Below, one piece after another: positions 1 through 64,000 of a stretch of 64,000 bases of DNA. The stretch covers positions 3,641 to 67,640 of the forward strand of contig DASPSV010000012.1 of NCBI GenBank assembly GCA_035623755.1. The letters are read 5' to 3'. How positions within the stretch are numbered: position 1 is the stretch's first letter; each line of letters begins with the position of its first letter. The translations under genes and the position numbers were made by a program. The DNA comes from Gemmatimonadales bacterium (GTDB lineage Bacteria > Gemmatimonadota > Gemmatimonadetes > Gemmatimonadales > JACORV01). The notes under the pieces were generated by a model. That model had not been told where the DNA came from and did not search any database. It saw nothing but the letters and a program-made list of their open reading frames with translations.

Positions 1-163
1 GATGTACGAGACCTGGCACCTCATGCAGCGCTTCCTGCGGTCGGGGCTGTTCGACCCGCGCCCGACCATCACGCATCGCTTCCCGCTGGGGCGGATCGAC
101 GAGGCCATCGCCGCGATCCGCAGCGGCGACGCGGGCAAGGTGATCCTCGACATCGGGACGTGA
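1..163 (+). CDS. tdh: L-threonine 3-dehydrogenase, C-terminal fragment (5' part outside window)
   Basis: The frame from nt 2 reads MYETWHLMQRFLRSGLFDPRPTITHRFPLGRIDEAIAAIRSGDAGKVILDIGT* (stop 161-163). This resembles the conserved Tdh C-terminus (MYETW...ITHRF...GKVIL). It lies 4 nt upstream of kbl, the classical tdh-kbl pair. Confidence 0.8.
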   Translation, partial: MYETWHLMQRFLRSGLFDPRPTITHRFPLGRIDEAIAAIRSGDAGKVILDIGT

Positions 164-167
164 GCCC

Positions 168-1370
168 ATGACATCCGCCTTCGCCGCCAGGCTGCAGGCC
201 GAGCTGGACGAGTTCAAACGCACCGGCGTCTACAAGCGCCTCAACCATCTCGACGCGCCGCAGGGGGCGCGCACCGTGATGGAAGGCCGCGGCGACGTGG
301 TGATCCTCTCGTCCAACAACTATCTCGGCCTGTGCAGCCACCCGGACGTGGTGGCGGCGGGCAAGGCGGGGCTGGACCGGTTCGGTGCGGGCACCGGGTC
401 GGTGCGCTTCATCTGCGGGACCTTCACCGTCCACCGCGCGCTCGAGGGTGCCCTGGCGGACCTGGTCGGCGCCGAGGCGTCGCTGACCTACGTCTCCTGC
501 TGGAACGCGAACGAGGGGCTGGCCGCGACCGTGCTCGGGGAGCACGACGCCGTGATCTCGGACCAGCTCAACCACGCCTCCATCATCGACTCCATCCGCA
601 TCGCCCGGCAGATCAACAAGTGCCAGTCGCTGGTCTACCGCCACTCCGACATGGCGGACCTGGAGGAGAAGCTGCGCGCGGCCCGCGGGGCGCGCACCCG
701 GCTGATCTTCACCGACGGGGTCTTCTCGATGGAAGGCGACCTCGCGAAGCTGGCGGACATCTGCGAGCTGGCGCGCCGCTACGACGCCGTCGTCGCCGTG
801 GACGACTCGCACGCCACCGGCGTGATGGGAAAGACGGGCCGGGGCACCGCCGAGCACGCGGGCCTCCTGGGCCGGATCGACATCGTCACCAGCACGCTCG
901 GGAAAGCGCTCGGCGGCGCGGCGGGCGGGTTCACCGCCTCGTCCGCCGCGCTGTGCGACTACCTCACCCAGCGCTCCCGGCCGCAGCTGTTCTCCAACGC
1001 GCTTCCCCCGACGGTGGCCGCGAGCGCCCTGGCGGCCGTCCAGGTGCTGCGCGCGCACCCGGAGCTGGTGACGCGGCTCCACGACAACGCGCGCTGGTTC
1101 CGCGCCGCCCTCACCGAGGCCGGCTTCACGCCGCTGGAGGGCGAGACGCCGATCATCCCCGTCATCCTGGGCGAGACCGCGCTGGCGATCCGGATGAGCG
1201 ACGCGCTGCTCGAGGAGGGCGTGTTCGTCACCGGCTTCGGCTACCCCGTCGTCCCGCAGGGCCAGGCGCGGGTGCGCTGCCAGGTGTCGGCCGCCCACAC
1301 CCGCGAGGATCTCGAGCAGGCGCTCGCGGCGTTCACGAAGGTCGGACGGCGGCTGGGCGTGCTGCCGTAG
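168..1370 (+). CDS. kbl: glycine C-acetyltransferase (2-amino-3-ketobutyrate CoA ligase), PLP-dependent
   Basis: 400-aa ORF with the alpha-oxoamine synthase pattern: NNYLGL, DDSHATGVMGKTGRG, and TLGKALGG containing the PLP lysine. Adjacent to tdh. Confidence 0.92.
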   Translation: MTSAFAARLQAELDEFKRTGVYKRLNHLDAPQGARTVMEGRGDVVILSSNNYLGLCSHPDVVAAGKAGLDRFGAGTGSVRFICGTFTVHRALEGALADLVGAEASLTYVSCWNANEGLAATVLGEHDAVISDQLNHASIIDSIRIARQINKCQSLVYRHSDMADLEEKLRAARGARTRLIFTDGVFSMEGDLAKLADICELARRYDAVVAVDDSHATGVMGKTGRGTAEHAGLLGRIDIVTSTLGKALGGAAGGFTASSAALCDYLTQRSRPQLFSNALPPTVAASALAAVQVLRAHPELVTRLHDNARWFRAALTEAGFTPLEGETPIIPVILGETALAIRMSDALLEEGVFVTGFGYPVVPQGQARVRCQVSAAHTREDLEQALAAFTKVGRRLGVLP

Positions 1371-1538
1371 CGTTGCGAGACGCCGAGTCACGAGCGGTTG
1401 CGAGGGGGGGAAGCGGGGGCGGCCGGGACCCGTCGGGGGCCGGCCCGGCGGGGTCGCGGAGCCCCCGACTCTCGCCTTTTGGGACCCATCTTCCTATTTT
1501 GTGCGGTCGGTAAGCCGTTCCCAACTGCGAGGTTAGTC

Positions 1539-2177
1539 ATGACGCGACACCGCGCGCTGGCGATCGCCGCCCTGCTGACGCTTGCATCGGCCGCGCCGCT
1601 CGCCGCCCAGATCCAGGACTGGCAGTACCAGTGGTACTGGGGCGCCAAGGGCGGTCTGATCAGCTACTCGCTCCCGAACTCGAAGGCCAACCACCCGCAG
1701 ATCGGCGCCGACTGGCTGATCACGGCGAAGCGGACCGCGCTGTACGTCTCGTACTCCTCGTCGTTCACCAAGGACGGGGACACGTTCACCACCTCGAACG
1801 GGACCACCGTGCCGGTGGTGTTCGACGCGATGCAGCGCATCCAGATCGCCATCCTCGTGCTGCCGTGGAACGGCAACATCCAGCCCTACGTCGGCGGCGG
1901 CTTCGTGATCGAGACGCTCAGCAACGCGGCGGTGAACGCGACGACGCCCACCACGACGCAGACCCAGTTCGTCAACGAGAATTCGTCCGGCGGCTTCGCG
2001 CTGGCCATGGGAGGCGTCCAGCTGCGGGTCGGCAAGCTGGCGGTCTTCGGGCAGGCGCAGTTCAGCCCGCAGGGCCGCGGGTTCATGCTGCCCAACGGCT
2101 CGCTGTCGCTCGAGGCCGGCGTGCGGTACGCGTTCCTGGGAGCGCGCGAGAGCGGAGGCAACGCCTTCCAGCGCTGA
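1539..2177 (+). CDS. outer-membrane beta-barrel protein (OmpW/OmpA-like small barrel), signal peptide
   Basis: I chose the internal ATG at 1539 within ORF 1398..2177. It gives MTRHRALAIAALLTLASAAPLAAQ, a signal peptide. The rest has an alternating aromatic/hydrophobic strand pattern. The upstream part of the ORF is Arg/Gly-rich junk. Confidence 0.6.
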   Translation: MTRHRALAIAALLTLASAAPLAAQIQDWQYQWYWGAKGGLISYSLPNSKANHPQIGADWLITAKRTALYVSYSSSFTKDGDTFTTSNGTTVPVVFDAMQRIQIAILVLPWNGNIQPYVGGGFVIETLSNAAVNATTPTTTQTQFVNENSSGGFALAMGGVQLRVGKLAVFGQAQFSPQGRGFMLPNGSLSLEAGVRYAFLGARESGGNAFQR

Positions 2178-2198
2178 GTCGCGCCCCGGGGGCGACGA

Positions 2199-2234
2199 GC
2201 GGCCAGCCGGTCACCGGCTGGCCGCTTCGCGTTT
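2199..2234 (+). terminator. rho-independent terminator-like hairpin between convergent genes
   Basis: GCGGCCAGCCGG-tca-CCGGCTGGCCGC (12-bp perfect stem) followed by TTCGCGTTT, just after the stop at 2177. Confidence 0.55.
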
Positions 2235-2263
2235 CCGGTCCCCCCCCCCACCGCGGGCGGCGG

Positions 2264-2854
2264 CTAGCGCGCCCGGCTCACGAACGGGTCGTCGCGGATC
2301 CAGAAGCGCAGCGGCCAGTCCTTCGCCACGCGGATGCCGATCCGCGGCCCCGCCGCCACCCGCCGCGGCGGCACCCGCGGGCCCGCCGCGATCCACAGCG
2401 GCCGTTCCCCGAGGCGGTGGCCGTCGAGGCGCCGGTCGATCCCCAGCGCCTGCGTCAGGCGCGCCGGTCCCGACGCCAGCGCGACGTCGGGGACCGGGCC
2501 GCGGCGCTCCCGCATCGCCGCCAGGCCGCGCAGCGGCTCTGCGGCGCGGAGCAGCACCGCGGCCGGATAGCCCTCGCGCTCGGTGACGACGTTGACGCAC
2601 CAGTGCATGCCGTAGGTGAAGTAGACGTAGGCGAGGCCCGGCGGGCCGTAGAGCGCCTCGTTGCGCGGCGTGCGCCGCCAGCCGGCGGCGTGGCAGGCCG
2701 GATCGTGGGGGCCCACGTAGGCCTCCGTCTCCACGATGCGCGCGAGGCAGCGCCGGCCTCCCACCGAGGAGACCAGCAGCTGCCCCAGCAGCGCCCGAGC
2801 GACGGCGGCGGTGTCCCGCGCGAAGAACGCCGGCGGGAGGGGCCGCGCGCTCAC
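2264..2854 (-). CDS. DNA-3-methyladenine glycosylase (MPG/AAG family)
   Basis: The C-terminal 196 codons of ORF 2264..3934 read VSARPLPPAFFARDTAAVARALLGQLLV...IVETEAYVGPHDPACHA...GLAYVYFTYGMHWCVNVV, the MPG signature. The GTG at 2852-2854 overlaps the upstream stop (GTGA). Confidence 0.85.
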   Translation of the reverse strand: MSARPLPPAFFARDTAAVARALLGQLLVSSVGGRRCLARIVETEAYVGPHDPACHAAGWRRTPRNEALYGPPGLAYVYFTYGMHWCVNVVTEREGYPAAVLLRAAEPLRGLAAMRERRGPVPDVALASGPARLTQALGIDRRLDGHRLGERPLWIAAGPRVPPRRVAAGPRIGIRVAKDWPLRFWIRDDPFVSRAR

Positions 2855-4473
2855 GACTCCGGCGAGGACTCCTCGGGCTTCTTCTTGGACCGGCCCCGGC
2901 CGGTCGGGCGGCGGCCCGCGCCGCCCCGGATCCGCCGGCGCGCCCGGCCCTTCGACTCGGCGGGCGGCTCGGCCGCCTCCGGCGTGTCCGGCGTCTCGAC
3001 CTCCACCATCCCGACCATCGGCACGCCCGCCGCCGGCGCGTGCGGGTGCACCGACCCCCGGCGGTACCGGATCCCGCGCGCGTGCCCCGTGGGCGCCGGC
3101 GCGGACGGCGGCGCCGGAGCCGCCGGCGGCTCGGCAGCGGTGGCGGCCGGCGGCTCCGCCGCGCCCGCCCCCCGTCCCCGGCCCCGGCCGCGGCGGCTGC
3201 CGCGACCGGTGCGCGCCTCGCCCGCCGGCTCCTGCGCGGCTTCCTCCACCGGCTCGCCCGCCGCCTCGGCCCGCAAGGCGACCTCGAAGCCGCGCTCGTT
3301 CTTGGAGAGGTCCACGAGGTCCGCGTCGTGCGCCTGGCGCAGCAGGCGCCCGAAGCGCGGCCGGTGGAACAGCGGATCCTGCGCGCCGCCGTGCATCGCC
3401 TCCATCCGCTCGCGCACGAGGTCCTCGTTCACCGCGGTGGGCGCGAACGCCCCGACCTCGCGGAGGGCCCGCTTGAGCAGGTCGAACGCCTCGGCCAGCG
3501 ACAGCGTCCCGGCTCCCGCCGCGGCTCCGGCCGTCCCCGCCTCGGCCGGCTCCGGCGCCGGCTCGCCCGCGGCGCCACGCCCGCCGCGACGGCCCCGGCG
3601 CGAGCGCCCGCCGCCGGCCGCCCGGGCCCGGTCGTGCTCGGCCCGCTCCTGCCCGCGGCGCTCGTCGGCCCCGCCCGGAATCGGCGGCAGCGCCCGCTCG
3701 CCGCCCGGCGCCGTGGCGCCGAGGTCGATCTCGTACTGTCCGTTCTCGAGCTTGGTCGCGGTCAGCAGGCCGCGCCGCTTGGCCTCGTCCACGAACTTGG
3801 AGAACCGGCTCATGCCGACGTTCTTCTCGTCGAACGAGTCGTCCAGCTCCTGCATCACCTGCTTGAGCCGGTCCGAGCGCATCACGTCGTTGCGCTTCTT
3901 CATCTCCAGCACGGCGTCCACCACGAGCTCCCACGGGTCGCGGCGCTGCGTCTCGCCCTCGCCCTCGCGCGCCAGGCCGGCGAGCTCGTTGTAGGAGTAG
4001 TACTCGTCGCAGTTCTGGATCAGCAGGTCGGACGCCGACTCGCGGATGCCGACGCCGATGATGTACTTGCCGTACTCCTTGAGCTTGATCACGAGCGACG
4101 AGAAGTCCGAGTCGCCCGACAGCAGGATGATGGTCCCGATCTCGGGGCGCGTGAAGACCAGCTCCACGGCGTCGATGGCCAGCCGGATGTCGGTGGCGTT
4201 CTTCTTGTTGGAGCCGAAGGCCGGCGCGAAGATCAGGTCGATCGACGCTTCCGACAGCGGCACGATGTACTGCGGGTAGCGGCGCCAGTCGGCGTACGCC
4301 CGCTGCACCGCCACCTTCCCCCGGATGATGTCCGAGTTCATCAGCTTCCGCAGCTCGACCTGCAGGTCGGAGCGGATGCCCATCGTCACGTTGTCGAAAT
4401 CGATCAGCAGCGCGGCATTCGGCGCGTGCGCCGGCGGCTGTTTGCTCGCCGGACGCGGTGTCGGAAAGGTCAT
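2851..4473 (-). CDS. NYN/LabA-like (PIN-fold) protein with two OST-HTH/LOTUS-like domains and a long Arg/Gly/Pro/Ala-rich tail
   Basis: I used the ATG at 4473 inside the 1075-aa composite ORF. The product starts MTFPTPRPASKQ...LLIDFDNVTMG...ILLSGDSDFSSLVIKLKEYGKYIIGVG (NYN). Two helical OST-HTH-like modules follow, then low-complexity RGRGRGRG/PAAP sequence. Confidence 0.8.
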   Translation of the reverse strand: MTFPTPRPASKQPPAHAPNAALLIDFDNVTMGIRSDLQVELRKLMNSDIIRGKVAVQRAYADWRRYPQYIVPLSEASIDLIFAPAFGSNKKNATDIRLAIDAVELVFTRPEIGTIILLSGDSDFSSLVIKLKEYGKYIIGVGIRESASDLLIQNCDEYYSYNELAGLAREGEGETQRRDPWELVVDAVLEMKKRNDVMRSDRLKQVMQELDDSFDEKNVGMSRFSKFVDEAKRRGLLTATKLENGQYEIDLGATAPGGERALPPIPGGADERRGQERAEHDRARAAGGGRSRRGRRGGRGAAGEPAPEPAEAGTAGAAAGAGTLSLAEAFDLLKRALREVGAFAPTAVNEDLVRERMEAMHGGAQDPLFHRPRFGRLLRQAHDADLVDLSKNERGFEVALRAEAAGEPVEEAAQEPAGEARTGRGSRRGRGRGRGAGAAEPPAATAAEPPAAPAPPSAPAPTGHARGIRYRRGSVHPHAPAAGVPMVGMVEVETPDTPEAAEPPAESKGRARRRIRGGAGRRPTGRGRSKKKPEESSPES

Positions 4474-4481
4474 GGACTCCT

Positions 4482-6050
4482 TCAAGAGGCTGTGTGTTCG
4501 AGCGCCACGACCTGCGCCAGCTCCCGGCGCTTCACCTTGCCGCTGGCCGTCAGCGGCAGCGCGTCGAAGAACCGGACCAGGTCGGGCACCTTGTAGTCGG
4601 CCATCTGCTTCCGGGCGAACTCGGTGATGTCCTCGCCCCGGAGGATGGCGCCCTCGGTCGGTACCACGCAGGCGCACACCATCTCGCCGAGGATCTCGTG
4701 GGGGATCCCCACCACGCAGACTTCCTCGACGCCCGGATGCGCCCGCAGCACGTCTTCCACTTCGCGGGGGTAGATGTTGGAGCCGCCGCGGATGATCATC
4801 TCCTTGCGGCGCCCCACGATCCGCACGTACCCGTCCGCTTCCAGCATCGCCAGGTCGCCGGTGAGGAAGAACCCCTCGGGCGTGAACGACCGCCGCGTCT
4901 CGCCCGGCATCCGGTGGTAGCCCGCCATCACGTTCGGGCCCCGCACGGCCAGCTCCCCCACCGCTTCCTCGCCGTGCAGCTCTCCGGTCGTGACGTCCAC
5001 GATCTTGAGCTCCACGCCCGGCAGCGCCCGCCCCACCGTCTCCGCGCGGTGCACCGCGGAGTCGTCCGGCCGGGTGATGGTCACCGTGGGCCCGGTCTCG
5101 GTCAGGCCGTAGGCGATCTCGACGTCGCAGACGCGCCGGACCGCCGCCAGCAGGTCCGGCGGCACGGGGCTGCCCGCGACGATCCCGGTCCGCAGGGCCG
5201 GCAGGGCCGCGCGCGTGAACCCGCGCTCCCGCGCCAGGAGGTGGAACGCCGTCGGCACGCCGTGGCAGACGGTGACCCGCTCCCGCGCCATCAGCTCGAC
5301 GGTCGCGGCGGGCTCGCCCCGCTCGTCGAGCACCAGGGTGGCGCCCGCCGCCAGCGCACCGGCCACCACGCTGGCGCCGAAGATCGTGAACAGCGGCACC
5401 GCCGCCAGCACCACGTCCGCCTCCGTGAGGCGCAGCACCTCGTTCACCGCGGCCGCCGTCCCGACCACGTTCCGGTGCGTCAGGCACACGCCCTTGGGCT
5501 TCCCCATCGTGCCCGACGTGTAGACGATGGCCAGCAGCGCGTCGGCGTCGCGCGCCGCCGCCGGCGTGGCGAGCGCCGCCCCGCGCGACACCAGGTCCCG
5601 GTACGGCAGCACGCGATGGTCCCAGTAGTCGCCGCCGCCGACCGCCACCACGGACCGCAGGTCGGGCAGGTCGCCGAACAGCCCGTCGAACAGCTCGACG
5701 AAGTCCCGGCCCGCATGGCTCTCGGCGGTCACCACCACCGACGCCTCGGCATGGCGCAGCTGGTAGGTGAGCTCGTGGTGCCCGAGGCCCGGGTTCAGGG
5801 GGACCAGCGTGGCGCCCAGGCGCGCCGCCGCCACCGCCGCGGCGAGCCACTCCGGCCGGTTGGGGAGGTTGACCGCGATGGTGTCGCCGGCCTCGATGCC
5901 GAGATCGGCGAGCGCCGCGGCGAGACCCTCCGCCTCTCGGCTCACCTGGGCGTAGCTCTGCCGGCGCTCGCCGGCCACGGTGCACGGCCGGTCGGGGGAG
6001 CGCGCCGCGGCGGCCTCGAACACGTCGGCGAGATGAGCCGAGCCCAGCAC
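4482..6050 (-). CDS. AMP-dependent synthetase/ligase (acyl-CoA synthetase, FadD-like)
   Basis: 522-aa ORF with the AMP-binding motifs [24 protein letters not shown] and the C-terminal lysine context (SGKVKRREL). Confidence 0.85.
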
Positions 6051-6148
6051 AGTGCCCCCGGTGATGCCCAGCTTTCAATGATACTCAGGCGTCCGATGCG
6101 GAGCCAGCATCGGGCAAGGGCACAGTACCTAAGTGCCCGTGAACAGTG

Positions 6149-6290
6149 AAGTTGCCATACGCCAAGTTGTCAGTGGTTCCAAGCCGCCAGGCGTGAAGGG
6201 GCCAGTCCAGATGTCAGGTCTGGCAACTGGACTGGCCCTCGACCGCTCCCGTCTTGTAACCACTGTTCCCTTGCCGTCTGGCAACTGACC
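6149..6290. repeat. about 140-bp palindromic MITE/REP-like element, copy 1
   Basis: Terminal inverted repeats AGTTGCCA(T/G)ACG(C/G)CAAGTTG ... C(TT)GCCGTCTGGCAACTGACC, with a central hairpin GGGGCCAGTCCAG...CTGGACTGGCCC. It is clearly similar by eye to 21167-21306 (identity not computed). Confidence 0.7.
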
Positions 6291-6347
6291 GGCCCACCGC
6301 CAGTTCTGCTCACTTGAGACTGATGCAGCCGCCCCTAACTTAGCCTC

Positions 6348-7564
6348 GTGGCTCTGGCCTTCCGCCGCCGCATCTTCGTGTGGCTCGTCGCGGTCGCGGC
6401 GATCCCTGCCGGCGTCGGCATCGGCATGGCCCTGCTCGCGCCGCGACTCGCGGCGCCCGTCGGCGGCGTCGCCGCGTGGGACCGCGCGGCGGCGACGTGG
6501 CTCGAGGCCCAGCGGTCGCTCGCCCGCCAGCCCCTGACGCCGGCCGCGCGCGAGGCCCTGCGCCGCCACGCCGACGAGCTCGGCGCGTCCCTCGGCCGCG
6601 CCCGGCAGAGCCAGGCCATCCGCGACTCGTTCCTCCGCGTGCTCGCGGGCCTCGCGGCCGGCCTGGCGGCGCTCGTCGCGCTCGGCACGGTCCGCCTCGC
6701 CGGCCACCTGTCGCGGCAGCTCTCCCGCCCCATCGACGAGCTGATCGCCTGGACCGGCCGCCTGACGCGCGGCGAGCCGCTGCCCGACGCGCCGCCGGCC
6801 AAGGGCGCCCCCGAGTTCGACGTGCTGCGCGCCGCGTTCCGGGCGATGGCCGCGGACCTGGCGGCCGCGCGCTCGCGCGAGGTCGAGGCCGCCCAGCTCC
6901 GCGCCTTCCGCGACCTCGCGCGCCAGGTCGCCCACGAGCTGAAGAACCCGCTCACGCCGCTGCGCTTCGCCACCCAGCGCCTCGCCCAGGAGGCGCGGCC
7001 CGACCAGCGCGAGCTGCTCGAGATCGTCGAGGGCGAGAGCGAGCGCATCGAGCAGATGGCGCGCGACTTCGCCACGCTCGGCCGGCTCCCGGAGGGGCCG
7101 CCGGCGCCGGTGGACCTCGCCGAGCTGATGGAAACGCTGGTGAAGGGGACCGTGCCGCCCGGGATCGCGGTGCGCATCGAGCGCGCGCCGGACCTGCCGC
7201 TGGTGAGCGCGCACTACGAGCCGCTCCGCCGCGCCCTGCACAACCTCGTGCTCAACGCCTGCGACGCCTGCGAGGAGCGGCGCGCGGGCGCGCGGGCGCG
7301 CGGCGAGATCGCCGTGACGCTGCGGCCGGTGCCGAACGGCGCCGCGCCGGCCGTGGAGATCGCCATCCGCGACACCGGCGTCGGCATCCCGCCCGAGCAG
7401 CTCGGGCGCGTCTTCGAGCCATACTTCACGACCAAGGCCAAGGGCACGGGCCTCGGGCTGGCGCTGGTGCGGCAGACGATCCACGACCACGGCGGCTCGA
7501 TCGGCGTCGCCAGCGAGCCCGGCCGCAGCACCACCTTCACGGTCACGCTGCCGGTGACGCGCCC

Positions 7565-7568
<4 letters not shown>
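6348..7568 (+). CDS. membrane sensor histidine kinase (2 TM + HAMP + HisKA + HATPase_c), NtrB/AtoS-like
   Basis: N-terminal TM (IFVWLVAVAAIPAGVGIGMALL), a second TM/HAMP region, H-box VAHELKNPLTPL, N-box NLVLNACDA, and G-boxes DTGVGIP and GTGLGLALV. GTG start. Confidence 0.85.
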
Positions 7569-8941
<1,373 letters not shown>

Positions 8942-9053
8942 CGTGTCCGAACGACACGGGCCCGCTGCCCTCCGGGAGACAGGGGCGCCGCGAGGCGGCC
9001 GGTTGCGGACCGCCAAGTGTCGGGATTCATTTGACTTGAGAACGGCCGGGCTG

Positions 9054-9069
9054 CGGCATGGGCCGTGCC
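9054..9069 (+). promoter_or_regulatory. candidate sigma-54 (-24/-12) promoter upstream of 9104 gene
   Basis: CGGCATGGGCCGTGCC has GG (9055-56) and GC (9067-68) at the canonical 12-nt offset. The -24 half, GGCAT, is identical to the two stronger sites at 14891 and 25546. The -12 half, GTGC, is weaker than TTGC. Confidence 0.35.
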
Positions 9070-9103
9070 TTCAGGCGGCGCGGCACTCCTGCAGGAGCAA
9101 GGC

Positions 9104-10879
9104 ATGACCAAGGCGGCACTGGCAGCACTGCTGGTCCTCGCGGCGGCGGCCCAGGCACGCGCCCAGGACAGCACCATCCGGATCCGGCCCGCGCCCGTCG
9201 GCGCGGGCGAGCGGCTCACGCTGCGGCAGCTGCCGCGCGACGTCGCCGAAGAGGTCGTCCGGCTGTTCAACGCCGACAGCACGATCCGCCTCACCGGATC
9301 GACGCGCATTCCCGCGGCGCGCGGCGTCGAGGGCGACCTCGCCGTGCTCGGCGGACCGGTGGTGATCGGGGGCCGTGTCAGCGGCACGCTGGTCGTGGTG
9401 AACGGCGACGTGATCTTCGAGCCGGGCGCGTCGGTCGGCGGCAACGTGCTGGTCGTGGGCGGCGCCGTGCAGGGCGCGGACCAGGCGAGCATCCAGGGCG
9501 ACGTGCGCTCGTACCGCGATCCGCTGCGCTACCACCGGCAGGGCGACCAGCTGGTGTACGCGCCGGAGCGCGTGTTCCAGCCGCCGCGCTGGATCCAGCA
9601 GTACGACTGGGGCGAGGACCAGGGGAACCGCACCGGGATCCTGCTCGCGCTGGCGGGGACCTACAACCGCATCGAGGGCCTGCCCATCGTGTTCGGCCCG
9701 CGCGCCGACCTCCGCCTCGCGGACGACCTGCGCTTCCAGGCCGACGCGACCGCGATCTTCCGCACCAGCGACATTTCGTTCGACGGCAACGACATCGGCT
9801 ACAACGCGCGGGCGGAGCTCGTGGTCGGCGGCGCGACCCGCAACGTCGGCATCGGGGTGCGCGGCTTCGACGCCGTCGCGCCGGTCGAGACCTGGCCGCT
9901 CAAGGACTTCGAGGTCGGGTGGGCCTCGTTCCTGTTCCACCGGGACTACCGCGACTACTACCGGCGCCACGGCGGCAGCCTCTACGCCACGTTGCGGCTC
10001 TCCCCGCAGCTGTCGTTCACGGCGGAAGGGCGCGACGCGCGCGAGTCCTCGCTGGAGGCGCGGACGCCCTGGACCCTGTTCCGCAGCGACGAGGCCTGGC
10101 GGCCGAACCCCGCGATCACCGACGGCAAGTACCGCGCGCTGATCGCGTCGTTCCGGCTCGACACGCGCAACGACCGCGGCTCGCCGAGCGCCGGCTGGTA
10201 CGTGACCGGCGAGTACGAGCTCGGCCACGGCGGCGGCGTCACCGGCGGCCTCGGCCCGCTGATCTGCGTCGTCGCGCCGTGCGTGGATCCGGCGCTCGCC
10301 GACGGCAACCTCGGCTACGAGCGCCTGGGGTTCGACGCGCGCCGCTACCTGCGCCTCTCGCCCACCGGCCGTCTCGACCTGCGGCTGGCCGGCGGGGGCT
10401 GGCTGGGCGGAGAGCCGCTGCCCCTGCAGCGGCGCCTGTCGCTGGGCTACCCCGACCCGCTGCCCGGCTACGGCTGGCGTCAGTTCAGCTGCGGCGGCGG
10501 CGCGGTGCTGGGGGAGCCGGCGCTGTGCGACCGCGCCCTGGTCGCCCAGGCGGAGTTCCGGACCCACCTCGGCTTCGACTTCGGTCCGAAGTGGGCGAGC
10601 GACTGGGGCGACGCCGGCGACGAGCACTACGAGCCGTTCCACGTCAGCGGGCCGGACCTGGTGGTGTTCGCCGACGCGGGGCGCGCGTGGTCGGTGTCGC
10701 GCAACGGGAGCGCGGGCCCCGACGTCCTCCCGCCCGACAAGCTCCCCACCCTGAGCAGCTTCCGCACCGACATCGGGCTCGGGCTCGACTTCGGGCCGCT
10801 GGGCTTCTATCTGGCCAAACCGCTCGACCAGGCCGACCGCACGGTGACCTTCACCGTGCGCATGGGCCGGCGCTTCTAG
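9104..10879 (+). CDS. outer-membrane protein: N-terminal bactofilin-like (polymer-forming beta-helix) repeats fused to an Omp85/surface-antigen-type barrel
   Basis: The ATG at 9104 gives the signal peptide MTKAALAALLVLAAAAQARAQ. GDLAVLGGPVVIGGRVSGTLVVVNGDVIFEPGASVGGNVLVVGGAVQG is a bactofilin-type repeat. The C-terminal half is beta-strand-like and ends ...TFTVRMGRRF (terminal Phe OMP signature). Confidence 0.65.
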   Translation: MTKAALAALLVLAAAAQARAQDSTIRIRPAPVGAGERLTLRQLPRDVAEEVVRLFNADSTIRLTGSTRIPAARGVEGDLAVLGGPVVIGGRVSGTLVVVNGDVIFEPGASVGGNVLVVGGAVQGADQASIQGDVRSYRDPLRYHRQGDQLVYAPERVFQPPRWIQQYDWGEDQGNRTGILLALAGTYNRIEGLPIVFGPRADLRLADDLRFQADATAIFRTSDISFDGNDIGYNARAELVVGGATRNVGIGVRGFDAVAPVETWPLKDFEVGWASFLFHRDYRDYYRRHGGSLYATLRLSPQLSFTAEGRDARESSLEARTPWTLFRSDEAWRPNPAITDGKYRALIASFRLDTRNDRGSPSAGWYVTGEYELGHGGGVTGGLGPLICVVAPCVDPALADGNLGYERLGFDARRYLRLSPTGRLDLRLAGGGWLGGEPLPLQRRLSLGYPDPLPGYGWRQFSCGGGAVLGEPALCDRALVAQAEFRTHLGFDFGPKWASDWGDAGDEHYEPFHVSGPDLVVFADAGRAWSVSRNGSAGPDVLPPDKLPTLSSFRTDIGLGLDFGPLGFYLAKPLDQADRTVTFTVRMGRRF

Positions 10880-10883
10880 GAGG

Positions 10884-11552
10884 GTGAACCGGGCCGCGGG
10901 GCTCCTGCTCGCGCTGGTCGCGAGCGCCGGCTCCGCGGCCCGTGCCCAGGAAGTCCGCGAGCGCGCGCCGCCCGTTCCTCCGCACCTCACCATCACCCTG
11001 GCGCGCGACTCGGGGGCGCAGGTCGAGCCGCCGGTCGTGCGCGCCGAGCGCCTCCTCGACGACCGCGTGTTCGACGGGGCGCTGAGGAACGGTTTTTCCG
11101 TCCGGTTCCATTTCCGGCTCGAGCTGTGGAGGCAGGCCGCCCTGTTCGACCACCTGCAGGGGGACGTCGAGTGGGACGCCGTCGTGCGCCTCGACCCGCT
11201 CTCGGGCGAGTTCGAGCTGATCCGCACCGGCGGCGACGTCACGCACCTCACGGCGATGGACTCGGTGAGCCGGGCGCTGGCGCGGGCCTTCACCGTGGAG
11301 ATGGTACCGCCGGCCGCCGGGCCCGAGACCCGCTACTACTACCTCGCGACGCTCGACATCACGTCGCTGTCGCAGTCGGATCTCGACGAGGTGGAGCGGT
11401 GGCTGCGCGGGGACGTCGGGCCCGCCATCTCGAGCCGCGGGGGTCTCGGCGGCGCGCTGGCGGTCGGGGCCCGGCGGCTCCTGATCCGCCTGTCGGGGCT
11501 GCCGCACCGCCACCTGGAGGCGCGGACCCCCACCTTCACCGCCGGCCGCTAG
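10884..11552 (+). CDS. secreted hypothetical protein, DUF4390-like
   Basis: Signal peptide MNRAAGLLLALVASAGSAARAQ. The core FSVRFHFRLELWRQAALFDHLQGDVEWDAVVRLDPLSGEFEL resembles DUF4390 (recalled from memory, not searched). It starts 5 nt after the preceding OMP gene. Confidence 0.45.
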   Translation: MNRAAGLLLALVASAGSAARAQEVRERAPPVPPHLTITLARDSGAQVEPPVVRAERLLDDRVFDGALRNGFSVRFHFRLELWRQAALFDHLQGDVEWDAVVRLDPLSGEFELIRTGGDVTHLTAMDSVSRALARAFTVEMVPPAAGPETRYYYLATLDITSLSQSDLDEVERWLRGDVGPAISSRGGLGGALAVGARRLLIRLSGLPHRHLEARTPTFTAGR

Positions 11553-11950
11553 GTCTTGAAGCGCGCGTCGATCGCGCGCCGGATGTCCTCGAGCGACGCG
11601 CCCTGGCCGTGCATCTCGGCCGCCATCGCCGCTTCGGCGAGGCAGATGTCGCACGACGCCGCGTGCTCCGACTCGTAGCAGGTCAGCAGGGAGACGTGGC
11701 CCATGTCCTCCTTGCAGTGGCAGTAGCAGTACAGCCCGTCGAACACCTCCGGCATCGCGCGCGCCGCGGTGTAGGCACGCACCAGGCGCTCGTCCTCGCC
11801 GAAGGTCGAGGCGGGCAGCACCCGGGCGCCGGTGATCCCCGCGCGCGGGGCGGGATGCCGCCCGCCCCCGCCGCGCGTCGCCACCAGCACCACCGCCGTC
11901 GCGGCCACCGCGACGCCCGCCACCACCCAGGGCAGCTTCAGCTTGGCCAT
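11549..11950 (-). CDS. membrane-anchored Cys-rich protein (CYCxC / PCYCGC-family-like)
   Basis: N-terminal TM WVVAGVAVAATAVVLVA, then GLYCYCHCKEDMGHVSLLTCYESEHAASCDIC, a dense Cys/His cluster typical of PCYCGC-motif proteins. Confidence 0.5.
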   Translation of the reverse strand: MAKLKLPWVVAGVAVAATAVVLVATRGGGGRHPAPRAGITGARVLPASTFGEDERLVRAYTAARAMPEVFDGLYCYCHCKEDMGHVSLLTCYESEHAASCDICLAEAAMAAEMHGQGASLEDIRRAIDARFKT

Positions 11951-11969
11951 CCGTCCTCCCGGCTCCGCG

Positions 11970-12410
11970 TCACGCGTCCAGCGCGTCCGAGCGCTCCGCC
12001 AGCTCCGCGCCGCGCACCGTGCGCAGCGTCTCCAGCACGGTGTTGTCCGACTTCAGCAGCACGATGGTCGGCCGGTGGGCCGCCGCCTCCTCCGGCGTCA
12101 TCTGCGCGTAGGCGATGATGATCACCGGGTCGCCCACGTGCACCAGGCGCGCCGCGGCGCCGTTCAGGCAGATGGTCCCCGAGCGCCGCGCGCCCTCGAC
12201 CACGTAGGTCTCGAACCGCGCGCCGTTCGCCACGTCCACCACCTGGACGCGCTCGAACGGCAGGATGCCAGCCGCCTCCATCAGCGCCGCGTCGATCGTG
12301 ATGCTGCCGACGTAGTGGAGGTTCGCTTCGGTCACCGTGGCGCGGTGCAGCTTCGCCTTGCAGAGCGTGAGCAGCAATGCGGTCGTCCTCGTGGGCGGGA
12401 ACGCCCGCAA
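11970..12410 (-). CDS. panD: aspartate 1-decarboxylase
   Basis: [56 protein letters not shown] contains the self-processing G-S site (YVGSITID). The true start may be the TTG at 12377 (giving LLLTLCKAK...). Confidence 0.88.
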
Positions 12411-12446
12411 GCTAACGACCCCGCCGGGCGGCGGGGAAGCGGCGCG

Positions 12447-13403
12447 TCAGCCTTCGGGGGCCGGCCCGCACTCCCGCAGCGCCGCTCCCATCGCGGCCGC
12501 CGACTGCCAGCGGTCGTCCGGGTTCTTGGCCAGCGCCCGGGTCACGACCTTGGCGAGCTTCGCCGGCGTGTCCGCGCGGCGCTTGCGGGCGTCGGGAATG
12601 GCGCCGCGCATGTGCATGCCGAGCACCAGCCGGTCGTCGCGGTGCTCGTAGGGCGGAGCGCCGGTGAGACACTCGTACACCACGCAGCCGACGGAGTACA
12701 GGTCGCTGCGATGGTCGATGGTCGCCTGGCCGGCGACCTGCTCCGGGCTCATGTACGCGGACGTGCCGACGGTGAAGCCGGAGCGGGTGAGCCGGGCGGC
12801 GCCGCCCGTCGCCGACTCCGCCACCGCCTTCGCGATCCCGAAGTCCATCAGCACCGCGCCCGCCGGCGAGAGCTTGATGTTGTCGGGCTTGACGTCGCGG
12901 TGCACCACGCCGAGCTCGTGGGCGTACTCGAGCGCCTCCAGCACGTCGGTGGCGCCCCGTAGCGTGTCCGCGATCGACGCCCGCCGGACCTTGTCGAGGA
13001 CCTGCCGGAGCGTCGGGCCCTCGACGTAGGACATGACGAAGTACACCAGCCACTCGTGCTCGCCGAAGTCCAGCAGCCGGCAGATCCGCGGGTGGTCGAT
13101 GCGCTGGAGCAGGCTGATCTCCCGGAGGAACCGCTCCGCCGTCAGCGAGACCGCCAGCTCGGGGTGGAGGACCTTGAGCGCCACCTGGGTCCCGGACCGG
13201 TCGCGCGCCAGGAAGATGCGCGCGGCGCCGCCGCGGGCGATCTCGCGCTCGACCGTGTAGCGATCGCCCAGCGCACTCTGGACGACGGGCAGCAGCTCGC
13301 GTGGCACAGGGACTCCCGGGCTTTCCGACGCTAAGGTTGCCGCCACCCGCCCGGGCCGCAAGGTGGCCGCTTGACTTTCCCCCGCCGGGACGGAGCTTGC
13401 CAT
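12447..13403 (-). CDS. serine/threonine protein kinase (Hanks type), kinase domain only
   Basis: Motifs GGAARIF...VALKVL, HRDVKPDNI, DFGIAK, GTSAYMSPE. The protein ends shortly after subdomain XI, with no TM or sensor domain. Confidence 0.85.
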   Translation of the reverse strand: MASSVPAGESQAATLRPGRVAATLASESPGVPVPRELLPVVQSALGDRYTVEREIARGGAARIFLARDRSGTQVALKVLHPELAVSLTAERFLREISLLQRIDHPRICRLLDFGEHEWLVYFVMSYVEGPTLRQVLDKVRRASIADTLRGATDVLEALEYAHELGVVHRDVKPDNIKLSPAGAVLMDFGIAKAVAESATGGAARLTRSGFTVGTSAYMSPEQVAGQATIDHRSDLYSVGCVVYECLTGAPPYEHRDDRLVLGMHMRGAIPDARKRRADTPAKLAKVVTRALAKNPDDRWQSAAAMGAALRECGPAPEG

Positions 13404-13405
13404 CC

Positions 13406-14083
13406 GTGCCCGCCGCCCGCCGCTTCGCCGTCATCCAGCACCTGGGCCCCGAGGGCCCCGGCCTCATCGCCGCCGTCGCCCCCGCGCACGGCGTGACGCT
13501 GGACGTCCGCCGGGTGGACCGCGGCGCGCGGGTGCCCTCGGCGGCCGAGGTCGACGGCGTCGTCGTGCTCGGCGGCACGATGGGCGTCTCCGACGCGGCC
13601 GCCTACCCCCACCTGGTCGCGGAGCAGCGGCTGCTCGCCGACGCGTGCGACCGGGGCCTGCCGGTCCTCGGCGTCTGTCTCGGCGCCCAGCTCCTCGCGG
13701 CCGCCCTCGGCGCCCGCGTGTACCAGGGGCCCGCGCCCGAGATCGGGTTCGGGGACGTGCGGCTCACGCCGGAGGGCGAGCGGGACCCCGTGCTCGGGCC
13801 CTCGGGACCCTCGCTCCCCGCGTTTCACTGGCACGGCGACACGTTCGACCTGCCGCGCGGCGCCGTCTGCCTGGCCGGCACGGCCGCGTACGCCCGGCAG
13901 GCGTTCCGCGCCGGCGCCCGGGCCTACGCGCTGCAGTTCCACGTGGAGCTGGACGCCGCCCTGGCCCGTGACTGGGCCGCCGCGCTCCCCCGCGGCGTCA
14001 ACCTGGACGAGACGCGACGCGCGGCCGTCGAAGAGACCGGCCGCGCCGTCCTGCACCGCTTCTTCGCCGGGGTGCTGCGCTAG
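13406..14083 (+). CDS. class I glutamine amidotransferase-like protein
   Basis: The GTG at 13406 is divergent from the kinase start at 13403. Nucleophile elbow LGVCLGAQLL and His/Glu pair ALQFHVEL. The upstream part of the track ORF is non-coding. Confidence 0.8.
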   Translation: MPAARRFAVIQHLGPEGPGLIAAVAPAHGVTLDVRRVDRGARVPSAAEVDGVVVLGGTMGVSDAAAYPHLVAEQRLLADACDRGLPVLGVCLGAQLLAAALGARVYQGPAPEIGFGDVRLTPEGERDPVLGPSGPSLPAFHWHGDTFDLPRGAVCLAGTAAYARQAFRAGARAYALQFHVELDAALARDWAAALPRGVNLDETRRAAVEETGRAVLHRFFAGVLR

Positions 14084-14611
14084 CTAGTGGCCGGCGGAGT
14101 CATGGTGCGCCATGCCATGGTGCATCGGCCGCCTGCCCATCGCGTCCACCTGGCTCCGCTGGGCGTCCGTCAGCAGCGCCCGCGCCTGCGCCGACGCGCG
14201 CAGCATCGCCCACATCGCGTCCCCCATCAGCCGGTGCGCGGCGTCGAAGTGCGCCCGCACCGCCGCGGTGTCCGGCGCGGCCACCTGCATCACCTGCTCC
14301 AGCTCGCCCATGTGCATCTTGGCCTGGCCGGCGGCCGCGTCGTGCGCCGCCTTGGCGGAATCGGCCAGGTTGGTGAGCAGGGTGATCTGATCGGTCGTCA
14401 GGTGGAGGGTGGTCTTCTCTCTCAGCAGGTGCTGCGGGGCGTACGCCATCGCGCGCATCATCGGCGCCATCATCGAGTCCATGCCCGGCATCATGTCGTC
14501 GTGCGACATCCCGCCCATGCCCATGCCGTGCGGCGGGGGCGCCGGGTGCTGCTGCGCCGCCAGCGGTGCCGCTGCCGCGGCGAGAACGACCAGCCACGCC
14601 GTCGTCTTCAT
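14084..14611 (-). CDS. periplasmic Spy/CpxP-family (LTxxQ) protein with Met/His-rich segments
   Basis: The ATG at 14611 gives the signal peptide MKTTAWLVVLAAAAAPLAAQ. Then HGMGMGGMSHDDMMPGMDSMMAPMMRAM, LTTDQ and LTDAQ motifs, and the C-terminal HHGMAHHDSAGH. Confidence 0.6.
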   Translation of the reverse strand: MKTTAWLVVLAAAAAPLAAQQHPAPPPHGMGMGGMSHDDMMPGMDSMMAPMMRAMAYAPQHLLREKTTLHLTTDQITLLTNLADSAKAAHDAAAGQAKMHMGELEQVMQVAAPDTAAVRAHFDAAHRLMGDAMWAMLRASAQARALLTDAQRSQVDAMGRRPMHHGMAHHDSAGH

Positions 14612-14890
14612 TGCGCCGTCTCCGTGGAAGTGAAGTGGTCTGAACGGTAGCCCTGCATGCCCGGCACTTGGTACCCCGCCCGCCGCCGACGAATCCCTTC
14701 GCGTGCGCGGGTCCCCGGAGGCCGGCCGAGCCGGCCGCCGGCCCCCCTCTCGGACCCGCCTGAAAACCTGTCGCAATCTGTCCATCCTGACTTTGTGAAT
14801 TCGGACACAAGAGATATGCTTAGTGAGGATCAACTGGCTTGGAGCATCATAAATACCTGTACCACAACATGTTAGACCATCTCAGACAGC

Positions 14891-14906
14891 TGGCATGGCC
14901 AATGCT
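14891..14906 (+). promoter_or_regulatory. sigma-54 (-24/-12) promoter of the multihaem cytochrome cluster
   Basis: TGGCATGGCCAATGCT versus the consensus TGGCAC-N5-TTGCW. GG is at 14892-93 and GC at 14904-05 (exact 12-nt offset). It sits in an unusually AT-rich stretch about 100 nt upstream of the 15007 start. Confidence 0.6.
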
Positions 14907-15006
14907 ACCACGTCCGTATGACTACCTAGGCCCAGCCACTACGGGTACGGGCGCTGAAATCCTGGGACGTGCAACGAAAACGGAACGGATGCGCGAGGAA
15001 CGGCTC

Positions 15007-16509
15007 ATGAGACATTCCCTTCGGTTCGGACACGTGGTGCTCGGGGCGGCGTTCGCCCTGGTGGCGGCGGGGTGCGTGAAGGACACCACGACGGCGCCCA
15101 CCGGGACGACGAAGCTGGCCGGGGCGGTCGTCGGGTACAGCAACCCGGCGACGAAGCTCACGACCTGCGGCAACTGCCACGTCCTCAAGCAGGCGAGCTG
15201 GATCCAGACCGGCCACTCGAACGCCTGGAAGGACCTGCAGGCCAGCGGCCACGCGAGCGCCGCCTGCAACCAGTGCCACACGACGAGCGCCTACTCGTTC
15301 GGCGGCGCGGACAGCGCGGGCTTCTTCGCCGCCACCGCCTCGAACCAGAACTACTTCCAGGACGTGCAGTGCGAGGCGTGCCACGGGGCCGGCCAGGCGC
15401 ACGTGACGACGCCCGACGAGACGCAGCCGGTCGCGTACCTCGTCTCCCGGGACACGACCAAGGGCGTGGGCTGCGGGATGTGCCACAGCGGCCCGCCGCA
15501 CAACCCGTTCTACGAGGATTGGTCGCGCGGGGCCCACAGCGTCATCGAGGCGCCGGCGATCTCGAACACCAGCGGCACCTGCCTGCAGTGTCACGAGGGC
15601 AAGACGGCGGCGATGCGGTTCGGGGCGAGCAACGTCTACGTCGAGAGCGGCACCACGACCGCGATGCAGCTCGGCTGCACGACCTGCCACGATCCGCACG
15701 GCAGCCCGAACACGCACGAGGTGCGGGCATCGATCACGGTCGCCGACACGACCAACCTGTGCATCCAGTGCCACAAGCGCCGCTCCATCCCGGACCTGAC
15801 CTCGGCCAGCGGCCCGCACTCGCCGCAGGGCCCGACGTTCCTGGGCACCTCGGGTTGGCGGCCGGCCGGCTTCACGTGGGATTCGACCAGCGTGACGACC
15901 CACTCGAACCCGTCCTCGAACCCGCAGCTGTGCGCGACCTGCCACGTCGCGACGCTCGACGTGAACAACGCGAAGGGCCAGCTGGCGTGGCACTACACCG
16001 GCCACAGCTTCTACGCGATCCCGTGCGTGGACACGGCCGGCATCGACTCGACCAATTCGTGCGACGTCTCGGTGCGCAGCTTCGCGGCGTGCGCCACCAG
16101 CGGCTGCCACGCGTCCGAGGCGGCGGCGCGCACCGTCTTCCAGTCCACCTCGAACGAGCTGCAGTTCCTCGCCGGGCTGATCTGGACCGACGTGAACGGG
16201 AACGGCAAGATCGACTCCGCGGACACGGGCCTGCTGACCAAGGTGGCGGCCACGGAGTTCAAGACCCGCAGCGCCACGGTGAACAACACCCTGCCGTACA
16301 CGGTGGCCGAGGGCGGGCGGTTCAACGTGCAGCTCATCGCCAACGATCGCTCGCACGGGGCGCACAACGCGCCGTACCTGCGGTCGCTGCTGGTCGCCAC
16401 GATCCAGGCGCTGAAGACGCAGTACGGGCTGGCGGCCCCGGCCGCCGATGAGGCGCGGGTCGCGTCGATCGCCGCCCGGTTGGGTGTCCGCATCGCCGCC
16501 ACGCGCTAG
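15007..16509 (+). CDS. lipoprotein multihaem c-type cytochrome (8 CXXCH + 1 CX4CH)
   Basis: The ATG at 15007 gives MRHSLRFGHVVLGAAFALVAAGC (lipobox LVAAGC). Haem motifs: CGNCH, CNQCH, CEACH, CGMCH, CLQCH, CTTCH, CIQCH, CATCH and CATSGCH. It also has a DVNGNGKIDSAD calcium-binding (dockerin/EF-hand-like) loop. Confidence 0.85.
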   Translation: MRHSLRFGHVVLGAAFALVAAGCVKDTTTAPTGTTKLAGAVVGYSNPATKLTTCGNCHVLKQASWIQTGHSNAWKDLQASGHASAACNQCHTTSAYSFGGADSAGFFAATASNQNYFQDVQCEACHGAGQAHVTTPDETQPVAYLVSRDTTKGVGCGMCHSGPPHNPFYEDWSRGAHSVIEAPAISNTSGTCLQCHEGKTAAMRFGASNVYVESGTTTAMQLGCTTCHDPHGSPNTHEVRASITVADTTNLCIQCHKRRSIPDLTSASGPHSPQGPTFLGTSGWRPAGFTWDSTSVTTHSNPSSNPQLCATCHVATLDVNNAKGQLAWHYTGHSFYAIPCVDTAGIDSTNSCDVSVRSFAACATSGCHASEAAARTVFQSTSNELQFLAGLIWTDVNGNGKIDSADTGLLTKVAATEFKTRSATVNNTLPYTVAEGGRFNVQLIANDRSHGAHNAPYLRSLLVATIQALKTQYGLAAPAADEARVASIAARLGVRIAATR

Positions 16510-16571
16510 TCGGGGCGGGCGGGTAGGGACCGGCGCCGGATTGCCCGGCGCACGATGCCCAGCGAAGCTTC

Positions 16572-16603
16572 AGCGGGTCGGTCCTCACGGGGGCCGACCC
16601 GCT
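16572..16603 (+). other. intercistronic stem-loop between cytochrome genes
   Basis: AGCGGGTCGG-(12 nt)-CCGACCCGCT, a 10-bp perfect stem followed by TGCTGT. It lies in the 131-nt gap between 16509 and 16641 and could be an attenuator or mRNA-processing/stability element. Confidence 0.3.
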
Positions 16604-16640
16604 TGCTGTCCGGGCACTTCGGCACGGTGATCGAGCAGGC

Positions 16641-18305
16641 ATGACGCGATACTACGAGTGGGTCCAGAGGGAGTGGCGGCGCCTGGCGCCGGCCTGGCGC
16701 ATCGGCCTGGTGGCCGGCGTCACGCTGGTGGTGGCCGCGGCATCGGTGGCCGGCTACCGGCAGTGGAACTACATGCAGCACGACAACCGCTTCTGCACGT
16801 CGTGCCACCTGATGGTCGATCCCTTCCAGCGGTTCAGCCGCAGCGCCCACGCGAAGCTCCAGTGCCACAACTGCCACGAGGGACGCATCCCCGAGCAGCT
16901 GCACCAGCTGTGGATGACGGCGGTGGAGCGCCCCACGGCCATCGGCCGCCACGCCCGCGTGCCGAACGAGGTGTGCGCCCGGTGCCACATCTCCGGGGAC
17001 TCCACCAAGTGGAAGATCATCGCGGCGACGGCGGGCCACCGGATCCACCTCGAGTCCAAGAACCCGCGGCTCGCGGGCATGCGGTGCGTGGAGTGCCACG
17101 GGGTGTCGCTGCACGAGTTCGCGCCCGTGGATCGCACCTGCGGCCAGGCGGGGTGCCACGACCACAACACCATCCACCTCGGCCGGATGGGGCAGCTCAC
17201 CGAGCTGCACTGCACCACCTGCCACAACTTCCTCGCCCAGGCGCGCACCTTCGCGGTCGACTCCCTGGGCAAGCCGCTCACGCCCGCGGCCGCCCAGTGC
17301 CTGTCGTGCCACGCGATGCAGCAGAAGATGGCGCGGATGGACATCGGCCGGGATCCGCACAACGGCGTGTGCGGGGACTGCCACAACCCGCACACCCAGA
17401 CCAAGCCGCAGGACGTCAGCTGCACCACGGCCGGGTGCCACGCCGGCTGGCAGCGCGTCAGCTTCCACGTCGGCGTGCCGCACCCCGACCGCTGCACCAC
17501 CTGCCACCAGCCTCACAGCTGGCGGGTGGAGGGCCAGAACTGCACGCGCTGCCACGCCAACATCCCGCGCGAGACGCCGTCCCGGGGCCGCCGCGTGACG
17601 CTCGGTCCACGGACCCGGCTGGAGGCGCCCACGGCCGTCGCGGATTTCGCCGCCGCGGGGCCGACGTGGCTGCCGCAGGAGCCGCTCCAGGGGCCGACGC
17701 GGCCGGCGCCGGCCGCGGGCGCGGGCGCGATGCCGCGCTTCTCCCACGGCGACCACCGCGGCCAGTCCTGTGCGGACTGCCACTCGAGCCGGCTGCGCCA
17801 CGGCGAGCTGCTGGTGCGCTCCGCGGCGGACTGCCAGCGCTGCCACCACTCCGCGCCCGAGCGCACGCAGTGCGCCGCCTGCCACGACGTGGCCGCGCTC
17901 GGCCGGGCCGTGCTGCAGCCGCTGCGCACGTTCCCGATCGCGGCCGGGCACGAAACCGTGACGCGGCGGCTCCCGTTCGAGCACCAGCGCCACGCCACCG
18001 TGCCCTGCGTGCAGTGCCACACCAACCCCGTCTCCCGCGCGCCGGACGGCGCGGACTGCGCGTCGTGCCACGCCCCGCACCACCGCGCCGCGGCGAACTG
18101 CGTCGCGTGTCACGCCGGCGCCAACGCCCTGGCCGGCCACAAGGCGGCGGACCACCCGAACTGCGCGAGCGCCGCCTGCCACGGCGCGCGCGCCGCCAAC
18201 CTGCCGGCCACCCGCGAGCTGTGCCTCGCCTGCCACACCACGCAGGCCCGGCACGTGCCCGGCAAGCCGTGCGAGCAGTGCCACAAGGTCATGGCCCGGA
18301 GCTGA
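16641..18305 (+). CDS. membrane-anchored NapC/NirT-type multihaem cytochrome extended to 20 haem motifs
   Basis: N-terminal TM (WRIGLVAGVTLVVAAASVAGY), followed by FCTSCHLM...SAHAKLQCHNCH, the NapC/NirT/CymA signature. In total 17 CXXCH plus 3 CX4CH (CGQAGCH, CTTAGCH, CASAACH), as in class III (c3/c7) cytochromes. Confidence 0.85.
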   Translation: MTRYYEWVQREWRRLAPAWRIGLVAGVTLVVAAASVAGYRQWNYMQHDNRFCTSCHLMVDPFQRFSRSAHAKLQCHNCHEGRIPEQLHQLWMTAVERPTAIGRHARVPNEVCARCHISGDSTKWKIIAATAGHRIHLESKNPRLAGMRCVECHGVSLHEFAPVDRTCGQAGCHDHNTIHLGRMGQLTELHCTTCHNFLAQARTFAVDSLGKPLTPAAAQCLSCHAMQQKMARMDIGRDPHNGVCGDCHNPHTQTKPQDVSCTTAGCHAGWQRVSFHVGVPHPDRCTTCHQPHSWRVEGQNCTRCHANIPRETPSRGRRVTLGPRTRLEAPTAVADFAAAGPTWLPQEPLQGPTRPAPAAGAGAMPRFSHGDHRGQSCADCHSSRLRHGELLVRSAADCQRCHHSAPERTQCAACHDVAALGRAVLQPLRTFPIAAGHETVTRRLPFEHQRHATVPCVQCHTNPVSRAPDGADCASCHAPHHRAAANCVACHAGANALAGHKAADHPNCASAACHGARAANLPATRELCLACHTTQARHVPGKPCEQCHKVMARS

Positions 18306-18307
18306 CG

Positions 18308-19705
18308 ATGCGCCACCGGTTCCCTCCCGTCGCCGCCGCGCTGCTCGGCCTCGCCGCCGCGCGCGCGCCCGCGCTCCGCGCCCAGCAGTTCCTGGTGCAC
18401 GGCACGACCACGTCCCAGTTCGTGCAGCTGCGGCCGATCCAGTTCGACCCCACGGCCAACTTCGACACCGGGGCCTTCGTGGCGCTGCCGGCCACCTACG
18501 CCGCGCCGTTCACCCAGGACGTCGAGCTGTCCGCCTGGGGCCTGGGGATCGACGGCCTGCGCGCGTATGCGCTGGTGCGGGGCCGCGCCGCGCTCGGCTC
18601 CGGGCTGGTGTGGCCGGAGTCCGACGAGCACTTCCAGACCCTGTACGCCTACCTCGAGCTCGAGCGCACCCACTACCTGTTGCGCGCCGGCCGCCAGCAG
18701 CGCGCGTCCGGGCTCGGGTGGTACGCCTTCGACGGGCTGACCGCGAGCTGGCGGCCGCTGGCGGCGGTGCGGATCGAGGGCTACGGCGGCCGCGGGCTGG
18801 CGCGCGCCTCGCTCGACGCCCCGAACGCCTCGGCCATCACCTCGCTCGACCCGCTCCAGCCCGACCAGGGCACCGTCCTGCTCGGCGCCTCGCTGTGGGC
18901 GGCGCCGTCGGCGCGGTCGAGCTTCTCGGCGATCTACCAGCGCGAGCTGCTGGCCAACCAGAGCGGCCTGGTGTCGGAGCGGGCCGCCTTCGACGGCCGC
19001 CTGGGCCTGGGCTCGCACCTGGTGCTCGCCGCGTCGGCCGACGCCGACGTGGCGCGGCAGCAGTGGGGCAAGGCGCGCGTCAGCGCGACGGTGCTGCTGG
19101 GCGGCGCCTCGGTCGTGCTCGAGGCGTTCCGGTACCGGCCGACGCTCGACCTCTCGACCATCTGGGGCGTGTTCTCGCCGGAGTCCCACGACGGGTACTC
19201 GGCGACACTCATCCTGGCCGCCGCGCGCGACGTGTCGCTCACCGGCGCCTTCACCTACCGGCGCTGGCAGCCGCTGAGCATCGGCTCCCCGTTCCTCGTC
19301 GACGTCGGCAACGACCAGAAGGAGGCGACGGCGGGCGTGCAGGTGCGGCAGGGCGCCTGGACCTTCGACGGCGACTACCACCTCGAGCTGGGCTTCGGCG
19401 GCGACCAGAGCGCGGGCGACCTCCACGCCGCCTGGTCGCCGGGCGGCGGCTGGCGCGCGGGCGTCTCGACCAGCGCGTTCCAGCAGACCGATCTGTTCCG
19501 CGTCTCGGGCGGCACCGTCTACGGCCTCGGCGCGGACTTCGGGACGGCGCTCGACCGCCGCGTGGCGCTCAAGGTCGACGTGACGCGCTACTTCCAGCGG
19601 CGCCAGACCGGCGCCACCGGCGTGGACTGGAACCAGACCCGCGCCTCGGTCACCTTCGACTGGACGGTCGGCGCGGACGCCGATCGCGTCGGGAGCTACC
19701 GATGA
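18308..19705 (+). CDS. predicted outer-membrane beta-barrel (porin-like partner of the cytochromes)
   Basis: The ATG at 18308 lies 2 nt after the previous stop. Signal peptide MRHRFPPVAAALLGLAAARAPALRAQQ. The protein has no cysteine and many amphipathic strand-like segments (YAYLELERTHYLL, VRIEGYGG, WTFDGDYHLELGFGG, ALKVDVTRYF, ASVTFDWTV). Confidence 0.6.
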   Translation: MRHRFPPVAAALLGLAAARAPALRAQQFLVHGTTTSQFVQLRPIQFDPTANFDTGAFVALPATYAAPFTQDVELSAWGLGIDGLRAYALVRGRAALGSGLVWPESDEHFQTLYAYLELERTHYLLRAGRQQRASGLGWYAFDGLTASWRPLAAVRIEGYGGRGLARASLDAPNASAITSLDPLQPDQGTVLLGASLWAAPSARSSFSAIYQRELLANQSGLVSERAAFDGRLGLGSHLVLAASADADVARQQWGKARVSATVLLGGASVVLEAFRYRPTLDLSTIWGVFSPESHDGYSATLILAAARDVSLTGAFTYRRWQPLSIGSPFLVDVGNDQKEATAGVQVRQGAWTFDGDYHLELGFGGDQSAGDLHAAWSPGGGWRAGVSTSAFQQTDLFRVSGGTVYGLGADFGTALDRRVALKVDVTRYFQRRQTGATGVDWNQTRASVTFDWTVGADADRVGSYR

Positions 19706-21144
19706 TCGCCCGCGCCGCCTCCGCCCTGCTCGCGCTCTCGGCGCTCCTGGCCGGCGCGTGGGCCCCGCGCACCGTGCGACCGCGTCCCGCCGCCGGCGCC
19801 CGCGCGGCCGCCGACACGTTCCCGCACGCGCGGCACGCCAGGCTGTTCACCACCTGCGCGGCCTGCCACGCCGGGATCGCGACGGGCGACACCGCCGAGG
19901 TCTGGCCGTCGCCGGAGCTGTGCGCCGGCTGCCACAACGGGGACCTGGCCCGCACCGTCAGCTGGACGCCGCCGCCGCCGCGGGCCACCAACCTGACGTT
20001 CGAGCACGTGCCCCACGTGGCCATGTTCGAGGCGATGGACAGCGGCGGTCCCAACTGCCAGAAGTGCCATGCCGCCGCAGACTCGCAGCCGTTCATGGAC
20101 GTCGGCCGCGCCAACCCGGAGCGTTGCGTCTCGTGCCACGGCCAGGGCGCGCCGAGCCACCTGGCCCAGCAGGCGTGCGAGCCGTGCCACACCACCCTGC
20201 ACGACGCCGCCGCCCTCGACGCGGAGGCGATCCGCGGGTTCCCGAAGCCGCCCTCGCACGACTCGACCTGGGTGCTGGGGCACCGCGGCGCGGCGACGGG
20301 CACGACCTGCGCGGTGTGCCACGCGCAGCAGTTCTGCGCGTCGTGCCACGTGAATGCGCGCGCCGTCCAGGCCATCCGCGACCTGCCGGCCGACGACCGC
20401 GTGGCCGCGCTGGTGCGCGGCCGCACCGCCGGCTATCCGCGCCCGGCCTCGCACGCCGCCTCCGACTGGACGCGTCGCCACGGCGTGCTCGCGCGCGCCG
20501 GCGCCGGCGAGTGCGCGAACTGTCACGCCCAGGAGTCGTGCCTGGGCTGCCACCGGATCCAGGAGCGCGTGCCCGCGATCGCGACCCTGCCCCGGCGCGC
20601 CCCCGGCGGCGCCTTCGGCGTCGATCTCGCGGGCCTGCGGCCGGCCGACCACCTGCCCGACCAGCGCCTGCATCACCGCGAGATGGCGGCCGGCGGCACG
20701 GCGAGCTGCGCCACCTGCCACCGGCCGTCGTACTGCACCACCTGTCACGCGGCCGCGAAGGCGCCGGGCTTCCACGGCCCGAACTTCGTGCAGCGCCACG
20801 CCATGCAGGCGTACGCCGCCGAGGCCGAATGCGCGGCGTGCCACCAGGTGCAGGTGTTCTGCCACGACTGCCACCAGGTGCTCGGGCGTTCCAACGCCAC
20901 GGCCCCCGCGTCGGCGAATTACCACGACAGGCAGCCCGGCTGGCTGTTCGGGCACGGCGGCGTCGCGCGTCGCGCGATCGAGACCTGCGCCAGCTGCCAC
21001 GCGCAGGACTTCTGCCTCCGCTGCCACTCGGCCACCACCGGCCAGCACATCAACCCGCACGGCGCGGGCTTCAACCCGTCCGTCGCCGGGAAGAACCGGG
21101 CGATGTGCCTGATCTGTCACACGACAGGCATTCCGACGCAGTGA
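19702..21144 (+). CDS. secreted multihaem c-type cytochrome, 16 CXXCH (doubled-CXXCH type)
   Basis: The ATG at 19702 overlaps the previous stop (ATGA). Signal peptide MIARAASALLALSALLAGAWA. There are 16 CXXCH motifs, including five paired units such as CAVCHAQQFCASCH, CANCHAQESCLGCH, CATCHRPSYCTTCH, CAACHQVQVFCHDCH and CASCHAQDFCLRCH. Confidence 0.85.
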   Translation: MIARAASALLALSALLAGAWAPRTVRPRPAAGARAAADTFPHARHARLFTTCAACHAGIATGDTAEVWPSPELCAGCHNGDLARTVSWTPPPPRATNLTFEHVPHVAMFEAMDSGGPNCQKCHAAADSQPFMDVGRANPERCVSCHGQGAPSHLAQQACEPCHTTLHDAAALDAEAIRGFPKPPSHDSTWVLGHRGAATGTTCAVCHAQQFCASCHVNARAVQAIRDLPADDRVAALVRGRTAGYPRPASHAASDWTRRHGVLARAGAGECANCHAQESCLGCHRIQERVPAIATLPRRAPGGAFGVDLAGLRPADHLPDQRLHHREMAAGGTASCATCHRPSYCTTCHAAAKAPGFHGPNFVQRHAMQAYAAEAECAACHQVQVFCHDCHQVLGRSNATAPASANYHDRQPGWLFGHGGVARRAIETCASCHAQDFCLRCHSATTGQHINPHGAGFNPSVAGKNRAMCLICHTTGIPTQ

Positions 21145-21166
21145 TCAGTCGGTCGGTGGACCGGAC

Positions 21167-21306
21167 AGTTGCCAGACGGCAAGTTGCCAGCGGTTGCAAG
21201 ACGGAAGATCCGAGGGGCCAGTCCAGTTGTCAGTACTGACGACTGGGCTGGCCCCTTACGTCTTGCGTCTGGTAACCACTGACAACTTGCCGTCTGGCAA
21301 CTGACC
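21167..21306. repeat. about 140-bp palindromic MITE/REP-like element, copy 2
   Basis: CAGTTGCCAGACGGCAAGTTG ... CAACTTGCCGTCTGGCAACTG are near-perfect 21-bp terminal inverted repeats. The central hairpin is GGGGCCAGTCCAG...CTGGGCTGGCCCC. The element fills the gap between the convergent stops at 21144 and 21310. Confidence 0.7.
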
Positions 21307-21309
21307 GCT

Positions 21310-22563
21310 CTACGGCGTCCTGCTCACTCCCACCCTCTCCGCCCGTCGCCGCGCATACGCCGCGGCGCCCACCGCCGTCGCCACCGGCGCCACCACGGTG
21401 ACGATCCACAGCACCGGCACGCTGAGGCCGAGCTCGGTGCCGAACCCGGCGAGCGAGAGCGCGAGGAACAGCACCAGCACCGCCAGCCCGAGGGCCAGCC
21501 GCCGCGGGCCGGCCGTCGGCGCCTCGGCGTAGTAGAGCGTCGACGGCGTGCGGTCGAGCCACGGCACCAGGACCACGAGCAGGCTGAGGATCCCCGGCAC
21601 CAGCATCGCGCCGATCGCCTCGGGCCCGATGGTCGCGCCCAGCACGCGCACGCTGAGCGTGCCCGGGATCAGCCGCAGCGCGCCGTAGACCCACAGCAGG
21701 TACCAGTCGGGCTTCACGTCGGGCGTCGCCGGCTGCGGCGGTCCGAAGTAGGCGGACGGGTGCACCGGCAGGAAGGCCGCCAGCGCCGCGGCGACCGCGA
21801 CGATGACCAGGAACAGCACGCCCATCAGCGCCGTCTGCTCCGGCCACAGCGGGATGCCGCGGATCCACTTGCCCTCGGCGGCATCGGCGCGCGCCGCCAC
21901 GCCGAACTCGGTGTGCTTCTGCTTCAGCACGATCACGAGGTGCAGCGCGATCAGCGCGCTGAGCGCGAGCGGCGCCAGCACCACGTGGTAGGCGAAGAAC
22001 CGCGGCACCGTCTCCGGCGACGGGAACTGGCCGGCGAACACGTAATCGGCGAGCGTCGGCCCGATCCACGGCACCGAGCGCGCGATGCCGTAGCCGATCG
22101 CGGTGGCGGTGACGGAGAACTGGTCGTAGGGCAGGAGATAGCCGGCGAACGACGCCGCGATGGTCATGCCCAGGAGGCCGAGCCCCAGCACCCAGTTCGC
22201 CTCCCGCGGCCGCTTGTACGACGCCGTGAAGTAGACCCGCAGCAGGTGCAGCACCACCGAGGCGATCATCAGGTGCGCCGCCCAGTGGTGGATCCGGCGC
22301 ATCAGGGCGCCGAACGGGTGGGCGTCGATCGCCAGCGTGCTCGCGTACGCGGCCGGCAGCCGGCCGCCCTCGGCCGCCACCGCCGCCGCCGACGGCTCGT
22401 AGAACAGGGCGAGGTACAGGCCGGTGCCCACCAGCACCACGAAGCAGAACAGCGCGATCTCGCCGAAAAAGAAGGTCGAGTGGACCGGGAACGGCTTGCC
22501 GAGGTACTTCGCCCGGAAGCGCTCGAGCGCGAGGCGCTCCTCGAACCAGCGGGGAATCGTCAC
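21310..22563 (-). CDS. cytochrome b (long form: b6-like plus subunit-IV-like regions), Rieske/cyt b complex
   Basis: 417 aa. The N-terminus WFEERLALERFRAKYLGKPFPVHSTFFFGEIALFCFVVLVGTGLYLALFY is QcrB/PetB-like. It has conserved His-bearing helices (RRIHHWAAHLMIASVVLHLL, FFAYHVVLAPLALSALIALHL) and about 9 predicted TM segments. Confidence 0.9.
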   Translation of the reverse strand: MTIPRWFEERLALERFRAKYLGKPFPVHSTFFFGEIALFCFVVLVGTGLYLALFYEPSAAAVAAEGGRLPAAYASTLAIDAHPFGALMRRIHHWAAHLMIASVVLHLLRVYFTASYKRPREANWVLGLGLLGMTIAASFAGYLLPYDQFSVTATAIGYGIARSVPWIGPTLADYVFAGQFPSPETVPRFFAYHVVLAPLALSALIALHLVIVLKQKHTEFGVAARADAAEGKWIRGIPLWPEQTALMGVLFLVIVAVAAALAAFLPVHPSAYFGPPQPATPDVKPDWYLLWVYGALRLIPGTLSVRVLGATIGPEAIGAMLVPGILSLLVVLVPWLDRTPSTLYYAEAPTAGPRRLALGLAVLVLFLALSLAGFGTELGLSVPVLWIVTVVAPVATAVGAAAYARRRAERVGVSRTP

Positions 22564-22576
22564 GGCGCCGTGCCCC

Positions 22577-23149
22577 CTAGGCCTTCACGCCGACCGGCGC
22601 GGAGAAGGCGCCGGCCACCAGCACCTCCCCCTTGTCGTTCAGCTTGATGGGCAGCTGCGGCAGCGGGCGCGGCGGCGGGCCGCCGAGCACGACCCCGCCG
22701 CGCTGCGGGTCGAACATGGCGCCGTGGCACGGGCAGTGGATGTGGGGGAACGGCGCCTGGTCCATCGGCTCCTCGGAGAAGCGCACCGTGCAGCCGAGAT
22801 GGGTGCAGATGGCGCTGTAGGCGACGACGCCGTGCGCCGTGCCCGCGAGGTCCACCGGCGGCTTGAGCGCCGCCGGATCGAGCTTGCACACCAGCACCAG
22901 GTTCTCGTGGTTGTCGGACTTGCCCTCGGGATAGGCGAGGACGGCCTCGTTCTGCGTGAAGCTGCCCTCGGTGATCGCCTGGCCGGCGTTCTGCCCGAGC
23001 GCGAACACCAGCCGGTCGCCGGCCTCGACGCCCTTGGTCGCCGCCGAGCGCGAGCGCCCCCGCAGCGTCAGGACGCCCGGAATCACGGAGGCGATCGCCG
23101 CCACGATGGCGGTCTTCAGCGACCTCTCGGCGAACCGTCTACGATCCAC
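22577..23149 (-). CDS. Rieske [2Fe-2S] subunit, Tat signal
   Basis: MDRRRFAERSLKTAIVAAIA is a twin-arginine leader. The cluster boxes are CTHLGCTV and CPCHGAMF. Confidence 0.9.
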   Translation of the reverse strand: MDRRRFAERSLKTAIVAAIASVIPGVLTLRGRSRSAATKGVEAGDRLVFALGQNAGQAITEGSFTQNEAVLAYPEGKSDNHENLVLVCKLDPAALKPPVDLAGTAHGVVAYSAICTHLGCTVRFSEEPMDQAPFPHIHCPCHGAMFDPQRGGVVLGGPPPRPLPQLPIKLNDKGEVLVAGAFSAPVGVKA

Positions 23150-23203
23150 GCGTCTCCCTCCACCCGCCCTGCCGCGGCGCTCCGCGCGGCCGCGGCGCCG
23201 TCG

Positions 23204-24205
23204 TCACCACGGGATCCCGTCGTCGCGCTCGGCGCGCGTCGTCTCCCAGCGCACGAACGCCCGGCTGTAGAGCACCACGACCCCGGCCAGCGCGAGCATG
23301 CCCACCGCCAGCGCCAGCCCGAGCACCCACACCGGCCAGGCGAGCACCACCCCCACCGCGAACGAGCCCAGCGCCGCGAGCTCGAGCACCATCATCACCA
23401 CCGTCAGCGCCACCGCGACGGCGGTGCGCTCGTCCTCGTGGGCCGCGGGCTCCGCGGTCCGCCCTTCCGCCCAGCTCGAGGCCACGCCGTGCAGGCCGAT
23501 GATCAGCAGGATCGCCATCCACGCCGCGATCATGATCTGCACGTCCGTGAGATGGTCCGGCAGCAGCGCGCCGGCGCCGGCGGCCGCCGGCGGACCGTTG
23601 AACATGTCCAGCAGCGCCACCGCCTTGTGGCCCTCGACGTGGTACGCCATCAGGTCCGGCGACTCGGACGACGCCATGATCACGTGCATCTGGCCCGCCA
23701 CGATCGGGCGGTCGGTGCTGTCGTGCGCCGCCAGCGGCCGCTCGAACTCGATCGTCGTGCCCGCGGCGGTCCTGAGGCCCGCGCTGCCCAGGATGTCGTC
23801 GTGCCCGCCCAGCGCGGTGTCGGCGACGTGGCTGGTGGGCGTGTTCGCGTAGTGGTCCTCGACGTGCGCCCCGTGCGCGTCCACGTAGCCGATCACGATG
23901 TCCGCGCCGTACATCAGCGGCCCCTCGCCCCCGAAGCCGACCGCGACCCAGCCGGTGTCCGGCGAGGTGACCGCGCCGATCAGCCGGTCCCCCACGATGC
24001 TCCACTGGAACACCAGCTTGCTCGCGTCGTCGGTCCAGCGGAACCGGTACTCCCCGGACGTGACCCGCCCGTCCAGCCGGTGCACCGAGCTCGTGCCCGC
24101 GGCGGACACCAAGCGCTGCGGCAGGTGCAGCGTGAAGGCCAGCAGCACCGCCAGCACGGCCCCGCCGGCCAGGGCCAGCGCGGGAACGCGGTCCGCGTTC
24201 TTCAT
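23204..24205 (-). CDS. DOMON-domain membrane protein (N-terminal anchor, periplasmic DOMON, C-terminal multi-TM region)
   Basis: The ATG at 24205 overlaps the upstream stop (ATGA). DOMON-like core: WVAVGFGGEGPLMYGADIVIGYVD...TIEFERPLAAHDSTDRPI. The C-terminal hydrophobic helices are IMIAAWMAILLIIGLHGV, AVAVALTVVMMVLELAALGSFAVGVVLAW and VWVLGLALAVGMLALAGVVVLY. Confidence 0.7.
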   Translation of the reverse strand: MKNADRVPALALAGGAVLAVLLAFTLHLPQRLVSAAGTSSVHRLDGRVTSGEYRFRWTDDASKLVFQWSIVGDRLIGAVTSPDTGWVAVGFGGEGPLMYGADIVIGYVDAHGAHVEDHYANTPTSHVADTALGGHDDILGSAGLRTAAGTTIEFERPLAAHDSTDRPIVAGQMHVIMASSESPDLMAYHVEGHKAVALLDMFNGPPAAAGAGALLPDHLTDVQIMIAAWMAILLIIGLHGVASSWAEGRTAEPAAHEDERTAVAVALTVVMMVLELAALGSFAVGVVLAWPVWVLGLALAVGMLALAGVVVLYSRAFVRWETTRAERDDGIPW

Positions 24206-25023
24206 CGGCCGCCGCCCGTCCGGCCCAGCCGCGCCTCCAGCGGCGCCGCGTGGCCGAGGGCCATCCAGGCCGCCACCAGGTTCTCGCGCGCGTCGCCCAG
24301 CCGCGCGGACGCCGAGTCGAGGCGGAAGCTGTGCCAGATCTCGGCCGCCGCCGTCAGGTGGCGCTCCGCGTCGTCGAGCATGACCCGCGCCCGGGCGGCG
24401 CCGCGGGCCGTGCGCTGCGCGGCCGCGTCCGCCGACACGACGTCGAACAGGAGGTTCTCCACCCGCACCAGCGCCAGCACCTGCGCCGCCTCCCGTGCCT
24501 TGTCCGGCGGCGCCACGCCGCCGGCCGTGTGGCACGCGGAGCAGGTCTCGAGCAGCCGCTCGGGCGTGAGCACGGACGTCGCCATGGCCCCGTGGCAGGT
24601 CACGCAGTTGGGGCCGCGGCCGTCGGCCCGCAGCCGCGCGTAGTGGATGCTGGTGCGGAAGTAGCCCACCTCGGAGGCGTGGCACCGCCCGCAGGTGTCG
24701 GGCACGCGGATGAAGTAGACGCGACTGTCCGGGTCGGTCGAGACCGCCACGCCGCGGTGCGCCGCCTGCCGGTCGCGCGCCGCCGGATCGCCGCCGTGAC
24801 AGGCCTCGCAGCCCACGCCCGCCGCGGCGTGCGGCGACTTCCGCCACGCGGCGAACCCGTGCCCCGCCCCCGTCGTGTCGGCGAGGCTGCCGTGACACGC
24901 GACGCATTGACTCGCCGCCGCGCGCGATGCGCCCGCGCCCCGCGGCTGCTGGGCGCCGGCCGCGCCGGCGCCGGCCACGGCGCACACCGCGGCCAGCGCG
25001 AACGCCAGGCGTTCCACGGTCAT
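24202..25023 (-). CDS. pentahaem c-type cytochrome, signal peptide
   Basis: Signal peptide MTVERLAFALAAVCAVAGAGAAGAQQ. Haem motifs: CVACH, CEACH, CGRCH, CVTCH, CSACH. Confidence 0.85.
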   Translation of the reverse strand: MTVERLAFALAAVCAVAGAGAAGAQQPRGAGASRAAASQCVACHGSLADTTGAGHGFAAWRKSPHAAAGVGCEACHGGDPAARDRQAAHRGVAVSTDPDSRVYFIRVPDTCGRCHASEVGYFRTSIHYARLRADGRGPNCVTCHGAMATSVLTPERLLETCSACHTAGGVAPPDKAREAAQVLALVRVENLLFDVVSADAAAQRTARGAARARVMLDDAERHLTAAAEIWHSFRLDSASARLGDARENLVAAWMALGHAAPLEARLGRTGGGR

Positions 25024-25054
25024 GGTTCCTCCGACCCGGCCGCGGACGCGGCCG

Positions 25055-25387
25055 CTAGTGCTTGGCGAGCGTGCGGATGTAGGCCAGGACGGCCGTGATC
25101 TGCTCCGGCGTCAGCCGGCCCTTGTACGCCGCCATCATCCGGCCCTTCCCGTTGGTGATGACGTCGCGCAGCACGCTGTCGGTGACCGACGCCATCGAGG
25201 CGGCGGTGAAATCCGGCAGCCCTGCCATCGCGTGCACCATCGCGGCGCTCGGCGCCCCCTGCGGCCCGTGACACGACGCGCACGTCCGCGCGTACGTCGC
25301 CGCGCCGTCGGCGGGCTGCTGCGCCGCGAGCGAGCCGGCCGCCACCAGGCCCAGCACCATCGAAACCACCAGAACCTTGCCCGTCAT
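25055..25387 (-). CDS. monohaem class I cytochrome c, signal peptide
   Basis: The ATG at 25387 lies 6 nt downstream of a GGAGG Shine-Dalgarno sequence. The product reads MTGKVLVVSMVLGLVAAGSLAAQ...YARTCASCHG...GRMMAAY (distal Met). The longer track ORF N-terminus is non-coding. Confidence 0.8.
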   Translation of the reverse strand: MTGKVLVVSMVLGLVAAGSLAAQQPADGAATYARTCASCHGPQGAPSAAMVHAMAGLPDFTAASMASVTDSVLRDVITNGKGRMMAAYKGRLTPEQITAVLAYIRTLAKH

Positions 25388-25531
25388 GTGCATCCTCCGC
25401 AAATCCCGCGGTTCGACTTCCGGCCGGCACCGTCCCGTCGAGGTCACGCAGGACCCCCTGCGGCCGGCCGGTCAGCCGGCGTAGGACGACGCCCAGCCAT
25501 GGAACGCGACTGGAACGGTCGTTCGAGAGGG

Positions 25532-25546
25532 GCAATTTCTATGCCG
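25532..25546 (-). promoter_or_regulatory. sigma-54 (-24/-12) promoter of the Rieske/cyt b operon
   Basis: The minus strand reads CGGCATAGAAATTGC, with GG at 25545-44 and GC at 25533-32 (exact 12-nt offset, -12 = TTGC). It lies in an AT-rich patch about 145 nt upstream of the 25387 start and divergent from the PAS kinase/EBP genes. Confidence 0.6.
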
Positions 25547-25732
25547 ATTCTGGAAATGACCATTTTCGGTTTCTTGATCTGGTTCCGAGCCGAACTCGGA
25601 TGCCGCCGGGCTCATCGGCCCATACTACCCGAGGCTTGGCCTCGCTCGCGAGGGGGTGGCCGGCTCGAAACGGGAGCCCAATGGGCGCCATTATTGCGAG
25701 ACTGACGCAACTTGACCAGCTTTCGGGACAGG

Positions 25733-26807
25733 ATGACTCACACCGCGACCCAGCCGGACCCAGCCCTCATCGCCGCCATCGTGGACATGGCTGCCGACGC
25801 CATCATCTGCGTCAGCCCGGAGGACCTGATCCTGTCCTCCAACCGGGGAGCCGAGAAGATGTTCGGCTGGACGGCGCAGGAGCTGGCGGGCCAGCCGTTC
25901 GCGATCCTGCTGCCGGAGGAGGAGCTGGCGCGGGGCGAGATCGACTGGATGCGCCGCACCACGATCGCCCACGGCTCGCTGCGCGACTACGAGACGCGCC
26001 GCAAGACCAAGGACGGGCGCATCATCGACGTGAGCATCACCCGCACGGCCGTCTACGACGACGCCGGCAACCTGATCGGCTACTCGGCGATCCTGCGCGA
26101 CATCTCCGATCGCAAGCGCATCGAGCGGCAGCTGCTGACGGCCGAGCGGCTGGCCACCGCGGGCCAGGTGGCGGCGGGCGTCGCGCACGAGATCGGCGCG
26201 CCGCTGACGGCCATCTCGGTCGCGGTGGACCACATGCTCCAGTCGCGCTGCAACTTCTGCGGCGGCGGCGAGGAGATGCAGGTGCTGCTGTCGCAGACCG
26301 ACCGGATCGCCAAGCTGGCGCGCCGGCTGGTGAACCTGGCCAAGCCGGCGGGCCTGGTGTTCACGCCCACCAGCGTGAACGAGGTGGTGGAGCAGGCCAC
26401 GAGCCTGGTGCAGCCGCAGCTGAGCCGCAGCCGCATCCGCCTCGAGCTCGACCTGACGCGGGACCTCCGCGCCATCCACGCGGACGAGGCCCAGCTCCAG
26501 CAGGTGCTGATCAACCTGTTCCTCAATTCCCAACGCGCGATGGCCGATTCGGGGGGCACGCTCCGCGTCTCGACCGGTGCGGCCGGTGCGGACACCGTCG
26601 AGATCGTCGTGGCGGACAACGGCCCGGGGATTGCAGAGGCGGACCTGCCGCACATCTTCACGCCCTTCTTCTCGCGCTCCGGCGGCACGGGCCTGGGACT
26701 GGCGCTGGCGGCGCAGATCGTCAAGGCGCACCGGGGGACGATCGACGTGGCCTCGCAGGTCGGCAAAGGGGCGACCTTCACCATCCGGATTCCTGCAGCG
26801 GTGGCGC

Positions 26808-26815
<8 letters not shown>
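25733..26815 (+). CDS. cytoplasmic PAS-domain sensor histidine kinase
   Basis: PAS domain (IVDMAADAIICVSPEDLILSSNRGAEKMFGW...YSAILRDISDRKRIE), H-box VAHEIGAPLTAI, N-box NLFLNSQRAM, and G-boxes DNGPGI and GTGLGLALA. I preferred the ATG at 25733 over the TTG at 25712. Confidence 0.85.
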
Positions 26816-28256
<1,441 letters not shown>

Positions 28257-28410
28257 ATACGCCCCCGCCCGTTCCACGCGGTAAAGTTGTCTCATGACTT
28301 CCCGAGGCCCCGGCGCCAGCGCGCCGGGGCCTCGTCGTAACAGCCAGCCCGGCAACGAGTTACGAAACCGGCACCGATTGGCTCCCGTGGTACGCGATGC
28401 GCAACGGTGC

Positions 28411-29142
28411 ATGGGCGTGATCGAGTCCCTTCTCATCGCCGTGGATGCGGCGCCCTTCGCGGATCGTGTGGCCGGGTGGCTGCCCGACCTCGTGAGCGCG
28501 GGCGTGCGCCGGGCGACGCTGTTCCACGCCATCGAGGCGGTCGGCGCGGACTGCGTGAAGGAGCTCGACGCCCTTCGGCCCCGGCTCGACCGGCTGGCGG
28601 TGCAGCTGTCGGCGCGCGAGGTGGAGGCGGAGATCGCCCTCAAGCGCGGCGACCGGGTGCGCTGGCTCACGTCGCTCGCCGAGCTGCGGACGAGCCAGGT
28701 GCTCGTGGTAGGCGTGCGCTGCTCGCTGGAGACGCGCGAGCGCACCATCGGCGCGACGCTGCGGCTGCTGCTGGAGGAGTCCCACGTGCCGCTGCTGGTG
28801 CTGCCGGGGCCGTTCGACCCGTCGGCGCCGCGGATGTTCGACCAGCCGACCCTGATCACCGGCGGCCGCGACGGCGCCGCGCTCGAGGCCCGGGCGCGCG
28901 CGCTGATCCCCGTCCCGCTGCGCGTCGCGACGCTCGGCCCCGACCAGGCCGTGCCGTCGGGCGCGTCGCTGCTCGTCGCCGGTCCCGAGATCTCCGGTCA
29001 CGCGTTCGAGCGCGTGATCGCTGGATGTGCCTGCCCGGTGCTCGCATTCCCGGCCCCGTCCCTTTCGATCCAGCCTGAGAAGGGCCCGAGCACCGTTGTC
29101 ACCCCACCGTCGGAAGCATCGGGCGCCACACGTAAGGGCTAA
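28411..29142 (+). CDS. hypothetical protein, possibly tandem universal-stress-protein (UspA)-like fold
   Basis: The ATG at 28411 gives MGVIESLLIAVDAAPFADRV. Later segments VPLLVLPG and CPVLAFP are Usp-like strand motifs. The similarity is weak and judged by eye. Confidence 0.4.
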   Translation: MGVIESLLIAVDAAPFADRVAGWLPDLVSAGVRRATLFHAIEAVGADCVKELDALRPRLDRLAVQLSAREVEAEIALKRGDRVRWLTSLAELRTSQVLVVGVRCSLETRERTIGATLRLLLEESHVPLLVLPGPFDPSAPRMFDQPTLITGGRDGAALEARARALIPVPLRVATLGPDQAVPSGASLLVAGPEISGHAFERVIAGCACPVLAFPAPSLSIQPEKGPSTVVTPPSEASGATRKG

Positions 29143-29232
29143 GTCAGCCATTGACCGCGGCCGGCCGTGTGGTGCCCGACTTCCGAGTCGGGCACCTTCG
29201 TTTTCCGGGATGCGCAGCGGGAAGCGGGAGCC

Positions 29233-29784
29233 CTACAGGCCGGACAGCTCGGCGAGGACCTCGGCCCCGTAGAAGAGGCGGATGTACTTGGCCTGGGTCG
29301 GCGTGAGCCGGCGCACCGCCCACGCGAGGTGGACGAAGTGCGGCTCGACCGGCGGCCGGAGCGGGTGCATGCCCAGCTCCTCGGGCAGGTGGCTGCCCTT
29401 GCGGGCGTTGCAGCTCGAGCACGCCGTCACGACGTTGGTCCAGGCGTTGGTGCCGCCGCGCGAGAGCGGGACCAGGTGGTCGCGCGTGAGGCACTCGCGC
29501 GGCCGGAGCTGCGCCGCGGAGCGCGCGCAGAACTGGCACCGGTAGCCGTCGCGGGCGAACAGGAAGGTGTTGGTCACCTGGCGGCGGAAGCGCCGCGGCA
29601 CGTGGACGAACTTGACCAGCCGGATGACGGCGGGCCGCGGGATGGAGAGGTGCGCCGAGCGCGCGAGGCGGCCGGCGTCGGACTCGACGATCTCGGCCTT
29701 GCCGTCGATCACGAGCCGCAGCGCCCGCCGCACCGGTACCATGGTGAGCGGTTCGAACGACGCATTCAACGCGAGGCATCGCAC
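29233..29784 (-). CDS. HNH endonuclease family protein
   Basis: The GTG at 29784 lies 9 nt after a GGAGG sequence. The product starts VRCLALNASFEPL (typical N-terminus) and carries CQFC...TRDHLVPLSRGGTNAWTNVVTACSSCNARKG, an HNH box with a CxxC...CxxC zinc site. Confidence 0.8.
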   Translation of the reverse strand: MRCLALNASFEPLTMVPVRRALRLVIDGKAEIVESDAGRLARSAHLSIPRPAVIRLVKFVHVPRRFRRQVTNTFLFARDGYRCQFCARSAAQLRPRECLTRDHLVPLSRGGTNAWTNVVTACSSCNARKGSHLPEELGMHPLRPPVEPHFVHLAWAVRRLTPTQAKYIRLFYGAEVLAELSGL

Positions 29785-29815
29785 CCGGAACACCCTCCGA
29801 GGCTCAGCCGCACAC

Positions 29816-29861
29816 CCACACACAACAAATCCCGTCTCGCTCGGGGCGAACGGGACGGGAT
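29816..29861 (-). terminator. terminator-like hairpin downstream of argH
   Basis: The minus strand has ATCCCGTC-(17 nt)-GACGGGAT followed by TTTGTTGTGTGTG. Confidence 0.4.
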
Positions 29862-29984
29862 GCTGCGGGTGCTACGGATGTCTTCACCACCACGTCCCAA
29901 GGGTGCCCTACCCGGCACCCGAGTTTCAACCTAGCGCGCCACCGGTCCGGCGGCAAGCGCGGCCGCCGCCGGGTGACGCGTCCG

Positions 29985-31367
29985 TCACGACGCGACGGCC
30001 GCCCGGGCGGCCGCGAGCTGGGCGGCGACGGCGTCCCGCGCGGTGCCGCCCGGGAGCCGGCGCCGCTCCACCGCCGCCTCGGGTCCGCCCAGCGCCGCGA
30101 GCGCCGCGGGCAGGGCCGGCGAGAGCCGCGCGGCCTCCTCGGCCCCCACCCGGTCGAGCGCGACGTGCAGCTCTTCGGCCCGCCGCACCAGCGCCCCCAC
30201 CACGCCGTGCGCCTCGCGGAAGGCCATGCCGCCCTGCACCAGCAGGTCGGCCAGGTCGGTCGCGAGCACCGCCGGCTCGAGCGCCGCCGCCATGCGGGCG
30301 GGATCCGGCGTCATCGTCTCCACCACGCCCGCGAGCAGCGCGGCCGCCTGCTCGGCCAGGTCCAGCGCCTCGAACAGCGCCGCGTTGTTCTCCTGCAGGT
30401 CCTTCTGGTAGCCGGTCGGCATCGCCTTGAGCGTGGCCACCAGGCCCACCAGCCGCCCCAGCAGCTGGCCCGCGGCGCCGCGCACCAGCTCCAGCGCGTC
30501 GGGGTTGCGCTTCTGCGGCATCAGGCTGCTGCCCGTCGTGAACGCCTCGCCGAGCTTCACGAAGCCGAACTCGGCCGACGAGAAGAGCACCAGGTCCTCG
30601 GCGAGCCGCGAGAGGTGCGTGCCGGCCAGCGTCGCGGCGAACACCGCCTCGACGGCGAAGTCGCGGTCGCCCACCGCGTCCATGGAGTTGGCGCTCACCT
30701 CCGCGAAGCCGAGGTCGGCGGCGAGCCGCTGCCGGTCCACGGCGAAGCCGGAGCCGGCGACGGCCCCCGAGCCCAGGGGCAGCACGGCCGCGCGCCGGCG
30801 CGCCTCGCCGATCCGGCCGCGGTCGCGGGCCAGCGGCCACACGTGGGCGAGCGCCCAGTGCGCCATCCGGACCGGCTGCGCCCGCTGGGTGTGGGTGTAG
30901 GCGGGCATCAGCGCGTCCATCCCGCGCTCCGCCTGGGCGATCAGCGCGCGCGCCAGCGACGCGAGGGCCGCGTCGAGCCTGGCCAGGGCGGCCACCGTCC
31001 ACAGCCTCAGGTCGGTGGCCATCTGGTCGTTGCGGGACCGGCCGGTGTGGAGCTTGCCCGCCACCGGACCCACGGTCTCGCCGAGCAGCCGCTCGATCAG
31101 GGAGTGGATGTCCTCGTCGCCCGCCGCATCCGCGGCGCCCGCCGCGAGCGCGGCCTCGACCCGCGCGAGGCCGGCCAGCAGGGTCTCGCGCTCCGCCGCG
31201 GCGAGCACCCGGCAGCGCTCCAGCGCGCACACCCACGCCCGGTTGGTGGCCAGGTCCTCGCGCCACAGGCGGCGGTCCACCGGGAGGCTGCGGTTGAGGC
31301 GGTCGAGGCGCGGATCCATCGGCTCCGCGAACCGGCCGCCCCACATGACGTGCGACGGCTCAGGCAC
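29985..31367 (-). CDS. argH: argininosuccinate lyase
   Basis: MWGGRFAEP..., GKLHTGRSRNDQ, and the fumarate-lyase signature GSSLMPQKRNPD. Confidence 0.92.
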   Translation of the reverse strand: MPEPSHVMWGGRFAEPMDPRLDRLNRSLPVDRRLWREDLATNRAWVCALERCRVLAAAERETLLAGLARVEAALAAGAADAAGDEDIHSLIERLLGETVGPVAGKLHTGRSRNDQMATDLRLWTVAALARLDAALASLARALIAQAERGMDALMPAYTHTQRAQPVRMAHWALAHVWPLARDRGRIGEARRRAAVLPLGSGAVAGSGFAVDRQRLAADLGFAEVSANSMDAVGDRDFAVEAVFAATLAGTHLSRLAEDLVLFSSAEFGFVKLGEAFTTGSSLMPQKRNPDALELVRGAAGQLLGRLVGLVATLKAMPTGYQKDLQENNAALFEALDLAEQAAALLAGVVETMTPDPARMAAALEPAVLATDLADLLVQGGMAFREAHGVVGALVRRAEELHVALDRVGAEEAARLSPALPAALAALGGPEAAVERRRLPGGTARDAVAAQLAAARAAVAS

Positions 31368-32201
31368 GCGCGGCGACCGGGACGTGGACCAGCTCCGACA
31401 GGGGGCGCGGCGCCCAGCCCAGCAGCGCCGCCGCGCGGCGGGAGTCGAGCGACGTGTCCCGCGGACGCGACGACGGGCGGTCGGTCTCCACGATCAGCGC
31501 GGGATCGAAGCGGTACAGGGCGCAGACGAGGCGGCCGATCTCGACCCGCGACAGCCGCTCGGGCCCCGCGACGTGGTAGACGCCCGTGACCTCGAGGGTC
31601 GCGAGCTCCCAGGCGGCCCGCGCCACGTCGTCGACGAAGGTCGCGCTGCGCCACTCGTCGCGGTACAGCTCCACGCGCCGGCCGCGCACCAGGCTCTCGC
31701 ACTCGTAGGCGGGCCGCAGCATGATCCCGCTCTCGCCGACCAGGAGCGAGGTCCGCACCACCAGGGCGTTGGGGTGCTCGGCGCGCACCAGCGCCTCCGC
31801 CTCGGCCTTCATCGCGCCGTAGGTCTCGATCGGCGCAACGACGCTCTGCTCGCTGTAGCCGCCGCTCCGGCCGTCGAACACCATGTCGGTCGAGAACAGC
31901 ACGAACCGCGCGCCGGCGGCGAGCGCCGCCCGCGCCGCGCCGACCGCGGCGTCCACGGTGACGGCACTGTTGGACTTGTCGTAGGCGCAGAAGAAGACCA
32001 CCGACGGCCGCTCCTGCTCGACCAGCGTGCGCACGGCCGACGGCGCGGTGAGATCGACGTGCAGCTCCCGCCAGTTGCCGGGCCGGACCGGGCGGCGCCC
32101 GCCGGTGCCGGCCAGGTCCACGTCGCGGGGGGCGAGCGCGAGGAGGCGCGAGCCCAGGAAGCCCGACGCGCCGACGACGAGCGCGCGAACGGGCCTCGGG
32201 C

Positions 32202-32205
<4 letters not shown>
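31360..32205 (-). CDS. NAD(P)-dependent SDR, RmlD/dTDP-4-dehydrorhamnose-reductase-like
   Basis: ALVVGASGFLGSRL is a Rossmann glycine motif, and YGAMKAEAE is the YxxxK catalytic motif. The start is uncertain: the only nearby in-frame candidate is the CTG at 32205, or an upstream GTG that overlaps argG. Confidence 0.65.
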
Positions 32206-33431
<1,226 letters not shown>

Positions 33432-33459
33432 GACCGCGACCCTTCGCTGAGGAAACGGC

Positions 33460-33485
33460 TGTTTATGCAAAGCAACGCATAAACA
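33460..33485 (-). promoter_or_regulatory. candidate ArgR operator (ARG-box-like palindrome) in argG upstream region
   Basis: TGTTTATGC-AAAGCAAC-GCATAAACA is a perfect 9-bp inverted repeat in a locally AT-rich patch. It lies between the argR stop (33507) and the argG start (33431). Confidence 0.45.
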
Positions 33486-33506
33486 TACAGGCGCGTGGCG
33501 GGGGGT

Positions 33507-33962
33507 TCAATGCCTCGGCGCGGTGTAGTCGGCGAGCCGGCGCGCCAGCTTGCGCCGCGCCGCGGGACTGCGGGTCACGATCAGGACGGTGTCGTCGCCG
33601 GCCAGGGTCCCGAGCACCTCCGGCCAGGCCTCGCGGTCGAGCGCGGCGGCCAGGGCGCCGGCCCCGCCGGTCGGGGTGCGGATCACCAGCAGCGGCCCGA
33701 CGCCGTCCGACCGGAGCAGCAGCGAGGGCACGAAGCCGGCGAGCGTGGGCGAGGGCACGGTCTCTTCCGGCGGCGCGGCGTAGAACAGGGCGCCGTCGGC
33801 GTCCTGCTGCTTCACGAGGCCGAGCTCGTGGATGTCGCGGGACAGCGTGGCCTGGGTGACGTCGAAGCCGGCGTGCGTCAGCAGCGCGCGCAGCCGCTCC
33901 TGGCTCGGGATGGAGTGCTCGCGCACCAGGCGCAGGATCGCCGCGTGCCGCTGGGCTTTCAT
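33507..33962 (-). CDS. argR: arginine repressor
   Basis: MKAQRHAAILRLVREHSIPSQERLRALLTHAGFDVTQATLSRDIHELGLVK is the winged-helix domain with the SRDI motif. The C-terminal oligomerisation domain contains GTLAGDDTVLIV. Confidence 0.88.
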   Translation of the reverse strand: MKAQRHAAILRLVREHSIPSQERLRALLTHAGFDVTQATLSRDIHELGLVKQQDADGALFYAAPPEETVPSPTLAGFVPSLLLRSDGVGPLLVIRTPTGGAGALAAALDREAWPEVLGTLAGDDTVLIVTRSPAARRKLARRLADYTAPRH

Positions 33963-33975
33963 CCGCTCCTCGTCG

Positions 33976-35307
33976 TCAGGACCGCGCCAACATACCGCCG
34001 GGAGCCGGCGCGCGCGACACGGCGGCCGCCGCGCGCGCGTACCCGTCGCGCTCGGCCGCCAGCGCGACCCCGGGGAACCGGCCGCGGTCGTAGACCACGC
34101 GGCCGGCCACCGCCGCGAGGGTCACGTCGGACGCGGTCGCGCCCCACGCCACGGCCTCCTCCACGTCGCGGGCCGCGGCGAAGGCGGGCCCGGACAGATC
34201 CACGGCCGCCAGGTCGCCCCACGCGCCCGGCGTCAGGGTGCCGGCGTCCGCGAGGCCGAGAGCCGCGGCGCCGTCCGCCGTCATGAGGCGCAGCATCTCG
34301 CGCGGCGCCAGCGCGACGCCGGTCGCCGCGAGCCGCGCCTCGGCGAACAGGTCGAGGCGCCCTCCGGCCGCCACCGAGTCGGTCCCGAGGCCGACGGCGA
34401 GGCCCGCGCCGCGCATCGCGCGGAGGTCGGCCCGGCCGTGCCCGAGCACGGCGTTCGACCACGGGCAGTGCACGGCCGTCGCTCCGAGGCGCCGGGCGAT
34501 GCGGAAATCGTCCGCCCCCGCCGTGACGCAGTGGATGAGGAGCGGCCGCCGCGCCAGGAACCCGACGCGCTCGAGCCAGCGCACGATCGTCATCCCGCGA
34601 GCGTCCACCCGGATCCCGCGCGCGCGCAGGTCGTCGGCGAACGGGCCGCGCGCCTCCTCCACCAGCTCGCGCTCCTCTCGCGACTCGGCGACGTGCATCG
34701 CGGTCTTGAGGCCCCGGGTCGCGGCGACGGCCGTGACCGCGGCGAGCAGCGGCTCGGACACCGTGTACGGTGCGTGCGGAGCCAGGCCCACGGTCACCCG
34801 GTCGGAGGCGCACGGCGCGAGCTCGTCCAGCGCGCGCTCGAGCCCGGCCACCACCTCCGCGCACTGCGCGGGATCGGGGCCGTACACCTCGTGGTAGGCG
34901 ACGCCGCGGCCGCCGAGCGCGGCCAGGGCCGGCGCCACCTGCTGCCCCGAGCCGGTGTCGCCGAAGGTGGTGATGCCCGCCGCGAAGCCCTCCAGCACGC
35001 CCCAGCGGGTCGAGGCGCGGAGGGCCTCCGGATCCAGGGCGCGCTTGAGGGCGCGGACGGTCTGCAGCCAGGCGGGGAACGGCAGGTCGCGCACCAGGCC
35101 CCGCAGCGCGGTCAGCTCGAGATGGCAGTGCGCGTCGACCAGTCCCGGCAGCAGCGCCGCGTCGCCGAGGGCGAGCGCGGCGGCGCCGGCCGGCCGCGGC
35201 ACCGCGGCCTCCGGGCCCACCGCGGCGATGCGCCCGTCGGCGCCCACCAGCACCGCGCCGTCCGCCACGGGGGGGCCGCCCACGGGCAGCACCCACCGCG
35301 CGCTCAC
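33976..35307 (-). CDS. metal-dependent amidohydrolase (chlorohydrolase/aminohydrolase, MtaD/SsnA-like)
   Basis: LPGLVDAHCHLE is the HxH metal site. Also HAPYTVS, MHVAESREE and GLGTDS. I preferred the GTG at 35307 because the ATG at 35370 would overlap the upstream PBP gene by 44 nt. Confidence 0.75.
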   Translation of the reverse strand: MSARWVLPVGGPPVADGAVLVGADGRIAAVGPEAAVPRPAGAAALALGDAALLPGLVDAHCHLELTALRGLVRDLPFPAWLQTVRALKRALDPEALRASTRWGVLEGFAAGITTFGDTGSGQQVAPALAALGGRGVAYHEVYGPDPAQCAEVVAGLERALDELAPCASDRVTVGLAPHAPYTVSEPLLAAVTAVAATRGLKTAMHVAESREERELVEEARGPFADDLRARGIRVDARGMTIVRWLERVGFLARRPLLIHCVTAGADDFRIARRLGATAVHCPWSNAVLGHGRADLRAMRGAGLAVGLGTDSVAAGGRLDLFAEARLAATGVALAPREMLRLMTADGAAALGLADAGTLTPGAWGDLAAVDLSGPAFAAARDVEEAVAWGATASDVTLAAVAGRVVYDRGRFPGVALAAERDGYARAAAAVSRAPAPGGMLARS

Positions 35308-35326
35308 GCGCAGGGCCGCGGCCGGC

Positions 35327-37516
35327 TCAGCCGCCGGTGCGCGGCCGCTTCGGGGGTTTGACGCCGCCATCGGCGGGCGGTGCCGGCGCCGCCGCCGCGG
35401 GCGCGGCCGGGGCCGCGTTCGGCCCGGTGTGCAGCGGGCAGAATTCCGTCGGCACCGCGTCGGGCGCGAACACCTCCCAGCGGCGCGACGCCGGCGGACA
35501 GTAGGGGGTGGCCAGCTTGCCGCTCTGGACGTCGATCTCGCGCTGCACCATGCCGGTGGGCCGCACCCAGTCGGTCGCCGGCGGCCGGCGCTCGTACACT
35601 TCCTTCATGAAGCTCGCCCACGCCGGGGCCACCAGCAGCCCGCCCTGCGCGTTGCTCTTGATGGTCTGCGGGTTGTCGAACCCCATCCAGAAGCCCGCCA
35701 CCAGCTCGTGGGTGTAGCCGATGAACCACACGTCCGTGTAGTCGTTGGTGGTGCCGCTCTTGCCGCCCGCGGGCACGTCGAACCCCGAGCGCTTGACCGC
35801 CCCGGCCCCGGTGCCGTAGCGCAGCACGTCGCGCAGCATGTCGTTCAGCACGTAGGACTGGTCGGTCGACATCACCCGCTCGCGCCGCGGCTGCTGCTCC
35901 CACAGCACCTTGCCGTCCGCGTCCTCGACCCGGACCACGGCGAATGGCGCCGCGCGCACGCCCAGCGTGGGCGGCGCCGTGTACGCCGAGACCATCTCGA
36001 GCGGGATCACGCTGGCCGACCCGATGAACATGGACGGCACCGCGGGCACCTGGGTCGAGAGCCCGTAGCGCTGCGCCTCGCTCACCACGGCGTCCACCCC
36101 GAGCTCCATGCCCAGGCGGATCGTGACCAGGTTGATCGACAGCGCCAGCGCGCGCCGCAGGGTGATCGGCCCCGGCGACTCCTCCTGCTCGAAGTTGTGC
36201 GGCTCCCAGATCGTGCCGTCGGACATGGGCAGCGCGATCGCCGAGTCGGGCAGCATCTCCTCCGGCGAGTGGCCCGAGCGCAGCGCGGCCGAGTACACGA
36301 ACAGCTTGAAGGTCGAGCCCGGCTGGCGCTCGGCCTGCGTGGCCCGGTTGAACTTCGAGTCGTCGAAGTCCCGCCCCCCGACCATCGCCCGCACGGCCCC
36401 GGTGGTGTCCATCGCCACCATCGCGCCCTGGAGGTACGGCGTGGAGGTCTGCTCCTCGGTCTCGTTCCCGGTGGCCGCCGCCACGTACTGCGCGTAGGTC
36501 TTGTGCTGGAAGCGGCCGTAGGCGCCGGCCTCGATCGCCTCGAGCTGGGCCTCGAGCGTCCGCTCGGCCGCCTGCTGCATGTCGAGGTCGAGCGTGGTGT
36601 AGATCCGGTAGCCCTTCTCGTACAGGTCGCGGCCGAACCGCGCGTCGAGCTGCTCCCGGATCCACTCGATGAAGTACGGCGCCACGTCGCCGTAGTCCTG
36701 GCGCGCGGACAGGGTGAGCGGGTAGGCCTCGGCCTCCTCCGCCTGCGCCGCCGTGAGGTAGCCCTGCTGGCGCATCAGCTCGAGGACCACGTTGCGCCGC
36801 TGCACCGCGCGCGCCGGATAGCGGCGCGGATTGTAGCGCGCGGGCGCCTTGGGGAGCGCGGCCAGCAGCGCGGCCTCCGGAATGGAGAGGTCGCGGGCCG
36901 ACTTGCCGAAGTAGCGCTGCGCCGCGGCCTCGACGCCGAAGGCGCCGTTGAAGCTGATCTGGTTGAGGTACAGCTCGAGGATGCGGTCCTTGGAGTAGGT
37001 CCGCTCCAGCTCCAGCGCGACGCGGGCCTCGCGCAGCTTGCGCACCAGGGTCTTCTCCCGCGAGATGCGGTCCTGGAACACGTTGCGCGCCAGCTGCATC
37101 GTGATCGTCGAGAAGCCCTGCACCATCGAGCGGGCCCGGAGGTTCGCGAACGCCGAGCCGAGGATGCGGGAGTAGTCGATGCCGTGGTGCTGGTAGAAGC
37201 GCTTGTCCTCGATGGCGATGAACGCCTGCCGCAGGTACGGCGGCATCTCCTGCAGCGGGATCACGGTGCGGCGCTCGTAGCCCAGCTCGGTGATGAGCCG
37301 GTCGTCCATGGCGTAGACCTTCGACGCCATCTGCGGGCGGTACTCGTCGAGGATGGCGATCGACGGGCAGGCGCGTCCGGCGCACACCCGGGTCCAGCTT
37401 CCGATGGCCAGCCCGAGCACGAAGCCGACGACCAGCAGCAGGTAGGAGACCGTCCGGCGGGCCCGGTCGGGGGCGAACCACCGCCGGAGATGGGCGACGA
37501 GGGGCGTATCCGCCAT
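35327..37516 (-). CDS. class A penicillin-binding protein (PBP1A: glycosyltransferase + transpeptidase)
   Basis: N-terminal TM anchor. GT51 motifs AIEDKRFYQHHGID and RKLREA. Transpeptidase motifs SPGSTFKLFVY (SxxK), SIN (SxN) and KSGTT (KTG-type). Confidence 0.9.
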   Translation of the reverse strand: MADTPLVAHLRRWFAPDRARRTVSYLLLVVGFVLGLAIGSWTRVCAGRACPSIAILDEYRPQMASKVYAMDDRLITELGYERRTVIPLQEMPPYLRQAFIAIEDKRFYQHHGIDYSRILGSAFANLRARSMVQGFSTITMQLARNVFQDRISREKTLVRKLREARVALELERTYSKDRILELYLNQISFNGAFGVEAAAQRYFGKSARDLSIPEAALLAALPKAPARYNPRRYPARAVQRRNVVLELMRQQGYLTAAQAEEAEAYPLTLSARQDYGDVAPYFIEWIREQLDARFGRDLYEKGYRIYTTLDLDMQQAAERTLEAQLEAIEAGAYGRFQHKTYAQYVAAATGNETEEQTSTPYLQGAMVAMDTTGAVRAMVGGRDFDDSKFNRATQAERQPGSTFKLFVYSAALRSGHSPEEMLPDSAIALPMSDGTIWEPHNFEQEESPGPITLRRALALSINLVTIRLGMELGVDAVVSEAQRYGLSTQVPAVPSMFIGSASVIPLEMVSAYTAPPTLGVRAAPFAVVRVEDADGKVLWEQQPRRERVMSTDQSYVLNDMLRDVLRYGTGAGAVKRSGFDVPAGGKSGTTNDYTDVWFIGYTHELVAGFWMGFDNPQTIKSNAQGGLLVAPAWASFMKEVYERRPPATDWVRPTGMVQREIDVQSGKLATPYCPPASRRWEVFAPDAVPTEFCPLHTGPNAAPAAPAAAAPAPPADGGVKPPKRPRTGG

Positions 37517-37548
37517 GAGCGACGGAAGTTACCGGGACCGCCGTGCGC

Positions 37549-37578
37549 TTGCCAGCGGGCGGGGGCCGCGGCTACGAT
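37549..37578 (+). promoter_or_regulatory. candidate sigma-70-type promoter giving a leaderless tyrS mRNA
   Basis: TTGCCA (37549-54), an 18-nt spacer, then TACGAT (37573-78). The -10 element ends 5 nt before the ATG at 37584, and no Shine-Dalgarno sequence is present. Confidence 0.3.
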
Positions 37579-37583
37579 AGCGC

Positions 37584-38792
37584 ATGCCCGCCTTCCCTCC
37601 TGTCAACGAGCAGATGGACGCGATCCGCCGCGGCACGGTGGAAATCGTCCCCGAGGACGCCCTGGTCCGGAAGGTCGAGCGGTCCGTCGCGACCGGCGTG
37701 CCGCTGGTGGTGAAGCAGGGCTTCGACCCGACGCGGCCGCACCTCCACCTCGGCTACATGGTCTCGATCCGGAAGCTGCGGACCTTCCAGGACCTCGGCC
37801 ACACGGTGGTGTTCCTGCTGGGCGACTTCACCGCGCTGGTGGGCGACCCGAGCGGCCGCAGCGAGACGCGGCCGCGCCTCAGCGAGGCCGAGGTCGCCGC
37901 CAACGCCGCGACCTACAAGGACCAGGTGTTCAAGGTCCTCGATCCCACGCGCACCGTGATCGAGCGCAACAGCCGCTGGCTGCGCCCGCTCGCGCTGCCC
38001 GACATCCTGACGCTCACCAGCCACTACACGGTCGCCCGGATGCTGGAGCGGGACGATTTCGCGAAGCGGCACGCGGCGGGGAACCCGATCTCGCTGTTCG
38101 AGTTCCTCTACCCGCTGCTCGTGGCCTACGACTCGGTGGTGCTCAAGGCCGACGTGGAGATGGGCGGCACCGACCAGAAGTACAACCTGCTGGTCGGCCG
38201 GACGCTGATGGAGCGCTACGGGATGGAGCCGCAGGTGGCGTGCATCATGCCGCTGCTGCGGGGCACGGACGGCGAGCGCAAGATGTCGCAGTCCTACGAC
38301 AACTACATCGGCATCACGGAGCCACCCGAGGACCAGTACGGCAAGACGATGTCCATCCCCGACACGCTGCTCGAGGAGTGGACCACGCTGGTCTCCTCGG
38401 TCCCGGGCGCCGGCCTGGCGGCCGCGCTGGCGCGCTGCCGCACCGAGCCGTACGCGGCCAAGCGCGCGCTGGCCCGCGACATCGTGGCGCAGTTCCACGG
38501 CGCGGACGCCGCGGCGCGGGCCGAGGCGCACTTCGACCGGCTGTTCAAGTCGAAGCAGGCGCCGGCGGAGCTCCCGACGCTGCCGTTCACCCCCGGCTCG
38601 ACGCTGGCGCAGGTCATCAAGGAGATCGGCTTCGCCGGCTCGACGAGCGAAGCGAGGCGGGTCGCTGCCCAGGGTGGTGTGCTGCTCGACGGCGTGAAGG
38701 TCGAGGACCCGAACCGCAAGCTCGAGGCGGGCGAGCACGTTCTGAAGTTCGGGAAGCTGAAGTTCGCGAAACTGGTGCCGAGAGCGACCTGA
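37584..38792 (+). CDS. tyrS: tyrosine--tRNA ligase
   Basis: The HIGH motif appears as PHLHLGY and KMSKS as KMSQS. The C-terminal S4-like domain contains EARRVAAQGGVLLDGVKV. Confidence 0.9.
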   Translation: MPAFPPVNEQMDAIRRGTVEIVPEDALVRKVERSVATGVPLVVKQGFDPTRPHLHLGYMVSIRKLRTFQDLGHTVVFLLGDFTALVGDPSGRSETRPRLSEAEVAANAATYKDQVFKVLDPTRTVIERNSRWLRPLALPDILTLTSHYTVARMLERDDFAKRHAAGNPISLFEFLYPLLVAYDSVVLKADVEMGGTDQKYNLLVGRTLMERYGMEPQVACIMPLLRGTDGERKMSQSYDNYIGITEPPEDQYGKTMSIPDTLLEEWTTLVSSVPGAGLAAALARCRTEPYAAKRALARDIVAQFHGADAAARAEAHFDRLFKSKQAPAELPTLPFTPGSTLAQVIKEIGFAGSTSEARRVAAQGGVLLDGVKVEDPNRKLEAGEHVLKFGKLKFAKLVPRAT

Positions 38793-38829
38793 CGGGGAAC
38801 GAGGAAGTGGTGCGGTGAGAGGGGCCGCG

Positions 38830-38898
38830 CTCACCTCTCACGGCTTCTGCTTCTCACCTCTCACGTGGACGTCTCACCTCTCACCCCTCACCTCTCAC
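38830..38898. repeat. four direct copies of the 12-mer CTCACCTCTCAC (plus one inverted partial copy at 38814-38822)
   Basis: Exact copies at 38830-41, 38853-64, 38873-84 and 38887-98. The first copy pairs with GGTGAGAGG (38814-22) to form a hairpin after the tyrS stop. The last copy overlaps the stop of the convergent aminotransferase gene. Confidence 0.6.
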
Positions 38899-40079
38899 GA
38901 TCCGCGCACCACCCCCTCCAGCACTTCCACCACCTTCTCCATCTCCTCGATCGTGTTGTAGCAGTGCGGCGCCAGGCGAATCGCGCCCTCGCGCAGCGAG
39001 GCCACGATGCCGGCCTGCCGCAGGCGGCGATAGGCCTCGCGCGCGTCGGGCGGCGCGACGCACACGATCTGCGACCGGTGCCGCTCGTCGGTCGGCGACG
39101 TGAGCCGGACGCCGTGGCGCTCCGCCCACTCCACCACCGGGTCGCCCAGCCAGCGCAGGTAGGCCGCGATCGCCCCGATGCCCAGCTCCAGCAGCAGGCC
39201 GATCGAGGCGGTGAGGCCGAGCTGGTCCTGGGTCGCGGCGCCCGAGGCCTCGAAGCGCCGGGCGTCGTCCACCAGGCGCTCGTCATAGCTCAGGAGGTTG
39301 GAGTAATCCTCCATGCCCTCGTAGGACAGCCAGCCGGACATCGGCGGCGCCAGCTCCGCCACCAGCTCGCGCCGCACGTAGCAGAATCCCGAGCCCCACG
39401 GGCCGAGCAGCCACTTCTGCCCGCCACACGCCAGCAGGTCGACGGGCAGCGCGCGCACGTCCAGCGGCACCACGCCGAGCGCCTGGATGGCGTCCACCAC
39501 CAGGAAGGTCCCCGCCGCCCGGCAGGCGGCCCCGAGGCGGGCCAGGTCGGCGCGGAACCCGTTGGAGAACTGCACCGCGGAGATGGCGAGCACCTTGACG
39601 CGCGGGTCGGCCACGCGCTCGACCAGCCGGTCCTCGTCGGGAAAGCCCTGCGCCGTGACGGGCACCCGCTCCACCACCACGCCGCCGCGGCGCCGCGCCA
39701 GCCACGGGTAGACGTTGGCCGGGAACTCGCGGTCGCTCACCAGCACGACGTCGCCCGGCGCGAGCGGCAGCGCGAGCGCCGCGGTGTGGAGGCCCGTGGA
39801 CGTATTGGGCGCCAGCGCGATCTCGTCGGGGCTCGCGTGCACCAGCTGCGCCGCCGCGCTCCGGGCCGCGGCGTGGATCGCGAGCAGCTCGCGGTCGGGC
39901 AGCAGGTGCGGCGCCGTGCGCTTGGCGTTGAAGGCCTCGATGGCGAGCCGCGCGCGCTCGGGCAGCGGCCCGATCGACGCGGCGGCCAGGTACACGGTCT
40001 CGGCCGTCCACGGGAACTCGCGGTTCCGGAGCTCGCGCACGAGCTCGCCGAGCTGCGGGGCGGGCGCGATGTCCGTCAT
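38895..40079 (-). CDS. class V aminotransferase (cysteine desulfurase/isopenicillin-N-epimerase-like), PLP-dependent
   Basis: 394 aa. VVDAIQALG, the CGGQKWLLGPWG context for the PLP lysine, and a class V fold pattern. Confidence 0.8.
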   Translation of the reverse strand: MTDIAPAPQLGELVRELRNREFPWTAETVYLAAASIGPLPERARLAIEAFNAKRTAPHLLPDRELLAIHAAARSAAAQLVHASPDEIALAPNTSTGLHTAALALPLAPGDVVLVSDREFPANVYPWLARRRGGVVVERVPVTAQGFPDEDRLVERVADPRVKVLAISAVQFSNGFRADLARLGAACRAAGTFLVVDAIQALGVVPLDVRALPVDLLACGGQKWLLGPWGSGFCYVRRELVAELAPPMSGWLSYEGMEDYSNLLSYDERLVDDARRFEASGAATQDQLGLTASIGLLLELGIGAIAAYLRWLGDPVVEWAERHGVRLTSPTDERHRSQIVCVAPPDAREAYRRLRQAGIVASLREGAIRLAPHCYNTIEEMEKVVEVLEGVVRGS

Positions 40080-40097
40080 CGCGAGAGTGGCGTTGGC

Positions 40098-41261
40098 ATG
40101 GGTGCGGCGGCTACGTTAACCACCCATGAGCGGACGCGGCAAGCGGCGGTGAGCGCGGCCGGCTGGCGCTTCGCGCTCGTCCTCGGCGGCGGCGGGATCA
40201 AGGGCCTCGCGCACGTCGGCGTGCTCCGCGCGCTCGCCGAGCGGGACTGGACCCCCGACGTCGTGGTCGGCAACAGCATCGGGGCGCTGATCGGCGCGGC
40301 GTGGGCCGCCGAGTTCACGCTGCGCGAGCTGCAGGCGGTGGCGCTGAGCATGCGGCGCCACGACGTGTTCGCGGTGGCCCGCAGCGACATGGCGACGCGG
40401 CGCCTGCGCGCCCCGGGGATCTACAAGGCCGGCCCGCTCGAGGACCTGGTGCGCGGCCTGCTCGGCGACACGACCTTCGACGAGCTCCCCCGCCGGCTGG
40501 TCGTCTCCTCCGTGGACATCGACAGCGGCATGGTGCTCTACTGGGGCCTCCCGGGCCTGCGCGACGTCGCCGTCGCGGACGCGGTGTTCGCCTCGTGCGC
40601 CCTGCCCGGCTTCTTCCCGCCGCGCGAGATCCGCGGCCACTGCCTGGTGGACGGGGCGCTGGTGGACAACCTCCCGGTGCGGGTGGCGGCGGCGCAGGAC
40701 GTCGACGGCATCGTCGCCGTGGACGTGGGCTCCTCGAGCGTGCTGCGCGCCGAGACCCGGGAATCCGGCTTCGCCGCCGTGGTCGCCCGCGGCTCGGAGA
40801 TCGTCTTCCACCACATGCTGGAGCTGCGGCTCGCGGCGTGGACCACGCCGCCCATGCTGTTCGTGCAGCCGCGGGTCGAGCACATCCCGATGCTGTCGTT
40901 CGCCCACAACCGCGAGCTGATCGACGAGGGGTACCGCGCCACGGCCGCCGCGCTGGACCAGGCGCAGGACGCGGTGCGCCGCGGCGGAGCCGGCATCCAT
41001 CCCCGCCGGCTGGTGGAGGTGGCCGTCGACCGCGAGCGCTGCATCGGGTGCGGGGTCTGCGTCGCCCTCGGTCCGCCGGGCACCTTCCGGATGGACGCGG
41101 CCGGGAAGGCCGTCGGACCCGCGACGCCGCAGGAATGGTCGCCGGTGAGCGGCGCCGTCATCCGGCACTGCCCGACCTACGCCATCACGGCCCACCCGGC
41201 GCGGGCGGCTGACGGTCCCACAGACGGTGGGTCCAGAGGTACTGCTCCGGCGCGCGCCTGA
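40098..41261 (+). CDS. patatin-like phospholipase with C-terminal ferredoxin-like Cys cluster
   Basis: Oxyanion hole LGGGGIKGLAHVG, nucleophile GNSIGA (GxSxG), and catalytic Asp in VDGALVDN. The C-terminus has CIGCGVCVALGPP...IRHCPTYAI (CxxCxxC...CP). An alternative GTG start exists at 40149. Confidence 0.75.
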   Translation: MGAAATLTTHERTRQAAVSAAGWRFALVLGGGGIKGLAHVGVLRALAERDWTPDVVVGNSIGALIGAAWAAEFTLRELQAVALSMRRHDVFAVARSDMATRRLRAPGIYKAGPLEDLVRGLLGDTTFDELPRRLVVSSVDIDSGMVLYWGLPGLRDVAVADAVFASCALPGFFPPREIRGHCLVDGALVDNLPVRVAAAQDVDGIVAVDVGSSSVLRAETRESGFAAVVARGSEIVFHHMLELRLAAWTTPPMLFVQPRVEHIPMLSFAHNRELIDEGYRATAAALDQAQDAVRRGGAGIHPRRLVEVAVDRERCIGCGVCVALGPPGTFRMDAAGKAVGPATPQEWSPVSGAVIRHCPTYAITAHPARAADGPTDGGSRGTAPARA

Positions 41262-42084
41262 CCGCGGCCTCGAGCCGCTGCCGGAACAGCGTCGCGATCC
41301 GCACCACCGCCGCCTCCACGTCCCTGCCGGGCCGCTCCTCGAGCATCTCGACCGCCGCGTGATAGCGGCCGCCGGGCGCCGCCGTCGCGGTGCCGACCAG
41401 CACCGGCGCCCCGGAGCGCGCCGCGAACAGCCCGGGGCCGACCGGCGTCTGCGTCGGCCGGCCGAAGAACGGGACCCACACCGGGCTCCGCATCGCGCCC
41501 TGGTCGGCCACCAGGCCCACCACCTTGCCGGCCGCCAGCGCGGCCGGGACCGCGGCGCGCGCCTCGGGCAACGGGATCGTCTCCAGGCCGGTCCGCCGCC
41601 GTGACCGCTCGACGTAGCCGGCCACCCACGGGTTCGACGGCGGCTTGACCACCGCCGCCACCGGGATCCCCATGGCGGCGATGTACGCGGCCCCCACCTC
41701 CCAGTTGCCGAGGTGGCCGGTGAGCAGGATGACGCCCCGTCCCTCCGCGACCGCCGCGCGGAGCACGTCCTCGCCGTCGAACCGGCCCAGCAGCTTCACC
41801 GCCGTCCGCGCGCCGCCGGCCGTGAGCCGCAGCGCGTCCATCGCGACGCGGCCGAAGTGCGCGTACATCCCGCGCGCCAGCGCGGCGCGCTCGTCCGCCG
41901 AGAGCGAGGGAAACGCCGCGGCGATGTTGCGGTCCGCGACCTCCCGCCGCAGCCCGAGCGGATCGCGGGCCAGCCGGCCGAGCGCCGCGCCGGCCAAGAG
42001 GGCCGCCCCGCGGGGCAGCGGGCCCAGCACGCCGAGCGCCGCCCGCATGAGCAGGTAGGCCGGGTAGTCGCTGCGCCGCCTCAT
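41185..42084 (-). CDS. lysophospholipid/lipid A biosynthesis acyltransferase (LpxL/HtrB family)
   Basis: The ATG at 42084 overlaps the upstream stop (ATGA). ILLTGHLGNWEV is the HX4D/E-type acyltransferase box, and the product ends ...PEQYLWTHRLW, which is typical of the family. Confidence 0.8.
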   Translation of the reverse strand: MRRRSDYPAYLLMRAALGVLGPLPRGAALLAGAALGRLARDPLGLRREVADRNIAAAFPSLSADERAALARGMYAHFGRVAMDALRLTAGGARTAVKLLGRFDGEDVLRAAVAEGRGVILLTGHLGNWEVGAAYIAAMGIPVAAVVKPPSNPWVAGYVERSRRRTGLETIPLPEARAAVPAALAAGKVVGLVADQGAMRSPVWVPFFGRPTQTPVGPGLFAARSGAPVLVGTATAAPGGRYHAAVEMLEERPGRDVEAAVVRIATLFRQRLEAAVRRAPEQYLWTHRLWDRQPPAPGGP

Positions 42085-43235
42085 CGCCGCTGCGCCAGGG
42101 CGATGCGGTAGACGGCCTCGGTCGCCGCCGCGGTCCGTGCGACCGGGAACCGCCCGCGCGCGGTGAGCCGCGCCCGCGCGCCGAGCCGGTGCCGCAGCGC
42201 GGGATCCGCCAGCAGGACCGACAGCGCGCGGGCGAAGGCGAGGCTGTCCCTGGGCGGTACCAGCCACCCGTCCTCGCCGTGGGTGACGAGGTCGGTGTTG
42301 CCGCCCGCGCGCGACGCCACGACGGGCAGGCCGAGCGCCATGGCCTCGAGCAGCGCCTGCGACAGCCCCTCGTGGCGCGAGGGCAGCACGACCACGTCGA
42401 ACAGCCGGTAGAAGGCCAGCACGTCGGGCCGGAACGGCACCCAGCGCACCTCGTGCCGCGGCGCGGCGGCCGCGAGCGCTGCGAGCTCCGGGTCGCGCGC
42501 CACACCCACCAGCGCGAGGCTGATCGGCGGCTCCAGCGCCGGCAGGGCGCGGAGCAGCACCGCGTGGTCCTTGCGCCGCGCGACCACGCCGACCGTGGGC
42601 CGCCACGGGCGCCACCCCGCCAGCGCGCGCGCCGTCTCGATCGCGGCGCCCGGCACGTCGCGGTCCACCCGCGTGAGGTCCACGCCGTTGGGCACCACGC
42701 TCACCCGCCACGGCGGCGCGCCACGCCGGATCAGCGCCCGGGCCACCGGGCGGCTCACCGCGATGGTGCGGTCCGCGACGAAGCCGTTGAGCAGCACCGA
42801 CAGCGGCAGCGAGCGCGGCATCTGGCGCCGGGTCATGACGCACGCGGCCGGGAGGCGGCCCGCGAGCCGCGCCCGCCGGCAGGCGGCGCGATCCCGCGAG
42901 CTGTGGGAGTTGACCACGTCCACGCCGGCCTCGCGCACCACCCGCGCCACGTCCATCGCCAGGCGGGCCGGGCGGTCGAAGGCGAGCGGCACCACGTCGA
43001 GCCCGCGCGCGCGCGCCGTCGCCGCCAGGAGGCTCAGGGGCCGGCAGCCCACCAGCACGCGGTGGCCCGCCGCCCGCTGCGCGGCGGCGAGCGCCGCGAT
43101 CGAGACGGTCGAGCCGGCCCCGTCCCCCTGGTGCGTCAGGTGGAGGATGGTGAGCGGGTCCGTGCCGCCCGCGGTCCCGGCGGGGCCGGCGGCGCCGGCG
43201 CGCTCAGTCCGTGAGGACCGGACGGGATTCCCCAC
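42081..43235 (-). CDS. glycosyltransferase family 4 (GT-B, group 1)
   Basis: ILHLTHQGDGAGS at the N-terminus, and the EX7E-type region PSRHEGLSQALLEAMALGLPVVASRAGG. Confidence 0.8.
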   Translation of the reverse strand: MGNPVRSSRTERAGAAGPAGTAGGTDPLTILHLTHQGDGAGSTVSIAALAAAQRAAGHRVLVGCRPLSLLAATARARGLDVVPLAFDRPARLAMDVARVVREAGVDVVNSHSSRDRAACRRARLAGRLPAACVMTRRQMPRSLPLSVLLNGFVADRTIAVSRPVARALIRRGAPPWRVSVVPNGVDLTRVDRDVPGAAIETARALAGWRPWRPTVGVVARRKDHAVLLRALPALEPPISLALVGVARDPELAALAAAAPRHEVRWVPFRPDVLAFYRLFDVVVLPSRHEGLSQALLEAMALGLPVVASRAGGNTDLVTHGEDGWLVPPRDSLAFARALSVLLADPALRHRLGARARLTARGRFPVARTAAATEAVYRIALAQRR

Positions 43236-45039
43236 GGAACTGCAGGTCGTGGAGGCGGCGGTACACGCCGCCGGCGGCGAGCAGCGCCTCGTGGCGGCCG
43301 CGCTCGACGACGCGGCCGTGATCGAGGACCAGGATCTGCGTGGCGTGCTGCACCGTGGACAGGCGGTGCGCGATGACGAACACCGTGCGCCCCTCGAGCA
43401 GCCGGTCGATCGCCTCCTGCACGAGGTGCTCCGACTCCGAGTCGAGCGCGCTGGTGGCCTCGTCGAGGATCAGGATCGGCGGGTCGCGCAGCAGCGCGCG
43501 CGCGATGGCGATCCGCTGGCGCTCGCCGCCCGAGAGCCGGGTGCCCCGCTCCCCGAGCGTCGTGTCGTATCCCTGCGGCAGCGCCGCGATGAACTCGTGC
43601 GCGTTCGCCGCCCGCGCCGCCGCCTCGATCGCCGCGGCGTCGAACCGGTCGAGCGAGCCGTAGGCGATGTTCGCCTTCACCGAGTCGTTGAACAGCACCG
43701 TCTCCTGGCTCACGATGCCCATCAGGCTCCGCAGCGAGGGCAGCGTGATCTCGCGCAGGTCGCGCCCGTCGAGGGTGATGCGCCCCTGGCTCGGCTCGTA
43801 GAAGCGCGGCAGGAGGTCCACCAGGGTGCTCTTCCCGGCCCCGCTCGCGCCCACCACGGCCACGACGTCGCCCTTGCGGGCCTCCAGCGTCACGTCCTGC
43901 AGCACCGGCGCCGCGCCGTCGTAGCTGAACGACACCTCGCGGAACGCGATCGCCTCGCGGAACTCGCGCACCTCGAAGCGCCCCGGCGCCAGGGCCTCGG
44001 TCGGCGGCTCGTCGAGCACCTGCAGCACGCGCTCGCCCGAGGCGAGGGCGTTCTGGTACTGGGCCGGCCAGTTGGACAGGAACTTGAGCGGGACCAGCAG
44101 GCGCAGGGCGACGAACAGGAACATGATGAAGCTCTCGGGATGCATCGAGGCTGCGGGCCCGGTCGCCATCCGCGCGCCGACCCACAGCAGCACCACGGTC
44201 ACCAGCGCCCCGAAGCTCTCGCTGATCGGCCCGCCGAGGGTGGCCAGCCGCTGCATCCGGATCACGCCCCGCGCGTAGCGGTTGGCGGCGTCGAAGAACC
44301 GCCGCCGCTCGTAGGGCTCGGCGGCGTACGACTTCACCAGCCGCACGCCGGCCACCGTCTCCTGCATCAGCGCGGTGAGGTCGCCCCGGTCGTCGAGGGT
44401 GCGCAGGTAGCCGCGGTGCAGCCGCCGCACCAGGGGGCGCAGCCCCAGGATGAGGACCGGGGCCAGGACCAGCGACAGGATCGTGAGCCGCCACGACAGC
44501 GCGACCAGCATCACCAGGTACACCGCGAGCGTCGCCACCGACTGGACGAAGTTCAGCGCCTCGTTCCCGACGATCGGCTTGACGTTCTCCGCGTCCGCCA
44601 GCATGCGGCTCAGCAGCTGCCCGCCGCGGGTCTGCTGGTAGTACGCCAGCCCCATGCCCTGGAGGTGGGCGTACAGCTTCATCCGCATGTCGCGCACGAC
44701 CTTCTCCTGCACGACGGCGACGCTCACGCGGGAGAAGTAGACCAGGAGGTTCTTCGCCGTCATCGCGACCAGGATGACGACGATCACGTTGCGGAGCGCG
44801 GTGCCGATGTCCCCGCTGGGCAGCAGCGGCCCCACCAGGCGGTGCAGCACCTGCTCCACCAGGTTCGCGCCCTCGGGCGGCAGCAGCGAGGAGGAGCCGA
44901 ACACGGCCCGCAGGAACGGGATGACCAGCGCGAAGGTGAAGCCGTCGAACAGGGTCCCGACCACCGTCGCGAGCAGGGCGGCCACGACCAGCGCGAGGTA
45001 CGGACGGACGAACCGGAACAGCTCCGGGTAGCGCCCCAC
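43204..45039 (-). CDS. ABC transporter, fused permease/ATPase (MsbA-like lipid exporter)
   Basis: Six-TM N-terminal half. Walker A GASGAGKST, ABC signature LSGGERQR, Walker B ILILDEATSALD. Confidence 0.88.
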   Translation of the reverse strand: MGRYPELFRFVRPYLALVVAALLATVVGTLFDGFTFALVIPFLRAVFGSSSLLPPEGANLVEQVLHRLVGPLLPSGDIGTALRNVIVVILVAMTAKNLLVYFSRVSVAVVQEKVVRDMRMKLYAHLQGMGLAYYQQTRGGQLLSRMLADAENVKPIVGNEALNFVQSVATLAVYLVMLVALSWRLTILSLVLAPVLILGLRPLVRRLHRGYLRTLDDRGDLTALMQETVAGVRLVKSYAAEPYERRRFFDAANRYARGVIRMQRLATLGGPISESFGALVTVVLLWVGARMATGPAASMHPESFIMFLFVALRLLVPLKFLSNWPAQYQNALASGERVLQVLDEPPTEALAPGRFEVREFREAIAFREVSFSYDGAAPVLQDVTLEARKGDVVAVVGASGAGKSTLVDLLPRFYEPSQGRITLDGRDLREITLPSLRSLMGIVSQETVLFNDSVKANIAYGSLDRFDAAAIEAAARAANAHEFIAALPQGYDTTLGERGTRLSGGERQRIAIARALLRDPPILILDEATSALDSESEHLVQEAIDRLLEGRTVFVIAHRLSTVQHATQILVLDHGRVVERGRHEALLAAGGVYRRLHDLQFRGESRPVLTD

Positions 45040-45040
45040 G

Positions 45041-46612
45041 CTAGCGGGCCTGGCGCGGGACCAGCAGCGCCACCGGCAGGATCATCTCCTCCGGCGAGGC
45101 GCCGCCGTGCAGGAAGGCGCCGCGGTAGCGGGCCTGGTACTCGCGCAGCTTGGTCGGGTAGACGAAGAACCGGTCCTCGGTGGCGATGACGCAGCGCACC
45201 CCGAGGCCGCGCGGGGGCAGGCCGTAGGTCCGCAGATCCTCGACCGTGATGGCCGACGCCGCGTCCTCGGGCCGCAGGTCCTCGCCGAACTTGAAGCGGA
45301 GGTTGTTGGTGGCGTCCCGCTTGGCGTACACGGTGGCCGGGCTCAGGCAGTGGATCGAGCCGTGGTCGCTGGTGAGCACCACCGGCACGCGCCGCCGCTC
45401 CGCCTCGACCAGCGCGGCGCGGAGCGGCGAGCGCTCGAACCAGGCGCAGGTCAGCGCCCGCAGCGCCGGGGCGTCGCGCGCCACCTCGTAGAGGATGGCG
45501 TTCTCCGAGCGGCCGTGGGTGAGCTGGTCCACGAAGTTGAACACCATCGCCGTCACGCCGTCCTGCGCCAGCATCGACGGGAGCCGCCGCTGCACGTCCT
45601 CGCCCTCGCTGGTGCCGAACAGCTTCTCGTAGCGGCACGGCACCGGCCGGCCGGTCACGCGCTCGAGCTGCCGGCCCAGCAGGTCGTGCTCGTGCGCGTT
45701 GAGGCTGTCCTCCTCGTGCTCCGTCCACCACCCGGGATACTGGGTCGCGATGTCCCGCGGCAGCAGCCCGGCGAAGATGGCGTTGCGGCTGTACGGCGTC
45801 GCGCTCGGGAGGATGCTGAAGTAGTGGCTGGTCTCGACGTCGAACAGCGGCGTGACCTGCGGCAGCAGCGCCTCCCACTGGTCCAGCCGCAGGCAGTCCA
45901 CCACCACGAACAGCACCCGCCCGTGCTCGCGCAGCACCGGGAGGACCATCTCCTCGACCACGTCGGACGAGAGCGCCGGCCGGTCGGCGTCCGGCTGCGC
46001 GATCCAGCGCGGGTAGTTCCGCGCGACGAACCCGCCGAAGTCGCGCCGCAGGCCGCCCATCAGCGCGTGCAGCGCCTGCCCCAGGCCCGGCTCCGCCGCC
46101 TCGGCCAGCTTGAGGTCCCACTGCATCAGCTCGCGCCACACGTCGATCCACTCCCGCCAGCCGAGCGCCGTGCCGCGCCGCGCCTCCAGCTCCCGGAACC
46201 GGGTGACGAACTCGCGCGAGAGGTGCTGCTGGCGGATCCGGTCGCCCTCGAGCAGCCGGGTGACGACCGAGAGGATCTGGCGGGGCTGCAGCGGCTTGAC
46301 GAGGTAGTCGTCCACCGACATCCCGATCGCCTCGCGCAGCACCGCGGGGTCCTCGGACTTGGTGACCATCACGACCGGCACCGCGGGATCGAGCTCGCGG
46401 ATGGCGTGGAACAACTCGAGGCCGCGGCGCCCCGGCATCTGCTCGTCGACCAGCACCAGCCCGTACGCCTGGCGCCGCAGCAGCTCCAGCGCGTCGTCGC
46501 CGTGGGCGGCGGCTGCGACTTCGTATCCCTGGTCGGTGAGGAACCGGCGGTGCGACTCGAGGCTTTCGATCTCGTCGTCCACCCACAGGATGCTCTTGGG
46601 GCGCGAGGCCAT
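45041..46612 (-). CDS. response regulator with PglZ (alkaline-phosphatase superfamily) output domain, PorX-like
   Basis: REC domain (ILWVDDE...LVDEQMPG...VMVTK). It is followed by a large domain with PglZ-type features (FVVVDCLRLDQW, PYSRNAIFAGLLP, TSDHGS). Confidence 0.8.
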   Translation of the reverse strand: MASRPKSILWVDDEIESLESHRRFLTDQGYEVAAAAHGDDALELLRRQAYGLVLVDEQMPGRRGLELFHAIRELDPAVPVVMVTKSEDPAVLREAIGMSVDDYLVKPLQPRQILSVVTRLLEGDRIRQQHLSREFVTRFRELEARRGTALGWREWIDVWRELMQWDLKLAEAAEPGLGQALHALMGGLRRDFGGFVARNYPRWIAQPDADRPALSSDVVEEMVLPVLREHGRVLFVVVDCLRLDQWEALLPQVTPLFDVETSHYFSILPSATPYSRNAIFAGLLPRDIATQYPGWWTEHEEDSLNAHEHDLLGRQLERVTGRPVPCRYEKLFGTSEGEDVQRRLPSMLAQDGVTAMVFNFVDQLTHGRSENAILYEVARDAPALRALTCAWFERSPLRAALVEAERRRVPVVLTSDHGSIHCLSPATVYAKRDATNNLRFKFGEDLRPEDAASAITVEDLRTYGLPPRGLGVRCVIATEDRFFVYPTKLREYQARYRGAFLHGGASPEEMILPVALLVPRQAR

Positions 46613-46679
46613 CGGGGCAACCTAGCCGCTCCCCCGGCCGGGCGCTACATTGCGCGCGTCCCCGCTCGACGCCGCGCCC

Positions 46680-47075
46680 ATGAGCCATCCAGCCCTCGCG
46701 ACCACCGACGACGCGTTCGCCAAGGTCCTCGCGGACACCGCCCGCGGACCGCAGCGCGACGGCGCGTTCGCCCTGTGGCTGGTGGTGCGCGCCGCGCTCT
46801 CGGCGGCCCCGCCCGCCCCCCCGGCGGCGCGGCAGGCGGACCGGCTCCGCGCGCTGGCCACGCGGATCCGGAGCCTCAACGCCCCGGCGCCGCTGCGCCG
46901 CTCGCTCGTCGCGGCGATCGCGGACCTCGGCGCGCCCCGCGCCCCCGCGGCCACGCTGGTGCTCGCGGCCCTCGCGGCCCCCGCCGCCGAGTGCCTCGGC
47001 CGCACCGCCGCCGACGCGGTGCAGGCGGCTGCGCGCGCCGCCCGCCCGGGCAGTCGGTCCGCGGCGTCCCCGTGA
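46680..47075 (+). CDS. hypothetical Ala-rich helical protein, translationally coupled to the DnaB-like gene
   Basis: The ATG at 46680 lies within ORF 46650..47075. Its stop overlaps the GTG of the next gene (GTGA). I recognised no motif. Confidence 0.4.
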   Translation: MSHPALATTDDAFAKVLADTARGPQRDGAFALWLVVRAALSAAPPAPPAARQADRLRALATRIRSLNAPAPLRRSLVAAIADLGAPRAPAATLVLAALAAPAAECLGRTAADAVQAAARAARPGSRSAASP

Positions 47076-47941
47076 AGACCCCGCCCGACATTCCGCGGCG
47101 CTCCAACCCGGTGACCGACGTGGTCGGCCGCGTCGACGCGCGGCTCGGCGGCGCGGCGAGCGGCGACACCGTCGCCACCGGCTTCCCCAGCGTGGACCGG
47201 ATCCTGGGCGGCGGCCTGCGGCAGGGGGACCTGGTCGTGCTCGGCGGCGACGTGGGCGTCGGCAAGTCGTCGTTCGCGCTCGCGATCGCGTTGCGCATCG
47301 CCGAGCGCGGCGAGAGCGCCGCGTTCCTCTCCGGCGAGATGGACGAGGACCGGCTGTGGGAGCGGGCGCTGGCGATCGAGGCGCGCACCCGGCTCGACGA
47401 CATCCGCCGCGGCACCGTCTCCGACGAGACCCGCGCCGCGCTCGGCGCCGCCGCGGTGCGGCTCCGCCACCGCCCGCTCGTCTACCGCCCCATGGCGGCG
47501 CGCTCCTTCGAGGAGGTGGCCGACCGCATCCGCGCGCTGCACACGCCGCTGGTCGCCGTCGACTACCTGCAGCTCCTGCCGCCGGCCCGGCTCGAGATGG
47601 AGCGCGAGGAGCAGGACGCCGTCGCCGTGCGGCTGCTCAAGGAGATCGCCCTCGACGCCAACGCCGCGCTGCTGCTGGTGGCGCAGCTGCCGCGGCTCAA
47701 CGCGAAGCGCCGCGACCCGCGGCCCGCCCTCGACGACTTCGCCGCCCGCGGCGCGGTGAAGTACCACGCCGACGTGGTGCTCGGCCTGTACCGGGAGGAG
47801 ATGTACCAGCTGACCCGCGGGGTGGAGGGCGCGACCGAGCTCATCGTGGCGAAGAACCGCCACGGCCCGACCGGCTTCGTGGACCTCTACTTCTACCGGG
47901 AGTGGATGCGCTTCGAGGACATGCTCGAGCCGGACCGCTAG
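47072..47941 (+). CDS. DnaB-helicase C-terminal (RecA-fold) domain protein lacking the N-terminal domain
   Basis: TGFPSVDRILGGGLRQGDLVVLGGDVGVGKSSFALAIA covers the DnaB linker plus Walker A. VAVDYLQLL is Walker B-like, and the product ends ...ELIVAKNRHGPTGFVDLYF, which is DnaB-type. It is only 289 aa. Confidence 0.75.
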   Translation: MKTPPDIPRRSNPVTDVVGRVDARLGGAASGDTVATGFPSVDRILGGGLRQGDLVVLGGDVGVGKSSFALAIALRIAERGESAAFLSGEMDEDRLWERALAIEARTRLDDIRRGTVSDETRAALGAAAVRLRHRPLVYRPMAARSFEEVADRIRALHTPLVAVDYLQLLPPARLEMEREEQDAVAVRLLKEIALDANAALLLVAQLPRLNAKRRDPRPALDDFAARGAVKYHADVVLGLYREEMYQLTRGVEGATELIVAKNRHGPTGFVDLYFYREWMRFEDMLEPDR

Positions 47942-48348
47942 CGCGGACCCCGCCGCGGCGTGGTGTCGGCCGCCGGCCCGGGGCCCGCCGCCGTGAACGC
48001 CACCCGGCTCTGCGGCCCCTGCGCGTCGATCTGGATCCACAGCGGCAGGCCGCGCCGCGTCAGGTACAGGCTCACCCGCAGCGTGTCGCCCAGGTCGCTC
48101 ACGACCCGCCAGCCCATCGCCGGCATGCTGTGCCGGTAGAACCGCGCCACCGAGTCGATGGCCGCCGGCGCGATCAGCACCACGTGCTGCACCTCCGGCG
48201 TCCCGGTCGTGTCCTCGAGGAGCGACTGGGCCAGGTAGGGCACGTCGAACAGGTAGTTCGGGCGCTGGGCGCGGGCCTTCGGCGCGGGCTCGCCGCAGGC
48301 CGCCGCGCACGCGGCGAGGGTGGCGATCAGAACGGAGCGGGCGGTCAT
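47938..48348 (-). CDS. hypothetical lipoprotein
   Basis: MTARSVLIATLAACAAACG has lipobox-like LAAC/AAAC sequences. No other motif was recognised. Confidence 0.5.
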   Translation of the reverse strand: MTARSVLIATLAACAAACGEPAPKARAQRPNYLFDVPYLAQSLLEDTTGTPEVQHVVLIAPAAIDSVARFYRHSMPAMGWRVVSDLGDTLRVSLYLTRRGLPLWIQIDAQGPQSRVAFTAAGPGPAADTTPRRGPR

Positions 48349-48443
48349 GGCGGCATAGTATCGGAGCGCGCTCCGGCGCGGTCAAGGCGTCGTTGCTGCG
48401 CCTTTGGCCGCGGACTACATTAGCCGTATCCGCGGAGGCTCCG

Positions 48444-49187
48444 GTGGCCGGCCACAATGTCTGGAAGAAGATCAAGCGCAAGAAGGCCGTAACTGACGCC
48501 CGGCGCGGCGCCCAATTCACCAAGATCATCAAGGAGATCACCGTCGCCGCACGCCAGGGCGGCGGCGACCCCGCGGGCAACGCGCGGCTCCGCGTCGCCA
48601 TCGAGGCGGCCCGGGCGGCCAACATGCCCACGGACAACGTCGACCGTGCGATCAAGAAGGGCACCGGCCAGCTCGAGGGCGTGCAGTACGAAGAGGTCGC
48701 CTACGAGGGCTACGGCCCCGGCGGGGCGGCCATCTACATCGAGGTCACGACCGACAACGCCAAGCGCACGGTGGCCGACATCCGCCACCTGTTCACGCGC
48801 TACGACGGCAAGCTCGGCACCACCGGCTCCGTCGCCCACCTGTTCGAGAAGCGCGGGGAGTTCTACGTCCCGGCCGCCAAGTACGACGAGGACGCGACCA
48901 TCGAGGCCGCCCTGGAGGCCGGCGCGCTCGACGTGGTGAAGGAAGGCGAGCACTACCTCGTCACCACGGCGCCGCACGACTTCCACGCCGTCCAGGAAGC
49001 CCTCAAGAAGCACCACATCGCGTGGGAGTCGGCCGAGATCGCGATGATCCCCCGCTCGACGGTGCGGGTCGAGGGCCGCGACGCCGAGAAGCTGGTCAAG
49101 CTGATGGGGGAGCTCGAGGAGCACGACGACGTGGCCCGGGTGTCCTCCAACTTCGACGTCGACCTCGAGGCGCTGGCCGAGGTGTGA
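48444..49187 (+). CDS. YebC/PmpR family DNA-binding transcriptional regulator
   Basis: The GTG at 48444 lies 5 nt after a GGAGG sequence. HNVWKKIKRKKAVTDARRGAQFTKIIKEITVAAR...NMPTDNVDRAIKKG is the family signature. Confidence 0.88.
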   Translation: MAGHNVWKKIKRKKAVTDARRGAQFTKIIKEITVAARQGGGDPAGNARLRVAIEAARAANMPTDNVDRAIKKGTGQLEGVQYEEVAYEGYGPGGAAIYIEVTTDNAKRTVADIRHLFTRYDGKLGTTGSVAHLFEKRGEFYVPAAKYDEDATIEAALEAGALDVVKEGEHYLVTTAPHDFHAVQEALKKHHIAWESAEIAMIPRSTVRVEGRDAEKLVKLMGELEEHDDVARVSSNFDVDLEALAEV

Positions 49188-49684
49188 TCGTGCTCGGGCT
49201 GGACCCGGGTGCCGCCGCCACGGGGTACGGCGTGGTCGAGCTCGCGGCGCCCGGCGCGACCCGCCTGGTCGAGTGCGGGGTCGTCCGCACCGTCCCGTCC
49301 GCCCCGCTCGAGCAGCGCCTGTCGCAGATCTTCGACGCGGTCGCCCAGCTCATCGCCCGCCACCGGCCCGACGCCGTCGCCGTCGAGAGCGTGTTCGTGG
49401 CGAAGAACCCGCGCAGCGCCCTGGTCCTCGGGCACGCCCGCGGCGCGGCGCTGCTGGCCGCGGCGAAGGCCGCCGTGCCCGTCGCCGAGTACGCCCCGGC
49501 GATGATCAAGAAGACCGTGGTCGGCGCCGGCGCGGCCACCAAGATCCAGGTGCAGGTCATGACCGCGCGGCTGCTGCGCCTGAGGACCCCGCCCTCACCC
49601 GACGACGCCGCCGACGGCGTGGCGGTGGCCCTCACCCACTGCATGCGGGGCGCGCGCCGCTTCCGACCGGCGGCGGTTGGATGA
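49184..49684 (+). CDS. ruvC: crossover junction endodeoxyribonuclease RuvC
   Basis: The GTG at 49184 overlaps the yebC stop. VIVLGLDPG carries the catalytic Asp. Also AVESVF and [12 protein letters not shown]. Confidence 0.88.
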
Positions 49685-50274
49685 TCGCGCTGCTCGCCGG
49701 CACCCTGGCCGTGAAGGAGGCGGACCGCGTCGTGGTGCGCACCCCCAGCGGCGTCGGCTACGAGTGCTTCGTCCCCACCCGCGCGCTGGCCGACCTGCCG
49801 GGCCCGGGCCAGCCGGTGGAGCTGCACACGTCGCTGGTCGTCCGCGAGGACGGCCAGTCGCTGTACGGCTTCACCACCGCCGAGGAGCGGCGCGTGTTCC
49901 AGCGCCTGCTCTCGGCGAGCGGTATCGGCCCGCGGCTGGCGCTCGCCATGCTGTCGCAGTACACCGGCGAGCGGCTGGTGCGCGGCATCCGGGAGCGCGA
50001 CGTCGCCACCCTCGTCGCGGTGCCCGGCGTCGGGAAGAAGACCGCCGAGCGGCTGATCCTCGAGCTGGCCGACAAGACCGACGACCTGGTCGCCGAGACG
50101 GCGGCGCCGGCGACGTCGGTGACCGACGCCGCGACCCAGGCCCTGATCCGCCTCGGCTACAGCGCACCCGAGGCCGACGACGCCGTGCGGCGCGCCCTCG
50201 CGCAGGACGGCCGGCGCGACACCGCCGCGCTGCTCAAGGCTGCCCTCGGCTTCCTCGTGGGCGGGCGGCGTTGA
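49681..50274 (+). CDS. ruvA: Holliday junction DNA helicase subunit RuvA
   Basis: The ATG overlaps the ruvC stop. MIALLAGTL...YGF...[23 protein letters not shown]...[16 protein letters not shown] contains the HhH motifs. Confidence 0.9.
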
Positions 50275-51329
50275 GCCCCGCGCGCTCGGAGATCACCACG
50301 CCCGACGTGCTGCCCGACGAGCGCAGCGCCGAGGCGTCGCTCCGCCCCTCGCGGCTCGACGAGTTCGTCGGCCAGGGGAAGGTCAAGGAGAACCTCCAGA
50401 TCGCCATCGACGCGGCCCGCGGCCGCGGCGAGCCGCTCGACCACGCGCTGTTCTTCGGTCCACCCGGCCTGGGCAAGACCACGCTCGCCATCCTGCTCGC
50501 CCGCGAGATGGGCGTCAGCATCCGCACCACCTCGGGACCGGTGCTCGAGCGGCCGGGCGACCTCGTGGGGCTGCTGACCGGCCTCAAGCGCGGGGACATC
50601 CTGTTCATCGACGAGATCCACCGGATGCGCCCCACCCTCGAGGAGTTCCTCTATCCCGCGATGGAGGACTGGCGCGTGGACGTCCGCGTCGGCGACGGCC
50701 CGCACGCCGAGACGATCCCGATGGCGCTCGAGCCGTTCACGCTCGTCGGCGCCACCACGCGCTACGGGCTCCTGACCCCCCCGATGCGCGCGCGGTTCGG
50801 GATGGTCGAGCGCCTCAACTTCTACCCGCCCGAGGACCTCGCGCGGATCGTCACACGCTCGGCGGGCATCCTCGGCGTCGCGACCGACGGCGACGGCGCG
50901 GACGAGATCGCCAAGCGGAGCCGCGGCACGCCCCGCGTGGCCAACCGCCTGCTCCGGCGGGTGCGGGACTACGCGGCGGTGCGCGCCGAGGGGAAGGTGG
51001 ACCGCGAGACAGCGCGGCAGGCGCTGGCGCGGCTGGACGTGGACGAGTTCGGGCTCGACGACATGGACGCCCGCCTCCTCAAGACCATCATCGAGAAGTT
51101 CGAGGGCGGGCCCGTCGGCCTGGGCACGCTCGCCGTGGCGGTGGGCGAGGACGCCGGCACGCTGGAGGAGGTGTACGAGCCGTACCTCATCCAGCAGGGC
51201 TTCCTCCAGCGCACGCCCCGCGGCCGCATGGCGACGCCCACCGCGTACCGCCACTTCGGTTTCGCCGCGCCGCCCCCCCCCGCCCCGCCCGGCCAGGGCG
51301 CCGGCCAAGACTCCCTGTTCGACCGCTGA
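50271..51329 (+). CDS. ruvB: Holliday junction DNA helicase RuvB
   Basis: The TTG at 50271 overlaps the ruvA stop (TTGA). [12 protein letters not shown], Walker [10 protein letters not shown], Walker [10 protein letters not shown], and [16 protein letters not shown]. Confidence 0.92.
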
Positions 51330-52351
51330 AGACCGCCGACTTCGACTACGCGCTGCCCCCGGAGCTGATCGCGCAGGCGCCGCTGCCGGAGCGCGACGCG
51401 AGTCGCCTCCTGGTACTCGACCGGCCGGCCGGCACGGTGCGCCACCTCCACTTCGCCGCCTTCCCCGACCTGGTCTCGCCCGGCGATCTCGTGGTGATCA
51501 ACGACTCCCGGGTGATTCCCGCGCGCCTGCCCGCGCGCCGCTCGGGCGGCGGCGCCGCGGAGGTGCTGCTCGTCGCGCGCGAGGCCGACGGCGCCTGGCG
51601 CGCGATGGTGCGGCCGGGCGCCCGCATCCGCCCCGGCTCCCGCCTCCTCCTCGGCGGCGACGACGCGATCGAGGTCCTCGCCGGCCTCCCGGACGGCCTC
51701 CGGCGGGTCCGGCTGGAAGGACCCGGTGGCGACGAGGCGGTCATCGCCCGGCGCGGGCAGGTTCCCCTTCCTCCTTATATCACCCGCGCCCCGGAGGAGG
51801 CCGACCGCGAGCGCTACCAGACCGTCTACGCCGCCGCGCCCGGCTCCGTGGCAGCCCCGACCGCGGGGCTGCACTTCACCGCGGGGACGATCGAGCGGCT
51901 GGAGCGGGCGGGCGCCGGCGTGGCCCGCCTCACGTTGCACGTCGGCCCCGGCACCTTCCGCCCGGTGGCGGCCGCGCTCGTCGAGCACCATCATCTCGAG
52001 CCGGAGGCCTACGTGCTGCCCGAGGCCACCGCACGGGCCGTCGCCCAGGCGCACCGGGCCGGCCGCGCGGTCTGGGCCGTGGGCACCACGGTGACGCGGG
52101 TGCTCGAGGCGTGCGCCGACGGCCAGGGGGGCGTCCGGGCGGGCGCGGGCTCGACGGCGCTGTTCATCCGGCCGGGCCACCGGTTCCAGGTCGTGGACCG
52201 GCTGGTGACGAACTTCCACCTGCCGCGGAGCACGCTGCTGATGCTGGTTGCGGCTTTCGCCGGCACGGAGCAGGTGATGAGGGCCTATCGGGAGGCGATC
52301 GGGGAGCGGTACCGATTCTACAGCTACGGCGACGCCATGCTGATGCTGTGA
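51326..52351 (+). CDS. queA: S-adenosylmethionine:tRNA ribosyltransferase-isomerase
   Basis: The conserved N-terminus [20 protein letters not shown] lies upstream of the first ATG/GTG/TTG in this frame. This implies initiation at the CTG at 51326, which overlaps the ruvB stop (CTGA). Also [14 protein letters not shown] and [14 protein letters not shown]. Confidence 0.85.
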
Positions 52352-52400
52352 GACTGTGCAGGTCCGCGTCCGCTCGTTTCACTGAATTCATCGAGGTAGC

Positions 52401-53534
52401 GTGTTCGAGTTCGATCTTCAGGCCACCTCCGGCAAGGCCCGAGCGGGCACCTGGCGCCTCCCCCACGGCGTCGTGTCGACGCCGTGCTTCATGCCGGTCG
52501 GCACCCAGGGCACCGTGCGCACGCTCTCGCCGCGCGACCTCGAGGCCTGCGGCGCGAGCCTGGTGCTGGCCAACACCTACCATCTCCACGTGCGCCCCGG
52601 CGAGGACGTCGTCGCCCGGCTCGGGGGCCTGCATCGGTTCATGGGCTGGCCGCATCCGCTGCTCACCGACTCGGGCGGTTTCCAGGTCTTCTCGCTCGAG
52701 GGCCGGCGCCGGGTGGACGAGGAGGGCGTGGAGTTCCAGAGCCACGTCGACGGCACCCGGCGCCGCCTGACGCCCGAGCGCGCCGTCGAAATCCAGTGGG
52801 CCCTGGGCGCGGACGTGGCGATGGCCTTCGATCACGTGGTGCCCGGGCCGAGCGGCCGCGAGGCGTCGGCCGACGCCGCCGCCCGGACACTGCGCTGGCT
52901 GAAGCGGGGCGCCGCGCGGTTCGCCGAGCTGGCGCGCGAGGCCCCGGAGCGCCAGACCCTGGTGCCCATCGTGCAGGGCGGGACCTTCTCCGACCTCAGG
53001 CGCACGGCGCTGGCGGGCGTGCTGGAGGCCGGTCCCTGGCGGGCCGTGGCCGTCGGGGGCCTGTCGGTCGGCGAGCCGAAGCCGCTCCTGGAGGGGGTGC
53101 TGGACGACCTCGAGCCCGTGCTGCCGCCCGCGCTCCCCCGTTATCTTATGGGGGTCGGGTTTCCCGAGGACTTCCTCTCGGCGCTGGCGCGGGGCATGGA
53201 CCTCGCGGACTGCGTGGCCCCGACCCGGATGGGGCGGAACGGGGCCGCCTTCACCGACGACGGTCCGGTCAACATCCGCAACGCGCGCCACCGGGAGGAC
53301 CCGGCGCCCCTCGACGCGGGGTGCGACTGCGAGACGTGCACGACCTTCTCGCGGGGCTACCTCCGGCACCTGTTCGCCGCGGACGAGCTGCTGGGGCTGA
53401 AGCTGCTGTCGCTGCACAACGTGCGGTTCCTGATCCGGCTCGCCGCGCGTGCCCGGGACGCGATCCTGGCCGGGACCTTCGAAGGGTGGAGCCGCGCGTG
53501 GCTCGCCCGCTACAGGAGCAGGGAGCAGGCGTGA
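52401..53534 (+). CDS. tgt: tRNA-guanine transglycosylase
   Basis: TPCFMPVGT, LANTYHL, LTDSGGFQV, and the zinc site CDCETC...H. Confidence 0.92.
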   Translation: MFEFDLQATSGKARAGTWRLPHGVVSTPCFMPVGTQGTVRTLSPRDLEACGASLVLANTYHLHVRPGEDVVARLGGLHRFMGWPHPLLTDSGGFQVFSLEGRRRVDEEGVEFQSHVDGTRRRLTPERAVEIQWALGADVAMAFDHVVPGPSGREASADAAARTLRWLKRGAARFAELAREAPERQTLVPIVQGGTFSDLRRTALAGVLEAGPWRAVAVGGLSVGEPKPLLEGVLDDLEPVLPPALPRYLMGVGFPEDFLSALARGMDLADCVAPTRMGRNGAAFTDDGPVNIRNARHREDPAPLDAGCDCETCTTFSRGYLRHLFAADELLGLKLLSLHNVRFLIRLAARARDAILAGTFEGWSRAWLARYRSREQA

Positions 53535-53866
53535 TGGTACCTCCGGCATTCGCGATGATGGCGCCGTCCGGCCAGCAGGGGAGCGGCGCGATCTCCGTGT
53601 TCGTGCTCCAGATCGCCGCGTTCATCGCGATCTTCTACTTCATCCTCATCCGGCCGCAGCGGCAGCAGCAGAAGCGGCACGAGGAGCTGCTCAAGCAGGT
53701 CAAGCGCGGCGACGAGGTCGTCACCTCGGGCGGCGTCGTGGGGGAGGTCGTGCACGTCAAGGACGACCGGATCACCGTCAAGAGCGGCGAGGCGAAGCTC
53801 GTGATCGAGCGCCGCGCGATCGCGCGGGTCGTGACGCCCACCGCCGAAGAGGCTCCCGCGAAGTGA
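53534..53866 (+). CDS. yajC: preprotein translocase subunit YajC
   Basis: The ATG at 53534 overlaps the tgt stop by 1 nt. TM segment IAAFIAIFYFILIRPQRQQQKRH, then GDEVVTSGGVVGEVV. Confidence 0.85.
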   Translation: MVPPAFAMMAPSGQQGSGAISVFVLQIAAFIAIFYFILIRPQRQQQKRHEELLKQVKRGDEVVTSGGVVGEVVHVKDDRITVKSGEAKLVIERRAIARVVTPTAEEAPAK

Positions 53867-54402
53867 GCCTCCGCCAGCTCCACCTGCTCGGCTCTCCGGT
53901 GCTGCGCCAGCGGGCCCACGAGGTCGCGGGCGTGGACGACGGGGTCCGTGCCCTCGTGGCCGACCTGCTCGAGACGATGCGCGCGGCGAAGGGCGTGGGG
54001 CTCGCCTCCAACCAGATCGGGGTCGCCCGCCGCGTCGCGGTCGTGTCGGTCGAGAACGAGGGCGAGTTCCCGCTCATCAACCCGGTGATCGTGGAGAGCG
54101 GCGGCAAGCAGGTCGGCGAGGAGGGATGCCTGTCGATCCCCGACATCTACGCCGACGTGGAGCGGGCGGAGCGGGTGGTGGTGGACACGCTGGACGAGCG
54201 CGGGGCACGCCGGCGGATCGAGGCCACGGGGTACCTGGCCCGCGCGATCCAGCACGAGATCGACCACCTGGACGGGATCCTGTTCCTCGACCGGGTGGGG
54301 CCCCTCAAGCGGCGCCGGCTGCTCGCCGACTGGAAGAAGGCCCGCCAGGGCGCCGAGGGGCACCTCAAGGACGTCGTGCCGGAGGGCGCGACCAAGCTGT
54401 AA
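53863..54402 (+). CDS. def: peptide deformylase
   Basis: The GTG overlaps the yajC stop. GVGLASNQIG, EGCLSIP and HEIDHLDG (the three Def motifs). Confidence 0.9.
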   Translation: MSLRQLHLLGSPVLRQRAHEVAGVDDGVRALVADLLETMRAAKGVGLASNQIGVARRVAVVSVENEGEFPLINPVIVESGGKQVGEEGCLSIPDIYADVERAERVVVDTLDERGARRRIEATGYLARAIQHEIDHLDGILFLDRVGPLKRRRLLADWKKARQGAEGHLKDVVPEGATKL

Positions 54403-54410
54403 GGGCAACC

Positions 54411-55334
54411 GTGCGGGTCCTCTTCTACGGCACGCCCGATTTCGCGGTCCCGTCGCTGCGCGCGCTCCTCGGCGAAGGCTTCGACGTGGCTGCCGTGGTG
54501 ACCCGGCCCGACAAGCCGACCGGCCGCCACCGCTCGCACGCGCACGCCTCGGCGGTCAAGACGGTGGCCGCGGCGGAGGAGCTCCCGGTGCTGCAGCCGG
54601 AACGCCCCGGGACGCCCGAGTTCCTCGACGCCGCGCGGTCGCTCGCCCCGGATCTCGCCATCGTGGTCGCGTACGGCCATATCCTCCCGCAGGCGCTGCT
54701 CGACGTCCCGCGCCAGGGATCGGTCAACGTGCACGCCTCCCTGCTGCCGGCCCTGCGCGGCGCCGCGCCGATCCAGCGCGCGATCCTGCAGGGCTGCACG
54801 GAGACCGGCGTCACGATCATGCGGATGGAGGCCGGCATGGACACCGGGCCGATCCTGCACCAGGTCGCGACGCCGATCGCGCCGGACGAGACGGGGGGCG
54901 AGCTGTCGGCGCGCCTGGCGGAGCTGGGCGCCGAGGCGCTGATCGAGGCGCTGACGCTCATGGAGGAGACGGGCCTCGAGCCCAGGCCGCAGGACCACGC
55001 CCGGGCCACGCTGGCGCCCAAGATCGCGCGCGAGGAGGAGCGGCTGGACTGGACGGGCGGCGCAGAGGACGTGGCGCGGAAGATCCGCGCCTTCGACCCG
55101 AGGCCGGGGGCTTGGACCTCGTGCCGGCAGCGCGACCTCAAGCTGTTCGGGGCGGCCGCCGCGCCCGAAAGCGGCGAGCCCGGCTGCGTGCTGGCGGCGG
55201 GCGACGTGCTGCGCGTGGCCTGCGGCTCCGGGTCGGTGACGGTGGCGGAGGTGCAGCCGGCCGGCCGCGGGCGCATGCCCGCCCGGGCGTTCGTCAACGG
55301 CCGCGGCGTCGCGGCGGGCGACCGGCTCACGTGA
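54411..55334 (+). CDS. fmt: methionyl-tRNA formyltransferase
   Basis: GTG start. [36 protein letters not shown]. Confidence 0.9.
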
Positions 55335-56161
55335 TCGCGCCGCTGCCGCGGCTGCACGCGGTCACCGACGACCGGACCGTCGCGGCGGGTGGAATCGTCG
55401 AGCGGGCGGCGGCGCTGGCCGTCGCGGCGGGTCCCGAGCTGGCCGTGCACGTGAGGACACGGGCCCTGGGCGGCGCCGCCCTGCTCGACCTGGCGCGCGC
55501 CGTGGGCGCCGCGCTCGCCCCGCACGGCGGCTGGCTGGTGGTGAACGACCGCGCCGACGTGGCGCGCGCGGCCGGCGCCCGGGCCCTGCAGCTGGGACGC
55601 GGCGCCCTCGACGTGCAGGCCGCCCGGCGCGTCGTTCCGGGGATGCCGGTGGGCCGCTCGGTGCACGACGAGGCATCGGCGCGTGCGGCGCGGGCCGAGG
55701 GCGCCGACTACCTCGTCGCCGGACCGCTGTTCGCGACCGCCAGTCACCCGGGCACCGCCGCCGCGGGACCGGCGCTGGTGCGGCGGGCCGCCGCCACCGG
55801 GCTGCCGGTGATCGCGATCGGGGGCCTGACGCCCGAGCGCGCAGGCGCGGCGCTCGAGGCCGGTGCGTGGGGCGTCGCCGCGGTGCGCGCCCTGTGGGAC
55901 GAAGCCGATCCCGGCGCCGCCGCGCGCGCGTTCCTCGCCGCGCTGCCGGCCGCCGCGACCCTGCCCGTGGTCGTGAACGGGGAATCGCGCGTCGTGCCCG
56001 CGGGTACTACGCTGCGCGGGTTGCTGGAGCAGCTGGATCTCGATCCCCGCGCGGTGGTCGTCGAGCACAACCGCCGCATCGTCCGCCGCGACGCGCTGGA
56101 GACGGCGCGGCTCGCCGCGGGCGACGCCGTCGAGCTGGTGCACTTCGTGGGCGGAGGATGA
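55331..56161 (+). CDS. thiE: thiamine-phosphate synthase fused in frame to sulfur carrier ThiS
   Basis: The GTG overlaps the fmt stop. ThiE core (LHAVTD..., [14 protein letters not shown]). The C-terminal 66 aa, [23 protein letters not shown]...[14 protein letters not shown], form a ThiS domain ending in the diagnostic GG. No stop codon separates the two parts. Confidence 0.75.
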
Positions 56162-56208
56162 TCGGGACGGACGAACGGACGCACGGACGCACAGGAAGGA
56201 AAGAGACG

Positions 56209-57012
56209 ATGGCGACCGCAGTGACCGAATCGGTCTTCCAGGACACGCCGCTGGTGGTCGGCGGCCGGACCTTCCGGTCCCGCCTGCTGGTGGGCACGGG
56301 CAAGTACAAGGACAACGCCGTGATGGTCCGCGCGCTGGAGGCGTCGGGCGCGGAGGTCGTGACGGTGGCGGTGCGCCGCATCAGCCTCGACCGGACCAAG
56401 GAAGAGGGCATCCTCTACCACCTCGATCCCGGCCGCTTCTTCCTGCTGGCCAACACCGCCGGCTGCTACACGGCGGAGGACGCGGTGCGCTACGCGCGCC
56501 TCGCCCGCGAGGCCGGCTTCAACCAGTTCGTCAAGCTGGAAGTGATCGGCGACCAGAAGACCCTGCTGCCGGACGTGGCCGGCCTGCTCGAGGCGGCGCG
56601 CACGCTGGTGAAGGAAGGCTGCAAGGTCATGGCCTACACCAACGACGACCTGGTGACCGCGCTGCGGCTCGAGGACGCCGGCTGCGTGGCCGTCATGCCC
56701 CTCGCCTCGCCGATCGGCTCCGGCCTCGGCCTCCTCAATCCGTACTCGATCCGCACCATCAAGGCGCGGCTGACGGTGCCGGTGATCGTGGACGCCGGCG
56801 TGGGCACGGCGTCGGACGCCTGCGTCACGATGGAGCAGGGCGTGGACGGGTTGCTCATGAACACGGCCATCGCGGAGGCCGCGGACGCGGTGGCGATGGC
56901 CCACGCGATGCGGCTCGCGACGGAGGCGGGGCGGGCGGCGTTCCTCGCCGGGCGGATGCCGCGCCGCGAGGTGGCCGTGCCCTCCAGCCCGACCGCGGGG
57001 ATGCTCGCATAG
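56209..57012 (+). CDS. thiG: thiazole synthase
   Basis: [40 protein letters not shown]. Confidence 0.92.
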
Positions 57013-57128
57013 CCCCGCTGTTCGAGCGGTTTCGCCCCGCGGGCCGGCCGCCCGCCGCCGGGCCGGACGCGCCCCCGGGCCCGCCGGTCCCCGCCGTCCC
57101 GGCGCCGCCTCCGCCGCGCGCGCGGCGC

Positions 57129-57629
57129 GTGCTGATGCTGATCGGCGGTGTCGCTCTCACCGCGCTCGCGGGCTATCTTGTGGCGGCCGTGCTGATCTTC
57201 CCGGCTCCGCTGCTGCCGAGCGAGCGCCGGGTCCCGCGCGTCATCGGCGCCCTGGTGGACGAGGCGCAGCGGTCGCTCCGCAAGGAGGGGTTCCGCACGG
57301 AGATCGCGGACAGCGCCCCGCATCCGGCGTACGCCCCCGGCGTGGTGTCCTGGCAGGACCCGTCCCCGGGCGTCGCGGCGCCGCGCGGCTCGACCGTCGC
57401 GCTCACGCTCAGCGAGGGCGCCCCGCGGCGGATCGTCCCGGACGTGCGCGGGATGGACCCGGAGCTCGCGCGGCGGCTGCTGGCGGCCGCGGGCTTCGCG
57501 GTCGGCCGCGTGGATACGGTCCCGGGATCGCTCCCCGCCGGCGTGGCGGCCGGGACCGACCCGTCCGCGGGCGACAGCGTGGGAGCCGGCACCAGCGTCG
57601 TGCTCCAGGTGGCGAAGGGAGCCAAGTGA
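57129..57629 (+). CDS. membrane-anchored protein with two PASTA domains
   Basis: TM segment LIGGVALTALAGYLVAAVLIF. Two PASTA-like repeats follow (VPRVIG...AQRSLRKEGF...V and VPDVRGMDPELARRLLAAAGF...). Confidence 0.65.
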   Translation: MLMLIGGVALTALAGYLVAAVLIFPAPLLPSERRVPRVIGALVDEAQRSLRKEGFRTEIADSAPHPAYAPGVVSWQDPSPGVAAPRGSTVALTLSEGAPRRIVPDVRGMDPELARRLLAAAGFAVGRVDTVPGSLPAGVAAGTDPSAGDSVGAGTSVVLQVAKGAK

Positions 57630-58312
57630 CCGTACGCATCGCGCCGAGCATCCTCAGCGCCGACCTCGCGCACCTGATGGACGAGGTCGAGCGCGTGCTG
57701 GCCGGCGGGGCCGACCAGATCCACGTGGACGTGATGGACGGGCACTTCGTTCCCAACCTCACCTGGGGCGCGCCCATCGTCGCCGCGCTGCGGCGCTTCA
57801 CCGACGCGCCGCTCGACTGCCACCTCATGGTGGAGCATCCGGAGGCGTACATCGCGCCGTTCGCCGAGGCCGGCGCGACGTTCCTCACCATCCACGTCGA
57901 GGCCACCGCGCACCTCCAGCGGCACGTCGCCGAGATCCGCCGGCACGGGATGCGCCCTGGCGTCGCGCTCAACCCCGCCACGCCGCTCGGCGCGGTGACC
58001 GAGATCGTGGACGAGCTCGACCTGCTCCTGGTGATGACGGTCAACCCGGGCTTCGGCGGGCAGCAGTTCTGGGATCCGGCGATCGACAAGGTGCGCCGCG
58101 CGCGCTCGCTCCTCGCCGAGCGCGAGAGCCGGGCGCTGCTCGAGGTGGACGGCGGGGTGGCGCGCGAGACCATCGCCCACCTGTCGGCCGCGGGCGCCGA
58201 CACGTTCGTGGCCGGCAATGCGATATTCACGGTGGCCGACGCCGCCGCCGAGGTGCGGGAGCTGCGGCGCCTGGCGGAGACGGGCGCGAGCGGGAGGAAG
58301 GTCAAGCGATGA
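57626..58312 (+). CDS. rpe: ribulose-phosphate 3-epimerase
   Basis: The GTG overlaps the previous stop. IAPSILSAD, HVDVMDGHFVPN, MTVNPGFGGQ, VDGG. Confidence 0.92.
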   Translation: MTVRIAPSILSADLAHLMDEVERVLAGGADQIHVDVMDGHFVPNLTWGAPIVAALRRFTDAPLDCHLMVEHPEAYIAPFAEAGATFLTIHVEATAHLQRHVAEIRRHGMRPGVALNPATPLGAVTEIVDELDLLLVMTVNPGFGGQQFWDPAIDKVRRARSLLAERESRALLEVDGGVARETIAHLSAAGADTFVAGNAIFTVADAAAEVRELRRLAETGASGRKVKR

Positions 58313-58842
58313 GAGCCCAGTGGATCGCGGTCGCCGTCGTCGTGCTGGTGCTGGGCGCGGGGCTCGTCCTGGGCCTCAAGCTGAAGCCGGAGATCTTCCC
58401 GGTCGAGGTCGGCTCGACCGCGCCGACCTTCGCCGCGACCGACCTGGCGACCGGCCGCCACGTCACGCTGGCGGACTACAGGGGCGAGGTGGTGCTGCTC
58501 AACATCTGGGCCACGTGGTGCGAGCCGTGCAAGGTCGAGATGCCCTCGCTCGAGCAGCTGCAGAAGGACATGGGCCCGCAGGGCCTCAAGATCGTCGCCG
58601 TCAGCATCGACGAGGGCGGCCCCGACGTGGTGCGCCAGTACGCCCGCGACCTCGGCCTGACCTTCGCCATCCTCCACGACCAGTCCGGCCACATCAAGGA
58701 GATCTACCAGACCACCGGCGTGCCCGAGAGCTTCGTCATCAACCGCGAAGGGCGGATCGAGAAGAAGGTCATCGGCGCCACCGACTGGGATGCGGCCGTG
58801 AACAAGGACCTCGTGCGCCGTCTCCTGGCGCGGCAGGGCTGA
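58309..58842 (+). CDS. TlpA/ResA-family thiol:disulfide oxidoreductase (thioredoxin fold), membrane-anchored
   Basis: N-terminal TM segment. Active site WATWCEPCKVEMP. Confidence 0.85.
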   Translation: MRAQWIAVAVVVLVLGAGLVLGLKLKPEIFPVEVGSTAPTFAATDLATGRHVTLADYRGEVVLLNIWATWCEPCKVEMPSLEQLQKDMGPQGLKIVAVSIDEGGPDVVRQYARDLGLTFAILHDQSGHIKEIYQTTGVPESFVINREGRIEKKVIGATDWDAAVNKDLVRRLLARQG

Positions 58843-58843
58843 G

Positions 58844-59500
58844 GTGTCGGTCCGGGAGGCGGTCGTCCGCCACTGGCCGCTCAAGCTGGCGGCGCTCGCC
58901 CTCTCGGTGATCCTGTGGGTGGTGGTCGCGCTCGAGGAGCCGGCCACCCACCTCGAGGACGTCCAGCTCGAGCTCACGCTCGCCCCCACCACGGCCCTGG
59001 CGCAGCCGCTGCCGCCCGTCCAGGCGCTGATCGCCGGCCCCCGGGGCGAGTTCCTCAAGCTCGGCCCCGCGGCGCTCGTGATCCGGGCGTCCATCCCCGA
59101 CTCCGTGGTCGGCAGCCACCACCGTTTCGCGATCTCGCCGGGCGACGTGGAGCTGCCGCGCAACGTGAAGGTGTCGGTGCGGGAGGTGCTGCCCCGCGAG
59201 ATCGACCTGGTCCTCGACCGCCGCGCCCGCCGCACCGTCCCGGTGGCCGTCCGCGCGATCGTGGAGCCGGAGTCGGGCTACGCGCTCGAGGGGCCGGTGA
59301 CCGCGGTCCCGCCCGCCGTGCAGGTCAGCGGAGCCCGCTCCCTGCTGGGCGCGCTCGACTCGATCGCGACCGAGGCGCTCGAGCTCAAGGGCGTCTCCGG
59401 CGTCTTCGAGCGCACCGTGCGGCTCGACACGGCCGGGCACGCCGTGCTGCAGATCGTCCCCGCCGCCGTCACGCTCTCCGGCAAGACCAAGAAGACGTGA
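58844..59500 (+). CDS. YbbR-domain protein (CdaR-like)
   Basis: WPLKLAALALSVILWVVV is the anchor. Repeated YbbR-like beta-rich segments follow. GTG start 1 nt after the upstream stop. Confidence 0.6.
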   Translation: MSVREAVVRHWPLKLAALALSVILWVVVALEEPATHLEDVQLELTLAPTTALAQPLPPVQALIAGPRGEFLKLGPAALVIRASIPDSVVGSHHRFAISPGDVELPRNVKVSVREVLPREIDLVLDRRARRTVPVAVRAIVEPESGYALEGPVTAVPPAVQVSGARSLLGALDSIATEALELKGVSGVFERTVRLDTAGHAVLQIVPAAVTLSGKTKKT

Positions 59501-60528
59501 GGGTCCTCGGCATCGAGACCTCGTGCGACGAGACGTCCGCCGCCGTGGTCGCCGACGCCGGCGGCGCGGCGCGGGCACTCTCGTGCGTCATCCTCTCGCA
59601 GGACGTCCACGCCGTCTACCACGGGGTGGTGCCGGAGCTGGCCTCGCGCGCCCACCTCGTGGCGATCGGGCCGGTCGTGGACCGCGCGCTCAAGGACGCC
59701 GGGACGGCGCTCGCCGACGTGGACCTGATCGCGGTCACCGAGGGGCCGGGCCTGATCGGCGCGCTCCTGGTGGGCGTGAGCTACGCGAAGGGCCTGAGCC
59801 TCGCCGCCCGCCGGCCGCTGGTGGGCGTCCACCACCTCGAGGCCCACCTGTTCGGCACCTCGCTCGACGACCCGGCCGCCGCCCCGCCGTTCGTCGCGCT
59901 CATCGTCTCCGGCGGCCACTCGCTGCTGCTGGACGTCCCCGCCTGGGGCGACTACCGGCTGCTCGGGGAAACCCGCGACGACGCCGTCGGCGAGGCCTTC
60001 GACAAGGTGGGCGCCCTGCTCGAGCTGGGGTACCCGGGCGGACCCGCCGTCGAGAAGGCGGCGCGCGCCGGCGACCCCGCCCGCTACCGCTTCCCGCGGC
60101 CCATGCTGCACGCGAAGCAGCGCCCGGGCGACCCCGACTATTTCGACCTGTCGATGAGCGGGCTCAAGACCGCGGTGATCCACGCGGTGAAGGCCTCGAG
60201 CGATCCGGCCGCCGACCGGCCGCACCTCGCGCGCGGCTTCCAGGACGCCGTCCTCGAGGTGCTGGTCACGAAGACCGTGCGGGCGGTGGAGGCCTGCGGG
60301 CGCCGCCGGGTAGTGCTCGGCGGCGGCGTAGCCTGCAACCGCGCCCTGCGCGAGGCCATGGGCGCCGCGCTCGCCGCCCGGGGCTGCACGCTCCACGCGC
60401 CCTCGCCGCGGCTCTCGACCGACAACGCCGCAATGATCGCCCGCGCGGGGCTGTTCCGCGCCGCCGACGCCGGCCGGCCCATCGACGCCGCGGCGCGGCT
60501 CCCCTTTCCCGGTCTGGTGCGAGCATGA
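59497..60528 (+). CDS. tsaD: tRNA N6-adenosine threonylcarbamoyltransferase
   Basis: The GTG overlaps the previous stop. VLGIETSCDETS, HHLEAH, SGGHS, GGVACN. Confidence 0.92.
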   Translation: MRVLGIETSCDETSAAVVADAGGAARALSCVILSQDVHAVYHGVVPELASRAHLVAIGPVVDRALKDAGTALADVDLIAVTEGPGLIGALLVGVSYAKGLSLAARRPLVGVHHLEAHLFGTSLDDPAAAPPFVALIVSGGHSLLLDVPAWGDYRLLGETRDDAVGEAFDKVGALLELGYPGGPAVEKAARAGDPARYRFPRPMLHAKQRPGDPDYFDLSMSGLKTAVIHAVKASSDPAADRPHLARGFQDAVLEVLVTKTVRAVEACGRRRVVLGGGVACNRALREAMGAALAARGCTLHAPSPRLSTDNAAMIARAGLFRAADAGRPIDAAARLPFPGLVRA

Positions 60529-61352
60529 CGATCTACCCGCTGCTCATTCACATCGGCCGCTTCACCGTCACCGGCTACGGCATCATGATGATGGTGGGCT
60601 TCCTCGTCGCCGGCTGGATCTACGCCCGCGAGCTCCGGCGCCGCGGCTTCGATTCCGCCATCGCGTGGGACACCGTCGTCATCGCGGTGGCCGGCGGCCT
60701 GGTGGGCTCCAAGATCTACTTCGCCATCGCGGTCGGGCGCATCGGCGCGGTGTTCTCGCGCGGCGGCCTGGTCTGGTACGGCGGCCTCGCCGGCGGCACG
60801 GTCGCCGTGCTGGCCTACATGTGGCTGCGCAAGCTGCCGGTCCGCACGCTGCTCGACACCATCGCGCCCTCGCTCGTTGTCGGCTATCTGCTGGGCCGGG
60901 TCGGATGCTTCATGGTGAACGACGACTACGGCCTGCCGTCGCGCCTGCCGTGGGCCGTCGCCTTCCCCCAGGGCTCGCCGCCGACGACCGCCGCCGTGCT
61001 CCAGCAGCAGTTCCACGCGGCCGTCCCGGCGGGCACGCCCCCGGGCCAGCTGCTCACCGTGCACCCCACGCAGCTCTACGAGATCGCGCTCAGCTTCCTG
61101 GTCTTCTGGCTGCTGTGGCGCTGGCGGGAGCACCGGCACGCGAGCGGATGGCTGTTCGGCGCCTACCTCGTGCTCACGGCCTCGGAGCGCATCGTCGCCG
61201 AGATCTTCCGCGCCAAGGACGACCGCGTGCTCGGCGCGATCACCGTCGCGCAGATGCTGGCGGCCGGGCTCGTCGTGATCGGCGTGGTATTGATGCGGCG
61301 ACTGGCCACGCCGGAGCCTGCGGTGCAGGCGGCGAACCGTCCAGTCTCTTGA
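60525..61352 (+). CDS. lgt: prolipoprotein diacylglyceryl transferase
   Basis: The ATG overlaps the tsaD stop. YGIMMMVGF, GRVGCFMVNDDYG, HPTQLYE. Confidence 0.9.
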   Translation: MTIYPLLIHIGRFTVTGYGIMMMVGFLVAGWIYARELRRRGFDSAIAWDTVVIAVAGGLVGSKIYFAIAVGRIGAVFSRGGLVWYGGLAGGTVAVLAYMWLRKLPVRTLLDTIAPSLVVGYLLGRVGCFMVNDDYGLPSRLPWAVAFPQGSPPTTAAVLQQQFHAAVPAGTPPGQLLTVHPTQLYEIALSFLVFWLLWRWREHRHASGWLFGAYLVLTASERIVAEIFRAKDDRVLGAITVAQMLAAGLVVIGVVLMRRLATPEPAVQAANRPVS

Positions 61353-61548
61353 CAGGTGTAGCGAAGTTCGACAGGCGAAACCGGTATCCGCGGAGGTTGC
61401 CACAGGGGGGCTGACTACCCCAAACGAAGGAGCTCCAATCGCTTACGCAATAATGGGACCGGAGGCACAGCCTATGCTTGTACAAGCGATAGCAGTACTT
61501 CCGGTGGCGATGGAGTTCCTGAGGGGGGCGTCGCCCCGGTATCCACGG
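61353..61548 (+). other. lower-GC structured intergenic region, possible small non-coding RNA or element remnant
   Basis: About 200 nt between convergent genes, visibly less GC-rich than its surroundings. It contains the palindromes GGAGCTCC and GCTTGTACAAGC and the hairpins GGGG-ctgacta-CCCC and GGGG-cgtcg-CCCC. The direct repeats CCGGTATCCGCGG (61381) and CCGGTATCCACGG (61536) flank it, and a strong terminator hairpin ends it. The family was not recognised. Confidence 0.25.
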
Positions 61549-61567
61549 TAGCCTGCCGAACGGCAGG

Positions 61568-61578
<11 letters not shown>
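61549..61578. terminator. rho-independent terminator hairpin (bidirectional position)
   Basis: TAGCCTGCC-gaac-GGCAGGCTA (9-bp stem) followed by TCGTGTTT. It overlaps the stop of the minus-strand FTR1 gene. Confidence 0.6.
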
Positions 61579-63412
<1,834 letters not shown>

Positions 63413-63480
63413 GTGAGACTCAATCTCAGGCTAGAGGACTCCGCAACGTAGCGGCGCCCCGCGGGCCGTGCAACTCGACC

Positions 63481-63861
63481 CTACTCGAGGATGACGACGG
63501 CGGCGGCAACGCCGCCGGCGTGGGTCAGCGAGAGATGGCAGCGCGTCACGCCCAGGTCCTGCATGCGGCGCTCCGCCGCGCCGTGGAAGACGAGGTCGGG
63601 CCGGCCGTCGGGGCCGCGGCGCACCTCGAGGTCCTGCCAGCCGATGCCGCTCGCGCCGAAGTCGCCGGACAGCGCCTTGTACGCGGCCTCCTTGGCGGCG
63701 ATCCGGGCCGCCAGGTGCAGCGACGCCTGGCTGTAGTCGGCCGCGCGCTGACGCTCGGCCGGCGTGAACAGCCGGCGCATCGCGCGCTCGCCGTGCCGGG
63801 CGATGAGCGCCTCCACGCGGGAGGCCGGCACGAGATCGATGCCTACGCCCAGGACGGCCAC
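63481..63861 (-). CDS. acpS: holo-[acyl-carrier-protein] synthase
   Basis: VLGVGIDLV..., FTPAERQ, AAKEAAYKAL, SLTHAGG. Confidence 0.88.
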   Translation of the reverse strand: MAVLGVGIDLVPASRVEALIARHGERAMRRLFTPAERQRAADYSQASLHLAARIAAKEAAYKALSGDFGASGIGWQDLEVRRGPDGRPDLVFHGAAERRMQDLGVTRCHLSLTHAGGVAAAVVILE

Positions 63862-63904
63862 GGGGCTCCCTTCCCGGCTTCCGGGCGCCGGCGCCCGGGC
63901 GCGC

Positions 63905-64000
63905 TCACGGCGCCCACGGGGGCCACTGCGGCTTTTCGCCGCCGAGAGCGGCGAGGCTCAAGACCGGCGCGGTGCCCGTGCGGTGCTCGAACCGCGCGCC
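63905..64000 (-). CDS. 3' end of an unidentified gene (5' part outside window)
   Basis: The minus strand reads in frame to the window edge: GARFEHRTGTAPVLSLAALGGEKPQWPPWAP*. Third codon positions are strongly G/C-biased. The product was not recognised. Confidence 0.35.
   Translation of the reverse strand, partial: GARFEHRTGTAPVLSLAALGGEKPQWPPWAP

Follow-up and report, generated by a model that had tools for sequence, protein, structure and literature searches.

An old, dispersed family of palindromic intergenic repeats in a Gemmatimonadales clade

Both palindromes in the 64-kb stretch of Gemmatimonadales DNA analysed here (the window) are members of a large, old and dispersed intergenic repeat family found in a Gemmatimonadales clade. 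Their inverted arms are held constant as sequence and not by means of compensating changes. The family is mostly vertically inherited, and its elements persist at orthologous sites between species. It is apparently undescribed so far: literature searches by sequence string and by topic found no relevant description, and none of this kind in work on Gemmatimonadota. A repeat family is thereby added to a phylum known almost solely from MAGs.

The two palindromic copies announced by a sequence-only reading of the window are both present, at 6138–6299 (copy 1) and 21154–21315 (copy 2) by profile-defined extents, and are 79% alike; nhmmer recovers copy 1 on both strands with E 3e-46 and copy 2 with E 2e-50. 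A repeat search of the window reports them as a direct repeat (6197–6300 and 21213–21316, identity 79%), and alignment of each copy to its counterpart and to the reverse complements of both gives a mean column identity of 79%. Copy 2 is an inverted repeat of 79 + 79 nt with no gap (21156–21234 and 21235–21313, 82% complementary). With up to three mismatches, the outer-arm 18-mer CAGTTGCCAGACGGCAAG occurs four times in the window against 0.06 expected, and a central 20-mer four times against 0.00 expected; all eight matches fall inside copies 1 and 2, and a chance origin is rejected by these counts. Folded as RNA, each copy is far more stable than its shuffles (copy 1, −80.2 kcal/mol, z −6.7; copy 2, −126.9 kcal/mol, z −15.9). 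Neither copy is coding, as had been stated. A larger segmental duplication is rejected, since the similarity stops at the element borders and the flanks are unrelated genes.

The left arm of copy 1 (6150–6183, plus strand), read directly, consists of block 1 (AGTTGCCATACGCCAAG, 6150–6166), a 4-nt linker and block 2 (CAGTGGTTCCAAG, 6171–6183), and fits the family consensus; its block 1 carries a G-to-T change at arm position 9 and has three mismatches to the 18-mer pattern. The right arm (6253–6286, minus strand; block 2 at 6253–6265, block 1 at 6270–6286) is the reverse complement and matches the arm pattern exactly on that strand. Between the arms lies a type-A hairpin, GGGGCCAGTCCAG..CTGGACTGGCCC (6198–6238), recognised by sequence, fold and 20-mer match. 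In copy 2 the left arm (21167–21200, plus strand; block 1 at 21167–21183, block 2 at 21188–21200) and the right arm (21269–21302, minus strand; block 2 at 21269–21281, block 1 at 21286–21302) enclose a type-A hairpin with GTAC at the dyad (21214–21255), identified on the same three grounds. The mini-palindrome TTGCC-N4-GGCAA, earlier ascribed to each arm, is intact in three of the four and missing from the left arm of copy 1 (AGTTGCCATACGCCAAG). The terminal repeats had been put at 20 bp; the conserved arm is actually about 45 nt.

A domain search of the flanking genes bore out the gene contexts given by the sequence-only reading. Copy 1 lies between the divergent starts of genes for an AMP-binding, acyl-CoA synthetase-like enzyme (4482–6050, minus strand; PF00501, E 5e-91) and a HAMP/HisKA/HATPase sensor kinase (6348–7568, plus strand, by domain search). 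Copy 2 occupies the 165-nt gap between convergent genes for a multihaem cytochrome of 480 aa (19702–21144, plus strand, by gene call) and a cytochrome b (21310–22563, minus strand; PF13631/PF00033), the exact protein sequence of which is also found on other contigs. The two stop codons are 22 nt (TGA, 21142–21144) and 7 nt (TAG, complement of 21310–21312) from the arm anchors. Copy 1 is orthologous to positions 5924–6094 of locus L004 in MAG SMAG_U14690, with flanks 79–81% identical, and the copy 2 locus is present in three other assemblies.

The window holds three family sites, the third being a single arm of the GAG type (CGTTGCGAGACGCCGAGTCACGAGCGGTTGCGAG, 1371–1405, plus strand; a pattern match against 0.00 expected). 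This arm begins right after a TAG stop (1368–1370), has all four xAG units in the G state and is orthologous to a single arm at 2065–2105 of locus L109. A GC-rich hairpin ending in a CUUUUG tract, called from sequence and fold (1397–1487, plus strand; −75.5 kcal/mol, z −2.5), completes the order stop codon, single arm, GC-rich hairpin over 1368–1487. At 52335–52393 the window is element-free, with 58 nt left and no more than a faint trace of the arm; in L016 a doublet of 165 nt (4021–4185) occupies the orthologous gap between convergent genes. Other window repeats, spaced 19,276 nt apart, belong to a pair of paralogous ORFs that probably encode NtrC-type regulators, each ORF being downstream of a different kinase gene.

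The family is not limited to these copies, the outcome on which the earlier reading would have fallen. Among the matches listed from species-representative genomes the arm pattern occurs in more than 111 stretches, almost all of them from Gemmatimonadales MAGs, and 117 sites are profile-confirmed, comprising 68 doublets and some 60 single arms. The family is present, in many copies per genome, in at least a dozen Gemmatimonadales MAGs, and six MAGs carry at least 8–18 loci each among the matches listed. The sister (GAG) arm type is found in more than 120 further stretches among the metagenome matches listed, and every family feature was repeated in an independent metagenome sample of GAG arms. 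Pattern matches in Psychrobacter and other non-Gemmatimonadales are unrelated, reading CCATACG and having no profile match. A viral origin is likewise rejected, as none of ten 17-mer matches extends past its seed.

The unit of the family is the conserved arm of about 45 nt, AGTTGCCAGACGSCAAG..CAGTGGTTNCCAG, composed of xAG triplets about 7–8 nt apart (AGTTGCCAG-ACGSCAAG-TTGCCAG-TGGTTNCCAG) and preceded by a purine-rich leader with CAG at −6 and −13. A doublet is two arms in inverted orientation round a variable self-complementary centre; the form seen in the window measures 136–155 nt, and elements with such arms 136–160 nt. Single arms are about as frequent as doublets. Doublet lengths fall into classes of 78–82, 106–114, 135–138 and 141–158 nt, and the type-A centre is common to 28 copies 135–138 nt long. 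Element flanks are mirror-symmetric (CAG left, CTG right) and not direct repeats, and extension of the palindrome into the variable flank is not above control. The arms also show lineage dialects. At position 13, 42 of 43 arms of one MAG have C and 35 of 37 arms of another have G, and orthologous doublets carry the state of their own genome. TTGCC-AGAC-GGCAA is palindromic only in arms with G at this position, where most genomes have C. Between the CAG and GAG types all four xAG units change together, and 47 of 51 doublets are type-pure.

Several measures place the family as old. The element is present in both species in 23 of 33 orthologous comparisons, with flanks 75–92% identical, and central excisions are seen among orthologous elements. 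Among 62 elements no pair has an identity above 0.84, and copies within a genome have a mean identity of 0.71. Both arms show little or no variation in blocks 1 and 2 (26 copies, 8 genomes), an estimate of conservation that is biased upward by the ascertainment of loci through intact arms, with non-ascertained partner arms equally conserved; third codon positions of flanking orthologues are only 71% identical. Old copies fixed at orthologous sites, intact blocks and lineage-wide concerted change point to a co-evolving reader rather than to continuing transposition. The family is unusually informative on how such repeats persist.

The position of the elements relative to genes was scored with our own log-odds GC-frame gene caller, checked only against one set of existing gene calls. 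By this measure doublets are over-represented between convergent genes and under-represented in divergent regions (28 convergent, 29 tandem and 5 divergent, n = 62, against 59, 375 and 79 among element-free gaps; chi-square p 2e-11). Of the single arms scored in genomes, 42 point the same way as the upstream gene and 13 the opposite way (p 1e-4); in the metagenome set the ratio is 61:25. The median distance from stop codon to arm is 24 nt in genomes and 26 nt in metagenomes, and 106 of 120 arms of the metagenome set lie no more than 40 nt from the stop. TAG is the upstream stop of 61% of arm-adjacent genes vs 37% elsewhere (p 5e-6). In genome annotation the arms can serve to mark operon boundaries and the 3′ ends of genes.

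Copy 1 had been assigned to a promoter region; its divergent setting is correct but is an exception for the family, and a 3′-end role makes no sense for it because the region is a divergent promoter region. Roughly one doublet in two sits between co-directional genes, and there a model of one arm per gene does not explain the antisense second arm. No sigma-70 promoters were found at the elements examined. A sigma-54 promoter (TGGCAAC-N4-CTG facing outward from each arm) was rejected on reading the sequences, in which the −12 GC is not conserved; the single-arm motif, moreover, points back into the upstream gene.

We propose, as a probable though far from certain explanation, that this is a REPIN/REP-like family of great age, inherited vertically and maintained because its sequence is specifically recognised at the 3′ ends of genes, a function inferred from position. 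The arm would be a strand-specific recognition site, its recurring xAG units being read at gene 3′ ends by a putative trans-acting factor. Within doublets, arms and centre may form an imperfect hairpin of 60–70 bp, in the transcript or in single-stranded DNA. By analogy with REP/BIME and REPIN sequences, such a hairpin could mark, terminate or protect the 3′ end, and would do so in both directions between convergent genes. Past spread would have been by a REPIN-like copying process without target-site duplication, and the family would now be essentially static.

It is possible, though unlikely, that the arms instead serve a nucleoid, topoisomerase or uptake protein as sites on double-stranded DNA, with selection or biased recombination keeping them uniform in the manner of DUS/USS dialects or gyrase-binding BIMEs. 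Conservation of the sequence and not of the pairing would be expected of such sites, as would dialects that hold at orthologous sites. Enrichment of doublets between convergent genes, where positive supercoils build up, also fits. However, the strong strand bias of single arms to the upstream gene and their fixed place after stop codons argue against this proposal. All sites are intergenic and the density is about one per 20–30 kb, far below that of known uptake sequences. DUS/USS occur at about one copy per kb, within and between genes, and a DNA uptake sequence is rejected in the window, where the three sites in 64 kb are all intergenic.

In the REP and REPIN sequences of Pseudomonas and enterobacteria, REP doublets form hairpins (Bertels and Rainey, PMC3337134). 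The Gemmatimonadales elements are similar in several respects: (i) short conserved repeats occur singly or as inverted doublets; (ii) the spacer differs per copy yet forms a hairpin, with few discrete spacing classes; (iii) the elements are extragenic, often at gene 3′ ends; (iv) there are hundreds of copies at most, with long vertical inheritance and occasional central loss. Inverted doublets and singlets, hairpin spacers that vary, discrete spacings, inheritance by descent and central excisions agree with the description in PMC3337134, and the absence of a target-site duplication is as in IS200/IS605-type transposition. These features would suit a REPIN-RAYT system proper, its doublets mobilised by an unsampled single-copy IS200-like tyrosine transposase (RAYT), a reading that we nevertheless consider unlikely. 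Unlike REP and REPIN sequences, in which each REP is itself a short imperfect palindrome, the arm is about 45 nt long with xAG units about 7–8 nt apart and, in the C dialect of most genomes, is not itself palindromic; near-identical, recent copies are absent; the host phylum is Gemmatimonadota. No RAYT was found in the 0.85 Mb of element-bearing DNA screened, which in six frames contained no HUH plus Y..NP[VLI] motifs (a crude screen). The single-copy gene bracketed by the arms encodes a PF05635 four-helix-bundle protein and not a transposase.

This PF05635 (“23S rRNA IVS”) gene, with a product of about 124 aa, is the only one regularly bracketed by arms. All lineages examined have arm-PF05635-arm units of 520–524 nt; the gene is found in two unrelated genomic contexts and in both orientations between its arms, and its stop codon lies inside an arm. 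Many homologues sit on contigs of about 1 kb, and the repeats probably break short-read assemblies. The PF05635/TIGR02436 four-helix-bundle family is known from 23S rRNA intervening sequences and from DGR Avd. In the protein, D74>H and R101>V/T track the GAG arm type (5 of 5 vs 0 of 8), a suggestive correlation that probably reflects a single clade and one event. The elements could form a REPIN-like population with this protein, not a tyrosine transposase, as vertically inherited single-copy partner, a suggestion that we hold as speculative and rather unlikely. Its oligomer would read the one-strand xAG units and co-evolve with the arms (CAG vs GAG, position 13 C vs G), and the short doublets would be cargo-less derivatives of the 520-nt unit. 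Were PF05635 the reader, this would give a first clue to the role of a very widespread protein family and would link rRNA intervening sequences to dispersed palindromic repeats.

Intervening sequences of 23S rRNA are stem-loops cut by RNase III and are thought to move horizontally (PMC11270868). The Gemmatimonadales unit of about 520 nt resembles them in having a PF05635 gene, which is optional in intervening sequences, within long inverted repeats, the window copies being without the ORF. It differs in lying between protein-coding genes and not, as an intervening sequence does, in a helix of the 23S rRNA gene, and more than 100 occurrences of the same arms lack a PF05635 gene. No rRNA was found in eight low-coding loci, and all copies are between protein-coding or tRNA genes.

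The label MITE/REP-like, applied by the sequence-only reading, is apt for a dispersed non-coding palindromic family of this general kind; a MITE in the strict sense is not supported, as no target-site duplication, near-identical copies or transposase with these ends were seen. A classical MITE would be an IS deletion derivative, moved in trans by the transposase of the IS via terminal inverted repeats and still or recently active. Small, non-coding elements with terminal inverted arms of about 45 nt, dispersed in many copies of fixed length (28 of 135–138 nt), do have that appearance. So do the presence/absence differences at 10 of the 33 orthologous sites, with fairly clean junctions (L081 vs L026, L062 vs L106). 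Such an origin is nonetheless improbable. The longest flank direct repeat averages 5.41 nt vs 5.50 nt in the control (66 elements, shuffled partners), and no copy pair exceeds 84% identity. No transposase was found between inverted arms 0.5–3.5 kb apart, the enclosed ORFs being ordinary genes, and no IS with these ends in 0.85 Mb of flanking DNA. Single arms are strongly gene-oriented, copies are shared across species, and the blocks remain intact as the remainder of the element diverges, a pattern that selection at the level of the element cannot produce at a fixed locus. An apparent 12-nt repeat around the L016 doublet (4021–4185) is an isolated case.

The window copies had been read as keeping a compensated structure, and on this point the data disagree. 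Copy-specific compensation is almost absent; the complementarity of the arms comes from their both retaining the family consensus and not from compensating changes. Across 26 gap-poor copies, 80.2% of cells are paired vs 78.9 ± 0.6% with partners shuffled, and 10 of 500 shuffles reach the observed value. Arm-to-arm complementarity is 0.796 within elements vs 0.791 between elements. The centre shows some copy-specific pairing (0.63 vs 0.56), and type-B centres vary between GGCCCCG/CGGGGCC and GGCCTCG/CGAGGCC and between AACAG/CTGTT and AAGAG/CTCTT. On the sense strand there is no bias of G·U over A·C (88 vs 74, p 0.31), which rejects RNA-level selection through wobble pairs and, together with the lack of compensation, argues against a purely RNA-structural role. 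Rfam 15 returned no family at gathering threshold in the whole window, and at E up to 1 only sub-threshold miRNA-precursor hairpins. At both window copies and at L078 hairpins are present with no T-run after them, and a U-tract terminator is absent. A structured non-coding RNA or intrinsic terminator kept by base-pair covariation, to which the very stable hairpins, the 3′-end location and the resemblance of type-B centres to GC-rich terminator stems with compensated variants might point, is thus highly improbable with pairing only 1.3 percentage points above shuffled partners, an RNAalifold consensus that retains only the invariant blocks (covariation term +0.09), no sense-strand G·U excess, no U-tract and no Rfam match.

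Among other known repeats, Correia/NEMIS elements of Neisseria and ERIC/IRU elements of enterobacteria are intergenic palindromic repeats of 100–170 bp, co-transcribed with their neighbours. The Gemmatimonadales elements are of similar size, form long imperfect hairpins and lie between genes, as these do; they are not known to have sequence similarity to either. Correia elements, moreover, have TA duplications and many close copies, in which the Gemmatimonadales family differs. Neither Correia/NEMIS nor ERIC/IRU elements were found reported in the Gemmatimonadota literature. Integron attC sites are bounded by RYYYAAC (5′) and GTTRRRY (3′) and form cassette arrays beside an integrase; they are rejected here, as the elements end in GTTGCC...GGCAAC, of opposite polarity, and are scattered among housekeeping genes without arrays. 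Cyanobacterial STRR sequences are heptamer-scale short tandem repeats in intergenic DNA. Heptamer-scale units, an intergenic location and tandem arrays in the same gaps are shared with them; the arms, however, are fixed composite sequences and not simple arrays, and the unit sequences differ. The arrays in these gaps read (AGTTGCCAGACGCCA)x4 in L079, (CCCTAAC)x4 in its orthologue L041 and (TCTCACC)n in the window.

The two palindromes of the window very probably belong to a REP/REPIN-like family. Direct reading of the sequence confirms the palindromic architecture described in the sequence-only reading at 6149-6290 (copy 1) and 21167-21306 (copy 2). A repeat search of the window recovers a direct repeat shared by the two copies (6197-6300 and 21213-21316, 79% identity) and finds copy 2 to be a spacerless inverted repeat of 79 + 79 nt with 82% complementarity; when both copies and both reverse complements are aligned, mean column identity is 79%. 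The outer 18-mer (at most three mismatches) occurs four times in the window against 0.06 expected and the central 20-mer four times against 0.00 expected, all eight matches being confined to the two copies. Folded as single strands, copy 1 reaches -80.2 kcal/mol (z -6.7) and copy 2 -126.9 kcal/mol (z -15.9). Rfam gave no match at gathering score anywhere in the window, and at a loose threshold copy 2 showed only a generic resemblance to miRNA-precursor hairpins, below their cut-offs.

Pfam upholds the gene contexts. Copy 1 lies between two divergent genes, one for an AMP-binding enzyme (minus strand, 4482-6050) and one for a HAMP/HisKA kinase (plus strand, 6348-7568); this divergent promoter position is the rarest context class, and an orthologue with identical placement is found at 5924-6094 of L004, a stretch from MAG SMAG_U14690. 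Copy 2 is typical of the family: it occupies the gap between the convergent genes of a multihaem cytochrome, which ends at 21144, and of cytochrome b (minus strand, 21310-22563), with the convergent stop codons 22 and 7 nt from its arm anchors. The surrounding region (window ~14800-25000, annotation of stretch L001) is a dense cluster of multihaem cytochrome genes with Rieske, cytochrome b and DOMON genes, and resembles a module for extracellular or alternative electron transfer. Unrelated to the palindromes are direct repeats at 8438-8671 and 27714-27947, spaced 19,276 nt apart within two paralogous ORFs, each downstream of a kinase gene, that are probably NtrC-type response regulators.

The window matches metagenome contigs, and a Gemmatimonadales MAG shares 79-81% identity with the window's flanks. 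A pattern of the arm positions invariant in all four window arms (AGTTGCCANACGNCAAGNNNNCAG) matched at least 111 stretches in species-representative genomes, almost all from Gemmatimonadales MAGs. Among the matches listed, a profile built from window copies 1 and 2 confirmed 117 sites, and six Gemmatimonadales MAGs carry 8 to 18 loci each. Pattern matches in Psychrobacter and other taxa have a different core and no profile match, and were rejected as unrelated. Alignment of 62 full-length copies with their flanks gives the element order as a conserved arm, a variable centre and a reverse-complement arm. The arm consists of block 1, AGTTGCCAGACG[C/G]CAAG, a variable linker of 4-6 nt, block 2, CAGTGGTTNCCAG, and then NNGNNAG. 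It is composed of xAG triplets at 7-8 nt intervals, a periodicity that extends outwards (CAG at -6..-4 and -13..-11, with mirrored CTG on the right). The matches listed comprise 68 doublets of inverted arms and about 60 single arms. Most doublets fall into four anchor-to-anchor length classes (78-82, 106-114, 135-138 and 141-158 nt), with two outliers of 167 and 212 nt. Two centre types predominate: type A, the window's GGGGCCAGWCCAGTTGYCAGTACTGRCAACTGGWCTGGCCCC, and type B, CAGAACAGGCCCCG-loop-CGGGGCCTGTTCTG, which resembles a GC-rich terminator stem and whose variants GGCCTCG/CGAGGCC and AAGAG/CTCTT are compensated. In a second arm type, AGTTGCGAGACGCCGAGTTGCGAGYGGTTNCGAG, G replaces the C or A that precedes each AG. 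Scanning metagenomes with this GAG-type arm gave at least 120 stretches; those listed contain 192 GAG-type and 18 CAG-type arms and 51 doublets, 47 of them type-pure, with a commonest length of 145-149 nt. This independent sample repeats every feature of the genome set.

An uptake-sequence reading fails a defining test, and arm 17-mers occur in viral contigs at chance level only. The earlier proposal of a dispersed MITE/REP-like repeat holds in that the family is large, with many copies in relatives; its strict MITE part fails a defining test. The target-site duplications suggested as a check are absent from the flanks, where the longest direct repeat averages 5.41 nt, no longer than the 5.50 nt of mismatched flanks. 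No pair among the 62 elements is more than 84% identical; identity averages 0.71 for copies of one genome, 0.68 for copies of different genomes and 0.72 for orthologues. Where inverted arms lie 0.5-3.5 kb from each other, the ORFs between them are ordinary genes (among them a sialidase-like protein, YraN, arabinofuranosidase, methyltransferase, TPR protein and fumarase). An active MITE was rejected.

A pure RNA-structure reading fails a defining test. The key argument of the sequence-only reading was that the copies differ and still keep their self-complementarity. That argument does not survive exchange of the pairing partners. Among 26 copies aligned almost gap-free, 80.2% of the cells of the full palindrome are paired; exchanging the 3' partners between copies at random still gives 78.9 +/- 0.6% (10 of 500 shuffles reach the observed value) and the covariation score is 0.135 against 0.117 (7 of 500), values of a size that, according to the tool notes, also arises without structural constraint. 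RNAalifold keeps the invariant blocks only, with a covariation term of +0.09. Arm complementarity is 0.796 between left and right of one element and 0.791 between different elements; the arms are complementary because each keeps the same sequence. The pairing register is specific (slid controls reach only 26-43%), and the centre alone shows a within-element excess of complementarity (0.63 against 0.56). In tandem contexts, sense-strand G.U mismatches are not favoured over A.C (88 against 74, p 0.31). The conserved feature of the arms is sequence.

A true REPIN-RAYT system, with its IS200-like tyrosine transposase, is possible. A crude six-frame screen of 0.85 Mb for RAYT-type HUH and Y..NP[VLI] motifs was negative. 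At one site L081 has CAGATT-AGTT-CTG where L026 carries the full element; this looks like core loss between short GTT repeats, and it resembles the central excisions described for REPINs (PMC3337134).

The family, made up of arm doublets and single arms, is dispersed, old and for the most part passed on vertically. Loci were compared between MAGs with the elements masked, and in the 33 orthologous comparisons obtained (flanks 75-92% identical) the element is present in both species in 23 and in one only in 10. The single arm of L109 is the counterpart of the window arm at 1371, a 165-nt doublet in L016 lies opposite a 58-nt gap in the window (52335-52393), and an element of L057 is without counterpart at the window end. 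Conservation is at the sequence level, with concerted change between lineages. Across the 26 aligned copies, blocks 1 and 2 vary hardly or not at all on either arm, including the arm unused for locus retrieval, and identity at third codon positions of the orthologous neighbour genes is only 71%. Similarity between orthologous arms (0.78) is no higher than between arms of unrelated loci (0.79): the variable positions drifted and the blocks did not. Among the matches listed, the state of arm position 13 tracks the genome, C to G counts being 42 to 1 in MAG CAVQXV, 25 to 2 in DATKNX, 22 to 5 in DATKLR, 18 to 12 in CAWIFL and 2 to 35 in JBEKVZ. In four pairs of orthologous doublets (L031/L111, L055/L076, L061/L094, L090/L107) both arms are in their own genome's position-13 state. 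The four xAG units switch jointly (GGGG in six arms, GGGA in one) and mixed states are rare.

Arms are placed strand-specifically just downstream of stop codons. Contexts were assigned with a GC-frame log-odds caller that reproduces the gene calls supplied for matching contigs. Among the genome matches listed, 28 doublets are convergent, 29 tandem and 5 divergent, against 59, 375 and 79 element-free gaps at the same loci (chi-square p 2e-11), and single arms share the direction of the upstream gene in 42 cases and oppose it in 13 (p 1e-4). The median stop-to-arm distance at these loci is 24 nt, and the stop abuts or overlaps the first AG of the arm in 17 of 119 cases. TAG is the upstream stop for 66 of 108 arm-adjacent genes and 201 of 545 others (p 5e-6). 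The metagenome matches listed give 13 convergent, 22 tandem and 3 divergent doublets, single arms with or against the upstream gene at 61:25, a median distance of 26 nt, and TAG in 55% of arm-adjacent genes against 38% overall. TAG usage at Gemmatimonadales loci (37-38% of all called genes) is high for 65-73% G+C even away from arms. Elements also lie in tRNA-cluster spacers, a few nt from tRNA ends (L108 738-1345, L112 225-565, L013 120-300).

We propose that the arm is a putative recognition site, at which a trans-acting factor would read one strand of the repeated xAG units. Folded in single-stranded DNA or in the transcript, the doublet would give a long, imperfect hairpin that may mark, terminate or protect 3' ends in both directions, which are documented roles of REP and BIME elements. 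Past spread would have been by a mechanism that leaves no duplication. A 3'-end function is advanced tentatively; as a joint reading, REP/REPIN-like identity with such a function seems reasonably probable. No description of such repeats in Gemmatimonadota was found in the literature by topic or sequence string; the kind of repeat is already known and this Gemmatimonadota family appears to be new. Two points go beyond the routine: at orthologous sites dialects (lineage-specific arm states) switch unit by unit, and a PF05635 gene is constantly bracketed by arms. Taken jointly, these points allow, and do not show, that the PF05635 protein is the family's cognate factor.

In L017 (3162-3682) and L054 (2510-3030) inverted arms 520 nt apart enclose a small ORF, which in L017 encodes a PF05635/TIGR02436 protein ("23S rRNA intervening sequence"/four-helix-bundle protein, E 1.5e-25); its nearest solved structure, 2GSC, is itself of unknown function. 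PF05635 proteins are described as uncharacterised and encoded inside rRNA intervening sequences, stem-loops excised by RNase III, with presumed horizontal spread (PMC11270868). Eight further lineages have close homologues (70-89% identical), in every case with a metallophosphatase gene on one side and a deoxyhypusine-synthase-like gene on the other. In all seven lineages showing both sides of the PF05635 gene (e.g. L118 1890-2411, L130 1931-2449), it is flanked by inverted arms at a spacing of about 520 nt; in the eighth (L115-L117), at a contig end, only the right-hand arm is visible. The stop codon of the ORF falls within the inner part of one arm. Among the metagenome matches listed, five stretches (at most five loci, one being a contig already represented as L143) have doublets of 523-585 nt with a PF05635 gene in each. 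Gene orientation relative to the neighbours varies (L118 is opposite to L130, L151 and L115), as expected for inversion between the arms, and in L054 a frameshifted arm-PF05635-arm unit sits in a second, unrelated context between CorC and PdxA genes. At the metallophosphatase/deoxyhypusine-synthase-like locus both CAG-type and GAG-type arms occur, depending on the lineage. In the PF05635 protein, D74>H and R101>V/T accompany GAG arms (5/5 against 0/8), an association that proves nothing, since the GAG group looks like one clade and would count as one event. Many close homologues lie on contigs only about 1 kb long, which is compatible with short-read assemblies breaking at the flanking repeats.

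A third family member in the window was unlisted in the sequence-only reading: a GAG-type single arm (CGTTGCGAGACGCCGAGTCACGAGCGGTTGCGAG) at 1371-1405 (+), which begins immediately after a TAG stop (1368-1370). A GC-rich hairpin ending in CUUUUG (1397-1487) comes after it, so that the order at this site is stop codon, arm, hairpin. Elsewhere in the window, the gap after the gene ending at 38792 contains a short-period intergenic repeat, a heptamer array of about seven copies of TCTCACC/CTCACCT (38830-38900) with the complementary GGTGAGAG directly upstream. One orthologous stop-to-start spacer differs between two species: L079 (4381-4441) carries arm block 1 as 15-mers (AGTTGCCAGACGCCA) repeated four to five times in tandem, and L041 (5034-5106) has four telomere-like CCCTAAC heptamers instead. 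Runs of CCCTAAC also follow single arms in two further MAGs (L051 near 6600, L066 near 4190). In L063 (5833-5872) a GTCAGCC/GTCAGCT heptamer array passes directly into an arm, a junction suggesting growth of arms and leaders out of heptamers that contain CAG.

Follow-up and report, generated by a model that had tools for sequence, protein, structure and literature searches.

A basic, alanine-rich helical protein and a DnaB-derived ATPase are encoded by two overlapping genes in the 64,000-nucleotide stretch of DNA analysed here (the window). The genes constitute a real, uncharacterised, lineage-specific accessory pair; they did not arise by breakage of dnaB, and they do not belong to a mobile or defence element. 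We hold with moderate confidence that the pair is a vertically inherited, Gemmatimonadota-wide two-gene core operon, whose products would form a DnaB-derived, ring-shaped accessory complex functioning in DNA repair or recombination.

DnaB paralogues without a collar are usually dismissed as helicases of phages or plasmids, or as annotation fragments. The truncated DnaB and its orphan partner described here are fixed in the chromosomes of an entire phylum, beside Holliday-junction genes. Several databases call the ATPase a "replicative DNA helicase", a systematic mis-annotation that our finding corrects. The natural decay of the ATPase site in some lineages provides a clean case of a ring helicase turned to a different, possibly non-catalytic role. 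The gene pair has no bearing on any long-standing open question; however, two uncharacterised phylum-wide proteins of a poorly studied soil phylum gain a testable first hypothesis.

The overlapping genes and the small partner protein

The small-protein gene (46680..47075, forward strand) extends from an ATG at 46680 to a TGA stop at 47073-47075 and encodes 131 residues. The gene of the DnaB C-terminal-domain-only RecA-fold NTPase (47072..47941, forward strand) extends from a GTG at 47072 to a TAG stop at 47939-47941 and encodes 289 residues. The ORF boundaries bear out the 4-nt overlap GTGA, shared by the ATPase start and the small-gene stop, that was described in a previous reading of this DNA made without database searches (the sequence-only reading). 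Both genes are real and old. GC3 reaches 1.00 in the ATPase ORF and 0.96 in the small ORF, in a window with a GC content of 73.8%. The residues MSHPAL open 24 of 27 homologues of the small protein, and the ATPase orthologues open with M/V-x-x-PPDIPRR. The coding signal and conservation of the small ORF, which the sequence-only reading had singled out for checking, are both present: homologues number 172 with a single-sequence query and 584 with a profile. The two products are complementary in charge, with isoelectric points of 11.7 for the small protein (9.5-12 across its family) and 6.2 for the ATPase.

The small gene was located by tblastn upstream of the ATPase gene in 70 of 80 loci. The P-loop-less lineages and four more inspected loci, L083 and those of three Gemmatimonas MAGs, have a divergent "type 2" small gene upstream of the ATPase gene. 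The stop of the small gene and the start of the ATPase gene are spaced by -4 or -1 nt in 26 of the 70 genomes and by 1-12 nt in 20; the genes overlap or lie no more than 12 nt apart in 46 of the 70. The translational coupling proposed previously is supported. One or two lipoprotein-like genes are inserted between the small and ATPase genes in six of the 70 genomes, which shows that the coupling is not obligatory.

A 67-nt gap separates the small gene from porX. It contains the promoter-like element AACCTAGCCG-N15-GCTACATT (TAGCCG and TACATT, 17 nt apart; 46619..46651, forward strand), which occurs once in the window, compared to zero occurrences expected from shuffles, and 19 related loci carry it at the corresponding position. 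A generic sigma-70 scan did not pick up the element. Its conservation and position suggest that it may serve as a promoter. The search of this intergenic region for a LexA-box-like operator revealed no palindrome, only the conserved promoter-like element.

The small protein has a mass of 13 kDa, contains 33% alanine, and is very basic. Its AlphaFold model is a six-helix bundle (pLDDT 89.2, pTM 0.84), in agreement with the earlier description of an alanine-rich, probably all-helical product. The homologues are all stand-alone proteins of approximately 121-155 residues, all belong to Gemmatimonadota, and share the conserved motifs RGPxRDGxFALWLVVRAAL and SLNAPAPLRR. The small protein has no match in Pfam, NCBIfam, PHROG, PDB, or the viral structures of BFVD, and its profile matches no PDB sequence at E<=10. 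The best Foldseek hit of its model in the PDB, which includes many DnaB structures, has E=0.67, with TM-scores of at most 0.37. The hhalign comparison with about 80 canonical DnaB N-terminal regions gave a probability of 0.3%. The sequence-only reading had suggested that the small ORF might be a split-off or replaced N-terminal module of DnaB (PF00772). We reject this possibility because the small protein resembles neither the DnaB N-terminal domain nor anything else, whether in sequence, profile, or fold. A split or frameshifted dnaB is rejected as well: loci with as little as 40% identity still have two distinct genes, the small protein shows no relationship to the N-terminal domain of DnaB, and no upstream frameshift is involved. 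The alternative given in the same reading, an unrelated partner, survives, whereas its split-off, mobile-element, and defence readings are unsupported. The evidence supports the small protein being an unrelated, dedicated partner of the ATPase.

Domain structure and motif changes of the ATPase

The ATPase is composed of a linker helix and the C-terminal RecA-like domain of DnaB, and lacks the N-terminal domain, as had been recognized from the sequence. The Pfam model DnaB_C (PF03796) covers residues 34-283 (E=6e-49), and Pfam yields no match to the N-terminal domain (PF00772). TIGR00665 aligns to the ATPase at model positions 170-433 only, with a score of 165.9 bits against a cut-off of 385.25, and all the other DnaB equivalog models likewise score far below their respective cut-offs. 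The closest solved structure by sequence is that of Aquifex aeolicus DnaB (4nmn, residues 163-431, E=1.6e-34), and the identity to canonical DnaBs is about 33-43%. The predicted structure of the ATPase (pLDDT 89.3) has DnaB C-terminal domains, linker helix included, as its top structural matches, with Foldseek TMq values of 0.82-0.87. More than 120 orthologues are 286-298 residues long and 69-100% identical.

The linker helix of DnaB docks on the neighbouring subunit and holds the ring together. Its equivalent in the ATPase, PVTDVVGRVDARL (residues 13-25; 47108..47146, forward strand), is helical in the AlphaFold model. Its lower pLDDT is expected for a helix packing in trans. The linker pattern [LIV]xx[LIV][LIV]xR[LIV][DE] is retained even by the most divergent members of the family. 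The sequence-only reading assigned the linker helix to TGFPSVDRILGGG (residues 36-48), with which the RecA-like domain opens its series of motifs.

The Walker A P-loop reads GGDVGVGKSS (residues 58-67, with K65; 47243..47272, forward strand). It is followed by SGEM (87-90), with the catalytic glutamate E89, the Walker B motif VAVDYLQLL (161-169), with D164, and AQLPR; the glutamine sensor is Q205. The Arg-finger segment AKNRHGPTG (residues 260-268; 47849..47875, forward strand) contains K261 and R263, which are invariant across the family. The Walker A, VAVDYLQLL, and DnaB-type AKNRHGPTG segments named in the sequence-only reading are thus all present.

Alignment with 40 canonical DnaBs shows that the DNA-contact and H4 motif, LRESGxIEQDADVV, is replaced by FAARGAVKYHADVV (47738..47779, forward strand). 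The ssDNA-contact motif reads FAARGAVKYHAD in the ATPase from the window and F/L-G-x-x-G-A-V-x-x-x-A-D family-wide. A regular-expression count of representatives assigned the canonical motif to 79 and the family motif to 21. The Walker A lysine, which is present in the window's clade, is changed to T, C, or S in nine of 16 divergent cluster representatives (clusters at 50% identity, with a readable P-loop). The catalytic glutamate or glutamine sensor is also absent from some family members. Members that have lost the P-loop lysine cannot be helicases. As a point against the preferred explanation, the loss in many members argues that the conserved core function does without hydrolysis of ATP, as would be expected of a scaffold or regulator more than of a motor. 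The pair may encode a previously unrecognised complex derived from a helicase that has lost its primase-binding collar, its DNA-contact loop, and in many lineages ATP hydrolysis, with the basic orphan subunit capping or loading the ring; the complex would control another machine. It might, for example, gate or co-assemble with true DnaB through the shared interface of the linker helix and C-terminal domain, or pass junction DNA on to RuvAB, and would then be a new class of pseudo-helicase regulator. We consider this reading unlikely.

It is highly improbable that the ATPase acts as the replicative helicase. Such a role would require a collar supplied in trans by the unrelated small helical protein, or a split dnaB. 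We give this reading almost no credence, even though the window's clade retains all the catalytic motifs and the linker helix, the partner is all-helical and about the size of the DnaB N-terminal domain, and some sources label the ATPase a "replicative DNA helicase". The P-loop lysine is missing from many members of the family that have this partner and this locus, the DNA-contact motif is replaced, the score lies far under the DnaB equivalog cut-off, and the partner has no homology or fold match to the N-terminal domain. The window encodes no N-terminal domain of DnaB, and neither do 89 related loci across approximately 6-10 kb (as far as the contig end). The search for full-length DnaB did not retrieve one from the pair-bearing genomes, which speaks for the replicative reading; the best full-length representatives included some from other phyla (Acidimicrobiales, Halorhodospira) and one from a phage contig. 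Against it, DciA helicase operators (bioRxiv 10.1101/2022.01.24.477630) and an intein-containing DnaB (PMC4760082) have been reported in Gemmatimonadetes, and the ATPase family, also present in Gemmatimonas MAGs, is intein-free. A canonical DnaB is probably encoded elsewhere in the genome.

Distribution and genomic neighbourhood

At least 461 species-level genomes were found to encode the ATPase. Of the top 80 matches, all but three unclassified or mis-binned records belong to Gemmatimonadota. The complete chromosomes CP070666.1 and CP070716.1 (loci L069 and L073) are among those that carry the pair. The genes form one block of the core chromosome, in the order msbA, porX, small, dnaB_C, yebC, ruvC, ruvA, and ruvB, with porX divergent from the small gene. 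This order is kept down to 43% identity; in the two most divergent loci, which lie on short contigs, the small and ATPase genes at least are still paired. Related genomes would be syntenic in any case, so that synteny is weak evidence of function. The ATPase gene is fixed at a single locus in at least 461 species. The mean p-distance of the ATPase is 0.37, like that of ruvC (0.37), which indicates that the gene is under purifying selection. A literature search on this protein family returned nothing relevant.

In 32 of 75 loci, yebC follows the ATPase gene in the same orientation after a gap of no more than 150 nt, and in 10 of these the gap is at most 32 nt. In the window, a convergent 136-aa gene intervenes between the pair and yebC, so that the link to ruvCAB is here one of neighbourhood only. 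The pair adjoins the divergent porX as constantly as it does the ruvCAB side.

Searches for a mobile or defensive origin of the pair, suggested in the sequence-only reading, were negative. No family members were detected among 2.9 million viral contigs and 72,556 plasmids, where the best relatives are ordinary DnaBs with 35% identity, and PADLOC defence models gave only P-loop-level matches of at most 20.5 bits. The pair is located in the syntenic core chromosome in 80 genomes. We therefore reject a defence or mobile element. There are no integrase, terminase, or repeat signatures near the pair, and the observation of the same reading that no other mobile-element genes lie nearby was correct. 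It is conceivable, if quite improbable, that the pair descends from the replication module of a phage or plasmid, composed of a DnaB-like helicase and a small loader or inhibitor as in SPP1 G40P/G39P, which was domesticated, became fixed in the chromosome, and has retained little or no function. Phages and plasmids typically encode DnaB-like helicases without the N-terminal domain as well as small proteins that bind helicases. The PHROG DnaB-like families match the ATPase strongly (phrog_19, E=2e-49; phrog_243, E=3e-31 over the full length), and the erosion of catalytic motifs in some lineages would also fit a remnant. However, such an origin is difficult to reconcile with the absence of the family from viral contigs and plasmids, the lack of mobile-element signatures, the lack of viral structures matching the small protein, and the purifying selection on a fixed locus.

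PorX is a response regulator that controls type IX secretion. The porX gene is divergent and directly upstream of the pair in 64 of 80 loci, including that of a P-loop-less lineage (L008). Rather than acting on DNA, the DnaB-derived ring and its partner might be a pseudo-ATPase or regulatory scaffold, serving as a KaiC-like switch or platform tied to PorX or to another signalling pathway. This possibility, which we regard as rather unlikely, is in line with the strictly conserved motif in the 67-nt control region shared with porX, and with the family-wide absence of the DnaB DNA-contact motif. It would also explain the loss of the Walker A lysine from about half of the divergent clusters, and of the catalytic glutamate or glutamine sensor from some. 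There is a weak Pfam KaiC/ATPase match (E=5e-8), and mirror-tree partial correlations (r) were 0.34 for small-ATPase, 0.36 for small-porX, and 0.40 for ATPase-porX. Nevertheless, the similarity to DnaB exceeds that to KaiC by about 40 orders of magnitude, and the pair is retained in Gemmatimonas MAGs where porX is not its neighbour. The mirror-tree co-evolution is uninformative, because the presumably meaningless control pair ruvB-msbA scores as high (0.41). We know of no PorX partner that resembles the small protein or the ATPase.

Proposed role and comparison with known systems

According to our preferred explanation, an accessory complex in DNA repair or recombination, the ATPase gene would be an ancient, fast-diverged paralogue of dnaB, of which nothing but the linker helix and RecA-like motor domain is left. 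Synthesis of the very basic small protein would go hand in hand with that of the acidic motor, in many cases through translational coupling. We hypothesize that the motor domain assembles through the linker helix into a DnaB-like ring, and that the basic helical protein is a dedicated subunit or adaptor that binds the ring, nucleic acid, or both. In the window's clade, the ring would be a working NTPase. The complex is proposed to have an accessory role in DNA transactions. Recombination, repair, or fork processing is the most likely setting, given that the pair is often co-oriented and probably co-transcribed with yebC-ruvCAB.

The ATPase shares the linker helix and RecA-like domain with the replicative helicase DnaB (TIGR00665 / COG0305; 4nmn, and 4esv from G. 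stearothermophilus). The enzyme from the window has the Walker A, Walker B, catalytic glutamate, glutamine sensor, and Arg finger in common with DnaB. In contrast to DnaB, the family lacks the N-terminal collar and primase-binding domain, scores under half of the equivalog cut-off, includes many P-loop-dead members, and has a dedicated orphan partner gene. Its motifs differ as well, with F[AG]xxGAVKYHAD in place of LRESGxIEQDAD, GGDVGxGKS in place of aaRPsMGKT, and SGEM in place of SLEM.

Hexameric DnaB-like helicases of plasmids and phages without the N-terminal domain (RSF1010 RepA, the T7 gp4 helicase domain, and phrog_243) replicate mobile replicons. The ATPase is comparable to them in its stand-alone RecA-type helicase core of approximately 270-290 residues, but no viral contig or plasmid carries a member of its family, which occupies a fixed core chromosomal locus.

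RadA/Sms, a branch-migration helicase of recombination, is likewise a DnaB-related RecA-fold ring ATPase with a KNR(F/H)G Arg-finger motif and a functional link to the processing of Holliday junctions, and the ATPase gene described here neighbours ruvCAB. However, the ATPase has neither the N-terminal zinc finger nor the C-terminal Lon-like domain of RadA/Sms, for which its length of 289 residues leaves no room. The RadA model TIGR00416 aligns to residues 34-102 only, with 39 bits against a cut-off of 403. The resemblance to KaiC is more distant than that to DnaB (PF06745, E=5e-8, versus DnaB_C, E=6e-49), and the score with the KaiC equivalog is 26 bits, where the cut-off is 408.

The likeness of the small ORF to SPP1 G39P, lambda P, DciA, and the N-terminal domain of DnaC is positional, as a small gene is located directly upstream of, and co-expressed with, that of a DnaB-type motor. 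Comparison with DnaC/DnaI, DciA, lambda P, and G39P detected no AAA+ domain, DUF721/KH-like domain, or similarity to solved loaders in the small protein. The small protein could nonetheless be analogous in function to helicase loaders or operators.

Gene boundaries and protein architecture

The pair consists of a small, alanine-rich protein of 131 aa, encoded at 46680–47075 (+), and an ATPase of 289 aa, encoded at 47072–47941 (+). The small gene extends from an ATG at 46680 to a TGA at 47073–47075, and its stop codon shares the nucleotides GTGA with the ATPase start. Automatic ORF calling also allows the small gene an earlier start, a TTG at 46650; since 24 of 27 small-protein homologues begin with MSHPAL, the ATG is assigned as the start. 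Likewise, the GTG at 47072 is assigned to the ATPase because its orthologues start with M/V-x-x-PPDIPRR. Third-position GC is 0.96 in the small ORF and 1.00 in the ATPase ORF, in a window of 73.8% GC. The overlap of the two ORFs had been proposed in a sequence-only reading, with which the ORF boundaries and coding GC agree. Because the GC content is 74%, spurious ORFs of 944 aa and 680 aa cover both real genes in other frames or on the other strand (45107–47941 (+), 46622–48664 (−) and others). The family database entries P0364 and P0288 resemble frameshifted or read-through calls.

By sequence, the ATPase is a member of the DnaB_C (PF03796) superfamily. The PF03796 model covers residues 34–283 (E=6e-49), and Pfam gives no match to a DnaB N-terminal domain, in line with the initial description of a C-terminal-domain-only protein. 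The replicative-helicase equivalog model TIGR00665 aligns at its positions 170–433 only, with 165.9 bits (cut-off 385). Every ATPase motif quoted in the sequence-only reading is found in the window protein; however, TGFPSVDRILGGG, named there as the linker helix, belongs to the RecA-like domain as its first motif. The counterpart of the linker helix is formed by residues 13–25, PVTDVVGRVDARL, which are helical in the AlphaFold model (pLDDT 89.3). The model superimposes on DnaB C-terminal domains with TMq of 0.82–0.87 over 277–299 columns, linker helix included. The window protein retains the Walker A lysine K65, the catalytic glutamate E89 within SGEM, the Walker B aspartate D164, the glutamine of AQLPR, and the arginine finger (K261, R263), and its clade is probably an active NTPase. 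Compared with 40 canonical DnaBs, the family has a P-loop of GGDVGxGKS instead of aaRPsMGKT, and SGEM instead of SLEM. In place of LRESGxIEQDAD, the ssDNA-contact and H4 motif of DnaB, the whole family carries F[AG]xxGAVKYHAD; it also has the characteristic C-terminus DLYFYxxWxRFEDMxxPDR.

The small protein is predicted, from 27 homologues, to form a confident six-helix bundle (pLDDT 89.2, pTM 0.84), consistent with an earlier suggestion that it is all-helical. The earlier idea that it might be a split-off N-terminal module of DnaB finds no support in fold, profile and family searches. In the PDB, where full-length DnaB chains are present by the dozen, Foldseek gave no hit with an E-value under 0.67 and none with a TM-score over 0.37, and hhalign against about 80 canonical DnaB N-terminal regions gave a probability of 0.3%. 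There was no match in BFVD for the model, none at E<=10 in PDB sequences for the family profile, and no family match in Pfam, NCBIfam, PHROG or PADLOC. Neither the window nor the 6–10 kb flanks of 89 related loci encode a DnaB N-terminal domain. The small protein is a member of no described family. It is strongly basic, with a pI of 11.7 (9.5–12 in the family), and the ATPase is acidic (pI ~6).

Distribution and gene neighbourhood

More than 120 ATPase orthologues were listed, with identities of 69–100% and lengths of 286–298 aa; those named by organism are from Gemmatimonadales or Gemmatimonadota metagenome-assembled genomes (MAGs). In an exhaustive search of 1.84 billion representatives, the ~290-aa family reaches down to ~40% identity, beneath which lie ordinary DnaBs of 430–480 aa (33–43% identity). 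With each species represented by a single genome, a scan identified at least 461 genomes that encode a relative of the ATPase. The best 80 of these, which include two complete chromosomes, are Gemmatimonadota with three exceptions: a pair of records whose title says no more than "bacterium", and a contig (L026, DATIWK010000092.1) assigned to an Anaeromyxobacteraceae MAG. The L026 ATPase is 88% identical to that of the window, and the same yebC-ruvCAB neighbours are 87–92% identical; the contig is probably a mis-binned Gemmatimonadales sequence. Small-protein homologues (172 by single query, 584 by profile) are all stand-alone, about 121–155 aa long, and annotated "hypothetical protein". The small protein evolves faster than the ATPase, with mean p-distances over 42 genomes of 0.49 and 0.37, respectively, and 0.37 for ruvC. 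A further unusual DnaB_C architecture, not related to the Gemmatimonadota family, is that of P0250 (573 aa, from a Logan contig), which contains two tandem DnaB_C domains without an N-terminal domain and is of low-GC composition.

Among 80 loci, the order msbA(−), porX(−) / small(+), dnaB_C(+), ..., yebC, ruvC, ruvA, ruvB(+) is kept almost without exception, and it is the same at ATPase identities of 88%, 69%, 48% and 43%. The small gene was detected by tblastn upstream of the ATPase gene in 70 of the 80 loci; in five of the other ten the start is too near the contig end to judge. Four of the ten, on inspection, have a divergent small ORF (type 2): three Gemmatimonas MAGs and locus L083. The same type occurs in the P-loop-less lineages L008 and L009. 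It has the motif PFxxxxxFPFxxL...GGxRE...AAKxWL...ALP, and its alignment to the window type (type 1) is collinear but weak (hhalign E=0.06). The genes of the pair are co-oriented and usually translationally coupled. The coupling noted in the window recurs elsewhere: in 70 genomes with both genes, the stop-to-start spacing is −4 or −1 nt in 26, 1–12 nt in 20, 21–102 nt in 18, and more than 500 nt in six, owing to the insertion of one or two lipoprotein-like genes. Such insertions, seen in some Gemmatimonadaceae-type genomes, are on the same strand and have signal-peptide or lipoprotein-like N-termini (L030, 5316–5981; L061, 5161–5954; L047, 4255–4725; also L074, L076 and L080).

In 32 of 75 loci, the ATPase gene is followed on its own strand by yebC at a distance of at most 150 nt; the gap is 18–32 nt in ten of these. 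In the window, a convergent gene for a lipoprotein-like protein of 136 aa (47938–48348 (−), N-terminus …LIATLAACAAAC…) overlaps the ATPase stop codon with its own by 4 nt and has a promoter-like TTGACC-17-GATACT at 48385–48357. Since only 24 of 80 relatives have a homologue, this gene is a variable insertion; it parts the ATPase gene, and with it the pair, from yebC, and in the window the pair is therefore a bicistronic unit of its own.

The divergent porX (45041–46612 (−)) encodes a full-length PorX-type response regulator with receiver and PglZ domains (NF052313, 515 bits, cut-off 300), which implies type IX secretion regulation in these Gemmatimonadales. Of 80 related genomes, 64 have it next to the pair. 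Between porX and the small gene, an intergenic region of 67 nt contains a strictly conserved promoter-like element, AACCTAGCCG-N15-GCTACATT (46619–46651 (+)), which reads TAGCCG, 17 nt, TACATT, and is found at the same position in 19 loci (L001–L004, L010, L011, L013–L021, L023–L025 and L027). A generic sigma-70 scan did not flag the element. It is possibly the promoter of the pair. Its left half, which lies 6–10 nt away from the start codon of porX, may have a second function in the translation or regulation of that gene.

The other flanking genes are housekeeping ones as well: PBP, tyrS, lipid-A acyltransferase, msbA, yebC, ruvCAB, queA, tgt, yajC, def and fmt accompany porX. PADLOC returned only P-loop-level noise. 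On 2.9 million viral contigs and 72,556 plasmids, nothing came closer than ordinary DnaBs of ~35% identity, none of them family members. An origin in a mobile element or defence system, raised from the sequence at first, is rejected.

P-loop decay and possible roles

Among representatives of 50%-identity clusters with a readable P-loop, the Walker A lysine is kept in seven and replaced by Thr, Cys or Ser in nine, where the P-loops read GAGTS, GAGCS or GSGSS. Some of these have also lost the catalytic glutamate or the glutamine sensor. The divergent members with a replaced lysine (P0249, P0255, P0256, P0261, P0267, P0270, P0285, P0289 and P0343; loci L008 and L009) look like natural pseudo-ATPase lineages. 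The two most divergent lie on short contigs, with the small gene still directly upstream and porX too where the contig extends far enough (L008). The linker-helix pattern, Walker B aspartate, RPxLxD motif and arginine finger are invariant in the family. We infer that ring architecture and interfaces are conserved, and not necessarily ATP turnover.

It is most improbable that the ATPase is the sole replicative helicase, since P-loop-dead members cannot fill this role and the DNA-contact motif of DnaB is replaced. Moreover, published surveys report intein-containing DnaB (COG0305; PMC4760082) for Gemmatimonadetes, and likewise DciA helicase operators (bioRxiv 10.1101/2022.01.24.477630; the PMC5109545 data set includes G. 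aurantiaca). The ATPase family is intein-free and present also in Gemmatimonas MAGs. Candidate full-length DnaB representatives led to other phyla, to unnamed proteins or, in one case, to a phage contig, and none was traced to a genome that carries the pair.

We hypothesize that the ATPase forms a DnaB-like motor ring via its linker helix, and that the basic small protein binds the ring, DNA, or both as an adaptor, loader or cap. The complex may aid recombination, repair or fork processing. The chief alternative is a regulatory scaffold that does not act on DNA and is tied to PorX, as the constant porX adjacency, the decaying ATPase site and the lost DNA-contact motif would suggest; however, there are Gemmatimonas genomes in which the pair has no porX beside it, and the homology to DnaB is overwhelming. 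Mirror-tree partial correlations among the small protein, ATPase and porX (0.34–0.40) match those of the known partners ruvA-ruvB (0.38), and decide nothing because the meaningless control ruvB-msbA scores alike (0.41).

Comparison with known systems

A literature search found no paper describing the pair. In the sources, the ATPase is variously annotated as "replicative DNA helicase", "AAA family ATPase" or "DnaB-like helicase C-terminal domain-containing protein". As a DnaB replicative-helicase equivalog it fails on the N-terminal domain, score cut-off and DNA-contact motif, and RadA/Sms and KaiC identities were rejected by family-model search. The two genes constitute a phylum-wide, uncharacterised, DnaB-derived accessory pair, whose ATPase resembles the plasmid and phage helicases lacking the N-terminal domain in architecture, but differs from them in genomic context.
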